Source: Flaccisagitta enflata (taxonomy: Eukaryota). Taken from it: a stretch of 64,000 bases of DNA. Shown piece after piece: positions 1 through 64,000 of the stretch (position 1 is the first letter of the stretch; every line of letters starts with the position of its first letter). The notes beneath the pieces were generated by a model, which was not told where the DNA came from, did not search any database, and saw only the letters and a program-made list of their open reading frames with translations. The stretch covers positions 34,534,001 through 34,598,000 of the forward strand of contig OZ231126.1 in assembly GCA_965153355.1 (NCBI GenBank). The letters run 5' to 3'. Position numbers and translations under genes: made by a program.

Positions 1-516
1 AGGTAATATGATTAAGAAATTCTTGTGTATTTGGTTTTCCCAATAAATGTAACTAATTTTGTAATTTTCACTATACAATACAATGCAATAATAAAAGAAA
101 TAATCATGAAATAACCAAATGGAAGTAAAAAAAATCAGCATTCAAGATTCTGAGAACAGAAGAAGTAAAAGTGTTAAATAAAAAGAAGAAGAAGAAAAAG
201 AAAATAAAGATTAAGTGAAAGTGAAAGTGGGTAAAGGATAAAGAAAAGGAAGAGGAAGAGGAAATTGTGAGAGTCTAAGTGACTGAAAAAAAGAAGAAGA
301 GGAGGAAAAATTTGAGGAGTAGGAGGAGGAAAAAGAAGAAGAAAAGATAGAAAAATTTTGGCGGGTAAAGAATAAGGGAGAGGAAGAGGAAGAGTTTGAG
401 TGAGTAAAAGTTTAAGAAGAGGAGGAGGAAGAAGAAGAATGCACATCTGTTAAGGAGGCAGTGAAAAGCTAGAGGGGATGAAGAAGAGGATAAAAATAAT
501 AGAAATATAGATAAAA

Positions 517-569
<53 letters not shown>

Positions 570-838
570 AAAAAAAAGAGATGGCCGGATATACAGCTAC
601 CCTAGTGGCATACGGGTGGGCAGGGGCAGTGATAGAGAAGGTCAATGACGCATTTAGGCAGGAGCAATGAGCTCAAAAGGCTCAAAAATGCCCAAAAAAA
701 TGGGGACCGACTGACCAACCAACAGATGGATGGACGGACGGACAAAGCGAGGTGTAGAATCGCGTAGCATGCGACTAAAAATGAAAGAGAGAAGGAGAGA
801 AAGAGAGAAAGAAAAAGAAAAAGAGAAAGAGAGAGACA

Positions 839-888
<50 letters not shown>

Positions 889-1451
889 AACAAAAATAAA
901 CAAAAATAAACAAACATAGCTAAAAAATCTAACAGTAGCTATAAAAAAAAACAAAGAAAAAGATAAAAATATCTATATGCAATATTTATTTAATCCAATT
1001 TAAGAAATCATTATAATGTATGAATTATTATCAATTCTTAGTTTATCAATATTATGTTTGTTTGTTAGTTTGCCTGCTTAACAGATATGCTCATCTTTTG
1101 ATTTGCAAACTGGCCATTTTGATAACAATAAATCCAAATTTGACGGTTTGGTTAACAATTTATCTTTTTTTTATAATGACATTGTATTGTACAAAAAACA
1201 TAATTGATTCATTTATTCATAGTTAAGAATAAAACACCTGGTAGCCTTTTTTATTTCTACCAATTACATTTTTTTTAGTGTCATATCATATCAATTTTAT
1301 ATCTATAGTCAAGGGTTTTTATGTAAGTATTATAACTATATTTTTCTATTTGAAAGATATTCATTTTTATTACTCAGGATTCTTGTGAATCAAGTACTAT
1401 TGAAATTGAAGTTCTTCTTTATTATGATATTAGATAAAATAATATATGCTT

Positions 1452-1684
1452 TAGTAGATGTGGTAATGGAAGCGGAAGCGGAAGCGGAAGCGGAAGCGAT
1501 AAAAAAAATTGAAATGGAAGCGGAAGCGGAAGCGGAAGCTTAAAAAAATTTTTAAATGGAAGCGGAAGCGGAAGCAAAAAAAATTTATTGAATGGAAGCG
1601 GAAGTGGAAGCGGAAGCAAAAAAAATTTTAAAAATGGAAGCGGAAGCGGAAGCGGTCCAAAAATTTGGCGCTTCCACATCACTA
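1452..1684. repeat. (GGAAGC)n compound repeat with short inverted ends (possible MITE)
   Basis: Five blocks of (GGAAGC)3-5 separated by A/T spacers; TAGT.GATGTGG / CCACATCACTA ends; no TSD. Confidence 0.7.
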
Positions 1685-3830
1685 GCCAGTGCTATGATGT
1701 AAGCTCACATGATTAGATATTTGTTTATTTGCTGCCGGGCTCGCTGTTTTTCCATCGGGCTCAGTAAAATTGTGCAGAGAGAGCCCGACTGGCTCTGTCA
1801 AAAAATTCACTAAAAAAAGGCCTGCCCATATGCTCGATCAGGGCCGAGTGTGGGACGGGATCCTGACAGATTTTGCCATTTTTGACCTCAGAAATGGATT
1901 CTACGGATTGAAAACCTTATAATATCAATCCTCAAATCCACTGACTTATCAACTTGGGTTTCTGTCACTTTTTTGGACCCCAAGAAGAATAAGAAGATGA
2001 AGTAGAACATTTGACGCGGGGGACACAATATTGCGGACGGGTGGGAAGGAACACACACACACACACACCCCCACCCACCCAACACACACACCCAACACAC
2101 ACACACCAACCCAACACACACGCAACTCTATAAGAGGCTTTGTCCGTCGGTTGGTCGGTCTGTCCGTCACGCTCAAGTTGAAAAGTATGAAAACGAGATT
2201 TCTGCCCCTGCCCACCCGTCTGCAACTGATGGCTGTGTATCCAGCCTTGTTTCATATTTTTCGACTCATGACTCTGACCGACGGACCGACAAAGCCTTGT
2301 TTAGAGTTGCGTGTCCGCAACTAAAAAGAGGAAGAGCGAGTGACATGGGGGTCACAATATCGTTGCGGACGGGTGGGCGGGAGCATACCACCCCCTCCAC
2401 ACCCTCGCCCTCCCCATACATGTACACACAAACACAGACCGGTAGCGTTTTCGCACTTTTCAACTCGATCATCGCGGACCCACGGACCAACGGACCGACA
2501 AAGCCTCTTAGAGAGTTGCGCGTCCGCAACTCAAATGTGGGAGGAAGGAACGGAAAAGACAAGCAGGCATGGCAAGTAGGTTTGCGTCTCGACAGCTCTC
2601 AGTAGAGAAAGATGTAGAGAAACAAGGCCGGTCCGGATACACGGCTACCCTCGTCGCGTGCGGCTGAGCAGGGACAGTGACTGAAAAGTTAACTTGGGCT
2701 TTTAGGCAGGGGCAGTGAGCTCAAAAAGCTTAATTTAAGCGCCAAACCAACTGACATAGCAGGGTGTGAAGTCACGTAGCACGCGGCTAGAAATGGTGGC
2801 AAGAAATAAGAGGTTCAAGCAGGAACGGTTGGTCAGTATGCATTTTTGTCGGTAATCTCCTTGTAAGTCACAGGGAAGAACCGAATTGATCAAATATAGC
2901 CAATCAGCTAAAAATCGGCGTTAAAATGTTTGTATGTTCATTGCTCATAACAGTTTTCGCCGTTAAAATGCCCACTTGATGGCGCTGGGTTCAATAACGG
3001 CGAAAACTCCTCAGCACACCTTCCTGTTATTGAACAAATTTCAGTACTTCTTGATAGAAATAGATGATTATACCCTTTTTAAGACGGGTAGATCGTCGCT
3101 GGCAAGTTTGATTGTCAAAATTTGTTTTGGAAGCTCCTAACGACTCTTTACTGCGATTACTACATTATGCAAATTAGGAAAATGATTAGGAGATTTTGCG
3201 GTTGCTGTTGCGGTTGCGTGTTATTATGAGGCTCTATCGTATTTATCAAATGCTTAAACTATCCGTCAATGAAAAAGGAAGGACGGAAAGAAAGACGGAC
3301 AGAAAGAAAGAAAAAAAGAAAGAATGAAAAAAAGAAAGAGGGAAGGAAAACGGAAACCGTCAGAAAGAAATGAAACAGGGAAAACATTAAGGAAGAAAGG
3401 AAATAAGAAAGAGAGGAAAATGGAAAGAAAGGAAGAAAGGAAAATGTGAAGGAAGATAGGAAGACAAAAAAGAAAAAAGGAAAACGTAAAGTAAGAAAAA
3501 CGTTACGGAAAAGTTGCGCAGGAGCAGTAATGCGAAAACCGTTCGAAATTCAAAAATGTGATGACCGACCGACCGACCGACCGACCGACAAGGCAAGATG
3601 GAGAGTCGCGTGTTCGCGACTGAAAAGGAAAATGTGAAGAAAGAAAGATAGGAAATGGAAAAAAAGATAGAAAGGAAAATAGAAAGAAAGGAAGAGAGGG
3701 AAATGGAAAAAATGGAAGAACGGAAAAAAAGAAAGAGGAAAACAGAAAGAAAGGAAAATGGGAAGAAAGGATGAAAGAAAAATGTAAAGAATGAGAGAAA
3801 GTAAAATGTAAAAAAAAGGAAGAAAAGATA

Positions 3831-4449
3831 CAGTACCTTCCGAGCAAACCCGGTTAAAACTGGAGGACTAATTTTTGTTATTTTAATTTCATTTCCCAAA
3901 CTTCATTTTTTGCATCAAATTTAATTAAAAGATACTTAATTCCTTGAACATATTTGGCTGTCAAAAAAAATAACTCGTGAAATCAAAGTGCATGAAGACA
4001 TTAATATTGAGTGTTCTAACCCAGACTGTTGGATTCGGCAGAAAATTTTACCTATCCTAGATTACAAGAACAGCTTAGTCAGACAATTATTTCAGATTTT
4101 ATGGCCATTTAAAGTTTTTAAGGACAATTGTCCAAAATCATTTTGAGACAATTGTCCTTAAAAACTTTAAATGGCTGTAAAATCTGAAATAATTATCTGA
4201 CTGAGCTGTTCTTGTAGTCTGGGATAGGTAAAATTTTCTGCCGAATCCAATGGTCTGGGTTAGAACACTCAATATTGATGTCTTTGTGCACTTTGATTTC
4301 ACGAGTTATTTTTTTTGACAGCCAAATATGTTCAAGGAATTAAGTATCCTTTAATAAAGTTATGTACAAAAAAATGAAGTTTGGCAAATGAAATTAAAGT
4401 AACAAAAATTAATCCTCCAGTTTTAGCCGGGTTTGCTCGGAAGGTACTG
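3831..4449. mobile_element. Palindromic (foldback) MITE, Tc1/mariner-pogo type
   Basis: TA|CAGTACCTTCCGAGCAAACCCGG...CCGGGTTTGCTCGGAAGGTACTG|TA; arms complementary almost to the centre at about 4140. Confidence 0.9.
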
Positions 4450-4673
4450 TAAAGAAAGGAAAACGTAAACGTAAACGATGGAAGAAAGGAAAATGTAAAG
4501 AAAGAAAAAAATGAATAATCAAAAGATAAGAAGGAAAACGGACAGAAAGGAAGAAAGGAAAACGTAAATAAAGAAAAACAAAGGGAAGGATAAAAGGAAA
4601 ACTTAACGAAAGAAAGAAAAATTGTAAGAAAGGAACAAAGCAAAAAAGTAAAGAAAGAAAGAAAGAAAGAAAG

Positions 4674-4723
<50 letters not shown>

Positions 4724-5182
4724 GAAAATGGAAAGAAGAAAAGGAAAACAGAAAGAAAGGGAAAAAACCGAAAAGAAAGGAAGAACAGGACACAGGCAGA
4801 AAAAGAATGTAGGAAAACGGAAAGAAAGAAAGGAAAATGGAACAAAAGGAAGCACGGAAAACGTAAAAAAAGGATGCAAAGAAAATGGAGAGAAAAAAGG
4901 AAAGGGGAATGAAGGGATGGAGGTAAAACGGAAAGAAAGGAAAAGAGGATAACATAAAGAAAGGACAGAAAGGAAGAACAGAAAATGGTCAGAAAGGAAA
5001 ATGGAAAGAAAGGAAGAAAGGAAAACGGAAAGAAACGAAAACGGAAAGAAAGGAAAACAAAAGGAAAGACAGAAAGGTAAACGGAAAGAAAGGAAGAAAG
5101 GTAAACGGAGGGTAAAGAAGAAAGGTAAACGGAAGGAAAGGAAGAAAAAAGAGAGAAAAAAAGGAAAACGGAAGAAGAGAAA
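4450..5182. repeat. Purine-rich low-complexity (AAAGG/AAAG) tract
   Basis: Continues 3270-3830 on the other side of the foldback; source of the Phe/Ser/Leu-rich spurious ORFs. Confidence 0.85.
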
Positions 5183-5431
5183 CAAGTGACGCAGGGTCAC
5201 AATATCGTTGCGGACGGGTGGGCAGGGGCATCCAACCCCCAGCCTCACCCCGATCACACACCCCCATCTCCCCTCCAACACACTCACACACAAACAATTC
5301 CAACTGCAGCATCCTAAAAACATGTTTTTCGCGTTTTCAACTCGAGCATGATAACTCAAACGTGACGGACCGACGGACAGACGGACAAAGCCTCTTATAG
5401 AGTTCCGTGTCCGCAACTAACAATGCCGGAT

Positions 5432-5946
5432 TCGGGTGTGTCAATATGCAAAAGATCTTTTGATCAGCTCATCATCATCAGGGAGTATGAAGACACTAAT
5501 TACAAGACACTTACCGTTTTTATTTTTTTCAATTTCAATCATCTTCCATTTTTTTAGCGCATGTAAAGATTGTCAAAAATATATATATTTTTAGCGACTG
5601 CACCCAGTTTTGTTGAAAATAAGACTAATAAATCATTTTGAAAATTATATTTTTTTCTATTACTAAATCATCTTGTATCAAAGCAGAAGATTTTGATTAA
5701 TTTTTTATAGTATAAAGAATAACAGATCCAATGTGTTTTGATTCTTTTCTTTGTCATCAATAATCCAGGTGCAAAACCAGCTGCACTACAATATACAAAT
5801 TAGGGGCTAAATGGGGATTTACAAAAAAATGGAAGATGAATGAAATTTGGAAAAAGAAAAACGGTAAGTATCTTGGAATCAATGTCCCAACAATCCCTGA
5901 TGATGACGATCTGATCAAGAAACCTTTTGCATATTGACACACTCGA
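5432..5946. mobile_element. MITE with TCGGGTGTGTC termini and 9-bp TSD (Mutator-like), inserted in a HINE end
   Basis: About 110-bp TIRs; TSD ATGCCGGAT at 5423-5431 and 5947-5955. Confidence 0.85.
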
Positions 5947-6310
5947 ATGCCGGATACACGGTCATCAGTTGCGGACGGGTGGGCAGGGGCGGAAATACGT
6001 GTTTTCCCAATGTTTTACTCGATCATTACGGACGGACGGACGGAAGGAAGGACGGACGGACCGATGGACAGACCGACGGATGGACAAAACCTCTCATAGA
6101 GTTGCGTGTCCGCAACTAAAAACGGAAAGGAAGAGAGGGAAACGGAAAAAGATAAGGGAGGGAAAACGGAATAAAAAGAAGAAAGAAAATCGTAATGAAA
6201 AGAAAAAAAGAAAAGGAAAAGAAGAGAAAATGGAAAGAAAAGAAGAGAAAATGGAAAAAAACAAGGCCGAGTACATGGGCCAAGACGGCGCGCCGGGCGT
6301 TATAAATTCT

Positions 6311-6472
6311 TAGACCTATCCTTGGCTCCATCAGACCTATCCCTAGCTCTTTCAGACCTATCCCGAGCTCTATCTGTCCTGTCCTGAGCTCTATCAGACC
6401 TATCCCGAGCTCTATCAGACCTATCACCAGACCTATCCTACCTATCCCCAGCTCTATCAGACCTGACCGTAG
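6311..6472. repeat. 21-bp tandem repeat AGCTCTATCAGACCTATCCCG within a HINE-like element (about 6260-6625)
   Basis: Direct reading; element starts AACAAGGCC and carries a (GACG/GATG) microsatellite. Confidence 0.8.
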
Positions 6473-8163
6473 CTGAATATTTTAGTGAATGAAATGACGA
6501 GTACCATCAATGATGAACGAAATTTTTTTTCAATTGATTTCAAACATTTTTAGCGATTTTTCATTCGAGCGTGACCGACGGATGGATGGACGGACAGAGC
6601 CTCTTGAAGTGGTGCTATGGTGCAATCTTCTACTCTCTCCATTTTCTTATTCTTTCTCTAGTTGCCGAGCCGACTTCTGAGATCATCTATATTCTATAAG
6701 CATGACTGTCAGTCTTTCTTTTTCGCTTTCTTCCTTCGACTTTCTCCTTTTCATTTTCATTTTCTTTAAAAGAGGCTTTTTCCGTCTGTCGGTCTGTCTG
6801 TCCGTCAGTGTATTAGACTGTGGTGATCAAGTCTTAAAGAGGAAAAACAAGCGTTTTTGAAACTATTTTTGGATGTTTGGGTGTGGAGGTGGGAGTTTGA
6901 CGCCCCTGCCCAACCGTCCGCAACGATATTGTGACCCCGCCTCACTTATTCTTCTTCTGCACACCTATCTTTATCTTATTCTCCTTTATCTTCTTTATTT
7001 TCATCATCTTCATCTTCTTCTTCTTTATCATCTTCTTCTTCATCATCTCCTTCTTTGTTATCTTCTTTATCATCTCAATCATCTTAATCATCGTTATCAT
7101 TTGCATCTTCATCTTCATCTTTATCTCCATCATCATCTTCATCCTCTTCTTTCTCTTTATCTTCTTCCTCCTCTCTCTTCTTCCTCTTCTTTCTCATTCT
7201 TCTTTTTCATTCTTCTTTCTCTTTCTTCTTTTCCCTCTCCTTATCCTTTATAGATGCGTCCTCGCATATAATAGGCTCTGTCTGTTGGTCGGTTGGTTGA
7301 GTAACAAATTTATTAAAAACATCGAATTCATGAATTTTTATCAACAGAAAAGTGGTGTTGATCAAGTGAAAGAAGCATACATCTGTTAATTCATTCAATA
7401 AATCATTTATTCTTTCGTAAGTGACTTTCATAAAAGACCATTTATAAAAAACATTCATTCATAAAAAATATTTATGCAAAGAGGACGCATCTTTGGCCTA
7501 CTTGGCCTTGTTCTTCTTTTTGGGCAGCGACCCCGAAGGGGACGAAGTTCTGTAGGACACAGGGGGACTTCGACTTCTTTTTGTCTGTCATTCCGTTTGT
7601 CCAGCCCTCAGAACAGTCCAGTCTAAAATAGGCCATCTCAGGCCTCAAATTGGCCCTTTCGAAACCAAAATTCACCCTCTCAGGCTTCAAATTGGCCCTA
7701 ATAGACCTCAGATCTGACCTCAGATCAAGCCTCAATCAGCCATCAACCCTCAAATCTACCCTCTCAAGCCTCCAATCAGCCCTCTCGGGCATTAAATCGG
7801 TCCTCAAAGACCTCCAATTTGCCCTCCCAGGCTTCAGGAATGACGGACGAACTTAGTCCCCCGGAGTTTTACAAAACTTCGTCCCCTGCCCTGCTCCCCC
7901 TTTCTCTAAACTGGTGTATATGAGCAAAATGGTAAGGAAGAATCTTTAAGCGTCTGAGGTTGGGATAGTGGCTTTGAGAATCAATTTTGGTCAAGAAGCT
8001 GGTGTTTAGGCTTCGATAATGGTATTTTGACCTTGAGGCTGGGATTTGAGGAACTTAGGCTTCAGGCTGTGGTATGGGCCTCAAAACAGGTTTCAGCCTT
8101 ATGTTCATTCATCAATCATAAATTACCAAGTCGTTAGAAAATTATCTTCCCTTTCTCTTTCAG

Positions 8164-8333
8164 GTTATGAAGTGATAGCTAAAAATCCATTTGTCGACAT
8201 CTACCGATGCTCCGCGTTCCGCCTAGAAGCTCTGACTCCGGGGGTTATGATGATCGACGGAGAGGCTTTCCATCATCTCGACGCGGTACAGGGAGAGATC
8301 ATGAAGGGCGCCGCGTCTGTCATCGCTGGATGA
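8164..8333 (+). CDS. Terminal coding exon of a sphingosine kinase / ceramide kinase-like (DAGK-family lipid kinase) gene
   Basis: Polypyrimidine acceptor ttccctttctctttcag ends at 8163. The phase-1 exon reads (G)YEVIAKNPFVDIYRCSAFRLEALTPGVMMIDGEAFHHLDAVQGEIMKGAASVIAG*, matching the SphK/CERK C-terminal 'AFRLEP...G...VDGE' motif. AATAAA follows at 8452-8457. Upstream exons not identified in the window. Confidence 0.8.
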
Positions 8334-8451
8334 ACCATAACACGCTCAGTAACATGACTAGTCACGCGCTCAAATGTTCACACGCGACAATGACATCGAT
8401 GACACCAAGAGATTAATGCGGTTACTATTTTGTAGTCCCTCCATTAAACTC

Positions 8452-8457
8452 AATAAA
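8452..8457 (+). terminator. Polyadenylation signal of the kinase-like gene
   Basis: AATAAA about 120 nt after the TGA at 8331-8333. Confidence 0.5.
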
Positions 8458-9470
8458 ATATCTACGCACTTCAGCCGTTTTCCCGAGTAGTCATCACTTT
8501 CGCCGCATAATTGGCCAAAACTCGCGCGACACTGACCCTAGGGTAGTTTTTGAGCCAAGATGTATCCTATCGATTTCTGCAACTATCTATCAGTGTCGCC
8601 TTTCAGCTCACAAGAAAAAACGAGGTATGAAATTAGTACCATTTCTTTATTGTCTGTTAAGAGAACTCAAATCCGGGTAGCGACAAAAGTTCAACGAAAC
8701 AAATCACAACCGCTTGTAACCGGATTCAACTGAGCGTAATAAATAGTTGTTGGGCCACTGAATGGAAAAAGAAGGCAGAAGGTGACTACTCTCTTTCACG
8801 GAGTCAAGGAAAAAGCCCTACCATCTTGGAAATAAATATACGGACACCTAACCATGATAATAGCAGCTAAACTTTCATATCCAATAAAACAATGAAAGCA
8901 GATCCATAAACTATGACAAAAAATCTTCCATTCAAGACCAAGCAGAGCTTGGTAGCTCAATCCGTTTCCAAATGAGAGCGTTTTGAAAAAAACTAATTTC
9001 ACCAAAATCTTATTTAGAGGTTTTCAGTTCATATCTTCAAAGGACAACCTACATTGAAATAGCTCTCAAATCTAAACGGATTGAGCAAGATCATTCCGCT
9101 TGATCACATTTTTGACAAATTTTTCTATTGTTGAAAAAATGGACGACTGCGACTGTAGTTAATCATAATGCCCTGAAATTATCTAATAATAAAAGAAAAC
9201 AAAACTGATTCTTTGATTTTTTTGTTGCTTTTTGAGAGGCAAAGGATACACGGATTCAAGATGAAAAATCATAGACAAATCTCATAAAAAATCAGAACAG
9301 AAGCTCTTGATAGATCAAAATACCATATGACTAAAAATTTAATAATTTGGGCATATACTTCATTCAGTGAATGAAAAAGCTAACTTTTCTCCAGCTGTCC
9401 GTATGTTTATTTCCAAGGTAGTAGGTAGAAATAAACTGTAGGTCGAAATAAACCCTTAATCGAAATAAAT

Positions 9471-10266
9471 TGTCAAGACTCCTGACTTGGTGAAATAGGT
9501 TTTTTAATACAATAGCTACAAAATAAAAACAAAAATTAAAAAATTGGTTTGGAAATATCGAATTTATAGCCCGATAATAGAAAAAATTATTCATATGCAT
9601 TTTTTAAACTAAAATATCTTTATGTATTTGTTTAAACTAAAAAAAGTTCCAAAAGTTAAAAAAAAATATCTGAAAAGTGGGGCTACAGTTGTTGCACAAA
9701 TGGCTTTACCCTTTTGTCTTTGTTATAAACCATTCTTAAATGACCTTTCTTCATGATTTTTTGCTAATATTTAGCTCTTATATACAAAATAGATCTTAAA
9801 ACAAGCTGGTAAAGATCCAAGCATGTGTATTTTAACAGTAATTACGCATTGTTTTATAGTTTTTCAAGTTTTGACAATAGTTTCAACAAAATATAGTTTT
9901 TCGACTTTTATCTGTTAAATATCACGTCAAACTTACATCAAGGGGTCAAGACATTGGCAAAGCAACTATTGCATAGAAATACATATTTTTTACCTATCAT
10001 TTCAATACAGTAGAACCCCGCAATAACAGCCTCGCTTTTAAAGGTTCCCCATTAATAAAGGTTAATATTTTGAGGTACAAAATGGTAGTTTTTAATGTGA
10101 TTTCACCTCTCTTTAAAGATTATCCTGAGATAAAGGTGAAAAATCTTTAGTCCCAATGGGACCGATGAGGCGAGGTCCTACTGTATTTCCAAGCCATTTT
10201 CTGTTTGCCCTAAATCTATAACTCGCGCATAAAAAAACACTATTCACCTAATCAGGAGTCTTGACA
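9471..10266. mobile_element. Putative TIR element with TGTCAAGACTCCTGA termini
   Basis: About 25-bp imperfect inverted repeats at both ends; no convincing TSD. Confidence 0.45.
10008..10183. mobile_element. pogo/Tigger-like MITE
   Basis: TA|CAGTAGAACCCCGC...GCGAGGTCCTACTG|TA; homologous interrupted copy at 10535-12513. Confidence 0.8.
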
Positions 10267-10534
10267 TTTTGTTTCAACCTAAGGATTATTCCAGGACGCC
10301 GTGCTCTCTAAGCTTAATTGAGGAACACAGAAATTGCTTCCAGCAGGCGAAGAAAGTAATAGGCTTTGCATCCATTAACGTTGAGCATAAAGTATTTCTA
10401 GTTCTCTAAAAACATGCAGATCTCTAAAAACATGCAATCTTTTTCATAATTTAAGTCTTTTTTGTTTGCACAATAGGTCATTACAACTAACTTGGCTTTT
10501 CTATCTTTGTAATAATGACCCGTTACCAGCACTA

Positions 10535-12513
10535 CAGTAAAATAGTGAAACCCCGCAATAACAGCCCCGCTTTTAAAGGTTCCCCATCAATAAAGGTCAA
10601 CATTTTGAGATCCCAAATGGTAACTTTTAATGTGATTTCACCTTCAGGTTATCCTGAGATAATGGTGAACAAGGCCAAAAACACGGCAGGACAGTCGCGG
10701 ATGGTTGGGCAGGAGCAGTAACGCAAAAAACGCTCGCTATTCAGAAATGTGACCGACAGACGGACGGACAGATGGATTGACCGACACGGCAAGGTGTAGA
10801 GTGGGGCCGACAGTTTTTGCATCAAATCAATTGAACACCCCAGCCTGCAGCTTTTTTAAACAGACTGTCTATACTGTTGAAGACTACTCGCTATATGACT
10901 TTTCTCCGTGATTTAGAGGTGCCAGATTTGATATTTTGATCAGAACTTGATGGTGGTTATGGTAAAAATGTCAAATTTAGGTCATTTTGGCCGCCAAATT
11001 GGGCCACTTAACCTTAGAAATCAAACCTAAAATCCATGAAATTTTAAAACTAGAGCTCAAGATCTCACTAGTGGTGCAATCCACATGTTTCCATCCTTTT
11101 TTGTTTAGCTTTGAGAGCATTTTAAAGATCAAAGGGTTTGAAAGGAAAATGGCAGCTTCAATCTCAGTGGCAATTTTGACATTTTTCACAAATTTCAATA
11201 TTGTGGCTTAGGATGAACCAATCTGCATAAAATTGGTGATCAAATTGAAGAGTTTTTCTTGTTCAAGCTGATTGTAAAAAAATCTTTGATCCTTATTCCC
11301 CCCAAAAAAATTTAGAGACTGTAGAAGCAGGTGGTCAATTTTCGATGAAAAATTAGGCCACTTCCAATTCATAAAAGGACTTAAAATCCAAAATCAAAAT
11401 AAAGTACTGCTCAGGAGCTAACCAGTGGTGCAATCAGCGTGTCAATATGTTTTTGCACTTAGATTTTATAGAGCTTCAAAGATTAAAATACCAAAAAATT
11501 GTTATTTTGACATACCCTTAGATCTTTGAAGTTCTATAAAATTTAAATGCAAAATCATATGGACATGCCAATTGCACCACTGGTTAGCTCCTGAGCAGTA
11601 CTTTATTTTGCTCATGGATTTTAAGTTTTTTTTATAAATTGGAAGTGGACTAATTTTTCATCCAAAATTGTTCAATTTGCAAAAAAATCAACTTTTTTGC
11701 CCCCGTTTCCACAGTCTTTAAAAATTTTTTGAGGGAATATTGATCAAAAATTTTTTTACCATCTGCTAGAACACAAACAAGGCCATCGCATTACAAGTCG
11801 CGAGCGGTCTTGAAGACAAAGACTAAAAGACCTAAAGACCAAAAGATAAAACAACTAAAAGCAGGAGCAGTAAAGCAAAAAACGCCCAAAAATGCCTATA
11901 AAAGCTAACTGCGATCAACTGACTAACAGACAGACCGACCAACCAACCAACTGACATAGCGGTTCATAGTCGCGTAGCACGCGACTAAAAACTTTAATTT
12001 GATCACCAATTTTATGCAGATTAGTCCATCCAAAGCCGCGAAATATTGAAATTTGTGGAAAAAGTCAAAATTGCCACTGAAATTGAAGCCGCAATTTTCC
12101 TTTCAAACCCTTTCATCTTTGAAATGCTCTGAAATCTAAACAAAAAATGATAGAAGCATGCGGATTGCACCACTATTGAAATCTTGAGCTCTTGTTTTAT
12201 AATCTCATGGATTTTAGGTTTTATTTCTAAGGCTAAGTGGCCCATTTTGGAGGCCAAAATGACCTAAATTTGACATTTTTACCACAACCACCATCTAGTT
12301 ATGATCAAAATATCAAATCTGGCACCTCTAAATCACAAAGAAAAGTCATACAGCGAGTAGTTTTCAACAGTATAGACCTAGTCTGTTTAAAAAAGCTGCA
12401 GGCTGGGGTGTTCAATTGATTTGATGCAAAAACCATTGGCCCTAGTGTAGAGTTGCGTGTCCACAACTAAAAATCTTCAGTCTCAATGGGACCGATGAGG
12501 CGGGGTCCTACTG
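10535..12513. mobile_element. pogo/Tigger-like MITE interrupted by nested HINE, hAT foldback and HINE
   Basis: 10545-10668 plus 12470-12513 reconstruct the 10008-10183 element. Confidence 0.8.
10802..12444. mobile_element. hAT-type foldback element
   Basis: T(A/G)GGGCC termini; 8-bp TSD GTGTAGAG (10794-10801, 12445-12452); about 700-bp complementary arms centred near 11510; HINE at 11776-11990 in the right arm. Confidence 0.88.
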
Positions 12514-13064
12514 TAATAGGATATTATCAATAATTTTGTGCAGTTGCTTGCCCAAATTTCACGCGACTAAGAATAGTCGGGCTTTATCTAAGTAGATTTA
12601 GCCAATGTTTTCGAGGTATGTAATCAGGGTTGATGAGATGTTAGAAATTACACTACTAAAAATTCAGGACCACAATATGAGGACAAGGCCCGAGTGCATC
12701 TTCTACCGAGCCACCTCTCCACGCTGTGGTTAATCCTAAGGAGATTAAGCATGGTTTTTTTTAGTCGCGTGCACGCGACTATGTGACCCGCTCTGTCCGT
12801 CTGTCTGTCTGTTGGTCGGTCTGTCACACTTTGCTTTTTTTAGCCATTTAACATCATTACTGCTCCTGCTTTTAGTTGTTTTGTTTTTTGGTCTTTAGGT
12901 CTTTTAGTCTTTTAGTCTTCAAGACCGCACGCGTTGGCCTTGTTTTAAATGGCTTAGCATTAGTTATAAAGACCCAAGCACAACCGTCGAAGAACTCAAT
13001 GAGGAAGCAGTTGAATTCGATCCTCTCTTCAGCAAGATACGATAAAAATTAAGAGATAAGAGCA

Positions 13065-13184
13065 CTAGGCAGAGAAGTTCCGCGTGACTTTGCGATTGAG
13101 CACTGGACAGATAGGCCGATAGTTGTTCACCATTTTTGGTCCATTAGAATCTTCAGTAATGCATAAATTGCGCAACGTATTCAA
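13065..13184 (-). CDS. Alpha-carbonic anhydrase exon 7 (120 nt incl. stop)
   Basis: caccatcag| LNTLRNLCITEDSNGPKMVNNYRPICPVLNRKVTRNFSA TAG; NNYRP motif; 90-nt intron 6. The seven exons sum to 783 nt = 260 aa + stop. Confidence 0.95.
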   Translation of the reverse strand: MNTLRNLCITEDSNGPKMVNNYRPICPVLNRKVTRNFSA

Positions 13185-13274
13185 CTGATGGTGAATAATA
13201 AAAATTAAAAAATCGTCAAGGTTTGCTTACTTCTGAAATTACCTTAGGCTGACTCATCACTTAAGGCACCATAC

Positions 13275-13381
13275 CTGTCCTTCAGAGAATTCTACGGGTT
13301 TGAGAAAATTAACCCATTGCACCGATTCAAAAAGCGGAGGAGTAGTTAATGAGCCACGATACGTGAAGAACTCTGACGAAT
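13275..13381 (-). CDS. Alpha-carbonic anhydrase exon 6 (107 nt)
   Basis: attgtccag| ... |gtatgg; DSSEFFTYRGSLTTPPLFESVQWVNFLKPVEFSEGQ; GSLTTPP motif (T199/T200). Confidence 0.96.
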
Positions 13382-14318
13382 CTGGACAATGAAAATAAGT
13401 CACTTGAGGTCACAATATCGTTGCAGACGGGTGGGCAGGGAGATCTAACCAGCGATGTATGGCAGCTTGGAGCCTAGGGACTTCAAAGCAAATTCCAAGC
13501 ACGTCAGCATATCTGAGCACAACAGCTTTTTTACTAATTTGCTATGATTTCTACGCTTTCTAAGCCAATACTAGACAAAATGTAACAAATAAACGAGTGA
13601 TTTTCATCTAGATAAATATTTCTTTATCAAATAGATCTATTTTCAACTGATTCAAAAAAGTATCAAGAAGAACTGTATAGAGTAGGTGGGGGCAAAGCAT
13701 ACTAATCATCAATCAAGCCCTTGTCTCATTTCATTTTGCAAACTTGTTTATTATTTCCCCCAAAGGATTTGATTTAACAAAGCTTTCTGTTGATAGTCTG
13801 TCAATCTGTCGATCTGTCGATCTGTCGGTCTGTCAATCTGTCAGTCTGTCGATCTGTCGGTCTGTCGGTCTCTGTCTCTCTCTCTGTCTGTCTCTCTCTC
13901 TCTCTCTTTCTTCTTTTTTCCCCTTCTTTCAAAATTTGTTCACAACACATTTTCAAGCCCGACAAACTTTCAAGCCCAACAACAGGGACGTCACGTGATG
14001 TCCCTGAAGTCCCTTGCCATACGTCGCTGGATCCAACCCCCAGCCTCCCTCCAACCACTGCACCGTATGTATATTTTACATCATGAATACGCGTTTTTCA
14101 CTTTTTCAACTCGCGCGTGACGGACCAGCGGATGGACGGACGGACAACGCAGCGACGCAGGGTCACAATATCGCACGCACACACACACACGCACATATAC
14201 ATTCACAACTGCATCAATGCGCGTCTTCGAACTTTTCAACTCTTACGCGGACAAAACCTCTGTATAGAGTTGCGTGTCCGCGGCTAAAAACCTTATGAAC
14301 CATGGGTCCATGCCATGG

Positions 14319-15291
14319 TCGGGTGTGTCAATATGCAAAAGGTTTTTTGATAAGACCATCAACATCAAACAGCATAAGATATTAAATTTTAAAACCTTTA
14401 GCGTTTTTATTTCATCAAATTTTATTCATCTTTTATTTTTTTCCAAACCCCTTTTTAGACGCTAACTTGTATATTGCTGTGTTGATGATTTTCTATCAGT
14501 ATCATTGTTACTGAACTTAATCAGATTCAACACATGAATTTTTGATGCTAATTCAAGTTGTTTATTTATCACCAAAGTAGTATAAAGAGACAATAACTAA
14601 TCAGATTCAACACATGAATTTTTGATGCTAATTCAAGTTGTTTATTTATCACCAAAGTAGTATAAAGAGACAATAACTAATCTTTTCTGTAGAAGTTATG
14701 AGTCTTATTTTCACCAAAACTCAAATGCTAGAAATATATATATTCAGATGCTGGAAATATATATATTCTTGACAATCTTTTCTTGCGCTAAAAAAACGGA
14801 AGATGATAGAAATTTAAAAAAATAAAAACGCTAAGTTTTAAAATATTTTTAGTCGCGTGCACGCGACTCTACACCCCGCTTTGTCGGTCCGTCCGTCGGT
14901 CCATCCGTCCGTCCGTCCGTCGGTCCGTCCGTCCGTCACACTTTACTTTTTTTATAATAAAGCATCAACTCTTAGGTCATTTTAAGTCTTTTTTAGTCAT
15001 TAATAGTTATTCTAAGTCATTTTGAGTCATTCTAAGTCATTTTAAGTTATTCAAAGTCATTTTAAGTTATTTCAAGTCATTTTTGGTCGTTAGGTTTTTT
15101 AGACATTTTAAGTCCTTTTTGGACATTTTAAGTCATTCTAAGTCGTTCTAAGTCATTCTAAGTCATTTTAAGTCATTCTAAGTCCTTACCCTGTAAATCT
15201 CGCACGCGACTTATAGGTGTTGGCCTTGTTGTTTACACTCCCTGATGTTGATGATCTAATCAAACATACTTTTGCATATTGACACACCCGA
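14319..15291. mobile_element. Second copy of the TCGGGTGTGTC MITE, with nested HINE (14846-15230) and an 80-bp tandem duplication
   Basis: TSD ATGCCATGG at 14310-14318 and 15292-15300; same TIRs; in CA intron 5. Confidence 0.85.
14846..15230 (+). mobile_element. HINE with (AAGTCATTYT)n core
   Basis: TTTTTAGTCGCGTGCACGCGACT, (GTCC)n, 10-bp repeats, GCACGCGACTTATAGGTGTTGGCCTTGTT. Confidence 0.85.
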
Positions 15292-15525
15292 ATGCCATGG
15301 GTAAATGCGGTCCTCTAGCCTTGCCACAAATCACGCTGTCAGTAGCATGCACACAGCATATTTGCCATCGCACACTATGCCAGGCTCACCTTAGCTATGG
15401 ACTTTTCCTTAGCACTTTTCATATTCCATTTTCGTTAATTTAAGCTCATACTTTGAAAATAAATTTGGACTGGATCAGGAAAAGGTGAGTAAACTGCCAA
15501 TGAAAAGCCAACGAAATGAGGTCAC

Positions 15526-15640
15526 CTGGCAACAAGGTCGAAGGGTCAACAGCTTGAAGATCCACTTCGCAACCCTTGCAAAAACAACTGCGAGGCAAAA
15601 GCTCGAGAAGCTCTTTCATTCCTTGATGCTCATGACCGAC
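15526..15640 (-). CDS. Alpha-carbonic anhydrase exon 5 (115 nt)
   Basis: tcttgttcag| ... |gtgacc; VGHEHQGMKELLELLPRSCFCKGCEVDLQAVDPSTLLP(D); DPxxLLP motif; phases fit both neighbours. Confidence 0.9.
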
Positions 15641-16900
15641 CTGAACAAGACAAAAATTGGACGAGGGAAAAATGCAATTTTTTTTTCTGAGAAAGAAATA
15701 ATTCGAAATCGGAGATCCGAGTTTATCACTGCTACACAGCCTTGGAGTTAAGAAAATCCCCAACGAACGGACTAAAAACTGATCCCTCCATACAATAAAG
15801 ACGACTCCCACCAAAGGGAAAAAGTCGTAAAGGTTTGGGTTTATTATTTTTTTTCTTGTATCTTTTTAGTCGCGGACACGCGACTCTACACCTTGCCATG
15901 TTGGTTGGTCGGTCCGTCCGTCCGTCCGTCAGTCACATTTCTGAATTGCGAGCGGTTTTCGCATTACCGCTCCTGCCCAACTGGCTGCGACTGGATTGCC
16001 GTGTATCCGGCCTTGTTTATCTTGGTACCCCTCTTTGTTGGTTTCTCAGTTTGCTTGTAACTGTGTTTATTTCTTTGTGTCTGTCTCTTTCTCATCACCC
16101 TCATCACTATCATTTTAGGTGCGACAAAAAACCTCTAAAACTGGCTGTGTCCGTCGGTCGGTTGGTTGGTCGGTATGTGGGGTAACGCATTTGTTCGACG
16201 ATCCACACGTCGCACCTTATTGGCCTACTTGTCCTTGTTCTTTTTTACATGATCAAAAAGGCACATTTAATAGAAATTGAATGCAAAAAACAAAAAGTCA
16301 ATATGTAAAATATAGTAATTTCAATTTCAAACAGTTTATTTCCCCAAAAAAGTGACAATGGATACAAAATGTGATTAAGTTAAGAAGGGGAGGACCGTGC
16401 TTAGGCCCCTTACGTCTACTACAATTTGAATTGATCTTAGCGCCATTTGAGAGGACATGGTCAGACTTTCTATACCTGTAGACTTCTTGCATTATCTCAT
16501 TTAACCTAAAAAATATATCAACTATCTCAAACAACTTAATAAAAAAGAAAATGGGATTACTTTGCAGGTCTTAAAAGCCGAAGGATCTTCAATTCTCTAG
16601 ACTTCTTCCCGAATTACAAACACTCCGCAATAGCGGATACGAGTAATAAAAATCCAAAAATTTCTTTGCTCTTATAAATATCTTCATATTTTCAAATTTA
16701 AGTAACTTTTGGCAGTAACAAAAATCCACCTATGTCACAATGCACACGAAGATGAAATTTGGTTTTCACTCCTTTTGAACTATTTCAAACAATTATTTTT
16801 ATTGATATCAAAACTTGTATTTTGTTATATACATTTCCTATTACTATAAATGTTTTCTAAAAAGTTTGAACAACAGAAATTACTGCTTTATTCATTATTT

Positions 16901-17070
16901 AACAAGGCCGGATACACGGCCAATACCAGTTGCGAACGGGTGGGCAGGGGCGGTAATGCGCGTTTTCACACTTTCCAACTCGATCACCATGACGGACTGT
17001 CCAACGGACCGACGGACCGACCGACGGACGGACAAAGCCTCTTATAGAGTTGCGTGTCCGCAACTAAAAA
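16901..17070 (-). mobile_element. Helentron/DINE-1-like HINE, GTTGCG subfamily (representative)
   Basis: AACAAGGCCGGATACACGGC (end hairpin), subTIR AGTTGCG, (GACG/GACC)n microsatellite, AGTTGCGTGTCCGCAACT hairpin, AAAAA; no TSD. Other copies at about 2120-2533, 5180-5420, 5947-6122, 10668, 14010-14290, 39796-39957, 42106-42285. Confidence 0.8.
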
Positions 17071-17857
17071 CAAGTTATGCAATAAAATATGAATACAAAA
17101 AAGAACAAAATTATAAACAACTATGGAGTAAAATTACATCACTCCTCTTTGATGTGAAATTTTGCATTTTCAAAACCATGGCCTGGATCTAAAAAGTGTC
17201 AAAAAAAAGGTTATGTTTTTTAAAATGCAAATTTCTAATTCCTTATGCAAAGATATAATTTAACCCAAGGCAAATCAGATTGCAAAAAAAAAATTTCTTG
17301 AAAAAAACTTTTGTATTTCCAACATCTGTCCTTATATTTCATAAATCATAATTGATAAGAACTATAAAATGAACTTCAATGCAAAACCTTTATAATTATA
17401 AGCTAATGATTTTTTCTAATTGAAGTAAAAATGCATATTAATAAAATCAACAATAATGGGAAAAAAATTCGTTGACTTCATCTTCATCTTTGTATGCACT
17501 GTGAGCTATAACAAATACTTTTTATTTTGTCCCTTAACATTCATTACTGCGAGAATATTTAAAACATTTTTTTTCTTCAAAAAAAGGAAAACTGCATGAA
17601 ACAAATCATAAGTATTAATCTCTACTGCGAGGTTCAACAGCATAAGAATCATCAAACGGAGAAAAGCTAACCAAGCACGGGCAGGAGCAGTGATGTGAAA
17701 AACGCTCGTAAACACCAAAAAATCTAAGCTTTAGATAGTCCGACCAAACAATCGACAGGTTATGGAGTGCACGCCACTATTTATACTCTTAATGGACACT
17801 CTTCTTAACTTAAGGCCTAATTCATTATATTTACTTATTCTATGTCAAAAATCATAC

Positions 17858-17950
17858 CTCAATGAAAGCCCCGAGAACGCAAAGCCCATCAGGCTTGTCA
17901 ACGGCATTACCAATGTTCCCATAGAAGGTGTTATAGTGCACAAGATGGAC
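17858..17950 (-). CDS. Alpha-carbonic anhydrase exon 4 (93 nt)
   Basis: ttgttttcag| ... |gtatga; [31 protein letters not shown]; third Zn ligand (H119) and DGLxVL motif. Confidence 0.96.
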
Positions 17951-18505
17951 CTGAAAACAAGAGCCACAGAGTAAGCTTTGTTTGATCGACTGGATGAATG
18001 CAGCGTGTTTAACCTTATCTTATTGTTGGAATTTATACTGACCCACTGTTAGAGTGGTATTCTTATTTTGATAAAGTACGATGAGAACAAAGACGACTTA
18101 CTGGAGGATAGATTTTTTTTTTCATTTGACAATTTGTAGCAAGGGAAAGTGAAACTTTTGATTTGATTCATGAAAAATTTAAGATCTACATTTGTTAAAA
18201 GATGCCTCTCTCAAATTTCAATTTGTGACTGTATTTCATCAGAAAATTTTATATGAATTCAAAAAAAGTTAGTTCAATTGGATCATTTTTCAAAGTTATT
18301 GGAGTTATAAGCTTTGCTCAAATATAAATCAACATTGTCATTTAAAAAAAAAGCTTGAAAATTACAGTCCTGGACTGGGGACTAGTTTTTTGAAGCATTC
18401 TTGTCGCCTAAAACAACTTGAGAAAATACACAATTGTAAAAAATTGAAAAATATTGAAAAAAGTATTTTTTGATATTAGATGTTCACTAAAATGAATGAT
18501 ACCAG

Positions 18506-18507
<2 letters not shown>

Positions 18508-18590
<83 letters not shown>

Positions 18591-18598
18591 TAATAATA
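18508..18598. repeat. (AAT)n microsatellite
   Basis: Direct reading. Confidence 0.97.
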
Positions 18599-20169
18599 TT
18601 AACAAAAAATTTAAAAAATTTAAAAAAATTCGCAAACTTTTACTACCATTTGCCTATGAAAATCGCCTAAATCCTAGTAACATATTACTACATAAATAAA
18701 CTAATATCTAATAAACAATAAACCAGACTTCAGATTTAATTCGAATTTTGCAGGAGTTGTTGAATAAGTACATTTTTCTTGTACCCCAAATTCATACTTT
18801 TACTACCCTCTACCTATATAAGCCACATAAGTCTCAATTAGATATTACTACAAAAATAAAAGGCAAAGGGTAGAAAAGTTCTGAAAATTAGTACACAAGC
18901 GCAAATTGACCCAAAAATTCATAAACTTTTTAAAAAAATATATGAGTGGTACACTAGGGCATCCAACAACCGCTTGGTTTAAACTAGGAGTACTTGAACT
19001 TTTATTGTGGTTTCTGTTGGTCAAGCCCATGTGGGATCCATGGCAATTGATTGCAAAATTTTTCCAGGATGAAATTTTTTTGAATTTCAATTTTTTTGTG
19101 GGTGGGTGGTACAGGCCATTTTCATCCTTTACCATCAGAATAAGGTAACTTCTAAAGCATTTATCTCCTAAACGAATCAACGAATTGACCTCAACTTGGG
19201 CTCATTTTAAAGAGGAGACACAGCTCTTTAAAATGAGCCCAAATTGAGCTTAATTGCTCAATCCGTTTAAGAGCTACTGTCCTTCAAAGTTGATAATATC
19301 TTAAGCCTTTACCATCAGAACAAGGTAACTTCTAAAGCATTTATCTCCTAAACGAATTGACAAATTGACCTCAACTTGGGCTCATTTTAAAGAGGAGACA
19401 CTGTTCTTTAAAATGAGCCCAAATTCAGCTTAATCGCTCAATTTGTTTAGGAGCTACAGTCCTCCAAAGTTGATAGTATTTTAAGCCTTTACCATCAGAA
19501 CAAGGTAACTTCAAAAGCATTTATCTCCTAAATGAATCGACAAATTGACCTCAACTTGGGCTCATTCTAAAGAGGAGACACAGCTCTTTAAAATGAGCCC
19601 AAATTGAGCCTTATTGCTCAATTCGTTCCTCCAAAGTTGATGTTATTTTCAGCCTTTACCATCAGAACAAGGTAACTTCTAATTTAACTCCTAAACAAAT
19701 TGACAAATTTGGGCTCATTTTAAAGAGGAGACACAGCTTTTTAAATGAGCCCAAATTGAGCTTAATTGCTCAATTCGTTTACCTCCTAAACAAATCGACG
19801 ACTTTGGACTCATTTTAAAGAGGAGACACAGCTTTTTAAATGAGCCCAAATTGAGCTTAATTGCTCAATTCGTTTAAGAGCAACAGTTCTCCAAAGTTGA
19901 TGTTATTTTTTTTTACTGGGGTGTGTATAATTGAGCGGCATTAGATTTTATCAATCCCCCCTCCCCCTTTGATTTTCTTCCCCGCGACCAGCAATATGTG
20001 GCAGCTTGAGGCCTTGGGACTTTGCAGCCAATTCCAAGCACAACATCAAATCTAAGAACGACTGCAGAGATGCAAATTCATGGTAGCAAATAGCAATGCT
20101 ACGCGGCAGACAAGGCCCAAATTGCGGCAGATGCGGCAAGAGAGGATAGGGAAGGTAATTAAAGGGGTA

Positions 20170-20652
20170 AAGAAAATAGTCGCAAAAGCGTTAGATGGTC
20201 AGAGGTACCCATTGCCCCCATGTGAGTGTACGTTGGTTTGAGGTGGTGAGAGGGGCAGCGGCCCCAAAAATGCCAATGACCTATGCTGTTTTTATCACTT
20301 TGAGAGAGCATACATAGAATTTGGGTGTCAAGCCAGGGATTTGAACCCCCAAGATAGAATTCAGGCCGCAAAGCTGGGATTTGTGCCTCAAAGATGGGAT
20401 TAAGGCTTCAGACATTAGTATTTAGGCCTCAGGGCTTGATTTTGGGCCTCTAGGCTAGAATTTGGGCCCCAAGGTTAGAATTTGGATCTCTGGGGTGGAA
20501 TATGGGCCTCACAGCTAGAATTTGGGCCTCAGGACCAGAATTTTGGCATTGAAGCTGGGGGGGGGACCGGGCGGAGGAGGAGAAGAAGAAGGAGAAATTT
20601 CTGCATATGTGAAAGCATAGGTCATCGGCCCCTTCGGGGCCGCTGCCCAAAA
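20170..20652 (-). mobile_element. HINE-like family with GGGCAGCGGCCCC inverted repeat and 21-bp core repeats (representative)
   Basis: GGGCAGCGGCCCC..ATGACCTATGC pairs with GCATAGGTCATCGGCCCCTTCGGGGCCGCTGCCC-AAAA; relatives at about 7516-7900, 21243-21968, 22295-22815, 25578-29256, 27855-28070, 62805-63840. Confidence 0.65.
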
Positions 20653-21242
20653 GTATGACATGAAGGGAACGATTATCTTGTGGAAACAAGAGAAAGAAAG
20701 AAAGTAAGAGGAACAATGTCAGAAAGACAGACAGACAGACAGAAAGACAGACAGACAGAGAGACAGAAAGAAAGAACATACTAAATTAAGAGACAGAATG
20801 ATAGAATCAATAGTGAGTAAAAACTGCAGCAGCTCTTGAGAGACCAATTCTGCAATGATACAGCTTGCAGAATCTGCATCTCTGAACAACTGCAAATCTA
20901 AGCATGACAGCTTTTTAACTGATTTGCTTTGATTTCTATGCTTTCTTTGCCAATACTAAACAAAAGTGGCAAAAGCGGGTAATCTTAGGGTATTCAATCC
21001 AGTGCACTTGTTTTTTCCCGCAAAGGCAAATATTCAATTCAAGCGCACTCAAGTTAAAACATACAAAACCAAGTCCACACCTTGCCCTAAATCTATCTAT
21101 AACCCAACCCTATCCCTAACCCTAAAACCCACCCCATCCCTAACCCTACCCCTAACCCTAAAACACTACCCGCGTAAAAACACTTTAAAACAAAAGACAC
21201 GGATTGAAATCCCTAACGTGACCCAAAAGCGTGGTAAGTCTT

Positions 21243-21810
21243 AGGGATTTTGGCCTCAGAGCTAGGATTTGGGCCTCAAAGCTGGTATTTGGGCCTAAAG
21301 GCTTGGGCGCAGATTGAATTTAGCCTCAAGGCTGGAATTTTGGCCTCACGGCTGAATTTATAGCCTCAAGGCTGGGTTTTAGGCTTCAAGGCTGGGATTT
21401 TGGCCTTAAGGCTAGGATTTAGGTCTCAAGGATAGAATTTGGGCCTCAAGGCTGGGATCTGGGCCTCAATGTTTGGATTTGGACCTCAAGGCTGGTATTT
21501 GGGTCTCAAGGCTGGGATTTGGCCTCAAGGTTGGGATTTGGCCTCCAGGCTGGGATTTGGCCTCAAGGCTGGAATTTGGACCTCAAGGCCGGGATTTGGG
21601 CCTTGAGGTTAGATTTTGGGCCTTAAGGCTGGGTTTTGGGCCTCAAAGCTTGGTTTTGGGTCTCAAGGCTGGGATTTGAGCCTCAAGGCTGTAATTTGGG
21701 CCTTGAGGCTTGGTTTTTGGCCTCAAGGCTAGGATTTGGGTCTCAAGGCTAGGATTTGGGCCTCAAGGCTAGGATTTGGGCCTCAAGGCTGGGATTTGGG
21801 CCTCAAGGGG
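21243..21810. repeat. Degenerate ~21-bp tandem repeat GGCCTCAAGGCTGGGATTTG(G)
   Basis: Direct reading; core of the HINE-like family. Confidence 0.9.
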
Positions 21811-23998
21811 GTACAGACAGATGGACGTAGGAGAAATTCCTGCATATGTGAAAGCATAGGTCATTGGCCCCTTTGGGCCTGGAGGGGATACGGACAGATG
21901 GACGTAGGAGAAATTTCTGCATATGTGAAAGCATAGGTCATTGGCCCCTTTGGGGCCACTTCCCAAAAAGTAACAAATAAAAAAGTGATTCTCATCTACA
22001 ATAAAATCTGAGTTTTGGCATAACAAAATGGTCAGTTGTTACCAACATTTACTAAAAATTTGAAAGCTTTTGAGCTAGTAGTTTTGGATCTACAAAGGTT
22101 TACTATTTGCCATTTCGATTTAAAGACGGTGTATTCTGTAGTAAAGACTGAAAAAAACAACATTGGAGGACTGTTGTTCCTAAACGAATTGAGCAATTAA
22201 GCTCAATTTTGGCTCATTTTGACAAGAATGGATACACGGCTACACCAGCTGCGTGCTGGTGGGCTGGAGCAATGCTAGTAACTAATCATCTAAGGATCGC
22301 ACATGGTCAGTGGAACCCAATGCCCTGTTGGGATTGATCCAATGAAGAAGTGAAGTGAGAGCAAGGCAGCGGCCCCGAAGGGCCAATTTCTTGTAGAACA
22401 CGGGTCAATTACCTGACATCCTGAGGGGACAAATTTCAGGCCTTAGATGACTGATTTAGGCCTTTTGAAGGCATATTTGAAAGCTTGAGGGCAGAGCTAA
22501 GGCTTTGAGCGAGATTTGAGGTTTGGAAGGAAAATCTGAGGCACGGAGGGCTGATTTGATGCTTGGAGGTGAGATTCAGTCTGGAGGGCATATTTGACGT
22601 CTGGAGGGCATATTTGACGTCTGGAGGGCATATTTGAGGTATGGGAAGGCTAATTTGAAGCCTTGATGGTCAATGGGAGGGACAGATGGACGGACAGACA
22701 GATGGATGGATGGATGAAAAGACAGATGGACGGATGGACAGACAGACAGAAGGACATCTGGACATTGCCCCCTGTGTTCTGCAGGACATCGATCCTTTGG
22801 GGCTACTGCCCAAAAAGGGGACCAACTAAGCAACCAGCCAACCAACCGACTGACCAACTGATTGACAGTCTGACATAGCGGGGGGTAAAGTTTCATAGCA
22901 CGCGACTAAAAAGCTTTGTCTCCTCTTATTTTAGAGCCCAAGTTCGATGTTAATTCGTTTAGGAGATAAATGCTTTGGAAGATACCTTATTCTGATGGTA
23001 AAGGCTGAAAATAACATCAACTTTGGAGGACTGTTGCTCTTAAACGAATTGAGCAATTAGGCTCAATTTAGGCTCATTTTAAAGAGCTGTGTCTCATCTT
23101 TAAAATGAGCCCAAGTTGAGGTCAATTTGTCGATTCATTTAGGAGAAAAATGCTTTTGAAGTTACCTTGTTCTGATGGTAAGGGCTTAAAATACTATCAA
23201 CTTTGGAGGACTGTAGCTCCTAAACGAATTGAGCGATTAAGCTGAATTTGGGCTCATTTTAAAGAACAGTGTCTCCTCTTTAAAATGAGCCCAAGTTGAG
23301 GTCAATTTGTCAATTCGTTTAGGAGATAAATGCTTTTGAAGTTACCTTGTTCTGATGGTAAAGGCTTAAAATACTATCAACTTTGGAGGACTGTAGCTCC
23401 TAAACGAATTGAGCGATTAAGCTGAATTTGGGCTCATTTTAAAGAACAGTGTCTCCTCTTTAAAATGAGCCCAAGTTGAGGTCAATTCGTCGATTCTTTT
23501 AGAAGATAAATGCTTTAGAAGTTACCTTGTTCTGATGGTAAAGGATGAAAATGGCCTGTACCACCCACCCACAAAAAAATTGAAATTTAAAAAAATTTCA
23601 TCCTGGAAAAATTTTGCAATCAATTGCCATGGATCCCACATGGGCTTGACCAACAGAAACCACAATAAAAGTTCAAGTACTCCTAGTTTAAAGCAAGCGG
23701 TTGTTGGATGCCCTAGTGGGTAATGTTGTAAATAAAATATGATATAAAACAAAATGATATAAATATGATATAAAATATGATATAAAATATGATATAAAAT
23801 AAAATATGATATAAAATAAATTGTAAATAAAATATGAGTGGTAATGTTGTCCAACTTTCATATCAAAGGTTTTAAACCCACACCGGAACAAACAAACTAG
23901 GTATCACTGCTGACTTATAGACCCCAACAAAACAGATTGATTTAAAATACTTAAAATCTATCCTCCAGTCTAGGAAGTCTTTGCTCCCATGTCCCATG

Positions 23999-24371
23999 TA
24001 CTGTAGCACTGTAACACTTACTGTAGCACTGTAACACTTACTGTAGCACTGTAACACTTACTGTAGCACTGTAACACTTACTGTAGCACTGTAACACTTA
24101 CTGTAGCACTGTAACACTTACTGTAGCACTGTAACACTTACTGTAGCACTGTAACACTTACTGTAGCACTGTAACACTTACTGTAGCACTGTAACACTTA
24201 CTGTAGCACTGTAACACTTACTGTAGCTGTAACACTTACTGTAGCTGTAATACTTACTGTAGCTATAATACTTACAGTAGCTATAATACTTACAGTAGCT
24301 ATAATACTTATTGTAGCTGTAATACTTACTGTAGCTGTAATACTTACTGTAGCTGTAATACTTGATGTAGC
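23999..24371. repeat. 20-bp minisatellite (ACTGTAGCACTGTAACACTT) degrading into an 18-bp variant
   Basis: About 11 perfect 20-mers, then 18-mers lacking 2 nt. Confidence 0.95.
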
Positions 24372-24462
24372 AGATAAAAGAATTTTAACACAAAGCGATC
24401 ACTTTAGTCAAATTGATCCTATTATTCACTAATTGAGACTAATTGGGACTCCATGAACGAAC

Positions 24463-24581
24463 CTCGGCAGGAAAACATCGTCCCTCCAAGGTATGCTCAG
24501 AACCACAGTTGTTATCGCAACCCCAGTGAAAGTGGAATTGAGCCAACTTGAATTCTCCGACAATCGGTCCACCGGTTAAAC
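24463..24581 (-). CDS. Alpha-carbonic anhydrase exon 3 (119 nt)
   Basis: ttgatag| ... |gttcgt; LTGGPIVGEFKLAQFHFHWGCDNNCGSEHTLEGRCFPAE; QFHFHWG (Zn ligands H94/H96) and GSEHT. Confidence 0.97.
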
Positions 24582-24918
24582 CTATCAAGTATTCAGCCAT
24601 AATAAAATGTGACAGACCATTTAAAATCCACCGCGAATCCATCCGCAATGCAATGCCTTTAGTAAATCTTGCGGCTGACCATATGAATGTCATAATACAA
24701 GTGGGGACACAATTGATAAAAGAAATGATGACGCCTTTGGTACCCATTCCACTTACAGCCTTAGTTGAACGTGCTAGAGACTAAAAATTTGGTATATAAG
24801 GCCTAAGAATGAACAGATTTACCACCACCCAGGCGATTTTTGATCGTCCCGAACCAAGATCTGGAGTGGGCTGGAGCAACTCCTGTGCTAACAAATTGAA
24901 CAAAATCCAAGTCAGCAG

Positions 24919-24978
24919 GAGCAGAGCAGAGCAGAGCAGAGCAGAGCAGAGCAGAGCAGAGCAGAGCAGAGCAGAGCA
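24919..24978. repeat. (GCAGA)n microsatellite
   Basis: Direct reading. Confidence 0.95.
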
Positions 24979-25355
24979 ACAGATAAAAAATTGACGCAGA
25001 ATCTTCAATCCCATAGACCTCGCATGCCAAATTTCATGTCTCTCGCGTGTTTGGTTTGGGCTCAGGCAACGATGCGTCCGGTCTATGTCACTGCGTGTAT
25101 TGACTTTGACACTAAACTTGAATAGGCAGACTGATGACAGTAACAAAAGAGGCTCTTTAAAACATTCTAACCAATGTTTGACCTATGCTATTACGTGACA
25201 TCCATGCGGCTGAAAAGTGCCGAAAACTATGATTTTCAAGGAGGCATTACAGACATACGAACGGACCAACGGACGGATAGACTCTCTTATAGAGATGAGA
25301 GGACGCACATCTTAAATAATGTCCCCACCTGTAGTCAATGCTGGCAAAAACTAAC

Positions 25356-25553
25356 TTGATCTCTCGCCATCCACTTGAACCGTGATAGTTTGTCCATTGT
25401 TGACGACTTTCCGAGAGTCATCAGCCTCGTATCTCCATGTAAGTTTGGCGCCATTTAGACCGCGATCCAACACCGAACCAGCGATGGTCAAATCGATGGG
25501 AGACTGTTGAAACCCACGTGCAGCCGGGAAAGACTTGTACCACTGACAAGGTC
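25356..25553 (-). CDS. Alpha-carbonic anhydrase exon 2 (198 nt)
   Basis: ttaccag| ... |gttagt; GPCQWYKSFPAARGFQQSPIDLTIAGSVLDRGLNGAKLTWRYEADDSRKVVNNGQTITVQVDGERS(S); QSPID and NNGx motifs; phases join exons 1 and 3. Confidence 0.95.
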
Positions 25554-25777
25554 CTGGTAATTGAAGATGAAAAGAATGTTTTGGGCAGAAGCACCGATGC
25601 CGAAGGAGAAAAAGTCCTGTAGAACACAGGGGGACTTTTGTTCGTCCATCTGTTCGTTAATTCCCCTCCCTCCATCTAGCCTCTCAGGCCTCTCAGGCCT
25701 GATATTTGCCCTCTCAGGCTTTAAATCAGCTCTCTCAGGGCTTAAATTTACACTCCTAAGCCGGCGATCTGCCCTAT

Positions 25778-28700
25778 TAGTAGGTGGCAAAAAAGTTGCT
25801 GAAATCGAAATAATTATCTCAGTGGATTTGAGGATGCATATGTTAAGGTTTTTGACCTGTAGAATCCAATTCTGAGGTCAAAAATAGCAAATTCTGGCGG
25901 GATCATGGCCAGCAAGTGGCCCTGAATGAGCATATTTAGCCCTGAAAAGGCGTTTTCATCACTTTACTTGTATCTACCAGTATCTATAAGTAAGCACTGA
26001 AAGAATATGATATTCCATTGATTTTGGCATTTTTATACATTGAAATACTATACAGAAGAGTTGTGTCTTGATACTTATCACCAATGATGCTGGTTTAGGG
26101 GCCCTGAAAAAAGCATAATTTTTGTGAAAATCTGTGATTTCGCCTGTTTCAGGGTTTGCTGACACTTGCCAGTTCTGTTTGTGAAAATTGGATTGTTTAA
26201 GCTTTAAAGTATATATTTCATAAAATTTGATGGCAACAAAAGATTTTTTGAATATTTGCTACCAATTCATGACAGTTTTGGGGTCCCAAAATTTGCATAA
26301 TTTTTGCAGAAACACACATTCGGCCATGTACTGATTAGGTCAATGCGAATATCAGGGAGGGTTCACACAGGGTTAATTTTGGAGAGTCCTTATGGAACTC
26401 TGAAATCTGAGGGTTGATTGTGCGTAGAAAAGGTTAGAAATTTTTTTTGGTCTCTCTCTTTTGAGGAAAAATAATCAGTTTTTGATCAAAAATGAGGTAT
26501 CCCATAAGCGAAACGGCGTAAATTGCCAAGATAGAGGCCATTGGTGGTATCCATCAGGACACGGGTTTTGATGATGTATTTTTGCCTTACCCTTAATGGA
26601 AATAATAAGGCTTTTAATGCAGGATTTTTCTCATTTTCAGAGCTTTATACATGATGCTGCTAAGCCAAAAATAAGCGAAAATCATAGAAATTCAAAATCT
26701 TTAAAAACAGATAAAATCGCTCAGCCTGGTGAGTGATAGAATCAAGGCCGGATACACTGCTACCCTAGTCTCTTGCAGTTGGGCAAGGGCAGTGATGTAG
26801 AAGTACACAGGGACATTTGGGCAGGGGCAGCAAGCTCAAAACACTAAAAAATGCCAAAAAAGTAAAATGGGGACCGACCAACTGACAGACGGACAGACAA
26901 ATGGACGGACAAAGGGGGGAGTAGAGTCCCATAGCACAAACCTAAAAATTGTTTCTGATTATTTTAAAGATGTTGGCTTGATTTGGTATTCTCTTGTTAT
27001 TCTAAGATTCCTTTCCCTTGCATGTTATAGAGGCCATAGACACAGCCACCAAAGTTGCGTGGGGGTGGGCAGGGGCAGTGATATAAAATGCTAACCAATC
27101 ATTCAGGCAGGAGCGGTAATGCAAAAAATGCCAAAAACACCAAAAAAGTAGTGTTACTGACAAACTGACCAACCAACCAACATAGCCGGTTATACAGTCC
27201 CGTGCATGCAACAAAAAATTTATTATCCATTATTTTGTATCCATAGAATATTTGCGAAAAAAGGAGAAAATAATAAAAAAACCATAAAACTGCAAAAATC
27301 AGTGCTCAAGACTCAATCCTCTAGGACTTGCAACCTGGCATGGGAGTTTTACTGAAGTTTTTTTTGGGGTTTTTCAGATTTTTTTTTCAAATCAATATTA
27401 GCACTTACATAAGTAAGGGTAGGGCTTCATAGTTAAACTAGAAACCAATTCAACAAAACGGCTGATTTTAACTACTAAGGCAATGTCATCAAAAGCAGAT
27501 AAAAATGATGAGGAAAAAATAGTTAGTTATAAACATTGAACGATTCAAATTGAAAATTAAACTAAAAATATTGAAATCATTACGAACTGAGCAAGCTCTG
27601 TGCTAGATCACCAAGACTGCAGTATCGAGTCATAAAAGATACAAGGCTAGATACATGGCTACCCTAGTCGCTTGCGGGTGGGCAGGAGCAGCGCTGGAAA
27701 AAATCACTAGGGCATCTGGGCAGGAGCCGTATGCTTAAGAAGCTCAAAAACGCCAAAAAAGTAAAGAGGGACCGACCAACCAACCAACCGGCCGATGGAC
27801 CGACATAGCGGGGTGTAGAGTCGCGTAGCACGCGACTAATTAATTGCATTAAAGGTAAACCAGTCACGCAAGGGCAATATGGTCAGCGTTACCCATTGCC
27901 CTGCTTTGTATATTGGTGATTATAGGTGATGGTTAGCAAAGCAATAGCCCCAAAGGGGATGATGTTCTGTAGAACACAAAGGACTTCTGCTCAATTGGAT
28001 TGTGAAGCTATAATTTGAACCTCAAAGCTCAAATCTCAGCTGAGGCTGGGATATGGCTTTGGGGCTGGAATTTTTGACATTTTTAACATTTTTTTCACAT
28101 TTTCTAATATTTTTTAAAATTCTTTAACCTTTTTTAACATTTTTTCTTTTTTACATTTAAAACATTTTTTTGTACATTTTTTAACATTTTCTAACATATT
28201 TGATTTTTTAACATGTTTTTACTCTTTCGTTTGTCATTTCCAGAGGCACATGACTGTTGCCCTCTTGGGCTTGTTATGATCAATTGTTACCTGTAACTTA
28301 GATCTCCACATGTTAGCACTGGATTGATGATAGATAAATGATTCTTGGGGAAAGGGGAGAAACAAAAAAGCATTTGTTTGTTCGTTGACGCCTGTTTGTC
28401 TGTTTGTGTCTGTCTGTCTGTCTATCTATTTGCCTGTATATAATTCTATTTTTTCTAGCTTTTATCTTTCTGCTTGTCTAACTTTCTATTGCTGTCTTCC
28501 TTTCTCTCATGCTGCCTGTGTTTCATAAAAAAAATATTTCATTCAATTATTGTCAAGTTTGGAGATGAGAGAAGCAAATATACTCATTCAGGGCCATTTC
28601 AGGCCTCATTGAGGCTGTTATTGGGCCAGGAAAAGCTTTCAAAGCACCAAAACTTTATTTATGCATGAGAAAAAAGTTACATTTAGATAAAAAAGATTCT

Positions 28701-28908
28701 ATTGTAGTACGTGTCTCTGTCCATCGCAACAATTTGGCCTAATATGCTTGTTATAGGGCTAATATGCTCGTTCCGGGCCACTTGCTGGCCATGATCCGCT
28801 CGGAAATGGCCATTTTTGACTTCACAGATCGATTCTACAGCATGAAAAACATAAAATATGGGTCCTCAAATCGGCTGCGACAATGTCATGGTGTTCTGCT
28901 ACCTACTA
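25778..28908. mobile_element. Mutator-like non-autonomous element, in CA intron 1
   Basis: TAGTAGGTRGCA termini, about 170-bp imperfect TIRs, 9-bp TSD CTGCCCTAT (25769-25777, 28909-28917); related TIR fragment at about 1820-1945. Confidence 0.82.
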
Positions 28909-29322
28909 CTGCCCTATCAAGTCTGAAATTAGCCCTCTCAGGCCTCAAATCTGGCTTCACAAGCCTCATGTCAAGCTTCAGAGCTCAAATCTACCCTCTC
29001 AATCTCCAGATCTGCCCTTTCAGACCCTAAGTCTGCCCTCTCAAGCATTCTACTTGCTGGCCATCTTAGGCCTCTAAGCAGGCATCTCAAGCATCAAAGC
29101 AGCCCTCGGAGGCCTGACGAAAAAAAGTCCCCTGGGTTCTACAGAACTTAGTCACCTTCGAAGCTGCTGCCCTACCTATTTTTTCTCCAATTCACAATCA
29201 TGCAAAGCAGGGCAACGGGTATCAATACTGCCACATATTGCCATTGGGCAACCTGTTCCCAATGCATCTGTCATATTCCATTGGCATTACTAAAAACCTG
29301 TTTGCTGGCAAAATCAATCTGA

Positions 29323-30203
29323 CAGCCGGAGACCCTTGAAAAGCTCAATTCTGAGCTTTTGCTTTTTTTGCGTTTTTTTCTTAATTTCCTATGACCATAC
29401 ATCCTCATTGAGTGGGCTAATTTTTTTTTCTGAGAGAATGTTCGGGCAACAGCTATGTGGTAGAGAAAAATTGGGGTGAAGGTATGGATTTTTATCATTT
29501 TTTTGGAGAAAAATTGAGTGGTGGAACATGAACTTGATTTTCATTTTTTTCATTTTTCACTCAGGGATAAATTTTAAAAGAATTCATTTAGATTGTAAAA
29601 TTCTTACAAGTCTTCAAGAAATAGGCCAAAATAAAGAATGATAAAAAGCTCAGAATTAAGCTTTTTGACTGATAACCAACTCAAAGTTCATTTCTGAGCT
29701 TTTCAAAAGCTCAAAGTTGAGCTTTTCAAGACTGACTGTCGCTCTAAGTCATTAAAGACTCTGTCTTGAAAAGCTCAACTTTGAGCTTTTAAAAAGCTCA
29801 GAAATGAGCTTTTTGAGTTGGTTATCCAGCAAAAAGCTCAAAAAGCTTTATTCTGAGCTTTTCTTTATTAATTTATTTATTTTGGCCTATATCTTGAAGA
29901 CTTGTAAAGAATTTGACAATCTAAATGAATTCCTCGCCCGAAAATCTATCCATGAGTGAAAAATGAAAAAAATCAAAGGGTGCCATATTCGCGGTTTTCA
30001 CCTCTCAATTTTTCTCCAATTAAAAAAAGTGATAAAAATCTATACCTACTCCCCAATTTTTCTCCACCACATAGCTGTTGCCCAAACATTCTCTCAGAAA
30101 AAAAATTAGCCCACTCAATGAGGATATATGGTCGTAGGAAATTAAGAAAAAAACGCAAAAAAAGCAAAAGCTCAGAATTGAGCTTTTCAAGGGTCTCCGG
30201 CTG
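29323..30203. mobile_element. 881-bp foldback MITE with 5-bp TSD, in CA intron 1
   Basis: TCTGA|CAGCCGGAGACCCTTGAAAAGCTC...GAGCTTTTCAAGGGTCTCCGGCTG|TCTGA; arms pair to about 29745. Confidence 0.88.
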
Positions 30204-30467
30204 TCTGAACTTGGATCGAGGCACCAAGTAATCGACTCATCGATGCTAAAATTTTATGGAATGGAACACAGCTATGAAATGAAACTAAGCCACAGTCAAT
30301 TCCATTCAACAACAGCATTGATGATGTGCTAGAGATTGATTTTGCGAGTAGATGGAAATTCAGCTCTTATTGTGCTAATGAGAGATTGGAACAAAATGTT
30401 TTGTCGTCGTAAGGCACAATTTCTCATAAATCGCGCGTTGAAGCACAGGGGTCGTGCGAAATATCAG

Positions 30468-30872
30468 TGTAGTAGTATGGTATAGTAGTAGTGCCCCTAG
30501 GCCAGCGTCCGCTGGCATGGCATTGCGGGGACGTTCAATTTTTTTTTCGGGGCAATGAGGTTATTCATTTTCTTCATCGTTCGTCATTCATCTCATTGCC
30601 ATCATTCATGGGTTGGTTCGCCTTCCACTCGTCATAGCAATTTTTGAATCCGTTTATTGACGTCTGTTTTTTTACTGCTTCTGGAAGTTCATTCCACTTT
30701 TTCGCGGCTCTCACCGTGAAAAAGTGCTTCCGCACAACCAGCCGCGCTCTCTCCATCTACAGGACGTGTTCTTTCCAGGTTTCGCCTTCTTCCGTCACCA
30801 CTGTGTTAACCCTAGTTGCTCCTGCCTCGTGACCAACTTCCACAAACCACTCTTCCTTCTCCACCTTATGAT
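30468..30872 (-). mobile_element. 5'-truncated CR1-type LINE fragment (ORF2 C-terminus, 3'UTR and simple-repeat tail), in CA intron 1
   Basis: Minus-strand translation ...VEKEEWF...ATR...*MERARLVVRKHFFTVRAAKKWNELPEAVKKQTSINGFKNCYD resembles the CR1-clade ORF2 C-terminus (R..FF..R....WN.LP.......S...FK...D); in-frame stop; (CTA)-rich 3' end. Confidence 0.75.
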
Positions 30873-31322
30873 AAACAATTTTATCCATCGTTGTTGCGTA
30901 AGTCAGATACTATCATCATGTTTTGACCTTGTGGCTTGTGCAGAATCACTGAAAGACCATCATGTTTCCAACGAGCGAGAGACACACACACAGGAAGACA
31001 AAGAATTGAAGATAAGAAAGAAGTATTCATCCCTTGATACTGCCGATTTTAATCTTTTTGTGGCGGACCATGGAAAGAAAGACAAAGCAAGGCCTCCAAC
31101 GAAAATCTGAAATTGCATAGACTTAGATAGTCATCTTCAAAGAATTATCGGTTTTAAGACGTTGTTTAAAGTTTTTCAAATCAAGGGAACAGATTTAAAG
31201 AAAGAAAACTAATTTAGTTCAGGATTTTGCAATTCCTAAATCGCCCAAAAACATGTTTCATGTGCCGTAAAACGATTTTCTTTTCTTGTCAGACCGGCAT
31301 ATTCAAACAGTTGAGAACCTAC

Positions 31323-31353
31323 CGTTTTCAGGAGTGTATCCCCAGTTAGCCAT
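31323..31353 (-). CDS. Alpha-carbonic anhydrase exon 1 (31 nt coding)
   Basis: ATG GCT AAC TGG GGA TAC ACT CCT GAA AAC G|gtaggt = MANWGYTPEN(G); alpha-CA N-terminal WGY motif, no signal peptide. Confidence 0.9.
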
Positions 31354-32678
31354 AATTTATGTTGCTTTTCGATAGCCTTTTCGCTCGATTTTCTTGTGCA
31401 GTTTTTTTTTCACTTTAAAGTCCGACACAAGGCAGAAATATATTTGAATATTTTTTGTTTCAACTTTTTAGTTCGATGACAGCCTGAGATAAAAAGGGAA
31501 AGGAAGATAAAATCGATATTCATAGAAGGCCACAAGTTTTTCAGTGATCGCTCTCTGGTTAATCTTGGGTGCGTTCAGACAGTTTTTTTTATCAAGAGTA
31601 AAGCGTTACTCCCTCCTTGACAGTATTGCAAACAAACAATCTACCAAAAGGCGCCTGGTATGCAAACAAGGCCGGATACACGGGTGCTTAAATCGCAAGC
31701 GGGCGGCTATGGACAATGGTAGAAATGACTGATAAAGCAATAGGGCAGGGGCAGTGAAGCAGAAACCAACCGTTAACGCCGAAAATGATCGGTATTACAA
31801 ATCAACTAACAGACCCACCGACGGACATAGAGGGTTACAGAGACGCAGGCAAGTGACAAGATTCTGGGCCGAAAAGTGGGCTTGAGTTGAGAATGTTGAC
31901 TCCCATGCACAATTTTTGGACATTTCTATTCTTAAGCTCCACGTTAAAACGCTGTTGCTCAGATAGTTTATGAAAAACATTAATAGCCCTTCATTCTCCC
32001 GTAATGAAAAGGAACGGATTACTTAACTGTAATGAGCTCACACACAGGGAGACAAAAGTAAAACGGGATCGCGTTTTGTGAACCCGTTCGAACTTTGTGA
32101 GGTGAAGAAAACTTTAATTGAGCCCAACTAAAAAGTCTACAGTACATTGGGACTAAATATAAATCAATTTTTTTTTTATTTAAGATCACAAGTCCAAATC
32201 CACAGTAATGTTGGACAATCTGTTGTTTAGGTCAACAGCCATAGCTTGAGTTGTAAAGCTAAATTCAATTCAAGCTCTTGTTTATTTATTTTGCAGTTTA
32301 TATAATTTGCAGATACGCAGATCAAATCAGTTTTCAGAAAATCCATGAAATCTAAAATTATGACTCAGGAAACGATTTTTTTTTCAGGGGGCCTCATTAC
32401 TTCCAACGTGCTGTAGATTTTTCACTTTTTTCAAATCATTTGATTTTGGCCACCCTGTTGTTTTCTTGATTCGGTTGATTACGTCCAAATTACGCGGTTA
32501 AATTCTGCCCAAAACATAACTTGTGGAGCATGGTTTAAAGTAGGAGACTATACATTAAACTGACACATAATCATGCGTAGCAACTTGCGACCCACCCCAC
32601 AGAAAGATGCCGGGCCGTCTTCTTTTTTTTCGGAAATCTCTTGATTGAAGCAATATGTGCGAAAGAAAAGCGCAAAGT

Positions 32679-32816
32679 AACAAGGCCGGATACACGGCAA
32701 TCCAGTCGCGGACGGTTGGGCAGGAGCAGTAATGCAAAAACTGATCGAAATTCAAAAATGTTACCGACGGACCGACCGACACGGCAAGGTGTAGAGTCGC
32801 GTGTCCGCGACTAAAA
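32679..32816 (-). mobile_element. HINE, GTCGCG subfamily (representative short copy)
   Basis: AACAAGGCCGGATACACGGC..AGTCGCGGAC..(GACC)n..AGTCGCGTGTCCGCGACT-AAAA. Other copies at about 583-781, 2620-2793, 11776-11990, 12755-12945, 15865-16018, 26740-27840, 32891-33046, 35186-35378, 40199-40402, 49450-49980. Confidence 0.8.
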
Positions 32817-33411
32817 TTTTAACAAGGCCGGATGATTTAAGAAAAAACAATATAACTTCCAGTTCGGTACATAATAAACGTGGTGAAATAAAAGGCCGGA
32901 TACACGGCTACCACAGTCGCGTGTGGGTGGGCAGGGGCAGTAGCTGAGCATTTGCGCAGAGACCGTAAGCCGAACACCGCAAAAACGTAAAAAAAATTAA
33001 AAAGGTGACCGACCGACGGCCATAGCGGGGTGTAGAGTCGCGTAGTCATTCATTATCTGAAGCACATGTGCGACTTATTGCTGTAAACAAGCCCGTCCCG
33101 GCAACTCTATACGCCATCTCCGTGACTACCGAGAAGGTGTGACGGACAGACATTGTTGTAACTGTAAGGGCAGACCGACGATCGGACAGACAAACCCGCG
33201 ACGCATCGAGATTTGCATGATATCCAACGAGTTCACAGATAGACGGACAGAACTGGGAAAAGAAAGAGAACAGAGCAAGGTTGAGTGAGAACTAAAAGTA
33301 CGAAGACTGAGCAAGTGGGAGAAACAGGCACCCTTAAGGTTCAATGATGCGCCAACTTCCTCTTTAATGATAGATAACATTTTTTTTCTTTCATGTTATT
33401 TTTCGCTGATT

Positions 33412-34807
33412 TTGTTGTCGCGTGCACGCGACTTTATACTCCGCTTTGTCAGTCCGTCCCTCTGTCAGTCCCCTTTTTACTTTTTTTTACATTTAGCATC
33501 ATTATGATCAAATTACATCATTTTAAATCATTTTACATCACTTAAACATTTTACATCATTTACATCATTTACATCACTTTACATCATTATACTTCATTTC
33601 ACATCATTATACGGTAATTTTGTAAATGAAGTCGCACTTGAATTTCCCGAAAATTCCGCCAGAGCAAATTTTCAATCGGCGAGTAGATATTATGCCCTAA
33701 AAGGCCCCTACCACTAACACTAGCCCTAACCCTAACATCACCCCTAAGACTATCCCTGACCTTGTCCCTAACCCTAAAACTAACTTTACCCCTAACCCTA
33801 ACTCGTTACCCGCTTTTGGGTGGTTGACCGCTTAAAACAAAAGACAAAAGGGCGTTAGGTCTCGGTAAACGTGATCTCATTGTACTTAATTTCACATCAT
33901 TTACATCATTTTACATCAATTTACATCATTTCACATTATTTACATCATTTTACATTATTTACATCATTTTACATTATTATACATCATTTCACATCATTTA
34001 CATCATTTTAAGTCATTTTACATCATTTACAATATCTTTCATCATTTTACATCATTTTACATCATTTCACTTCATTTTACATCATTTTATTCACGTAAGT
34101 CATTTATATCAATTATGTCATTTTAAGTTGTTTTAAGTCGTTTAAAGCCAATTTAGGACATTTCAAGTCATCTAAAGTCATTATGCATCATTTTTTTGTC
34201 ATTTTACGTAATTTTTTGTTGTTTTTGGTCATTTATGTCATCTTATTCAGTTAGATCATTTCAGTCATTTATAGTCATCTTGTTAGTCATTTATAGTCAT
34301 CTTGTTTTAAGTCATTCAAAGTCAACTCAGGTCAAATTATGCCATTTTAAGTCATTGTTAGTCAGTATACATCTGTCAAAAGTAATTTTACATCATTCTT
34401 ATTCAACCACATCATTTTAGGTGATATTAATCATTTGGTCTTTTTGAGTCATTATGAGTCATTTTGAGTCAATTTAAGTCATTTTGGGTCACTGAGTCAT
34501 TCTTGGTGATACTAAGCTTTTTTTCATTTTTGTCCTACATGTCATTTCAAGTCATTCCGACTCATTTTAAGTCATTTTAAGCCTTTGTTAGTCATTTTTA
34601 GTTATTTTAAACCACTTTAGTTCATTTTGAGTCATTCTGAGCCATGTTTCATTTTTTGTAGAACACATCATTTTTACTTATTTTGAGTCATTATTACACA
34701 TTTTAAGTTATCTTTAGTCATTATTTTCAGGTCGTTTTTAGTCAGGGAGTAAGAGATAGAGAGAGTGAGACAGAGAGAGAAGAGACAGAGAGAGAAGAGA
34801 CAGAGAC

Positions 34808-34882
<75 letters not shown>

Positions 34883-34947
34883 CAGAGAGAGAGAGAGACA
34901 GAGACAGAGAGAGACAGAGACAGACAGAGAGAGAGAGAGAGAGAGAG

Positions 34948-35042
<95 letters not shown>

Positions 35043-36403
35043 GACAGAGACAGACAGAGACAGACAGAGACAGACATAGATAAACAGAAACCGATAGAAA
35101 CAGACAGACAGACAAACAGACACAATGAGACTTAGTGAAATAGTTGAAAGAAGCAGAAAAACAAAGAAAAAAAAATAAACAAAAGCAAGGCCGGATACAC
35201 GGCTACCCCAGTCGCGTGTGGGTGGGCAGGGGCGGTGATTGAGATCATTAGATCATTTGGGCAGGTGCAGCGAGGCAAAAAAAACAAAAAAAGTTAAGTG
35301 TAACAAACGGACCAACGGACGGACCAACGGACGGACCGACAAAGTGGGGTGTAGAGTCGTGTAGCACGCAACTAAAAAGATAGAATGGATATTATAATTG
35401 ATGATTTAGCAAGATGAAGTGATGCAAGAACTAATTTTCTTTGCTATAATTTTAGGTTGATGTAAAAACTATCATGAGATGTTGTTTGATCAAAAATAAT
35501 TTCTTTACTCATAAAAAAGTAGTTTAATGCTATAGAATAGCAAAAATCACTTTCTTTTAAGTTTTAGGGCAAAACCCACTAGTTAAATACCTGTTGGGAC
35601 ACCAATTAGGGGTGGCAGTACTGAAAAATCTAACTCCCCTACGCCCTTGTTTTTAGTCGTTTCAGGTCATTTTAAATCATTTTGAGCCATTTTGAGTCAT
35701 TTTGAGTCACCAAGTCATTTTTCATTTTTGTAGAACATCATTTTCACTTATTCTGAGTCATTATTACACATCTAAAGTTAATCTAAATCATAAGTTTTTA
35801 GTCATTTTGAGTCATTCTGAGCCATTTTTGTGCTACACATCATTGTCTGGTTTATGTCTTGCTTATGTCTGGTTTACGTCTGGTTTACGTCTGGTTCAAG
35901 TCTAGTTTAAGTCTGGTTTAGGTCTGGTTTAGGTCTGGTTTAAGTCTGATTGAAGTCTGAATGAGGTCTGGTTTAATATTGTTTGAAGTCTGGTTTAGGT
36001 CTGGTTCAAGTCTGGCTTATGTCTGGTTTAAGTATTGGTTTTTTCTGGTTTATGTCTGATTTACGCCTGATTAAGGTCGTGTTTGATATTAGTTTACGTC
36101 TGGTTTAAAGCTTGTTTAAGTCTGGTTTGATATTGGTTTAGGTCTGGTTTAATACAGGTTCAAGTCTGGTTTAAGTCTTGTTTGATTTTGGTTTAGCTCT
36201 GGTTAAAGTCTGGTTTAAGTTTGGCTTAAGTTTGGTTTATGTCTGGTTTATGTTTAAGTCTGGTTAAGGCCTGGATTATGTCTGGTTTAGGTCTGGTTTA
36301 AGTCTTGTTCAGGTATTGCTTAAGTCTGGTTTAAAAACTAAGTCTTGACAGCATAAACGATTATCTCTATGACCGCACGCGACTTATAGGTGTTGGACTT
36401 GTT
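33412..36403 (+). mobile_element. Expanded HINE (same ends as 14846-15230) with (ACATCATTTT)n, (AAGTCATTTT)n, (AG)n, (GTCTGGTTTAA)n and nested elements
   Basis: GTCGCGTGCACGCGACT at 33417; GCACGCGACTTATAGGTGTTGGACTTGTT at 36375-36403. Confidence 0.75.
34752..35122. repeat. (AG)n/(AGAC)n compound microsatellite
   Basis: Direct reading. Confidence 0.95.
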
Positions 36404-36666
36404 ATCTATATAATTATTACTAATCCATTTTATTATAAGTTCTAGTTTATGCCATCCCTTATTTTCAATCTTTTATTATAAAAGCTTTTACTTTATACTG
36501 TTTTATTTCTTTTAAAATAGATATTACATTATTAAAGGAATAAAGGTTTTGTTTCATGCTGTCTTGCCCATCCTTTCATTAATGGATAAAATGTTTTCAT
36601 CCATTCATCCTTCATTTTCATTTATCGAAAACAGGTTTTTTTAAATTTATTACTGTTATTCACTTA

Positions 36667-36844
36667 CAGTTGAACCCCGCTTTAATGGATTTCAAGGGAC
36701 TAACATATTTCATCTTGTTTTAGACGAAATTCTGTTAGAGCTAATAAAGGAAATTATAGGAAACAAATTAAATGAACTGTGAATCTATATTTTTTACAGG
36801 TGGAATTCCGTAAGTGGCGGGTCTGTTTGAGCGGAGTTCAATTG
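36667..36844. mobile_element. pogo/Tigger-like MITE
   Basis: TA|CAGTTGAACCCCGCT...AGCGGAGTTCAATTG. Confidence 0.6.
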
Positions 36845-36927
36845 TGTTAAAACACATTTGTTTTGATGCTTTCTCTCAAGGTGAAAACTAACAAATTTGT
36901 TTCATGCCGTTTTTCACTAGTTTCATA

Positions 36928-37249
36928 CAGGGGTGTATATAATGGAGTGGCTTTTGATTTAATTCCCCCCCTCTTTGTTTTTTTTTCCCCGCGACGCGTC
37001 GCATCGAGATACAAAATTTATGATTTTCTTCCCCACAAAGCAATAAAACAGTATATTATAGGTTTTAATAGTGTTTATTTAAGTTGTAGTAATCGAATTT
37101 TACCTTTTGGTACAACCAAAAATGTTGAATCTTCAAAAATTTTTCTTTTTCTTTTTTTCAAACTGTTGATTTTTTCCCCCATCTCCAAACCCTTTGATTT
37201 TATTCTCCCCCCACCGGGGGGAGGGAATGCTCAACTTTATACAGGCCTG
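36928..37249. mobile_element. hAT-type MITE (CAGGGGTGTATA termini)
   Basis: Near-perfect 8-bp TSD GTTTCATA/GTTTTATA; homologous to 56147-56476; fragment at about 19917-19988. Confidence 0.8.
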
Positions 37250-37373
37250 GTTTTATATTATTACATATTTCCTTGTGACAAAGAATTTAACTTTAAATAG
37301 ATCTTTCACTCACTGTATTTTGATGCGGGTTTTTATTTTATGCCAGTTTATGCTAATTTCCACTTTTTCAATA

Positions 37374-37799
37374 CACTTTTTTTTTTTATAAGAACCTAGT
37401 TTATAAGAACATCAAGGCTTCGAATGGCCTCAAAATTAAGAACATCTTAAGAACATACAAAGGCTTCAAATCTTGAGAAAAAAATTTCGCTTACGATGAA
37501 ATTGAAAAAATATTTAAAAAACCCTTGAATCTTAGTATAATTAAGATAATATTTTATGATTTTTAAACAAATACTATAAAAACATCCCCAGACTTTAATA
37601 ATTGGTATTTGTTTTAATAGTATTTAATTAAAATATCTTTAGTATAATTGAGTAATAGTATATTATAAGGTTTCTTATAGTTTATATGGTACTTCAAATT
37701 AAGAACGCTCTAAGAACGTTGAAGGTTTCATTTGGCCTTGAAAATAAGAACATGAAGCCTTCAAAAAAAAAGTGACGTTCTTATAAAAAAAAAAAAGTG
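37374..37799. mobile_element. TA-flanked MITE with CAC-poly(T)-ATAAG termini
   Basis: TA|CACTTTTTTTTTTTATAAGAAC...GTTCTTATAAAAAAAAAAAAGTG|TA; relatives at 48685-49132 and 54008-61256. Confidence 0.75.
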
Positions 37800-38022
37800 T
37801 ACATGCAAAGATTTGTCTACAAGATTTTTTCCTTATCACAAGGAATCTATTCTTACTGCTTTTCCCATACTTGTTTTTTTTTTTTAAATAATGACACTGA
37901 GATATTTCAACTGAACACATTTCAAAACACCTGAAATTCACATGTTTGGCGGCAGCAACTTGTTGCCGAGTTGTAACATGAGATGGACGGACCAATCCGC
38001 TACAGAGATTGGTGGAGGCATC

Positions 38023-38348
<326 letters not shown>

Positions 38349-38806
38349 GGATCAGGAAGTTAAAGGACGGATGTGCATTCGACACTCGAAGTTGTTTTAT
38401 CAAAGAGGCACTTGATAGTTGACAGTGAAAAGCAAAAATAGGATGATCATTTAGAGAACAAGACCAACTCGCAACTGCACCAATTTTGTTTTTGCTTTGC
38501 GATGATTCACGATGGCCCAGTGTAAAGAATTTCGAGCGGCCAACTAGAGAACCGGCGCCCGCCCGAAAAAGGTCGAAATTTCACCTGTCATTTCCATACT
38601 TAATTTTAAAAATACGAAATGTTTTATTTCTTCATAATTTTGTATAAATAATTATTTGAGTGTTTAAAATAAGAATGAGCAAAAGAGCAGATATTAGTTT
38701 ACTTTCGAATATATAATGAGCAAAATTTGCATTGCATTGCATAAACATTAAAAAATGAGCATTTTTGAAGATATGGCTTTTAAAAACAGAAGAGATAATA
38801 ACTATA

Positions 38807-39293
38807 CAGTAGGACCTCGGTTTAAGGGATTTAAAGGGACTCACTATTTTTGTCTCTTAAATCCAAAATCCCTTAAATTAAATTTATTGTTTTATAAATG
38901 ATTTTCTTGTTAGTTGTTAACAATTACTTAATTCATAATGTAACAACAAGCTTTTGCTTTAAGTATGATCATTTAACATGATTAAAGCAGTGCATGGCAG
39001 GATATTTATAGCACAAAAAATATTTCGTTATTTTTTGATAATTTTTAACTTAAGAAATATATCAAAATCCAATTTTTTTTGCAAAATCCATCAAATTTAC
39101 CAAAAATTTCCCCTGATACAAGGGATATTTTTAAAAACTTGTCTCTTAAATCCAAATATCCTTTAAATAGAGGTTCTTTAATTAGAGGTTTTTTATCATT
39201 GGACAAGCCTGAGAAAATTTGGGACCAGACAGTGTTGTCTCTTAAATGCGGATATCCCTTAAATAGAGTTGCCACTAAGGTGGGATTTCTCTG
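38807..39293. mobile_element. pogo/Tigger-like MITE
   Basis: TA|CAGTAGGACCTCGGTTTAAG...TAAGGTGGGATTTCTCTG|TA; subterminal CTTAAAT repeats. Confidence 0.6.
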
Positions 39294-41089
39294 TATTTTC
39301 AAAAATGAAAAAATTTGCATCTGAAAGCAGTACCATTTTACTTCACAATTTTCCAAACCTCTCTTTTATAACAATTATTACAAAAAAAAAGCCCACCCCT
39401 ATAAATCATGTACGGAACATAATTTAAGATGGCTTAAATTAATTTTAAATGACTCAAGACGACTATAAATGATTCAAAATAACTTAAAAAAGAAATAATT
39501 CAAAGTAACTAATGTGACTAAATTAACCTGATTGACTTAGGTGACTCAATATAACTTAATACATGACTTAAAATGATTTTTGGGAAAGCTAGCCCCAATA
39601 TAAGTCCCGATGAATTTTGTATCCCAATAAAGAATTGGATTTTTATAATTATCATGTTTTTAAATGTTTAAGTAGTCTAATTTCAAAATTTTGCAAATAA
39701 TATTTACTGTAAATAGTATTAACTGTAAATCGATAAAATTATTGTATAAAATATAAAAAATATGGACAAATTGAATGGTTCTCTGCACAATTTTGTTTTT
39801 AGATGCGGACACGCAACTCTATAAGAGGCTTTGTCCGTCCGTCCGTCGGTCCGTCGGTCTGTTGGTCCGTCCGTAACCATCGAGTCGAAAAGTGGGAAAA
39901 TACATTTCCGCCCCTGCCCACCCGTCCGCAACTGATGGCCGTGTATCCGGCCTTGTTCTTCCCAAATCCTCTGCCAGAGCGAAGCTTTAATTCGAATGGC
40001 TTTGGGTTGTAATGCATAAATCCAGCCAACCCTGAGCCCTACAGCTAACCCTCTCCCTAACCCTAAACCTTAAACTATCCCCAATCCTAACCCTAAACCC
40101 ACCCCTGACCCTAATTTAAAAAAACGCTTAGAAAGTCTTAAAAACAAAAGATCACATATGATCGTACAATGGTACCAAAAATATGCTGGTAATTATTAAA
40201 ACAAGGCCGGATACACGGCTACCAAAGTCGCGTGCAGGTGGGCAGGGGCCATATTTGAGGTCACTAGACCATTTAGGCAGTAGCTGTTTAGTCAAAAAAA
40301 TAAATTCATACAAACAAATAAAATGTAACCAACCGACCGACCAACCAACCTACTGACCAACGGACAAAGCGGGTTGTAGAGTTGCGCGCACGCGACTAAA
40401 AATCCTAATTTTAATCCCTGTTTTTATTATGCATTTATGTCCAACAGAGGCAGCAGCTGCTACCCCTGACACCTTGTTTTATATGCCTCTGCTAAATCAA
40501 GAATACTTGTAAAGAAATCCGAAACATAAAAAGCTATATGTATGTAACTAAAAACATATATATATGTATATAACATGTATATAACTAAAAACATAGAAAT
40601 TTATAATTCAAATTTTATTACAACAATAAAAATGATAAATAATAATTTAAAGACAGAAAATCAAATTTTGTCTTTGTTTGCACTGTGACATAGGCAAAAT
40701 TGGACGCAAAGGGCAAGGTTTACGCCTGAAATAATTTTTTTTGGCAGGGGGATCAACAAGACCGACGGACCAATAAACATAGCATATAGCTGCGTTCTTG
40801 GCTTCTTGCGTCTGTAATTTAAAGTTTCCACATTATGTTTCGGAGAAGAGGTCTTGCTGGATCGCTGTGCTTGAACGAATGCTGCTTTTAGTTTTACTAT
40901 TCAATCGCTAGACAGCCACAGTTCGATCATAATATCAGAGGGCTTCTCGCAATGTTGATTATATACCGAGGGCGAAGAATTAAATTTCGAATGAAGATCA
41001 TTAATAACGAGCATGTAATAACACCCGATCATTATCCTATGTAGCCGAACTGGGAATTTTTAGTTGCGTACACGCGTTGTAGACCAGCT

Positions 41090-41868
41090 TTACCAGTGGT
41101 GGCGGCTGTCGCCGTGAGGAAAAAAGTCGTAAGCATTGGTCACTTTTGACCGTGCATTTGTCCTCAGTCAATGAAATTTTTTTGTTACATCTAATCGAAA
41201 GCAATTGTTCGTATTGATTGCACAGAAAATCAGAAAAAAATAGTACTGAGACAAATGAGCTAGATGAGCTAAGATATTTAAAACAATTTAACCAGACAAC
41301 CAGCTTTCCTCACTGACATGCTTTCTTGTATTTGCATGCTTAAATCAAAACATTGATTCATTCATCTTATTTTAAATTAGAGAAAAAGAGCAAGCTAAAT
41401 GAACTAAATGAGCTAGAATACTTAGACACCCTCACAGATGAGCAGCTCTGCTCACTGACATGTTTTTTTTTATTTGCTTGCTTAAACAAGTATAAAAATA
41501 TTTATTCATTTATCGTATTTGAGATCAGAAAGAATAGACTGAACTAAGTGAGCTAAATGCTCAAAAACACCCTCACAGATAAGCAGCTGTGCTCAAACAT
41601 TTTTTTTCGTTTGCACTCCTTTATTGAGCCTAAAAAAAATTGAAAAAATTCCATTTGAATTTTTTTGTAAATAAATCTTCAAAAAATATTTGTCGTATAG
41701 CATTCTGCTTGGCGCTAATTGGAGGCGAATTATTTAATTTACTCACCCTATCAGTTTCATTGAAGGGCTCATATGCCCCGTGGAGATGCACAACTTCCGC
41801 ATAAGAAAATGAAAACCCTTATCTCAAATATGTCAAAAAGTCGGAGACTGACTACGACTTTTTCCCGA
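41090..41868. repeat. Dispersed repeat with internal ~140-bp repeats; second copy at about 46820-48680
   Basis: TTACCAGT..TGGCGGCTGTCG..GTGAGGAAAAAAGTCG shared with 46820; GAAAAAAGTCGTA / TACGACTTTTTC inverted motif. Confidence 0.6.
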
Positions 41869-42584
41869 TAATATCGATCCATCAATCCATCCCTTGTTTA
41901 TTCATTTTTTGTTGAAGCGTAGTTTGAGTCATTATGCATATATTTAAAATCTGAAATTATTGGGTCCGCGACGGAGGGGGGTTTAAGATCACCTATTCCA
42001 TACCGGGTCATCAACCTCAACTGGGAAAAAATGTTAAGCTGTTCCTATCAGTTGCTTTTAATCACCGGTCTGGAATTTCTTTTTTTCATAAAACTATGTT
42101 CAACATTTTTAGTTGCGGACACTCGACTCCACCTTGCTGTGTTGGTCGGTAGGTGGGTTGGTGTCAGTAGGTTGGTCGGTATGTTGGTCTGTCTGACTGT
42201 CACATTTTTGAATTCCGAGCAGTTTTTGCACTACTGCTCCTGCCCAACCATCCGCAATTTGACTGCCGTGTATCTGGCTTTGTTTGTGTCAAAATTTCAT
42301 GAGTTGCCAATAAATACTTTGTCCACAACATCAATTAAAAAAAAATCAAGCATCTTTAGATATTATTCATTCTAACCTTAATTCATCATAACTGTTTTTC
42401 TATTATTTTATCTTATTTCTCACTGGATTAAGCTGCACATGTCAGATTTGTCTCAGTTGATATCTTTTTTGAATTTCAAAAAATATTTTTAACTTGAAAC
42501 TATTTCAGCATTTGAAACTCAAACTGATTAAAAATGAGAGAAATAATTTTGATAAAAAAACTTTAGTCTCAAATCCTTGTTTTA

Positions 42585-43535
42585 ACTATGGCAAAATAAA
42601 AAAAGACAGTAATTTTCAAAATGATATTGTGAGCTCATTTTTTGGAGCAGGTTCATAATTTTTTAGACTAAGATAGTTTGTCAAATTTGCTACCTGGTAA
42701 AAAAATCAGATCTTGAAAAAGTTGATTTTTGCGCCCATAGCATTGAGTTTTGCAAAATTTGTCAATTGAACCATCGCCGAATAGGTTTCAGTTTAGATCC
42801 AACTTTAAAAATTTACTCTGAGCTCAACTTTTAGAGAGAGATCAATATTTCTGAGATGGTGATAGAAGGTCAAATTTCTGACACTGCAAAAAAATCAGAA
42901 TTCAAAAAAGTGTATTTTTGTACCTTCTACATCAATTTTTGTAAAATCTGTCAAAACTGGATATCAATACTAAAGTTTTTATTAGAAGTCTATTCACAAA
43001 AATTGATGATACTGGTGCAAAAATACACTTTTTTGAGTTCCGATTTTTTTGCTGCGTAAAAAACTTGTCATACTATCACCACCTAAAAAAATTGTGAAGC
43101 TACTAACAAAAATGAACATTTGAAATCATTTCTAGATCTTTTTTTTTATTTTGACCATCTAACTTTAACCGATTTTACAAAAATTGATGTTGCAACTACA
43201 AAAATAAACTTTTTTGAGTTCTGATTTTTTCACTGTGTCAGAAATTTGACATGCTATCATCATCTAAAAAATTTTGATCTTGCTCCCAAAATTGAGCTCA
43301 CAATTAATTTTCAAAGTTAGATCTAAACTGAAACTGAAACCAACTCGGTGATTGTTCAATAGACAAATTTTGCAAAAATCAATGCTATGGGCCCAAAAAT
43401 CAACTTTTTCAAGATCTGATTTTTTTGCTAGGTACCAAATTTGACAATCTTGGTCTAGAAAATTATAAAGCTGCTCCAAAAAATGAGCTCTCAATATCAT
43501 TTTGAAAATTACTGTCTTTTTTAATTTGCCATAGT
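42585..43535. mobile_element. Foldback MITE, TA-flanked, ACTATGGC termini
   Basis: TA|ACTATGGCAAAA...TTTGCCATAGT|TA; about 350-bp complementary arms. Confidence 0.82.
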
Positions 43536-43612
43536 TATTACAAATTGATGTTATGGAAAAAAAATTACTACAAGCCAATAAAACTTTGACACAAAGAATG
43601 TCAAACATAGTA

Positions 43613-44216
43613 ACAATGGCAAAAATAAAAATTAGACGCTCAATATTTCTCAATAACTTTTAAACCACTTATTCTTTTTGCTTAAAATCCATGAGCATAT
43701 AAAAGAGCTTCGAAAACTCTACAAATCTAGACCAAGCAGAGATTTTTAGCTCAATTCGTTTAGAAATGACATAAGATTGAAGTTCAGTACTCAAATTCCT
43801 GATTGCCAAATAGAGCAGATTTCAGCGCCGGAAAATATGGCACTATTTGCCTTACATATTCTGTAAAACGCAAAAATGAAATAAATGATAGGAAGACAAA
43901 GGTAAAAATGAAGTATTTTTTATTCTCTACAAGATGGAACCAAGCAGAATTCATGATTTTGCTTCATTTACAAGCTATATCAATACAAACTTGGTTACTT
44001 TTAAAAAGATGGAAGCAAGATTTGAGATTTTTGAGTGGATATCTATAAATTGTCATAACTTCCAAAGTTTTTATGCTAGAATGATCGGAAGGAGCTCAAA
44101 AGAAAGATTTTTTGAAGCTCTTTAAAACCGTCATGGATTATAAGGTTCTAGCGTTTTTGATTACGATGCAATCAACAGTCAAAAGATCGCGTCTAGTTTT
44201 TTTTTTTTGCCATTGT
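43613..44216. mobile_element. MITE, TA-flanked, ACAATGGC termini
   Basis: TA|ACAATGGCAAAAATAAAAATTAGACGC...GCGTCTAGTTTTTTTTTTTTGCCATTGT|TA. Confidence 0.7.
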
Positions 44217-45424
44217 TACTCTATTAGAAAGTTAGTTCCAGAGTAAAAGCTAGATACTTTTTCCAATCGAGATTGATGACCCTGTAAGATCGCTATGACC
44301 AAAAGATCGCTAACCTTATTCGTCTTTCCGTTTAAAGTCTCCATACCAAGTTTCAAGCACATTGGCAAAGTTATGCACATTTTTCACTTTTAGACTAGTA
44401 GACTGGTTGAGTGGTTGGCTGGTTTGACGGGATAAACAGTGTGCATATGTTGAGTTCTTTCATTTAAAGACTCCATACCAAGTTTCAACCAAATTGGATG
44501 AAAAATATCAAAATTATGCAAGTTTTTCACGTTTCAGCCCGTAGGCTGGTTGGATGGTAGGTCGGTTTGGCCAGTTAGCATGCTACAATGCATATAAATC
44601 ACATACATATGTTGACAATGCCTACAAATCACATACATATTTTGAGTCCTTCCATTTTTAGACTCCATACCAAATTTCATCCAAATTGGTTAAAAAATGC
44701 CTAAGTTATGCATATTTTTCACTTTTTGGCCGGTAGGCCGGTTGGGGTGGTTGGATTACAAAAATCGGATAGGATGTAAAGCGCCTTACCCTAGTACAAC
44801 TTCTCACCAAATATGAACCAAAACACAAAAAAGTTATCCATCTTACACGCAGTTGAATTTTATTTCAGAACAAAATCTGAACTGTTGAGAACTACGGGCT
44901 GATCTTTTTCAAGCCCTAGCCTTAGAGAGTACGCAGTCATTCAGAATATTCTAAAATTATCTGATACACCCAGAGATCAATTCACGTAGCTCGTTAAGTC
45001 GCACATAACAGCTCGGCCTGATCCGAGCAAGGAGCATTCTGGCTAACGTGCCCTTAGCAAATTTATGCAATTATGCATTTGTACCAGGACGTTTCTGCCT
45101 CAGCATTCCTCTTCCTCTTCCTCGCCGATTTCCTCCAGGCCAATGGCAAACTCTCCTCATAACAACGAAGGGAATGAAAACCCATGGAATCTTCTGCGTT
45201 CTGAGAACCAGTTTTAATCCATCCCCTGTGACTCACTAACTATCAAACTGACATGCCGCACGAAAACCGCCTTCCCTGTTCCCCAACCAGCCAAAAATAG
45301 AGAGAGACTGATACTCAAAATTCAGTAGTCGGTTGCCATTGAAACCATTTCATGTATTCTCTCTAAAACATCAATATTTGAAACATTTTTTTAGAAAACA
45401 TTGTTTAAAATCATATTTGCTATA

Positions 45425-46802
45425 CTGGGTGTTTCAAGGGAGTTGTAACATAAAGAATCGATGTATCTCTGCTTCTAGATACTCACATTAATTTCTGAAA
45501 AAATATCTATAAAGATCTTGGTCCCCGTTTTTAGGTGCGACAAAGCACCTCTATAACTGGCTGTGTCCGTTGGTTGGTTGGTCGGTTGGTCGGTCGGTTG
45601 GTAACGCATTTGTTCGACGATCCACACGGTCGCACCTATTGGCCTATTTGGCCTTGTTTTTCATTCCAAACCTTGTCATATTTTAATGAATAGGTTTGTG
45701 TCCGTAAAACAGCAAAAGAAAAGTAATCATTGTAGGTGAATCATTTTTTTCATACATGTACATAGCACTAACTGACTTCAACTGTCTGCTATTTTTAAAC
45801 AAATTAAACTAAAACCTTGGGATTTGTTTCAGATGATAGATAATTAAACATAGATTGCTCATCTGCTTTGATATCAAGAAAACTTTGGAAATTGATGATC
45901 TTGATGGTCGTGGGCAAGCATCATCGAAGTTTTGATTGTGATTTTGTCAAAAAGTCAATCAAAATGTTTTCAAAATTCAAAAACTACCAATTTTTTTAGG
46001 ATGTAGTAGCGTCTCTTCGGAGGCGTGGGTTCCAATCCCAAAATCAATGACAAATTATCTATCATTTGAGACCAATCCCAAGGTTCTAGCTCGATTTGTA
46101 AAAGAATCACAGGCAATTAAGACAACTACTTCTGAGTGGAATAAAGAGATAAAAAACAAAAAATGATGAGGCTAGAAATCACATATATTCTTCAAAGATA
46201 TGTGGCGCTTAAACAGATAGACCGATCATCATGAAATTTGACATGCAAAAAATGGGGATCAAGATCTTCATGGATTTTTTTTCAGAAATTGATTTTAATA
46301 ACTAGAAGCAGAGATATGTCGATTCTTTATGAAGAGTGAAACAATATCCCTCACTATACCCAAACTGAAATAAATGGAAGAGGGCCTTGTGAACCCTCAC
46401 TGACTAGTTAATACGCGCACCACTCCTAGTTTTCCATAAAACTGAATCTGAAAAATATTCCTCCTCAATCTAACCCAAAAGCAAACTGCTCATTAAAAAT
46501 AGTTAGAGCTATGATTGTTACTTTTGTAACCAAAATTCAACAAATCACCCGAGGGTAACATTGTAAAGAAACCATACCCTTAGAGGATAGAATCGAGGTC
46601 AAGCTTAATGCGACCGCCGGACAATCTAATCCAAGGTACTGAGTTGTATGAAGAGTGAAACAATATCCCTCACTATACCCAAACTGAAATAAATGGAAGA
46701 GGGCCTTGTGAACCCTCACTGACTAGTTAATACGCGCACCACTCCTAGTTTTCCATAAAACTGAATCTGAAAAATATTCCTCCTCAATCTTGAAACACCC
46801 TG
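45425..46802. mobile_element. mariner-like MITE with disrupted right TIR
   Basis: TA|CTGGGTGTTTCAAG...CTTGAAACACCCTG|TA; inner TIR ATAAAGAATCGA..TATCTCTGCTTCTAG pairs with 46302-46331; nested HINE at 45530-45660. Confidence 0.7.
45530..45660 (+). mobile_element. HINE, GGTGCGAC subfamily
   Basis: TTTTAGGTGCGACAAAGCACCT..(GGTY)n..GTCGCACCTATTGGCCTATTTGGCCTTGTT; second copy at 16113-16239. Confidence 0.75.
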
Positions 46803-47119
46803 TAACTTTCCCACAATATTTACCAGTAATGGCGGCTGTCGAGGTGAGGAAAAAAGTCGGAAGCATTGGTCATTTTTCATCAAGCTTTTATCTTCAATCA
46901 ATGCAAATCTTATTATTCGTTAAATCAAATCAAGAGCAATTGTATGTAATGATTGCACTAAAAATCAGAAAAAAAAGGACAACTAATTTAGCTAGATGAC
47001 TTAAAATGCTCAAAATCACTCAACCAGACAACCAGCTTTGCTAAATGACATGCTTTCTTGCACTTGCATGCTCACATCAAAGCATTTATTTATTCATCCA
47101 ATTAAAAATCAGAAAAAAA

Positions 47120-48255
47120 AAGCTTAAAAACAACAGTCCTCGACAGTAGTCTATTTGGTGTCCAACCCGGCTACTCAGTCTGACCCGGCTACTCAGTCTG
47201 ACCCGGCCACTCAGTCTGACCCGGCTACTCAGTCTGACCCGGCTACTCAGTCTGACCTGGCTACTCAGTCTGACCCGGCTACTCAGTCTGACCCGGCTAC
47301 TCAGTCTGACCCGGCTACTCAGTCTGACCCGGCTACCAATTGCATACCTTAAAGTCCATGATGGCATACCTTGAATTTCATGGTGGCATACCTTGAAGCC
47401 CATGATGGCATTCCTTGAAGTCCATGAAAGCGTACCTTATAATCCAACAATAAAAAAGATGACAAAAAATCTTCAAATTTTTCCCAAAAAAAAAAAAAAT
47501 TTTAAATTTTTTTCAAAGAAAAACATGTTATCATGTTCACATAAACATGTTATCTTGTATTTGCATGCTAAAACATATACACTCCTTTATTGATCCTGCA
47601 CAAAAAAAAAAACAAATTTTTTTTTTTTTAAAAAATATTTTTTTTTTTTATTGAAAAAAAATTTTTTTTTTTAAATTTTAGTCCAAGAAATAATGTTACT
47701 AGATACATCATAAATACCCTTATATTTTCTTAACCAATACTCAGAATTTAATCTTGCAGGGGAGCTTTAATTGATGCAATGAACCTTCACAACAAGTTTG
47801 AACAACATTGGTGAACCTTTACTACCATTCCCCTATGTAAATTGCACAAGTCTAGGAATTAATATTTCTAGCAAAATACCCTTCTATCTTCTAAACCAAT
47901 ACTCAGAATTTACTGAAATCTTGCATGGGAGCTTTAATTGATGCAATAAACCTTCACAACAAGTTTGAACAACATAGGTGAACCTTTACTACCCTTCCCC
48001 TATGTAAATTGCACAAGTCCAGAAAAAAATATTACTTCAAAAATAATAGGCAAAGGGTATTAAATATTTATGAATGTTGTTGAAAGGTACACAGGTTAGT
48101 AATGCCCTAAAAATAACACTGACCAAGTTTCATCAACATCTGAGTTGTGGTTCTCAAGTTTTTAAGGGTTGACACAAACGAACAACAAACGGCTTACTAC
48201 ACGATCAAGGCTATGTTATAGTCCTCGACGTAAACTGATTGTCGAGGACAAAAAA
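47120..48255 (-). mobile_element. Large HINE-like family with 18-bp and 22-bp repeats and ~180-bp core repeats
   Basis: Left AAGCTT..CAGTCCTCGAC; right hairpin GTCCTCGAC..GTCGAGGAC-AAAAA; inserted in an A-run. Confidence 0.75.
47165..47336. repeat. 18-bp tandem repeat GACCCGGCTACTCAGTCT, 9-10 copies
   Basis: Direct reading. Confidence 0.95.
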
Positions 48256-48684
48256 AGACTAGCTAAATAAGCTAGAATGCTCAAAAACACCCTCAAACAT
48301 GAGCAGCTATGCTCATAATTTACATAGACATGTTTACATGTAAACATGTTTACATGTAAACATGTTTACATAAACATGTTATCATGTTCACATAAACATG
48401 TTATCTTGTATTTGCATGCTAAAACATATACACTCCTTTATTGATCCTAATTAAAAACAGAAAAAATTGAAAAAAATTCAATTTGGATTTTTTGTAAACG
48501 AATCATTAAAAAATCACAACGCAAAATATATTTGTCAGAGCATTCTGCTTAACGCCAAATGAAAAATATTTATCAAATTTACTTACCCTTTCATATGCCT
48601 TTTAATTATATTGGAAGACTCATTAAGTCGATAGAGTTCCAAAATTTTCCCATAAGAAATTGAAAACCATGTTTCTCTTGAATA

Positions 48685-49132
48685 CACTTTTTTTATTTTA
48701 TAAGAGACAACCTATTTTGAACTCAGCCTGGGTTCTCTTAAATTTTTTGCCGTTTTGAGGCTCAATATCTCTTAAATTGTTCTTAATTTTTTCAATGTGT
48801 AAAAAAAGCAAAAAAGTGTATAGACACAATATTTAATGATATTCTATATATCTTTAATAAAAAACTTGTTCATTATTATAGAACATTAAATATCTTGCCT
48901 AATTTTACAGACAAAATCACAAAAGAAGTAGTATTTTTCAAAAAAACTACCAATTTCACTAAAAAATTTGAATAATTATCATTTATTTTATTACGATTCT
49001 GAAAGTGATTTCCCTTAAAAACTTTTAAAACTGAATCTCAGCCTGGGCATTCTCTTATTTTGTTCTTAAAATTTTGGCAAATCTCAGGCTCATGTCTCTT
49101 ATAAAAAAATCTCTTATAAAATAAAAAAAGTG
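48685..49132. mobile_element. TA-flanked MITE with CAC-poly(T) termini
   Basis: TA|CACTTTTTTTATTTTATAAGAGA...TCTCTTATAAAATAAAAAAAGTG|TA. Confidence 0.8.
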
Positions 49133-50780
49133 TAAGTCATTTGGCCATTGCTATGGAGCGTAACCATGTGTGACAACCCTGTGATGCTCCCTGGCAACCG
49201 CTAAACGAGCAACATTCTTATGGAACATATTGTACAAAAAATGTAGCAAATTGGTTTTTGAGCAATGTTCCCTCAAAAATTCTTTTAAAATATTGATATT
49301 TTAGCAAGAATACATGGAAATGTGTTTCCATGGCAACCAGCTATCATAGAGAATTAAGCATCTTTTTAATTAGTCTATAATCCAAATATCACTCCCTTTC
49401 ATCTTTTTAATTATCTATGATCCAAATATCACTCCCTTGCCTTCATTCATTTTTAGTCGCGTGCTACGTGACTCTAAAAGCCACTTTTCGGTCCGTTGGT
49501 CCGTCAGTCAGTCGGTCGGTCGGTCTGTCGGTCGGTCCGTCGGTCACAAAACTGTTTTAAACGCGTTTCAGACAAAATAAAGACATTTTGAATGTTTTTG
49601 AATTTTTCTAAGGCATTTTTGAACCTCTTTAAGCCATTTTTTGGTAAGTCAGTTGGTCTGTTGGTCCATCTGTCTGTCCGTCACAAAGTTGTAAAACGGG
49701 CGTCTCAGGCAATTTAAAGATATTTTACATGTTTTTTGAATGTTTTTACATCATTCATACACCTCTATAAGCCACTTTTGGTCCATCTGTCCTGAGTTTG
49801 TCTGTGCATCCGTCTGTCCGTCCATCTATCTGTCTGTCCATTGGTTTATCACAAAGTTGTTTTTAAGGCTTTCTGTTGCTAGTTTAAAGGTCTTTTTAGC
49901 TGTTATAGTCTGTTCATCTGTCTGTCTGCCCGACTTTTCCGAAAGTGCCGACGCACGCGACTTTGGTCTAATAACCTTGCTCCACATCACGTAGATCGGA
50001 AAGTGTACCATAACAGGACAAAAATATAAGCCGGTGCCTAGAGATGACAGCTATGGTTGAAAAATGTTCTTAATTATGTGTAGATCACATCTATATAGGG
50101 TTTTGCCTGCGTCACGATTCATCTAGGGACATTTTTTCGCGCTTGAACTCAGTAGGTTCAACATTTTGGAGGCTCTGAATGGACAAGATTTTTTTCATCT
50201 GAGATTGGAATTTTGGGAGTTTTTTTTAATAAGTCCTACAAATTTAGGAGCAGGCTTACCAAATTTAACACATGGCATATTCAATCAATCCTGAACCTTT
50301 GCTAAAGATTTGGCATCCTCCCTCATATCATAAGTACCATTTTTCATGTCTAGAATAGTATCATATGAAATGGAAAAAACAATTTTTGCCGCATTTTAAT
50401 TTGGAGAAGTAGTTAACTTTAAGGGGCACCGCTTGAATTAACAAGCCCGGAGCCTAAATTTTCTCCGGGACTATCTCCGGGACCGGTCCCGGAAGATTTT
50501 TTATTCTATTTAGTCTTATCTCACTGGGTATGTTGTATATTAGTCATTATTGGTCATGAATGCTCACGCCTGTTTTCAAAAAACGTTTTGACCATTCTTT
50601 TATCGTTCAGAAAGAAATAATCAACTTTCCCTTTTCGGGACCCTGACATTTTTTTCCGGGATCACAACTTTCCTAACCTGAGTTCAAATCGGTATGGAGA
50701 ATTTTAATGCTGGCTGGGTTTCCAGTCAGAATAGCGACGTCATTCAAAACGCTTACAATGCCGATGTAAATTTGACTGAC

Positions 50781-51005
<225 letters not shown>

Positions 51006-51419
51006 AAGAAACTGACCAATAGTGACAGACCTGCTGTAGGCAGATCAACTGCTACATACCAACAGCTTCAAAAGGACCAAAAGAGACAAAGCGAGATATA
51101 CCGATATCGATAGACAAACAAACAGACAGACTGAATGAGATAGCAAAAGAGACACTCAACCTTAGATTTTACACGCTTTATGAAGAATTGCAATTCATCC
51201 TCTCTGTCTCTCTCTCTTTCTCTCTCTTTCTCTCGCTCTCTCGCTCTCGCTCTCGCTCTCGCTCGCTCTCTCTCTCTCATATATAAGGCAAACAGTCTCA
51301 GCTCCTATGCGCTTTTGTACGAGTAAAGACATAGCCGTATTATCGCGTCATTCTCTCTTACTGTTAGATTCTTAGGTTAGATTTGACTGCACAAAATAGC
51401 CATACTGTCTTTTGACTGC

Positions 51420-52077
51420 ATAAAAAAAGCGGGGCGGTCCCGGAAATGCGGGACGGTCCCGAAAATCGCGGGTAGAGCCTTGCGGCGGGACATATTTGCC
51501 ACGATTTCGACGCGATTTCGACGCGCCTCCTAATCGCCACGCGACTTCCGTTTCCGGTTGGCGCTGAAACCGCGGTTTCCGATTACTTTTTCCCGGTTTT
51601 CAGGACACTTATCACTCATCACTTCTGACTCAATGTGTCACATATTAGAATGTCCGGCAGTCGTATTAAGCTTGACCTCGATTCTATCCTTCAAGGGTAT
51701 GGTTTCTGAATGATGTTACTCTTTGGTGGTTTGTTGAATTTTGGTAACACAGGTGACAATCATTTGCTATTTTGGTATTTTGGTAAGCATTAGTGTTTTG
51801 GGTTAGACTCAGGAAGGACCAAAAGGACGATTTGGATGGGGTCACCATCCCTACACCCTACTTACAGCAATTTTTTACATAATTCAGTCTTACAATGAGC
51901 AAATCATGATTTGCTTTTTGATTGAGGCAAGTGGACAAAATGCGGCATGAAGTTCGATCATTTTAAAGATTATGTATATACATATATATATATTTTTTTT
52001 TATATCGTTTTTTTGCTAATCATTCAAAACATAAAAGGATGATTTAATGATATAAATGGCACTATCACATGCCAGCC

Positions 52078-52166
<89 letters not shown>

Positions 52167-52272
52167 GATAATCCATGAATTGACTGAAGGAGATGCAACC
52201 GACTTGGTCGTCAGTCAACTTCACCACTTGATTTGAGGTGAGCGAACTCACCATATGGTCAAGAAAATCGGA

Positions 52273-52355
<83 letters not shown>

Positions 52356-52790
52356 ATGACAGGTAACCGATAAATGGCGGTTTCTAAATGGCAAAACCGG
52401 CCAATGATTAGTTGTTCAAAATCGCCACAAGATCTAACTAATCGATTAGACCGCGAGCCTCTAATCGCGGGACCAAAAATTTGCGACCAATTCAAGCTGT
52501 GAGGGGCAAAAAGAGGCTTTGGATTTGCAAGCACGCAGGTAAAACCATATGTTTTCTTGCTCAAGGTAGGCAACTGTACCAGTTTCAGCCGTTTAATTAG
52601 GTCAAAAGTGCCAGCTTAATTTTTTTTGTCTTGAGGTGACGCCCTCTGGGAACATAGTGCACATCGCTCGCGCTCACCCCAATTTTATATATGAATATCA
52701 GAATCGTATCATTCAGGCTACATATGATTTTTAGTTACAGGGCGTCAAGTGTGTCCCGAGCGCGGCACCTCAAAAAGTTTTTCAACCCTT
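51420..52790. promoter_or_regulatory. Possible CpG-rich promoter-like region
   Basis: Local CpG enrichment (51428-51600, 52430-52770), ETS-like ACTTCCG/CGGAAGTG, AAATGGCGG, CCAAT (52401), GA tracts; could instead be transposon subterminal sequence. Confidence 0.3.
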
Positions 52791-53758
52791 TATGGCTAAT
52801 GTTTTCAGTTTAGAAACTCATTTACGTATTACACAATTACAAGCGGAATATCTAAGATAGTTCCCTCTCCGCAGGACAAAAGACATGATAGACAGGCTTA
52901 ATCGTACAAACTTTTTTTCAATTTTGTACCACTCTGGGGCTGCTCTAGCTACATAAAATTGACTCAGTGACCCAAACTATAATCGCCCTCAGACTCTGAA
53001 ACATCCAATGCGAAATTTCAGCACAGCAAGTTCTGCATGAGCCTCAAGTGGGAGTGGTACCAATATTCGTTGTACCATCACCAATTATATAGCGGCCTCT
53101 AAACAAATGTTGTCAACACTGATTGGCTAACTTGAAATTATCCAAAATCTGCTTTTGAAGAAATCAACATGAAACCACAAAAGAAAAACAAATATCATTT
53201 GTTCCGTATATTCACTTACAGGATTTTGTCTGGTGGATTGGTGGAGCTGGTTTGCATTTTCAACGAGATTAGATTGTACAATGATTGTTCGTAAAAATTA
53301 GACAAAGGGTCCCGCGCCTGAGGGGAGATTATGAATTGTCAGGAAAGATAGTTATTTCGTCTTTTAAAAGCCTCCCCTGTAGCACGTGAGTTCTCGTTAT
53401 TGGGTACCATAAAAGTTTAATTCTGATGAATGAGTTGGGGAACATCAAGCTTTCCGGGTGTGATAGTAAACTGAAGCTAGAAAAATAACGGAAACTAAGA
53501 ACATACGGAAACACAGCGACTAGATTTGCAAAAAAAGGGAAAAAGAAAAAAACACTGAAAACCCACAGGTAAGCGTGAGTTAAATGAAACGCTGGAAGGT
53601 ATTTCCTTTACAGGGAGAAATACCTGCACACTACACTGACAATTTTACAGGCGAAAATGGCCGACTTCAAACCATCTCAAAGCTTGTCATTTCATAACGT
53701 CCCCCGGACTCCTCGTCTGTTTCATCTCCCGGATCTGAAAAATAAAATGCCATCGAGT

Positions 53759-53938
53759 AAAACAAGGCCGGATACACGGCTACCCTATTCGCGTGCGGTT
53801 GGGGAGGAGCAGTGATGGAGAAGGTCACTGGGGCATTTGGGCAGGAGCGGTGAGCTCAAAACGCTAACAACGCCGAAAAAAGTAACCGACAGACGGACGG
53901 ACAAGCAGGGGTAGAGTCGCGTTGCACGCGACTAAAAA
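53759..53938 (-). mobile_element. HINE, GTCGCG subfamily
   Basis: Full AACAAGGCC...GTCGCGTTGCACGCGACT-AAAAA structure in an A-run. Confidence 0.8.
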
Positions 53939-54188
53939 TCTTAACTTTGCAGATTTCTATATAAGAGCGAAAAATAAATTGTGAAGACAGAAGAACATGG
54001 TTTGGTACACTTTTTTTTATAAGCACGCCGTTTATAAGCACGCCCAGCCTCAGATATTGGAAAAATTTAAGCACATTGCTAAGCAAGCTCCAAACAGATC
54101 ACCAATTTAGAAAAAAAAATTTTGATAAATTTTAAAAAATACGCTGATTTATGAATATATTTTTTTAGAACTTTAAAGATTTGTAATT

Positions 54189-55648
54189 CGAGAAGATACA
54201 TGACACATATCCATAATAGCATACCTTGAAATCTTTGATGGCATACCTTGAAGTCCATGATGGCATACCTTGAAGTCCATGATGGCATACCTTGAAGTCC
54301 ATGATGGCATACCTTGAAGTCCATGATGGCATACCTTGAAGTCCATGATGGCATACCTTGAAGTCCATGATGGCATACCTTGAAGTCCATGATGGCATAC
54401 CTTGAAGTCCATGATGGCATACCTTGAAGTCCATGATGGCATACCTTGAAGTCCATGATGGCATACCTTGAAGTCCATGATGGCATACCTTGAAGTCCAT
54501 GATGGCATACCTTGAAGTCCATGATGGCATACCTTGAAGTCCATAATGGCATACCTTGAAGTCCATAATGGCATACCTTGAAGTCCATAATGGCATACCT
54601 TGAAGTCCATAATGGCATACCTTGAAGTCCATGAGGGCATACCTTGAAGTCCATGAGGGCATACCTTGAAGTCCATGATGGCATACCTTGAAGTCCATAA
54701 TGGCATACCTTGAAGTCCATAATGGCATACCTTGAAGTCCATAATGGCATACCTTGAAGTCCATAATGGCATACCTTGAAGTCCATAATGGCATACCTTA
54801 TAGTCCATAATGGCATACCTTGAAGTCCATAATGGCATACCTTGAAGTCCATAATGGCATACCTTGAAGTCCATAATGGCATACCTTGAAGTCCATAATG
54901 GCATACCTTGAAGTCCATAATGGCATACCTTGAAGTCCATAATGGCATACCTTGAAGTCCATAATGGCATACCTTGAAAAAAAATTCAAAAAAAAAAATC
55001 CAAAAAAAAAATTTCCAAAAAAAAAATTTCAAAGAAAAAAAAATTTCAAAAAGAAAAAAAAATTCAAAATAAAAATTGCTGAAGTCCTAGTAAAATATTA
55101 CCACATAAATAAGCTAATATCTCATAAAACAGACTTCAGATTTAATTCGAATTTTGCAGGGGCTGTTCAATTGATATCTTTTACTTGTATACCAAATTAG
55201 AGACAAATTCACATACCTTTACTACCCTTTGCCTATGTAAATTGCCTAAGTCCTAGTAACAAGTTGCTAGATAAATAAGCTATTATCTCATAAACCAGAC
55301 TTCAGATTTAATTCGAATTTTGCAGGGGTTGTTTGTTTAGTACCCTTTACTTGTAAACCAAATTATGAAAAAATTCACAAACTCTTACTACCCTCTACCT
55401 ATGTAAATCGCATAAGTCCTAGCTAAATATTGCTACAAAAATAATAGGCAAAGGGTATTAAATGTTAATGAATTTTTTTGAAAATTGGTACACAAGCTCC
55501 TATTGACCTATAAACAACACCAGCAAAGTTTCATGAACATCTGAAGTCTGGTTCAAAAGATATGAGAGGGTTTTAAACGACAGACAGACAGACTACACGA
55601 TCAGGTCCATCACATAGTCCCACGGATCTGATTGCCGTGGGACAAAAA
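54189..55648 (-). mobile_element. Truncated copy of the large HINE-like family with a 22-bp satellite
   Basis: Right end ACAGACTACACGATCAGGTCC..GTCCCACGG..CCGTGGGAC-AAAAA; left part starts internally at CGAGAAGATAC (compare 57089). Confidence 0.75.
54218..54977. repeat. 22-bp tandem satellite GGCATACCTTGAAGTCCAT(G/A)AT, about 34 copies
   Basis: Head-to-tail, no spacers. Confidence 0.97.
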
Positions 55649-56146
55649 TTTTGATAAATTTTAAAAAATACGCTGATTTATGAATATATTTTTTTAGAAC
55701 TTTAAAGATTTGTAATTACTTTTTTAGTAAGAACTCAAAATTATCAAAGATGTTTTCATTCTCATACTTAAATACTAAATGACCAAGCTCAACCTCCAGA
55801 ATATTAGGGATTTTGATATTGATAGGAATATTTGAATTTCTGATAATGCTCTACATTATTGTTTATACAGTCGAGCTTCACTAGAGCGCACCCGCTAATA
55901 AGGCATCCCTCGCATCAAGGCATGATTTGAAAAGTCCCAACTTTTTTCTCTTTATTCTTTTGTTGAAAAGCCCCGCATATAAGGCACCCGCCTATTAGGC
56001 AAATTTCACTATAGCGCATGAATAATGGGGTTTTTGGATGATTTTTTGCTCGTTTGAAGGCATCTGACAAACTAAGTGTGTTTAGGATGAGGAGGTGAAT
56101 AACCTAAGGTTGCAAGAAAAGGCAAAAGACAGAAAAGAATTATCGA

Positions 56147-56476
56147 CAGGGGTGTATATAGTTGAGCGGCTTTTGATTTTATTCCCCCCCCTGCCTTTAA
56201 TTTTCTTCCCCGCGACGCATTGCGTCGCGTTACAAAATCTTTGATTTTCTTCCTCTCAAAACAATGAAACAGTATATTTTAGGTTTAAATAGTGTTAAAT
56301 TGTATTGTAGTAATTGCATTTTACCTTTTAGTACTACCAAAAGTGTAAGATCTTCAAAAAATTTTCTTTTTTCTTTTTTTCAAACTTTTGATTTTCTTGC
56401 CCATCTCCAAACCCTTTGATTTTATTCCCCCCCTCACCGGGGGGGGGGGGGGAATACTCAACTTTATACACCCCTG
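56147..56476. mobile_element. hAT-type MITE
   Basis: ATTATCGA|CAGGGGTGTATA...TATACACCCCTG|ATTATCGA, perfect 8-bp TSD. Confidence 0.9.
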
Positions 56477-57017
56477 ATTATCGATGAGATCGATGATGAT
56501 AATGGAGAGGAAAACCAATGACGATGAAGAGGTATACTGATGATGAAAAGGAGCACCGATGATTATGAGGAAGAGGAAGTGAAAGTAACAGACAAAGTGA
56601 AGTAAAAGTGAGAGGAGGGAGATGATGAAGAGGAGGAGCGAAAAGTTGATTAGCCATTGAATCCATGCCAATAAACCACTAAATGCCTTTCGAGTAATGG
56701 GTCTAAGAATGGTTGCTACCATGCGAGTTTCAAAATCAATGAAAGTGACAGTCTTATAACCTTGTAAATATTTTCTCAATGTCATCTTCAACTAAGTCTT
56801 TCTTGGAGAGATAAATGATCCCCATCATGAGTTTATCTTTCATGCACTGCAATCACTTTTCTTTATTCATTCATGGTAAGTCAGATGGCGAGCTGGTTAA
56901 TGAATGATGATAACAGCGAGACTTTACTTTTTGCAAAAAATAAAGGAAGATCAAAATTCTGTTTGTTGCCATTTCCCAGCATCCATCTATACCTATTTGA
57001 TTGTGTATCAAACCAAA

Positions 57018-59186
57018 AAAACTTCAAAATTACAGTCCCCGACGGGGAACTGAAATTTTTGAAGCTTTCTTCTTGCGTAAACGCAACTCGAGAAGATACG
57101 TGACAAAACTAAAATTTCTAATAGAAAAAATAAAAAAATTCAATATTGTTATAGCGATGACAAACCTTGATAATGATAAGGATAGTGGATGATGATGATG
57201 ACAACAATGAATGATAAAAACAATAAAAACATAAATAAAAAAATTTCAAAAAAAAATTTCAAAAAATTTTTCAAAAATTTAGAAAAGAAAATTTACAAGA
57301 AATTTCCAAAAAAATTTCAAAAACTTTTCGAAAAAAATTCTACGAAAAAATTTTTTGAAAAAAATTTTCCAAAAAAATTTTTCCAAAAAAATTTTCCAAA
57401 TTTTTTTCAAAAAAAAATTAGAAAAAAAAAATTAAAAAAAAAATTTTCAAATACCTTGAAGTCCATAATGGCATACCTTGAAGTCAATAATGACATACCT
57501 TGAAGTCCATGGTGGCATACCTTGAAGTCCATGGTGACATACCTTGAAGTCCATGGTGGCATACCTTGAAGTCCATGGTGGCATACCTTGAAGTCCATGG
57601 TGGCATACCTTGAAGTCCATGGTGGCATACCTTGAAGTCCATGGTGGCATACCTTGAAGTCCATGGTGGCATACCTTGAAGTCCATGGTGGCATACCTTG
57701 AAGTCCATGGTGGCATACCTTGAAGTCCATGATGGCATACCTTGAAGTCCATGGTGGCATACCTTGAAGTCCATGGTGGCATACCTTGAAGTCCATGGTG
57801 GCATACCTTGAAGTCCATGGTGGCATACCTTGAAGTCCATGGTGGCATACCTTGAAGTCCATGGTGGCATACCTTGAAGTCCATGGTGGCATACCTTGAA
57901 GTCCATGGTGGCATACCTTGAAGTCCATGGTGGCATACCTTGAAGTCCATGGTGGCATACCTTGAAGTCCATGGTGGCATACCTTGAAGTCCATGGTGGC
58001 ATACCTTGAAGTCCATGGCGGCATACCATGAAGTCCATGGCGGCATACCATGAAGTCCATGGCGGCATACCTTGAAGTCCATGGTGGCATACCTTGAAGT
58101 CCATGGTGGCATACCTTGAAGTCCATGGTGGCATACCTTGAAGTCCATGGTGGCATACCTTGAAGTCCATGGTGGCATACCTTGAAGTCCATGATGGCAT
58201 ACCTAGAAGTCCATGGCGGCATACCTTGAAGTCCATGGTGGCATACCTTGAAGTCCATGGTGGCATACCTTGAAGTCCATGGTGGCATACCTTGAAGTCC
58301 ATGGTGGCATACCTTGAAGTCCATGGTGGCATACCTTGAAGTCCATGGTGGCATACCTTGAAGTCCATGGTGGCATACCTTGAAGTCCATGGTGGCATAC
58401 CTTGAAGTCCATGGTGGCATACCTTGAAGTCCATGGTGGCATACCTTGAAGTCCATGGTGGCATACCTTGAAGTCCATGATGGCATACCTTGAAGTCCAT
58501 GATGGCATACCTTATGATCCATTATGGCAAACAAAGAAAAACAGAATGTAATGAATGAACAAGTAAAAATTTTCATCAACTCAAATCCATTTTATAAATT
58601 GCCTAAGTCCTAGTAACATATTACTACATACATAAATAAGCTAATATCTCATACAACAGACCTCAGATTTAATTCGAATTTTGTAGGGGCTGTTCAATTG
58701 ACATCCTTTACTAGTATACCAAATTAAAAAAAAAAAATTCACATGCCTTTACTACCCTTTGCCTATGTAAATCCCCTAAGTCCTTGTAACATATTACTAT
58801 ATGAATAAGCTAATATCTCATGAACCAGACCTTAGACTTAATTCGAATTTTGCAGGGGTTGCTTGTTTAATACCCTTTACATGTATACCAAATTAAAAGA
58901 AAATTCACATAGGTTTACTACCCTCTACCTATGGAAATCGCTTAGGTCAAATAAAATATTACTACAAAAATAATGGGCAAAGGGTAGTAAAAATTAATGA
59001 ATTTTTCTGAAAATTAGTACACAAGCTCCAATTGACATAAAAGTACCACTGGTAAAGTTTCATGAACTTTTGAGGTCTGGTTAAAAAGATATGAGGTTTT
59101 AAATGAACGAACGAACAACAACGACAGACTACACGATCAGGTCCATCACAAAGTCACCGACGAAAACTGTTCGTCGGGGACAAAAA
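57018..59186 (-). mobile_element. Full-length copy of the large HINE-like family with a 22-bp satellite
   Basis: Left AACTTCAAAATTACAGTCCCCGACG; right GTCACCGACG..CGTCGGGGAC-AAAAA. Confidence 0.8.
57452..58513. repeat. 22-bp tandem satellite GGCATACCTTGAAGTCCATGGT, about 48 copies
   Basis: Head-to-tail, no spacers. Confidence 0.97.
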
Positions 59187-59493
59187 TAGAATGATTAAAG
59201 CATATTTGAACCTTGTGTTCAGTATGATGCAGAAATTAACCGGTCCCTTGAAATGCCTTCTAGTGAGGCTAAACTGTACCTGTATTTTTATGGTTTTATT
59301 TTTAATCTATATATATATATACAATGTTCTATATTGTTAAGTATATTCAGTTCTATAATCTGTATCAACTTTATTGTAGTCTTAATATTTCCCCTTGATT
59401 TTTAATAAGCACGCACTTAAGCATATTTAAACCTCAAAAATGCGATTTTGCTAAGCACGCTCAGCCTCAGCTGAAAAAAGTGCGTGCTCATAA

Positions 59494-61250
59494 AACAAGG
59501 CCAACACTTATAAGTCGCGTACAGGACAAAAATAACTGAACTGACCTGACTCCTTATTCTATCTTTTTATCGAAAATCAGACTTAAACCAGACCCAAACC
59601 AGACTCAAACCAGACCCAAACCAGACTCAAACCAGACTCAAACCAGACTCAAACCAGACTCAAACCAGACTCAAACCAGAATTAAACTAGACCTAAACCA
59701 GACCAAAACCAGATGTAAACCAGACATAAACCAGACATAAACCAGACATAAACCAGACATAAACCAGACATGAATCAGACATAAACCAGACTTAAACCAG
59801 ACTCAAACCAGACATGAACCAGACATGAACCAGACATGAACCAGACTCAAACCAGACTCAAACCAGACTCAAACCAGACTCAAACCAGACTCAAACCAGA
59901 CTCAAACCAGACTCAAACCAGCAGACTTAAACCAGCATACTTAAACCAGCATACTTAAACCAGCATACTTAAACCAGCAGACTCAAACCAGCAGACTCAA
60001 ACCAGCAGACTCAAACCAGCAGACTCAAACCAGCAGACTCAAACCAGCAGACTCAAACCAGCAGACTCAAACCAGCAGACTCAAACCAGCAGACTCAAAC
60101 CAGCAGACTCAAACCAGCAGACTCAAACCAGCAGACTCAAACCAGCAGACTCAAACCAGCAGACTTAAACCAGAAGACTTAAACCAGCAGACTTAAACCA
60201 GAAGACTTAAACCAGAAGGCTTAAACCAGCAGACTTAAACCAGCAGGCTTAAACCAGCAGACTTAAACCAGCAGACTTAAACCAGCCAACTTAAACCAGC
60301 AGACTTAAACCAGCAGACTTAAACCAGCAGACTTAAACCAGCAGACTTAAACCAGCAGACTTAAACCAGCAGACTTGACCAGCAGACCAGGAGACCTTAA
60401 TCAGCCAACTTGAAACCAGCAGACTTGACATGACATGTATGACAAAAACATACCAAAAAACATAAATGACCATAACATACCAAAAAACATAAATGACCAA
60501 AAAATAAAAAAAACAAAAAAATTAAAAAGAAATATAAATTAACAAAAAACCCAAAAACAAAAACAAAAAAAACCAAAAAAATAAAACAAAAAAAACAAAA
60601 ACCAAAAAAAACAAAAACCAAAAAACCATGTTAAATGACCAAAAATGACCTGAAATGTTCCAAAATGACTTAAAATGACTTGAAACTATTTTTACTGCCC
60701 AAAAATGACACGAATGGTTTAAATGTACAAAGTGACATGAATGATCAAAAATGACCAAAAATGACTAAAAGCAACCAAAAATAACTAAACGCAACCAAAA
60801 ATGACCAAAAACAACAAAAAAATGACTCAAAATGACTCCAGACGACCAAAATTGACCAAAAACGACGCAAAAAAGCAAAGTGTTACTAAAAACTACAAAA
60901 GCCAAAAAATAACTTAGAGTGACTTAGAATGACTTAGAATGACTTGTAATGACTTAGAATGACTTGTAATGACTTAGAATGACTTAGAATAACTTAGAAT
61001 GACTAAGAATGACTTTAAATGACTTAAAATAATATAAAATGACAAAAATGACAAAAAATGACAAAATGACTTAAGTGACTAAAATTAACTGAAAATGACT
61101 GGAAATGACTTAGAATGACTTAAAATGACTTAAAATGATGTAAGATACCCTAAAATGACGTAAAACGACAAAAAAAAGCAAAGTGTTACGGACGGACCGA
61201 CCGACGGACCGACAGAGCGGGTTATAGAGTCGCGTGCACGCGACTAAAAA
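59494..61250 (-). mobile_element. Expanded HINE with 11-bp, 14-bp and 10-bp tandem cores
   Basis: AACAAGGCCAACACTTATAAGTCGCGT..(AAACCAGACTC)n..(AAACCAGCAGACTY)n..(AATGACTTAG)n..AGTCGCGTGCACGCGACT-AAAAA. Confidence 0.85.
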
Positions 61251-61287
61251 AAAGTGTACTGAGTAGTGAGTACAGACGATAGAGCAA

Positions 61288-61905
61288 ACAAGGCCAAGAG
61301 ATGTCCAATAGATGCGTCCTCTTTAGATGTAAGATATTATCATACAAATTATTAAGATATTAAGATATTAAGATATAATGATATGAAAATAAAAAGATAC
61401 AGAGAAAAAGAGAAAAGTATAAACTGATTCCTCCCTCCCCCTTACGCCTCCCCAACTCCCCCCCCCACCCCCGCGCCTCCCCGATTTAGACGCCAATTTC
61501 ACATTGTTATATCGAAAATCATAAAGCGCCTGTGCTTGTGTCATCATCTACATAGAAATCACCAGCAAAAGTTGTTCTTCTGCCTTCTTCTTGCTCTCTG
61601 TTTTAGCGGCCCTCTAGGGGCACAAGGCAGAAAACGCAAAAAAAATATATGAACAAAGCAGCGGCAGCGTCAGGAGTAGCGGCAGGGGTTTTAAAACAAG
61701 CTTGATCGTTGAGGAATTTATGATAATGGTACACATTTAAAACTCAAAAGCGCAGTATGTTTTACTTTGAACCAAGCATTGTCCACTTACACACAGCAAG
61801 TTAAGACAGCCCCTCATTCACTTATCCAAATCTTTCACTGGTGCTTTGCATTTTTAGCTTGAAATTTTATGCCTACTTATAGAGATGCGAGGACGCATCT
61901 AAAAA
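61288..61905 (-). mobile_element. HINE, GATGCGTCCT subfamily
   Basis: AACAAGGCCAAG..AGATGCGTCCTC...AGATGCGAGGACGCATCT-AAAAA; opposite-orientation copy at about 7247-7512, fragment at about 25170-25315. Confidence 0.7.
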
Positions 61906-62858
61906 CGAAAGGGAAGAATACAAACTAGAGAGCAGTAAGTGACACAGAACTAAGAGGCAGGCAAAAACGCCGACGAGTAGGTCAAAGGGAGCTGAGAACC
62001 ATTGGAACGAGACCAGATATTGACAATTAACACTTCCACGCGTAATACAACGTGAAGATTACAAAAACCGTAAAAAAAGGTTAGCACCCCTACTTACAGC
62101 TTATGATAGGGAGGGACACGGATGGTGGCATTTTGACAGAAATGTTCCAATCATAGATTGGACACCTAGGTTATCAAATTTAATGATTTTCTGGACCAAT
62201 TCAACTGTCCAATTCAATTTTTCTGAAAATTTGGAAAAACGCCAGCCATATTTTGATAAGACGTCAAATCGCGAAAAATTGCAAAAATAGCGGAAAATCA
62301 TAATAAACCTTAAAGTTACATAAGATCAATTTTAAGCAAGATGATGAGTCATGTTGTTTTATTTGGGTGCCTGACTTATTATTCTTTAGTATCCATACTG
62401 AGACAAAAAATGAAACTTTATTCCTCCAACCCCCCCCCCTTTATCGCCACTGTAGCCTCGAGAGGTAAAGTTTTGTGTCTGATTTTAATCATATACTATA
62501 GTACTCTAGTACTCTGGTTTTACTCTTACTCATCATTTGTATTCTTCCACTATGGTTGGAGAAGAACAGATGAATAACAAGGAATTGTGACCCCAAAGAT
62601 CTCACATCAGGATCTGCAAGGGCCCAAAATAGACTTAAAATCAAGAACATTTTTTTCTGTTTTTTAGCACAAAAGTGTTACACTGGCCCATTGGTCTGTG
62701 CCACTTAGTGTGGGAGGAGAAACATAGGTTGCTAACGGGGATTTTGACCCTAAGGGGCTGCACAACACGTCCCTCAAAGGCTAACAATGGTCAAAAATAG
62801 AAGAAATGAGGGGCAGTGGCCCCAAAGGGCCTACGTCCCCAAAGGGCCTATGTCCTAT

Positions 62859-63355
62859 TCGGGTGTGTCAAAAATAAAAAAGTTTCTTTGATCAGATCAT
62901 CAACATCAGGGTGCATAAACAAAAGAATTTTAAGACCTTTGGAGTTTTCTTTTTTCCAAATTTCATGTATACTTCATTTTTAGACGCTAATTTGTATATT
63001 GCTGTGCTTTGATTTCATATTGGAATTATTGTTTGTAAGTATAATAAAGTAGCCACTTAAATATATTGCTTTGATTTCTAATTGGGATTAAGTAATATTT
63101 GGTTTTTTTCCACCAAAATCATTAAAGAAATAGAACTTTATATTCTTTGTTGAAGATTTGGGTCTTATTTTCAACAAAACTAGGTGGAGACTCTGAAAAT
63201 ATATATATTTTTAACAATCTTTTCCTGCCTGAAAAAAAACGGAAGATGACTGAAATTTGAAAAAATAAAAACGCTAAAAGTTTTAATTCTTTTGTTTACG
63301 TACCCTGATGTTGGTGAACTGATCAAAGATACTTTTTTATTTTTGACACACAGAA
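62859..63355. mobile_element. Third, diverged copy of the TCGGGTGTGTC MITE
   Basis: Same TIR family; degenerate TSD ATGTCCTAT / ATGTCTCAT. Confidence 0.75.
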
Positions 63356-64000
63356 ATGTCTCATGGAACACAGGGGTGAATTTCCATACATCCTTCCTTC
63401 TGTATGTCTTTCCTGTTTTTATCCGTATGTCCCCCTCCAGGCTTGAAGCCCCAATCCAGACTACTGAGGCCTGAAATCTAGTCTCTGGAGCTTTAAATCA
63501 GCCCTCTTAGGCCTGATATCAGCCTTGCCCTGGCTGAAATCAGCCCTCTCAAGCCTGAAATCAGCCATCCAAGACCTGAAATCTATCTTCTCAGGTCTAA
63601 AACCAGTCCTCTCTAAACTAAAATCAGCTTGTACCTGGCAGAAATCAGCTCTCACTGGCCCTAAATCAACCCTCATAGGCCTAGAACCAGTCATCACAGG
63701 CCCTAAATCATTCCTCACAGGCCTGAGATCAGCACTCAAAGGGGTAGAGTTCAATGGAGATCACTGAAGCCGGAAAAAGGATCGCCCACACCCCCTTACT
63801 CTTTCCCTGGACTTATGGAAATTCATGCCTGTGTTTTAAAGGAGGGCATGTATGATCTTTGGATGATTTTTTTTTCATGTTTTGTAGTAGTTGAATGATA
63901 CACTGACTCATTTTTTTTGTTACCATCTAATGTAGATGAAAAGTACATATGGAATATAAGTTATGGATTGAGATGGATCTCAATCCATCTTATCTCAAAA

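What the first reader, a model, noticed from the sequence alone, without database searches (positions are those of the whole stretch)
13065..31353. Cysteine-rich cytosolic CA (10 Cys in 260 aa) with CxCxxC and CxxxC clusters
Seen: Cys in GPCQW, WGCDNNCG, GRCF, GLCV, RSCFCKGCE, NLCI and RPICP (replacing the usually conserved Gln of RPxQP); no signal peptide. Known: human CA II has one Cys, and CA III/CA VII use surface Cys for S-glutathionylation. Inference: together with loss of His64, this may be a CA repurposed for redox buffering, thiol/sulfide chemistry or secondary metal binding. This is my best candidate for undescribed protein-level biology here.
Basis: partly seen in the sequence, partly recalled or inferred. 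Interest (0 to 1): 0.7.

Follow-up and report, generated by a model that had tools for sequence, protein, structure and literature searches.

The report
Cysteine-rich cytosolic alpha-carbonic anhydrase
This is an intact, spliced gene for a cytosolic-type zinc carbonic anhydrase of a marine animal lineage; its 10 cysteines are real and most are shared with close relatives, but other fish and invertebrate versions carry up to 9, so it is likely an ordinary CO2-hydrating enzyme, with one shifting cysteine patch near the active-site rim as an untested lead.

Summary
Observation confirmed: seven minus-strand exons give 260 aa with 10 Cys, no signal peptide, and Gln at the His64 position. RNA contigs confirm splicing, Gln64 and three of the Cys. 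The zinc ligands, gatekeepers and CO2 pocket are intact, and an orthologue folds like CA II (TM 0.93).

The repurposing idea is weak. Human CA II is a poor baseline: 106 other animal CA II-like proteins average 4.9 Cys, maximum 9. The 'conserved' Gln249 is Gln in 43 and Cys in 25 of them, and 50 lack His64. Among orthologues, 24 of 28 keep His64 with a similar Cys set. Cys98 is private (0 of 29), so the CxxxC is not conserved. None of the CA III/VII reactive positions is Cys.

One lead remains. Positions 171, 229 and 233 hold exactly two Cys in 25 of 30 sequences and never three. They map to loops beside His64. The test is post hoc (p 0.002-0.02 before correction), and no model coordinates were available to check geometry.

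Verdict: new member of a known kind; interest 0.22.

The parts
31323..31353 (-). Exon 1 (coding part), start codon, residues 1-10
   Evidence: collinear with orthologues; its joint to exon 2 was not seen in RNA
25356..25553 (-). Exon 2, residues 11-76: Cys13, QSP motif, Gln65 (His64 position, codon 25392-25390)
   Evidence: RNA contigs
24463..24581 (-). Exon 3, residues 77-116: zinc ligands His93 and His95, Glu105, Cys98, Cys102, Cys112
   Evidence: 774-nt intron joint seen in 3 of 4 runs laid
17858..17950 (-). Exon 4, residues 117-147: zinc ligand His118, Cys140
   Evidence: a 93-nt gap between exons 3 and 5 in a 383-nt RNA contig (same contig inferred from equal length and depth)
15526..15640 (-). 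Exon 5, residues 148-185: CxCxxC (Cys166, Cys168, Cys171)
   Evidence: joined to exon 6 in run X1 record 1; no Pfam hit on its own
13275..13381 (-). Exon 6, residues 186-221: Thr198/Thr199 (CA II Thr199/Thr200)
13065..13184 (-). Exon 7, residues 222-260 and stop: Cys229 in the 230-240 loop, Cys247 in RPICP
   Evidence: reads of a related organism differ synonymously at the Cys247 codon (13107)

Best explanation
The gene encodes a cytosolic-type alpha-carbonic anhydrase with an intact three-histidine zinc site that likely hydrates CO2 in the usual way, and its cysteines are likely free thiols inherited as a lineage trait rather than a new active centre. Shown: the gene structure, splicing, and the residues His94/96/119, Glu106, Thr199 and the pocket Val121/Val143/Leu198/Trp209 (CA II numbering). 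Inferred from the known alpha-CA mechanism: zinc-bound hydroxide attacks CO2 and bicarbonate is released. With Gln at 64, proton export would be slower and rely on water or buffers. Cys140 and Cys166 likely fill core positions (Ala and Ile/Val elsewhere), and Cys247 fills a position that tolerates Gln, Cys, Leu, Met or Val. The others are likely exposed and may be oxidised or glutathionylated incidentally.
For: Pfam PF00194 matches 5 of 6 exons tested, 4 over the cut-off. Catalytic and pocket residues are invariant in all covered members of 29 orthologous and 7 paralogous sequences. The orthologue P0003 model has pLDDT 95.8, TM 0.93 to CA II, and Z 39.4 with rmsd 1.2 over 254 residues to CA XIII. 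Other animal CA II-like proteins have 1-9 Cys, with 17 of 106 at 7 or more, and 72 of 106 have Cys in the 230-240 loop. His64 is replaced in 50 of 106 and in 4 of 6 red-coral CAs (PMC4981384, section read). Orthologues P0001 and P0012, nearly identical, differ His/Gln at 64. It was the only short CA II-like gene I recognised among 47 exon matches in this genome (a lower bound, not all modelled).
Against: None of the 106 outside CAs reaches 10 Cys, whereas 24 of 27 near-full-length orthologues have 9-11. Cys102 sits in a column that is 78% polar or charged elsewhere, yet is kept in 29 of 29 orthologues and 6 of 7 paralogues. The two-of-three pattern at 171/229/233 is more regular than independent change gives. 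There is a weak family-wide link between His64 loss and Cys number. No activity was measured.
Confidence: 0.7

Rival explanations
1. It is a working CA with a second, selected role as a redox thiol protein. Cys168 plus any two of 171/229/233 would form a dithiol/trithiol patch on the loops beside His64, which is reversibly oxidised or glutathionylated and buffers oxidants or tunes proton transfer, as CA III and CA VII do with other cysteines.
For: Exactly two Cys at 171/229/233 in 25 of 30 sequences, never three, in all three pairings. 15 of 7,770 column triples match this regularity, and tree simulations give p 0.004-0.02. In 106 outside CAs the pairs 168-233, 168-229 and 171-233 rank 38, 102 and 302 of 32,640 by covariation, also without vertebrates. 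Lys170, Phe231, Asn232 and His64 line one pocket in CA II (PMC8510595 passages), and 230-240 is a surface loop (PMC4519908 passage). Limpet CAs have Cys at the same two loop positions.
Against: The pattern was spotted after looking. The test used 11 representatives and left out the two early-branching lineages that have none of the three (10 of 13 with them). Pair 171-229 ranks only 10,021. The covariation set is small (effective n 78) with a gappy loop. CA III/VII positions 183, 188 and 217 are not Cys. No out-of-sample orthologues were found.
Confidence: 0.17
2. The CxCxxC and neighbouring loop cysteines, or Cys13/102/112/247, bind a second Zn, Cu or Cd ion, making the enzyme a metal store or a shield for its catalytic zinc.
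For: A constant three Cys among 168/171/229/233 in most crown sequences, with His or acidic residues at the free position in some. Many invertebrate CAs have acidic Cys-rich 230-240 loops. Secondary Cu and Hg sites are known on CA II (PMC4730368 passages).
Against: Metal ligands are normally fixed in position (own knowledge), whereas Cys171 is kept in 14 of 29, Cys229 in 15 of 29 and Cys98 in 0 of 29. Cys166 occupies a hydrophobic column. Cys13, 102, 112 and 247 do not co-occur in outside CAs.
Confidence: 0.08
3. The protein has left CO2 hydration for thiol or sulfide chemistry, with His64 loss as the sign of that change.
For: Gln at 64 is real. His64-less CAs average 5.9 Cys against 4.0 in the raw comparison.
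Against: No Cys lines the active-site cavity positions listed. The zinc ligands, gatekeepers and pocket are invariant. His64 is present in 24 of 28 orthologues, and Gln arises by one base change in three separate sequences (window, P0012, P0004). The raw comparison is confounded by kinship.
Confidence: 0.04

Closest known systems
Vertebrate cytosolic alpha-CAs (CA II, CA XIII)
   Same: Fold (TM 0.93 to CA II; Z 39.4 to CA XIII), 260-residue length, zinc triad, gatekeepers, pocket, no signal peptide; 41-45% identity.
   Different: 10 Cys against 1 in human CA II (sequence shown); Gln at 64; Ser at 206; Thr at 65 and 67, Ile at 131.
Fish and mollusc cytosolic CAs (for example Opsanus beta P0137, Patella caerulea P0059, Mytilus P0066)
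   Same: 8 Cys each in the domain; Cys at CA II position 14 in all three; Cys at 230 in toadfish and limpet, and at 234 in limpet; His64 replaced in the two molluscs.
   Different: Only 41-46% identical and in other clades. They lack the CxCxxC at 167-172 and Cys103.
CA III and CA VII (S-glutathionylated cytosolic CAs)
   Same: Cytosolic with extra Cys (5 and 4; PMC6098850 passages); CA III also lacks His64 (Lys in the alignment read).
   Different: Reactive positions 183, 188 and 217 are Thr, Ser and Glu here, and the CA VII pair 54/178 is absent.
Cnidarian secreted alpha-CAs with the second predicted disulfide (CruCA2 Cys138-Cys284)
   Same: Cys98 lies at the same position, directly after the HWG motif (PMC4981384 section and supplement).
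   Different: The partner position (CA II 242) is Val here and in the ten orthologues listed; there is no signal peptide and no 23-203 disulfide.
Unnamed sister paralogue with an N-terminal extension (P0006, P0040-P0045; two copies on G000 contig C2)
   Same: Same lineage-specific clade (SH-aLRT 100); shares Cys102, Cys140 and Cys247.
   Different: About 50-55% identical, 5-6 Cys, a 36-114 residue extension that may be a targeting peptide (not tested), position 64 mostly not His.

Membership tests
alpha-carbonic anhydrase (PF00194) | Profile match to PF00194 | tested here: met
   5 of 6 exon translations match, 4 above the 27-bit cut-off
alpha-carbonic anhydrase (PF00194) | Zinc ligands His94, His96, His119 | tested here: met
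   His93, His95, His118
alpha-carbonic anhydrase (PF00194) | Gatekeepers Glu106 and Thr199; hydrophobic pocket Val121, Val143, Leu198, Trp209 | tested here: met
alpha-carbonic anhydrase (PF00194) | Alpha-CA fold | tested here: met
   Model of orthologue P0003 (81% identical), not of the window protein itself:
alpha-carbonic anhydrase (PF00194) | CO2 hydration activity | not testable with these tools
   needs an enzyme assay
cytosolic alpha-CA subgroup | No signal peptide, membrane segment or Cys23-Cys203 disulfide | tested here: met
   hydropathy scan; Ala and Leu at 23 and 203; no dedicated predictor was run
fast CA II-type enzymes | His64 proton shuttle | tested here: not met
   Gln65 in genome and RNA; His in 24 of 28 orthologues
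CA III / CA VII redox-type CAs | Surface Cys at 183 plus 188 or 217 | tested here: not met
   Thr, Ser, Glu at these positions (188 read across a one-column gap); positions from PMC6098850
CA III / CA VII redox-type CAs | S-glutathionylation of reactive thiols | not testable with these tools
   needs thiol chemistry or mass spectrometry
CA-related proteins (CARPs) | Loss of one or more zinc histidines | tested here: not met
   all three present
Cys-ligated secondary metal site | Three or four conserved Cys/His within binding distance | tested here: inconclusive

The most novel reading that the evidence does not exclude
In this lineage the cytosolic CA carries a selected thiol patch at the rim beside the proton shuttle: Cys168 plus any two of positions 171, 229 and 233, swapped among species but held at constant number. 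It would act as a redox or metal switch on proton transfer, making His64 dispensable, and the Cys-rich 230-240 loops of fish, limpet and other invertebrate CAs would be versions of the same overlooked module.
Probability: 0.15. Interest if true: 0.55.

Novelty: new member of a known kind. Interest (0 to 1): 0.22.

Why it matters
As it stands it adds an unannotated, lineage-specific pair of intracellular alpha-CAs. It also shows that the one-cysteine human CA II is the outlier among animal cytosolic CAs. If the rim patch proves functional, it would give a concrete residue set for testing redox or metal control of proton transfer in aquatic-animal CAs, whose metal sensitivity is discussed in PMC4730368 (passages read).

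Tried and rejected
CxxxC (98-102) as a conserved motif: rejected, Cys98 is in 0 of 29 orthologues and 0 of 7 paralogues.

A 99-242 disulfide as in cnidarian secreted CAs: rejected, the partner is Val.

A Cys102-Cys247 or Cys13/102/112/247 cluster: no co-occurrence in 106 outside CAs (2 with both 102 and 247), and low covariation ranks. Proximity was not testable.

A genome-wide Cys bias: not seen, 1.8% in enolase and PGK exons, and the sister paralogue has 5-6 Cys.

N-terminal extensions in P0015 and P0023 look like read-through of the 5' leader and were ignored.

Direct geometry: the fold tool returned no coordinates, and the spliced window protein was not folded; an orthologue with 9 of the 10 Cys positions stood in.

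More orthologues for an out-of-sample test: one intron-containing fragment, and nothing above 50% identity full-length among 80 metagenome loci kept. The 50%-representative search returned mostly multi-domain CAs and was not used for counts.

Rows dropped: P0051 (426 aa) from the 107 outside hits; only the best 120 of 540 hits were listed; near-duplicates and fragments were left out of the trees.

Papers: ten searches, listings only unless cited. None showed a study of this clade or of a Cys patch at 169-172/230-234. One search paired the enzyme with a recalled, untested phylum guess (chaetognath) and gave 8 unrelated listings; no call identified the organism. PMC4400229 and PMC6010095 were not held, and subscription literature on fish CA thiols was not searchable.

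Earlier scan findings: none.
Full report
Observation. The quoted peptides all lie on the minus strand. A seven-exon model with GT-AG introns gives an open 783-nt CDS of 260 residues, with Cys at 13, 98, 102, 112, 140, 166, 168, 171, 229 and 247. In CA II numbering, taken from an alignment to a mammalian CA2, these are 14, 99, 103, 113, 142, 167, 169, 172, 230 and 249. There is no hydrophobic leader or membrane segment. RNA contigs from marine plankton runs show the exon 2-3 joint in 3 of 4 runs and the exon 5-6 joint in one. One contig with no differences covers Gln65, Cys98, Cys102 and Cys112. The exon 1-2 and 6-7 joints were not seen in RNA and rest on collinearity with orthologues.

What it is. 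Five of six exon translations match PF00194. The zinc ligands, Glu106, Thr199, Glu117, His107 and the pocket residues are present and invariant across the clade. I could not fold the spliced protein, so I folded orthologue P0003 (81% identical, 9 of the 10 Cys positions): pLDDT 95.8, TM 0.93 to CA II, Z 39.4 to CA XIII. In a quick tree of 128 sequences the protein falls in a long-branched clade with no taxonomically named member. That clade splits into short cytosolic-type proteins (69-87% identical) and a paralogue with an N-terminal extension. This genome has two copies of the paralogue on contig C2. Among 47 exon matches to the family, the window gene was the only short CA II-like gene I recognised (a lower bound). 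No call identified the organism.

Is 10 Cys unusual? Moderately. The 106 best outside homologues (fish, molluscs, amphioxus, unnamed invertebrates) average 4.9 Cys; 17 have 7 or more, 3 have 9 and none has 10. In the clade, 24 of 27 near-full-length orthologues have 9-11, so the richness is a clade trait. Enolase and PGK exons of the same genome have 1.8% Cys against 3.8% here (p 0.02-0.06). Human CA II, with one Cys, is at the bottom of the range.

Cys by Cys.
- Kept in 29 of 29 orthologues: 102, 140, 166, 247.
- Mostly kept: 168 (27 of 29), 13 (26 of 27), 112 (26 of 29).
- Half kept: 171 (14 of 29), 229 (15 of 29).
- Private: 98 (0 of 29).
Position 140 is Ala or Cys elsewhere, and 166 is Ile, Val or Leu in 104 of 106, so both are likely core positions (inference from column make-up). 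Position 247 is Gln in only 43 of 106 and Cys in 25. Cys at 13, 112 and 229 recurs in fish and molluscs, and human CA VB has Cys at 113 (supplement alignment of PMC4981384). The clade is well conserved overall, and Cys in variable columns are not significantly better kept than other residues (5 of 8 against 42 of 100, p 0.22, using six homologues, one per cluster). Cys98 sits where cnidarian secreted CAs have one half of a predicted disulfide, but its partner position is Val. The reactive positions of CA III and VII (183, 188, 217; PMC6098850 passages) are not Cys. CA VII's intramolecular disulfide is considered an in vitro artefact because disulfides are rare in the cytosol (PMC7470082 passages).

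His64. The loss is real but shallow. His is present in 24 of 28 orthologues, Gln needs one base change and appears in three separate sequences, and two near-identical sequences differ His/Gln. Outside the clade 50 of 106 lack His64. PMC4981384 says such enzymes have much lower hydrase efficiency (passage); rescue by imidazole buffers is my recall. After allowing for kinship the binary test is not significant, and my own contrasts on the quick tree give 9 up, 2 down, 2 tied, p 0.024. That is a weak family-wide trend and does not explain this clade, where the Cys set is shared by sequences that keep His64.

The one open lead. Positions 171, 229 and 233 (CA II 172, 230, 234) hold exactly two Cys in 25 of 30 sequences, one in 2, none in 3 and all three in none. 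All three pairings occur, and the tree needs several switches. Among 11 lineage representatives 10 have exactly two; 15 of 7,770 triples of similarly variable columns do as well, and simulations of independent sites give p 0.004-0.02. Caveats: I noticed the pattern before testing it, and I left out the two early-branching lineages that have none (10 of 13 with them). A correction for about 20 possible Cys triples would erase most of the signal. Independent hints that these loops touch: in the 106 outside CAs, pairs 168-233, 168-229 and 171-233 rank 38, 102 and 302 of 32,640 by covariation, with a Lys/Glu to Asp/Lys swap at 171/233, though 171-229 ranks 10,021. In CA II, Lys170, Phe231, Asn232 and His64 line one pocket (PMC8510595 passages), and 230-240 is a mobile surface loop (PMC4519908 passage). 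Cys in that loop is common in animals: 72 of 106 have at least one and 44 at least two.

Mechanism and verdict. Most likely (0.7) this is the lineage's ordinary cytosolic CO2/bicarbonate enzyme, probably slower in this species for lack of His64, with reduced thiols of which some fill core positions and some are exposed. A selected redox patch at the rim (0.17) or a second metal site (0.08) is not excluded; full repurposing is unlikely (0.04). It is a member of the cytosolic alpha-CAs by every sequence and fold feature tested. It is not a member of the CA III/VII type by position, although it could work like them. Ten paper searches (listed under Tried and rejected) showed no study of this clade; subscription literature was outside the library. 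Novelty: new member of a known kind. Interest 0.22.

Noticed in passing
window 18952-23718 (intron 3 of the gene): A 4.8-kb element with 676-nt, 96% complementary terminal arms built of 180-nt tandem units, ends CACTAG...CTAGTG, flanked on both sides by GGTA. It looks like a non-autonomous DNA transposon of the CACTA/Chapaev kind (label recalled); no long coding frame was seen inside.
   Followed up: partly
window 29318-30208 (intron 1): An 890-nt element with 93-97% complementary arms of about 190 nt, MITE-like; a second, weaker inverted pair lies at 25813-25936 / 28761-28884.
   Followed up: no
G000:C2:17459000-17468900 (L137) and G000:C2:17563500-17573400 (L136): Two near-identical copies, about 104 kb apart, of the sister CA paralogue with a 55-residue N-terminal extension and Arg at position 64. 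Whether both are intact, and whether the extension targets mitochondria, was not tested.
   Followed up: partly
P0059, P0064, P0127, P0146, P0074, P0088 and teleost CAs: The 230-240 surface loop of many animal cytosolic CAs is acidic and Cys-rich; one column near CA II 240 is Cys in 54 of 106, and some loops carry 3-4 Cys.
   Followed up: partly
window 54210-54978, 57451-58513 and 47342-47438: Long, 97% homogeneous 22-nt tandem arrays that give open frames of up to 394 codons on the minus strand; probably satellite DNA.
   Followed up: no
window about 15860-16200, 16920-17070, 25250-25310, 27640-27840: A short interspersed repeat family with GGAC/CCGA microsatellite cores draws very high depth in RNA runs, including raw reads of a related organism.
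   Followed up: no
G000:C3:53572564-53573254 and G000:C3:95985569-95986259: Two identical-scoring copies of another alpha-CA gene 42 Mb apart on one contig; a recent duplication or an assembly duplicate.
   Followed up: no
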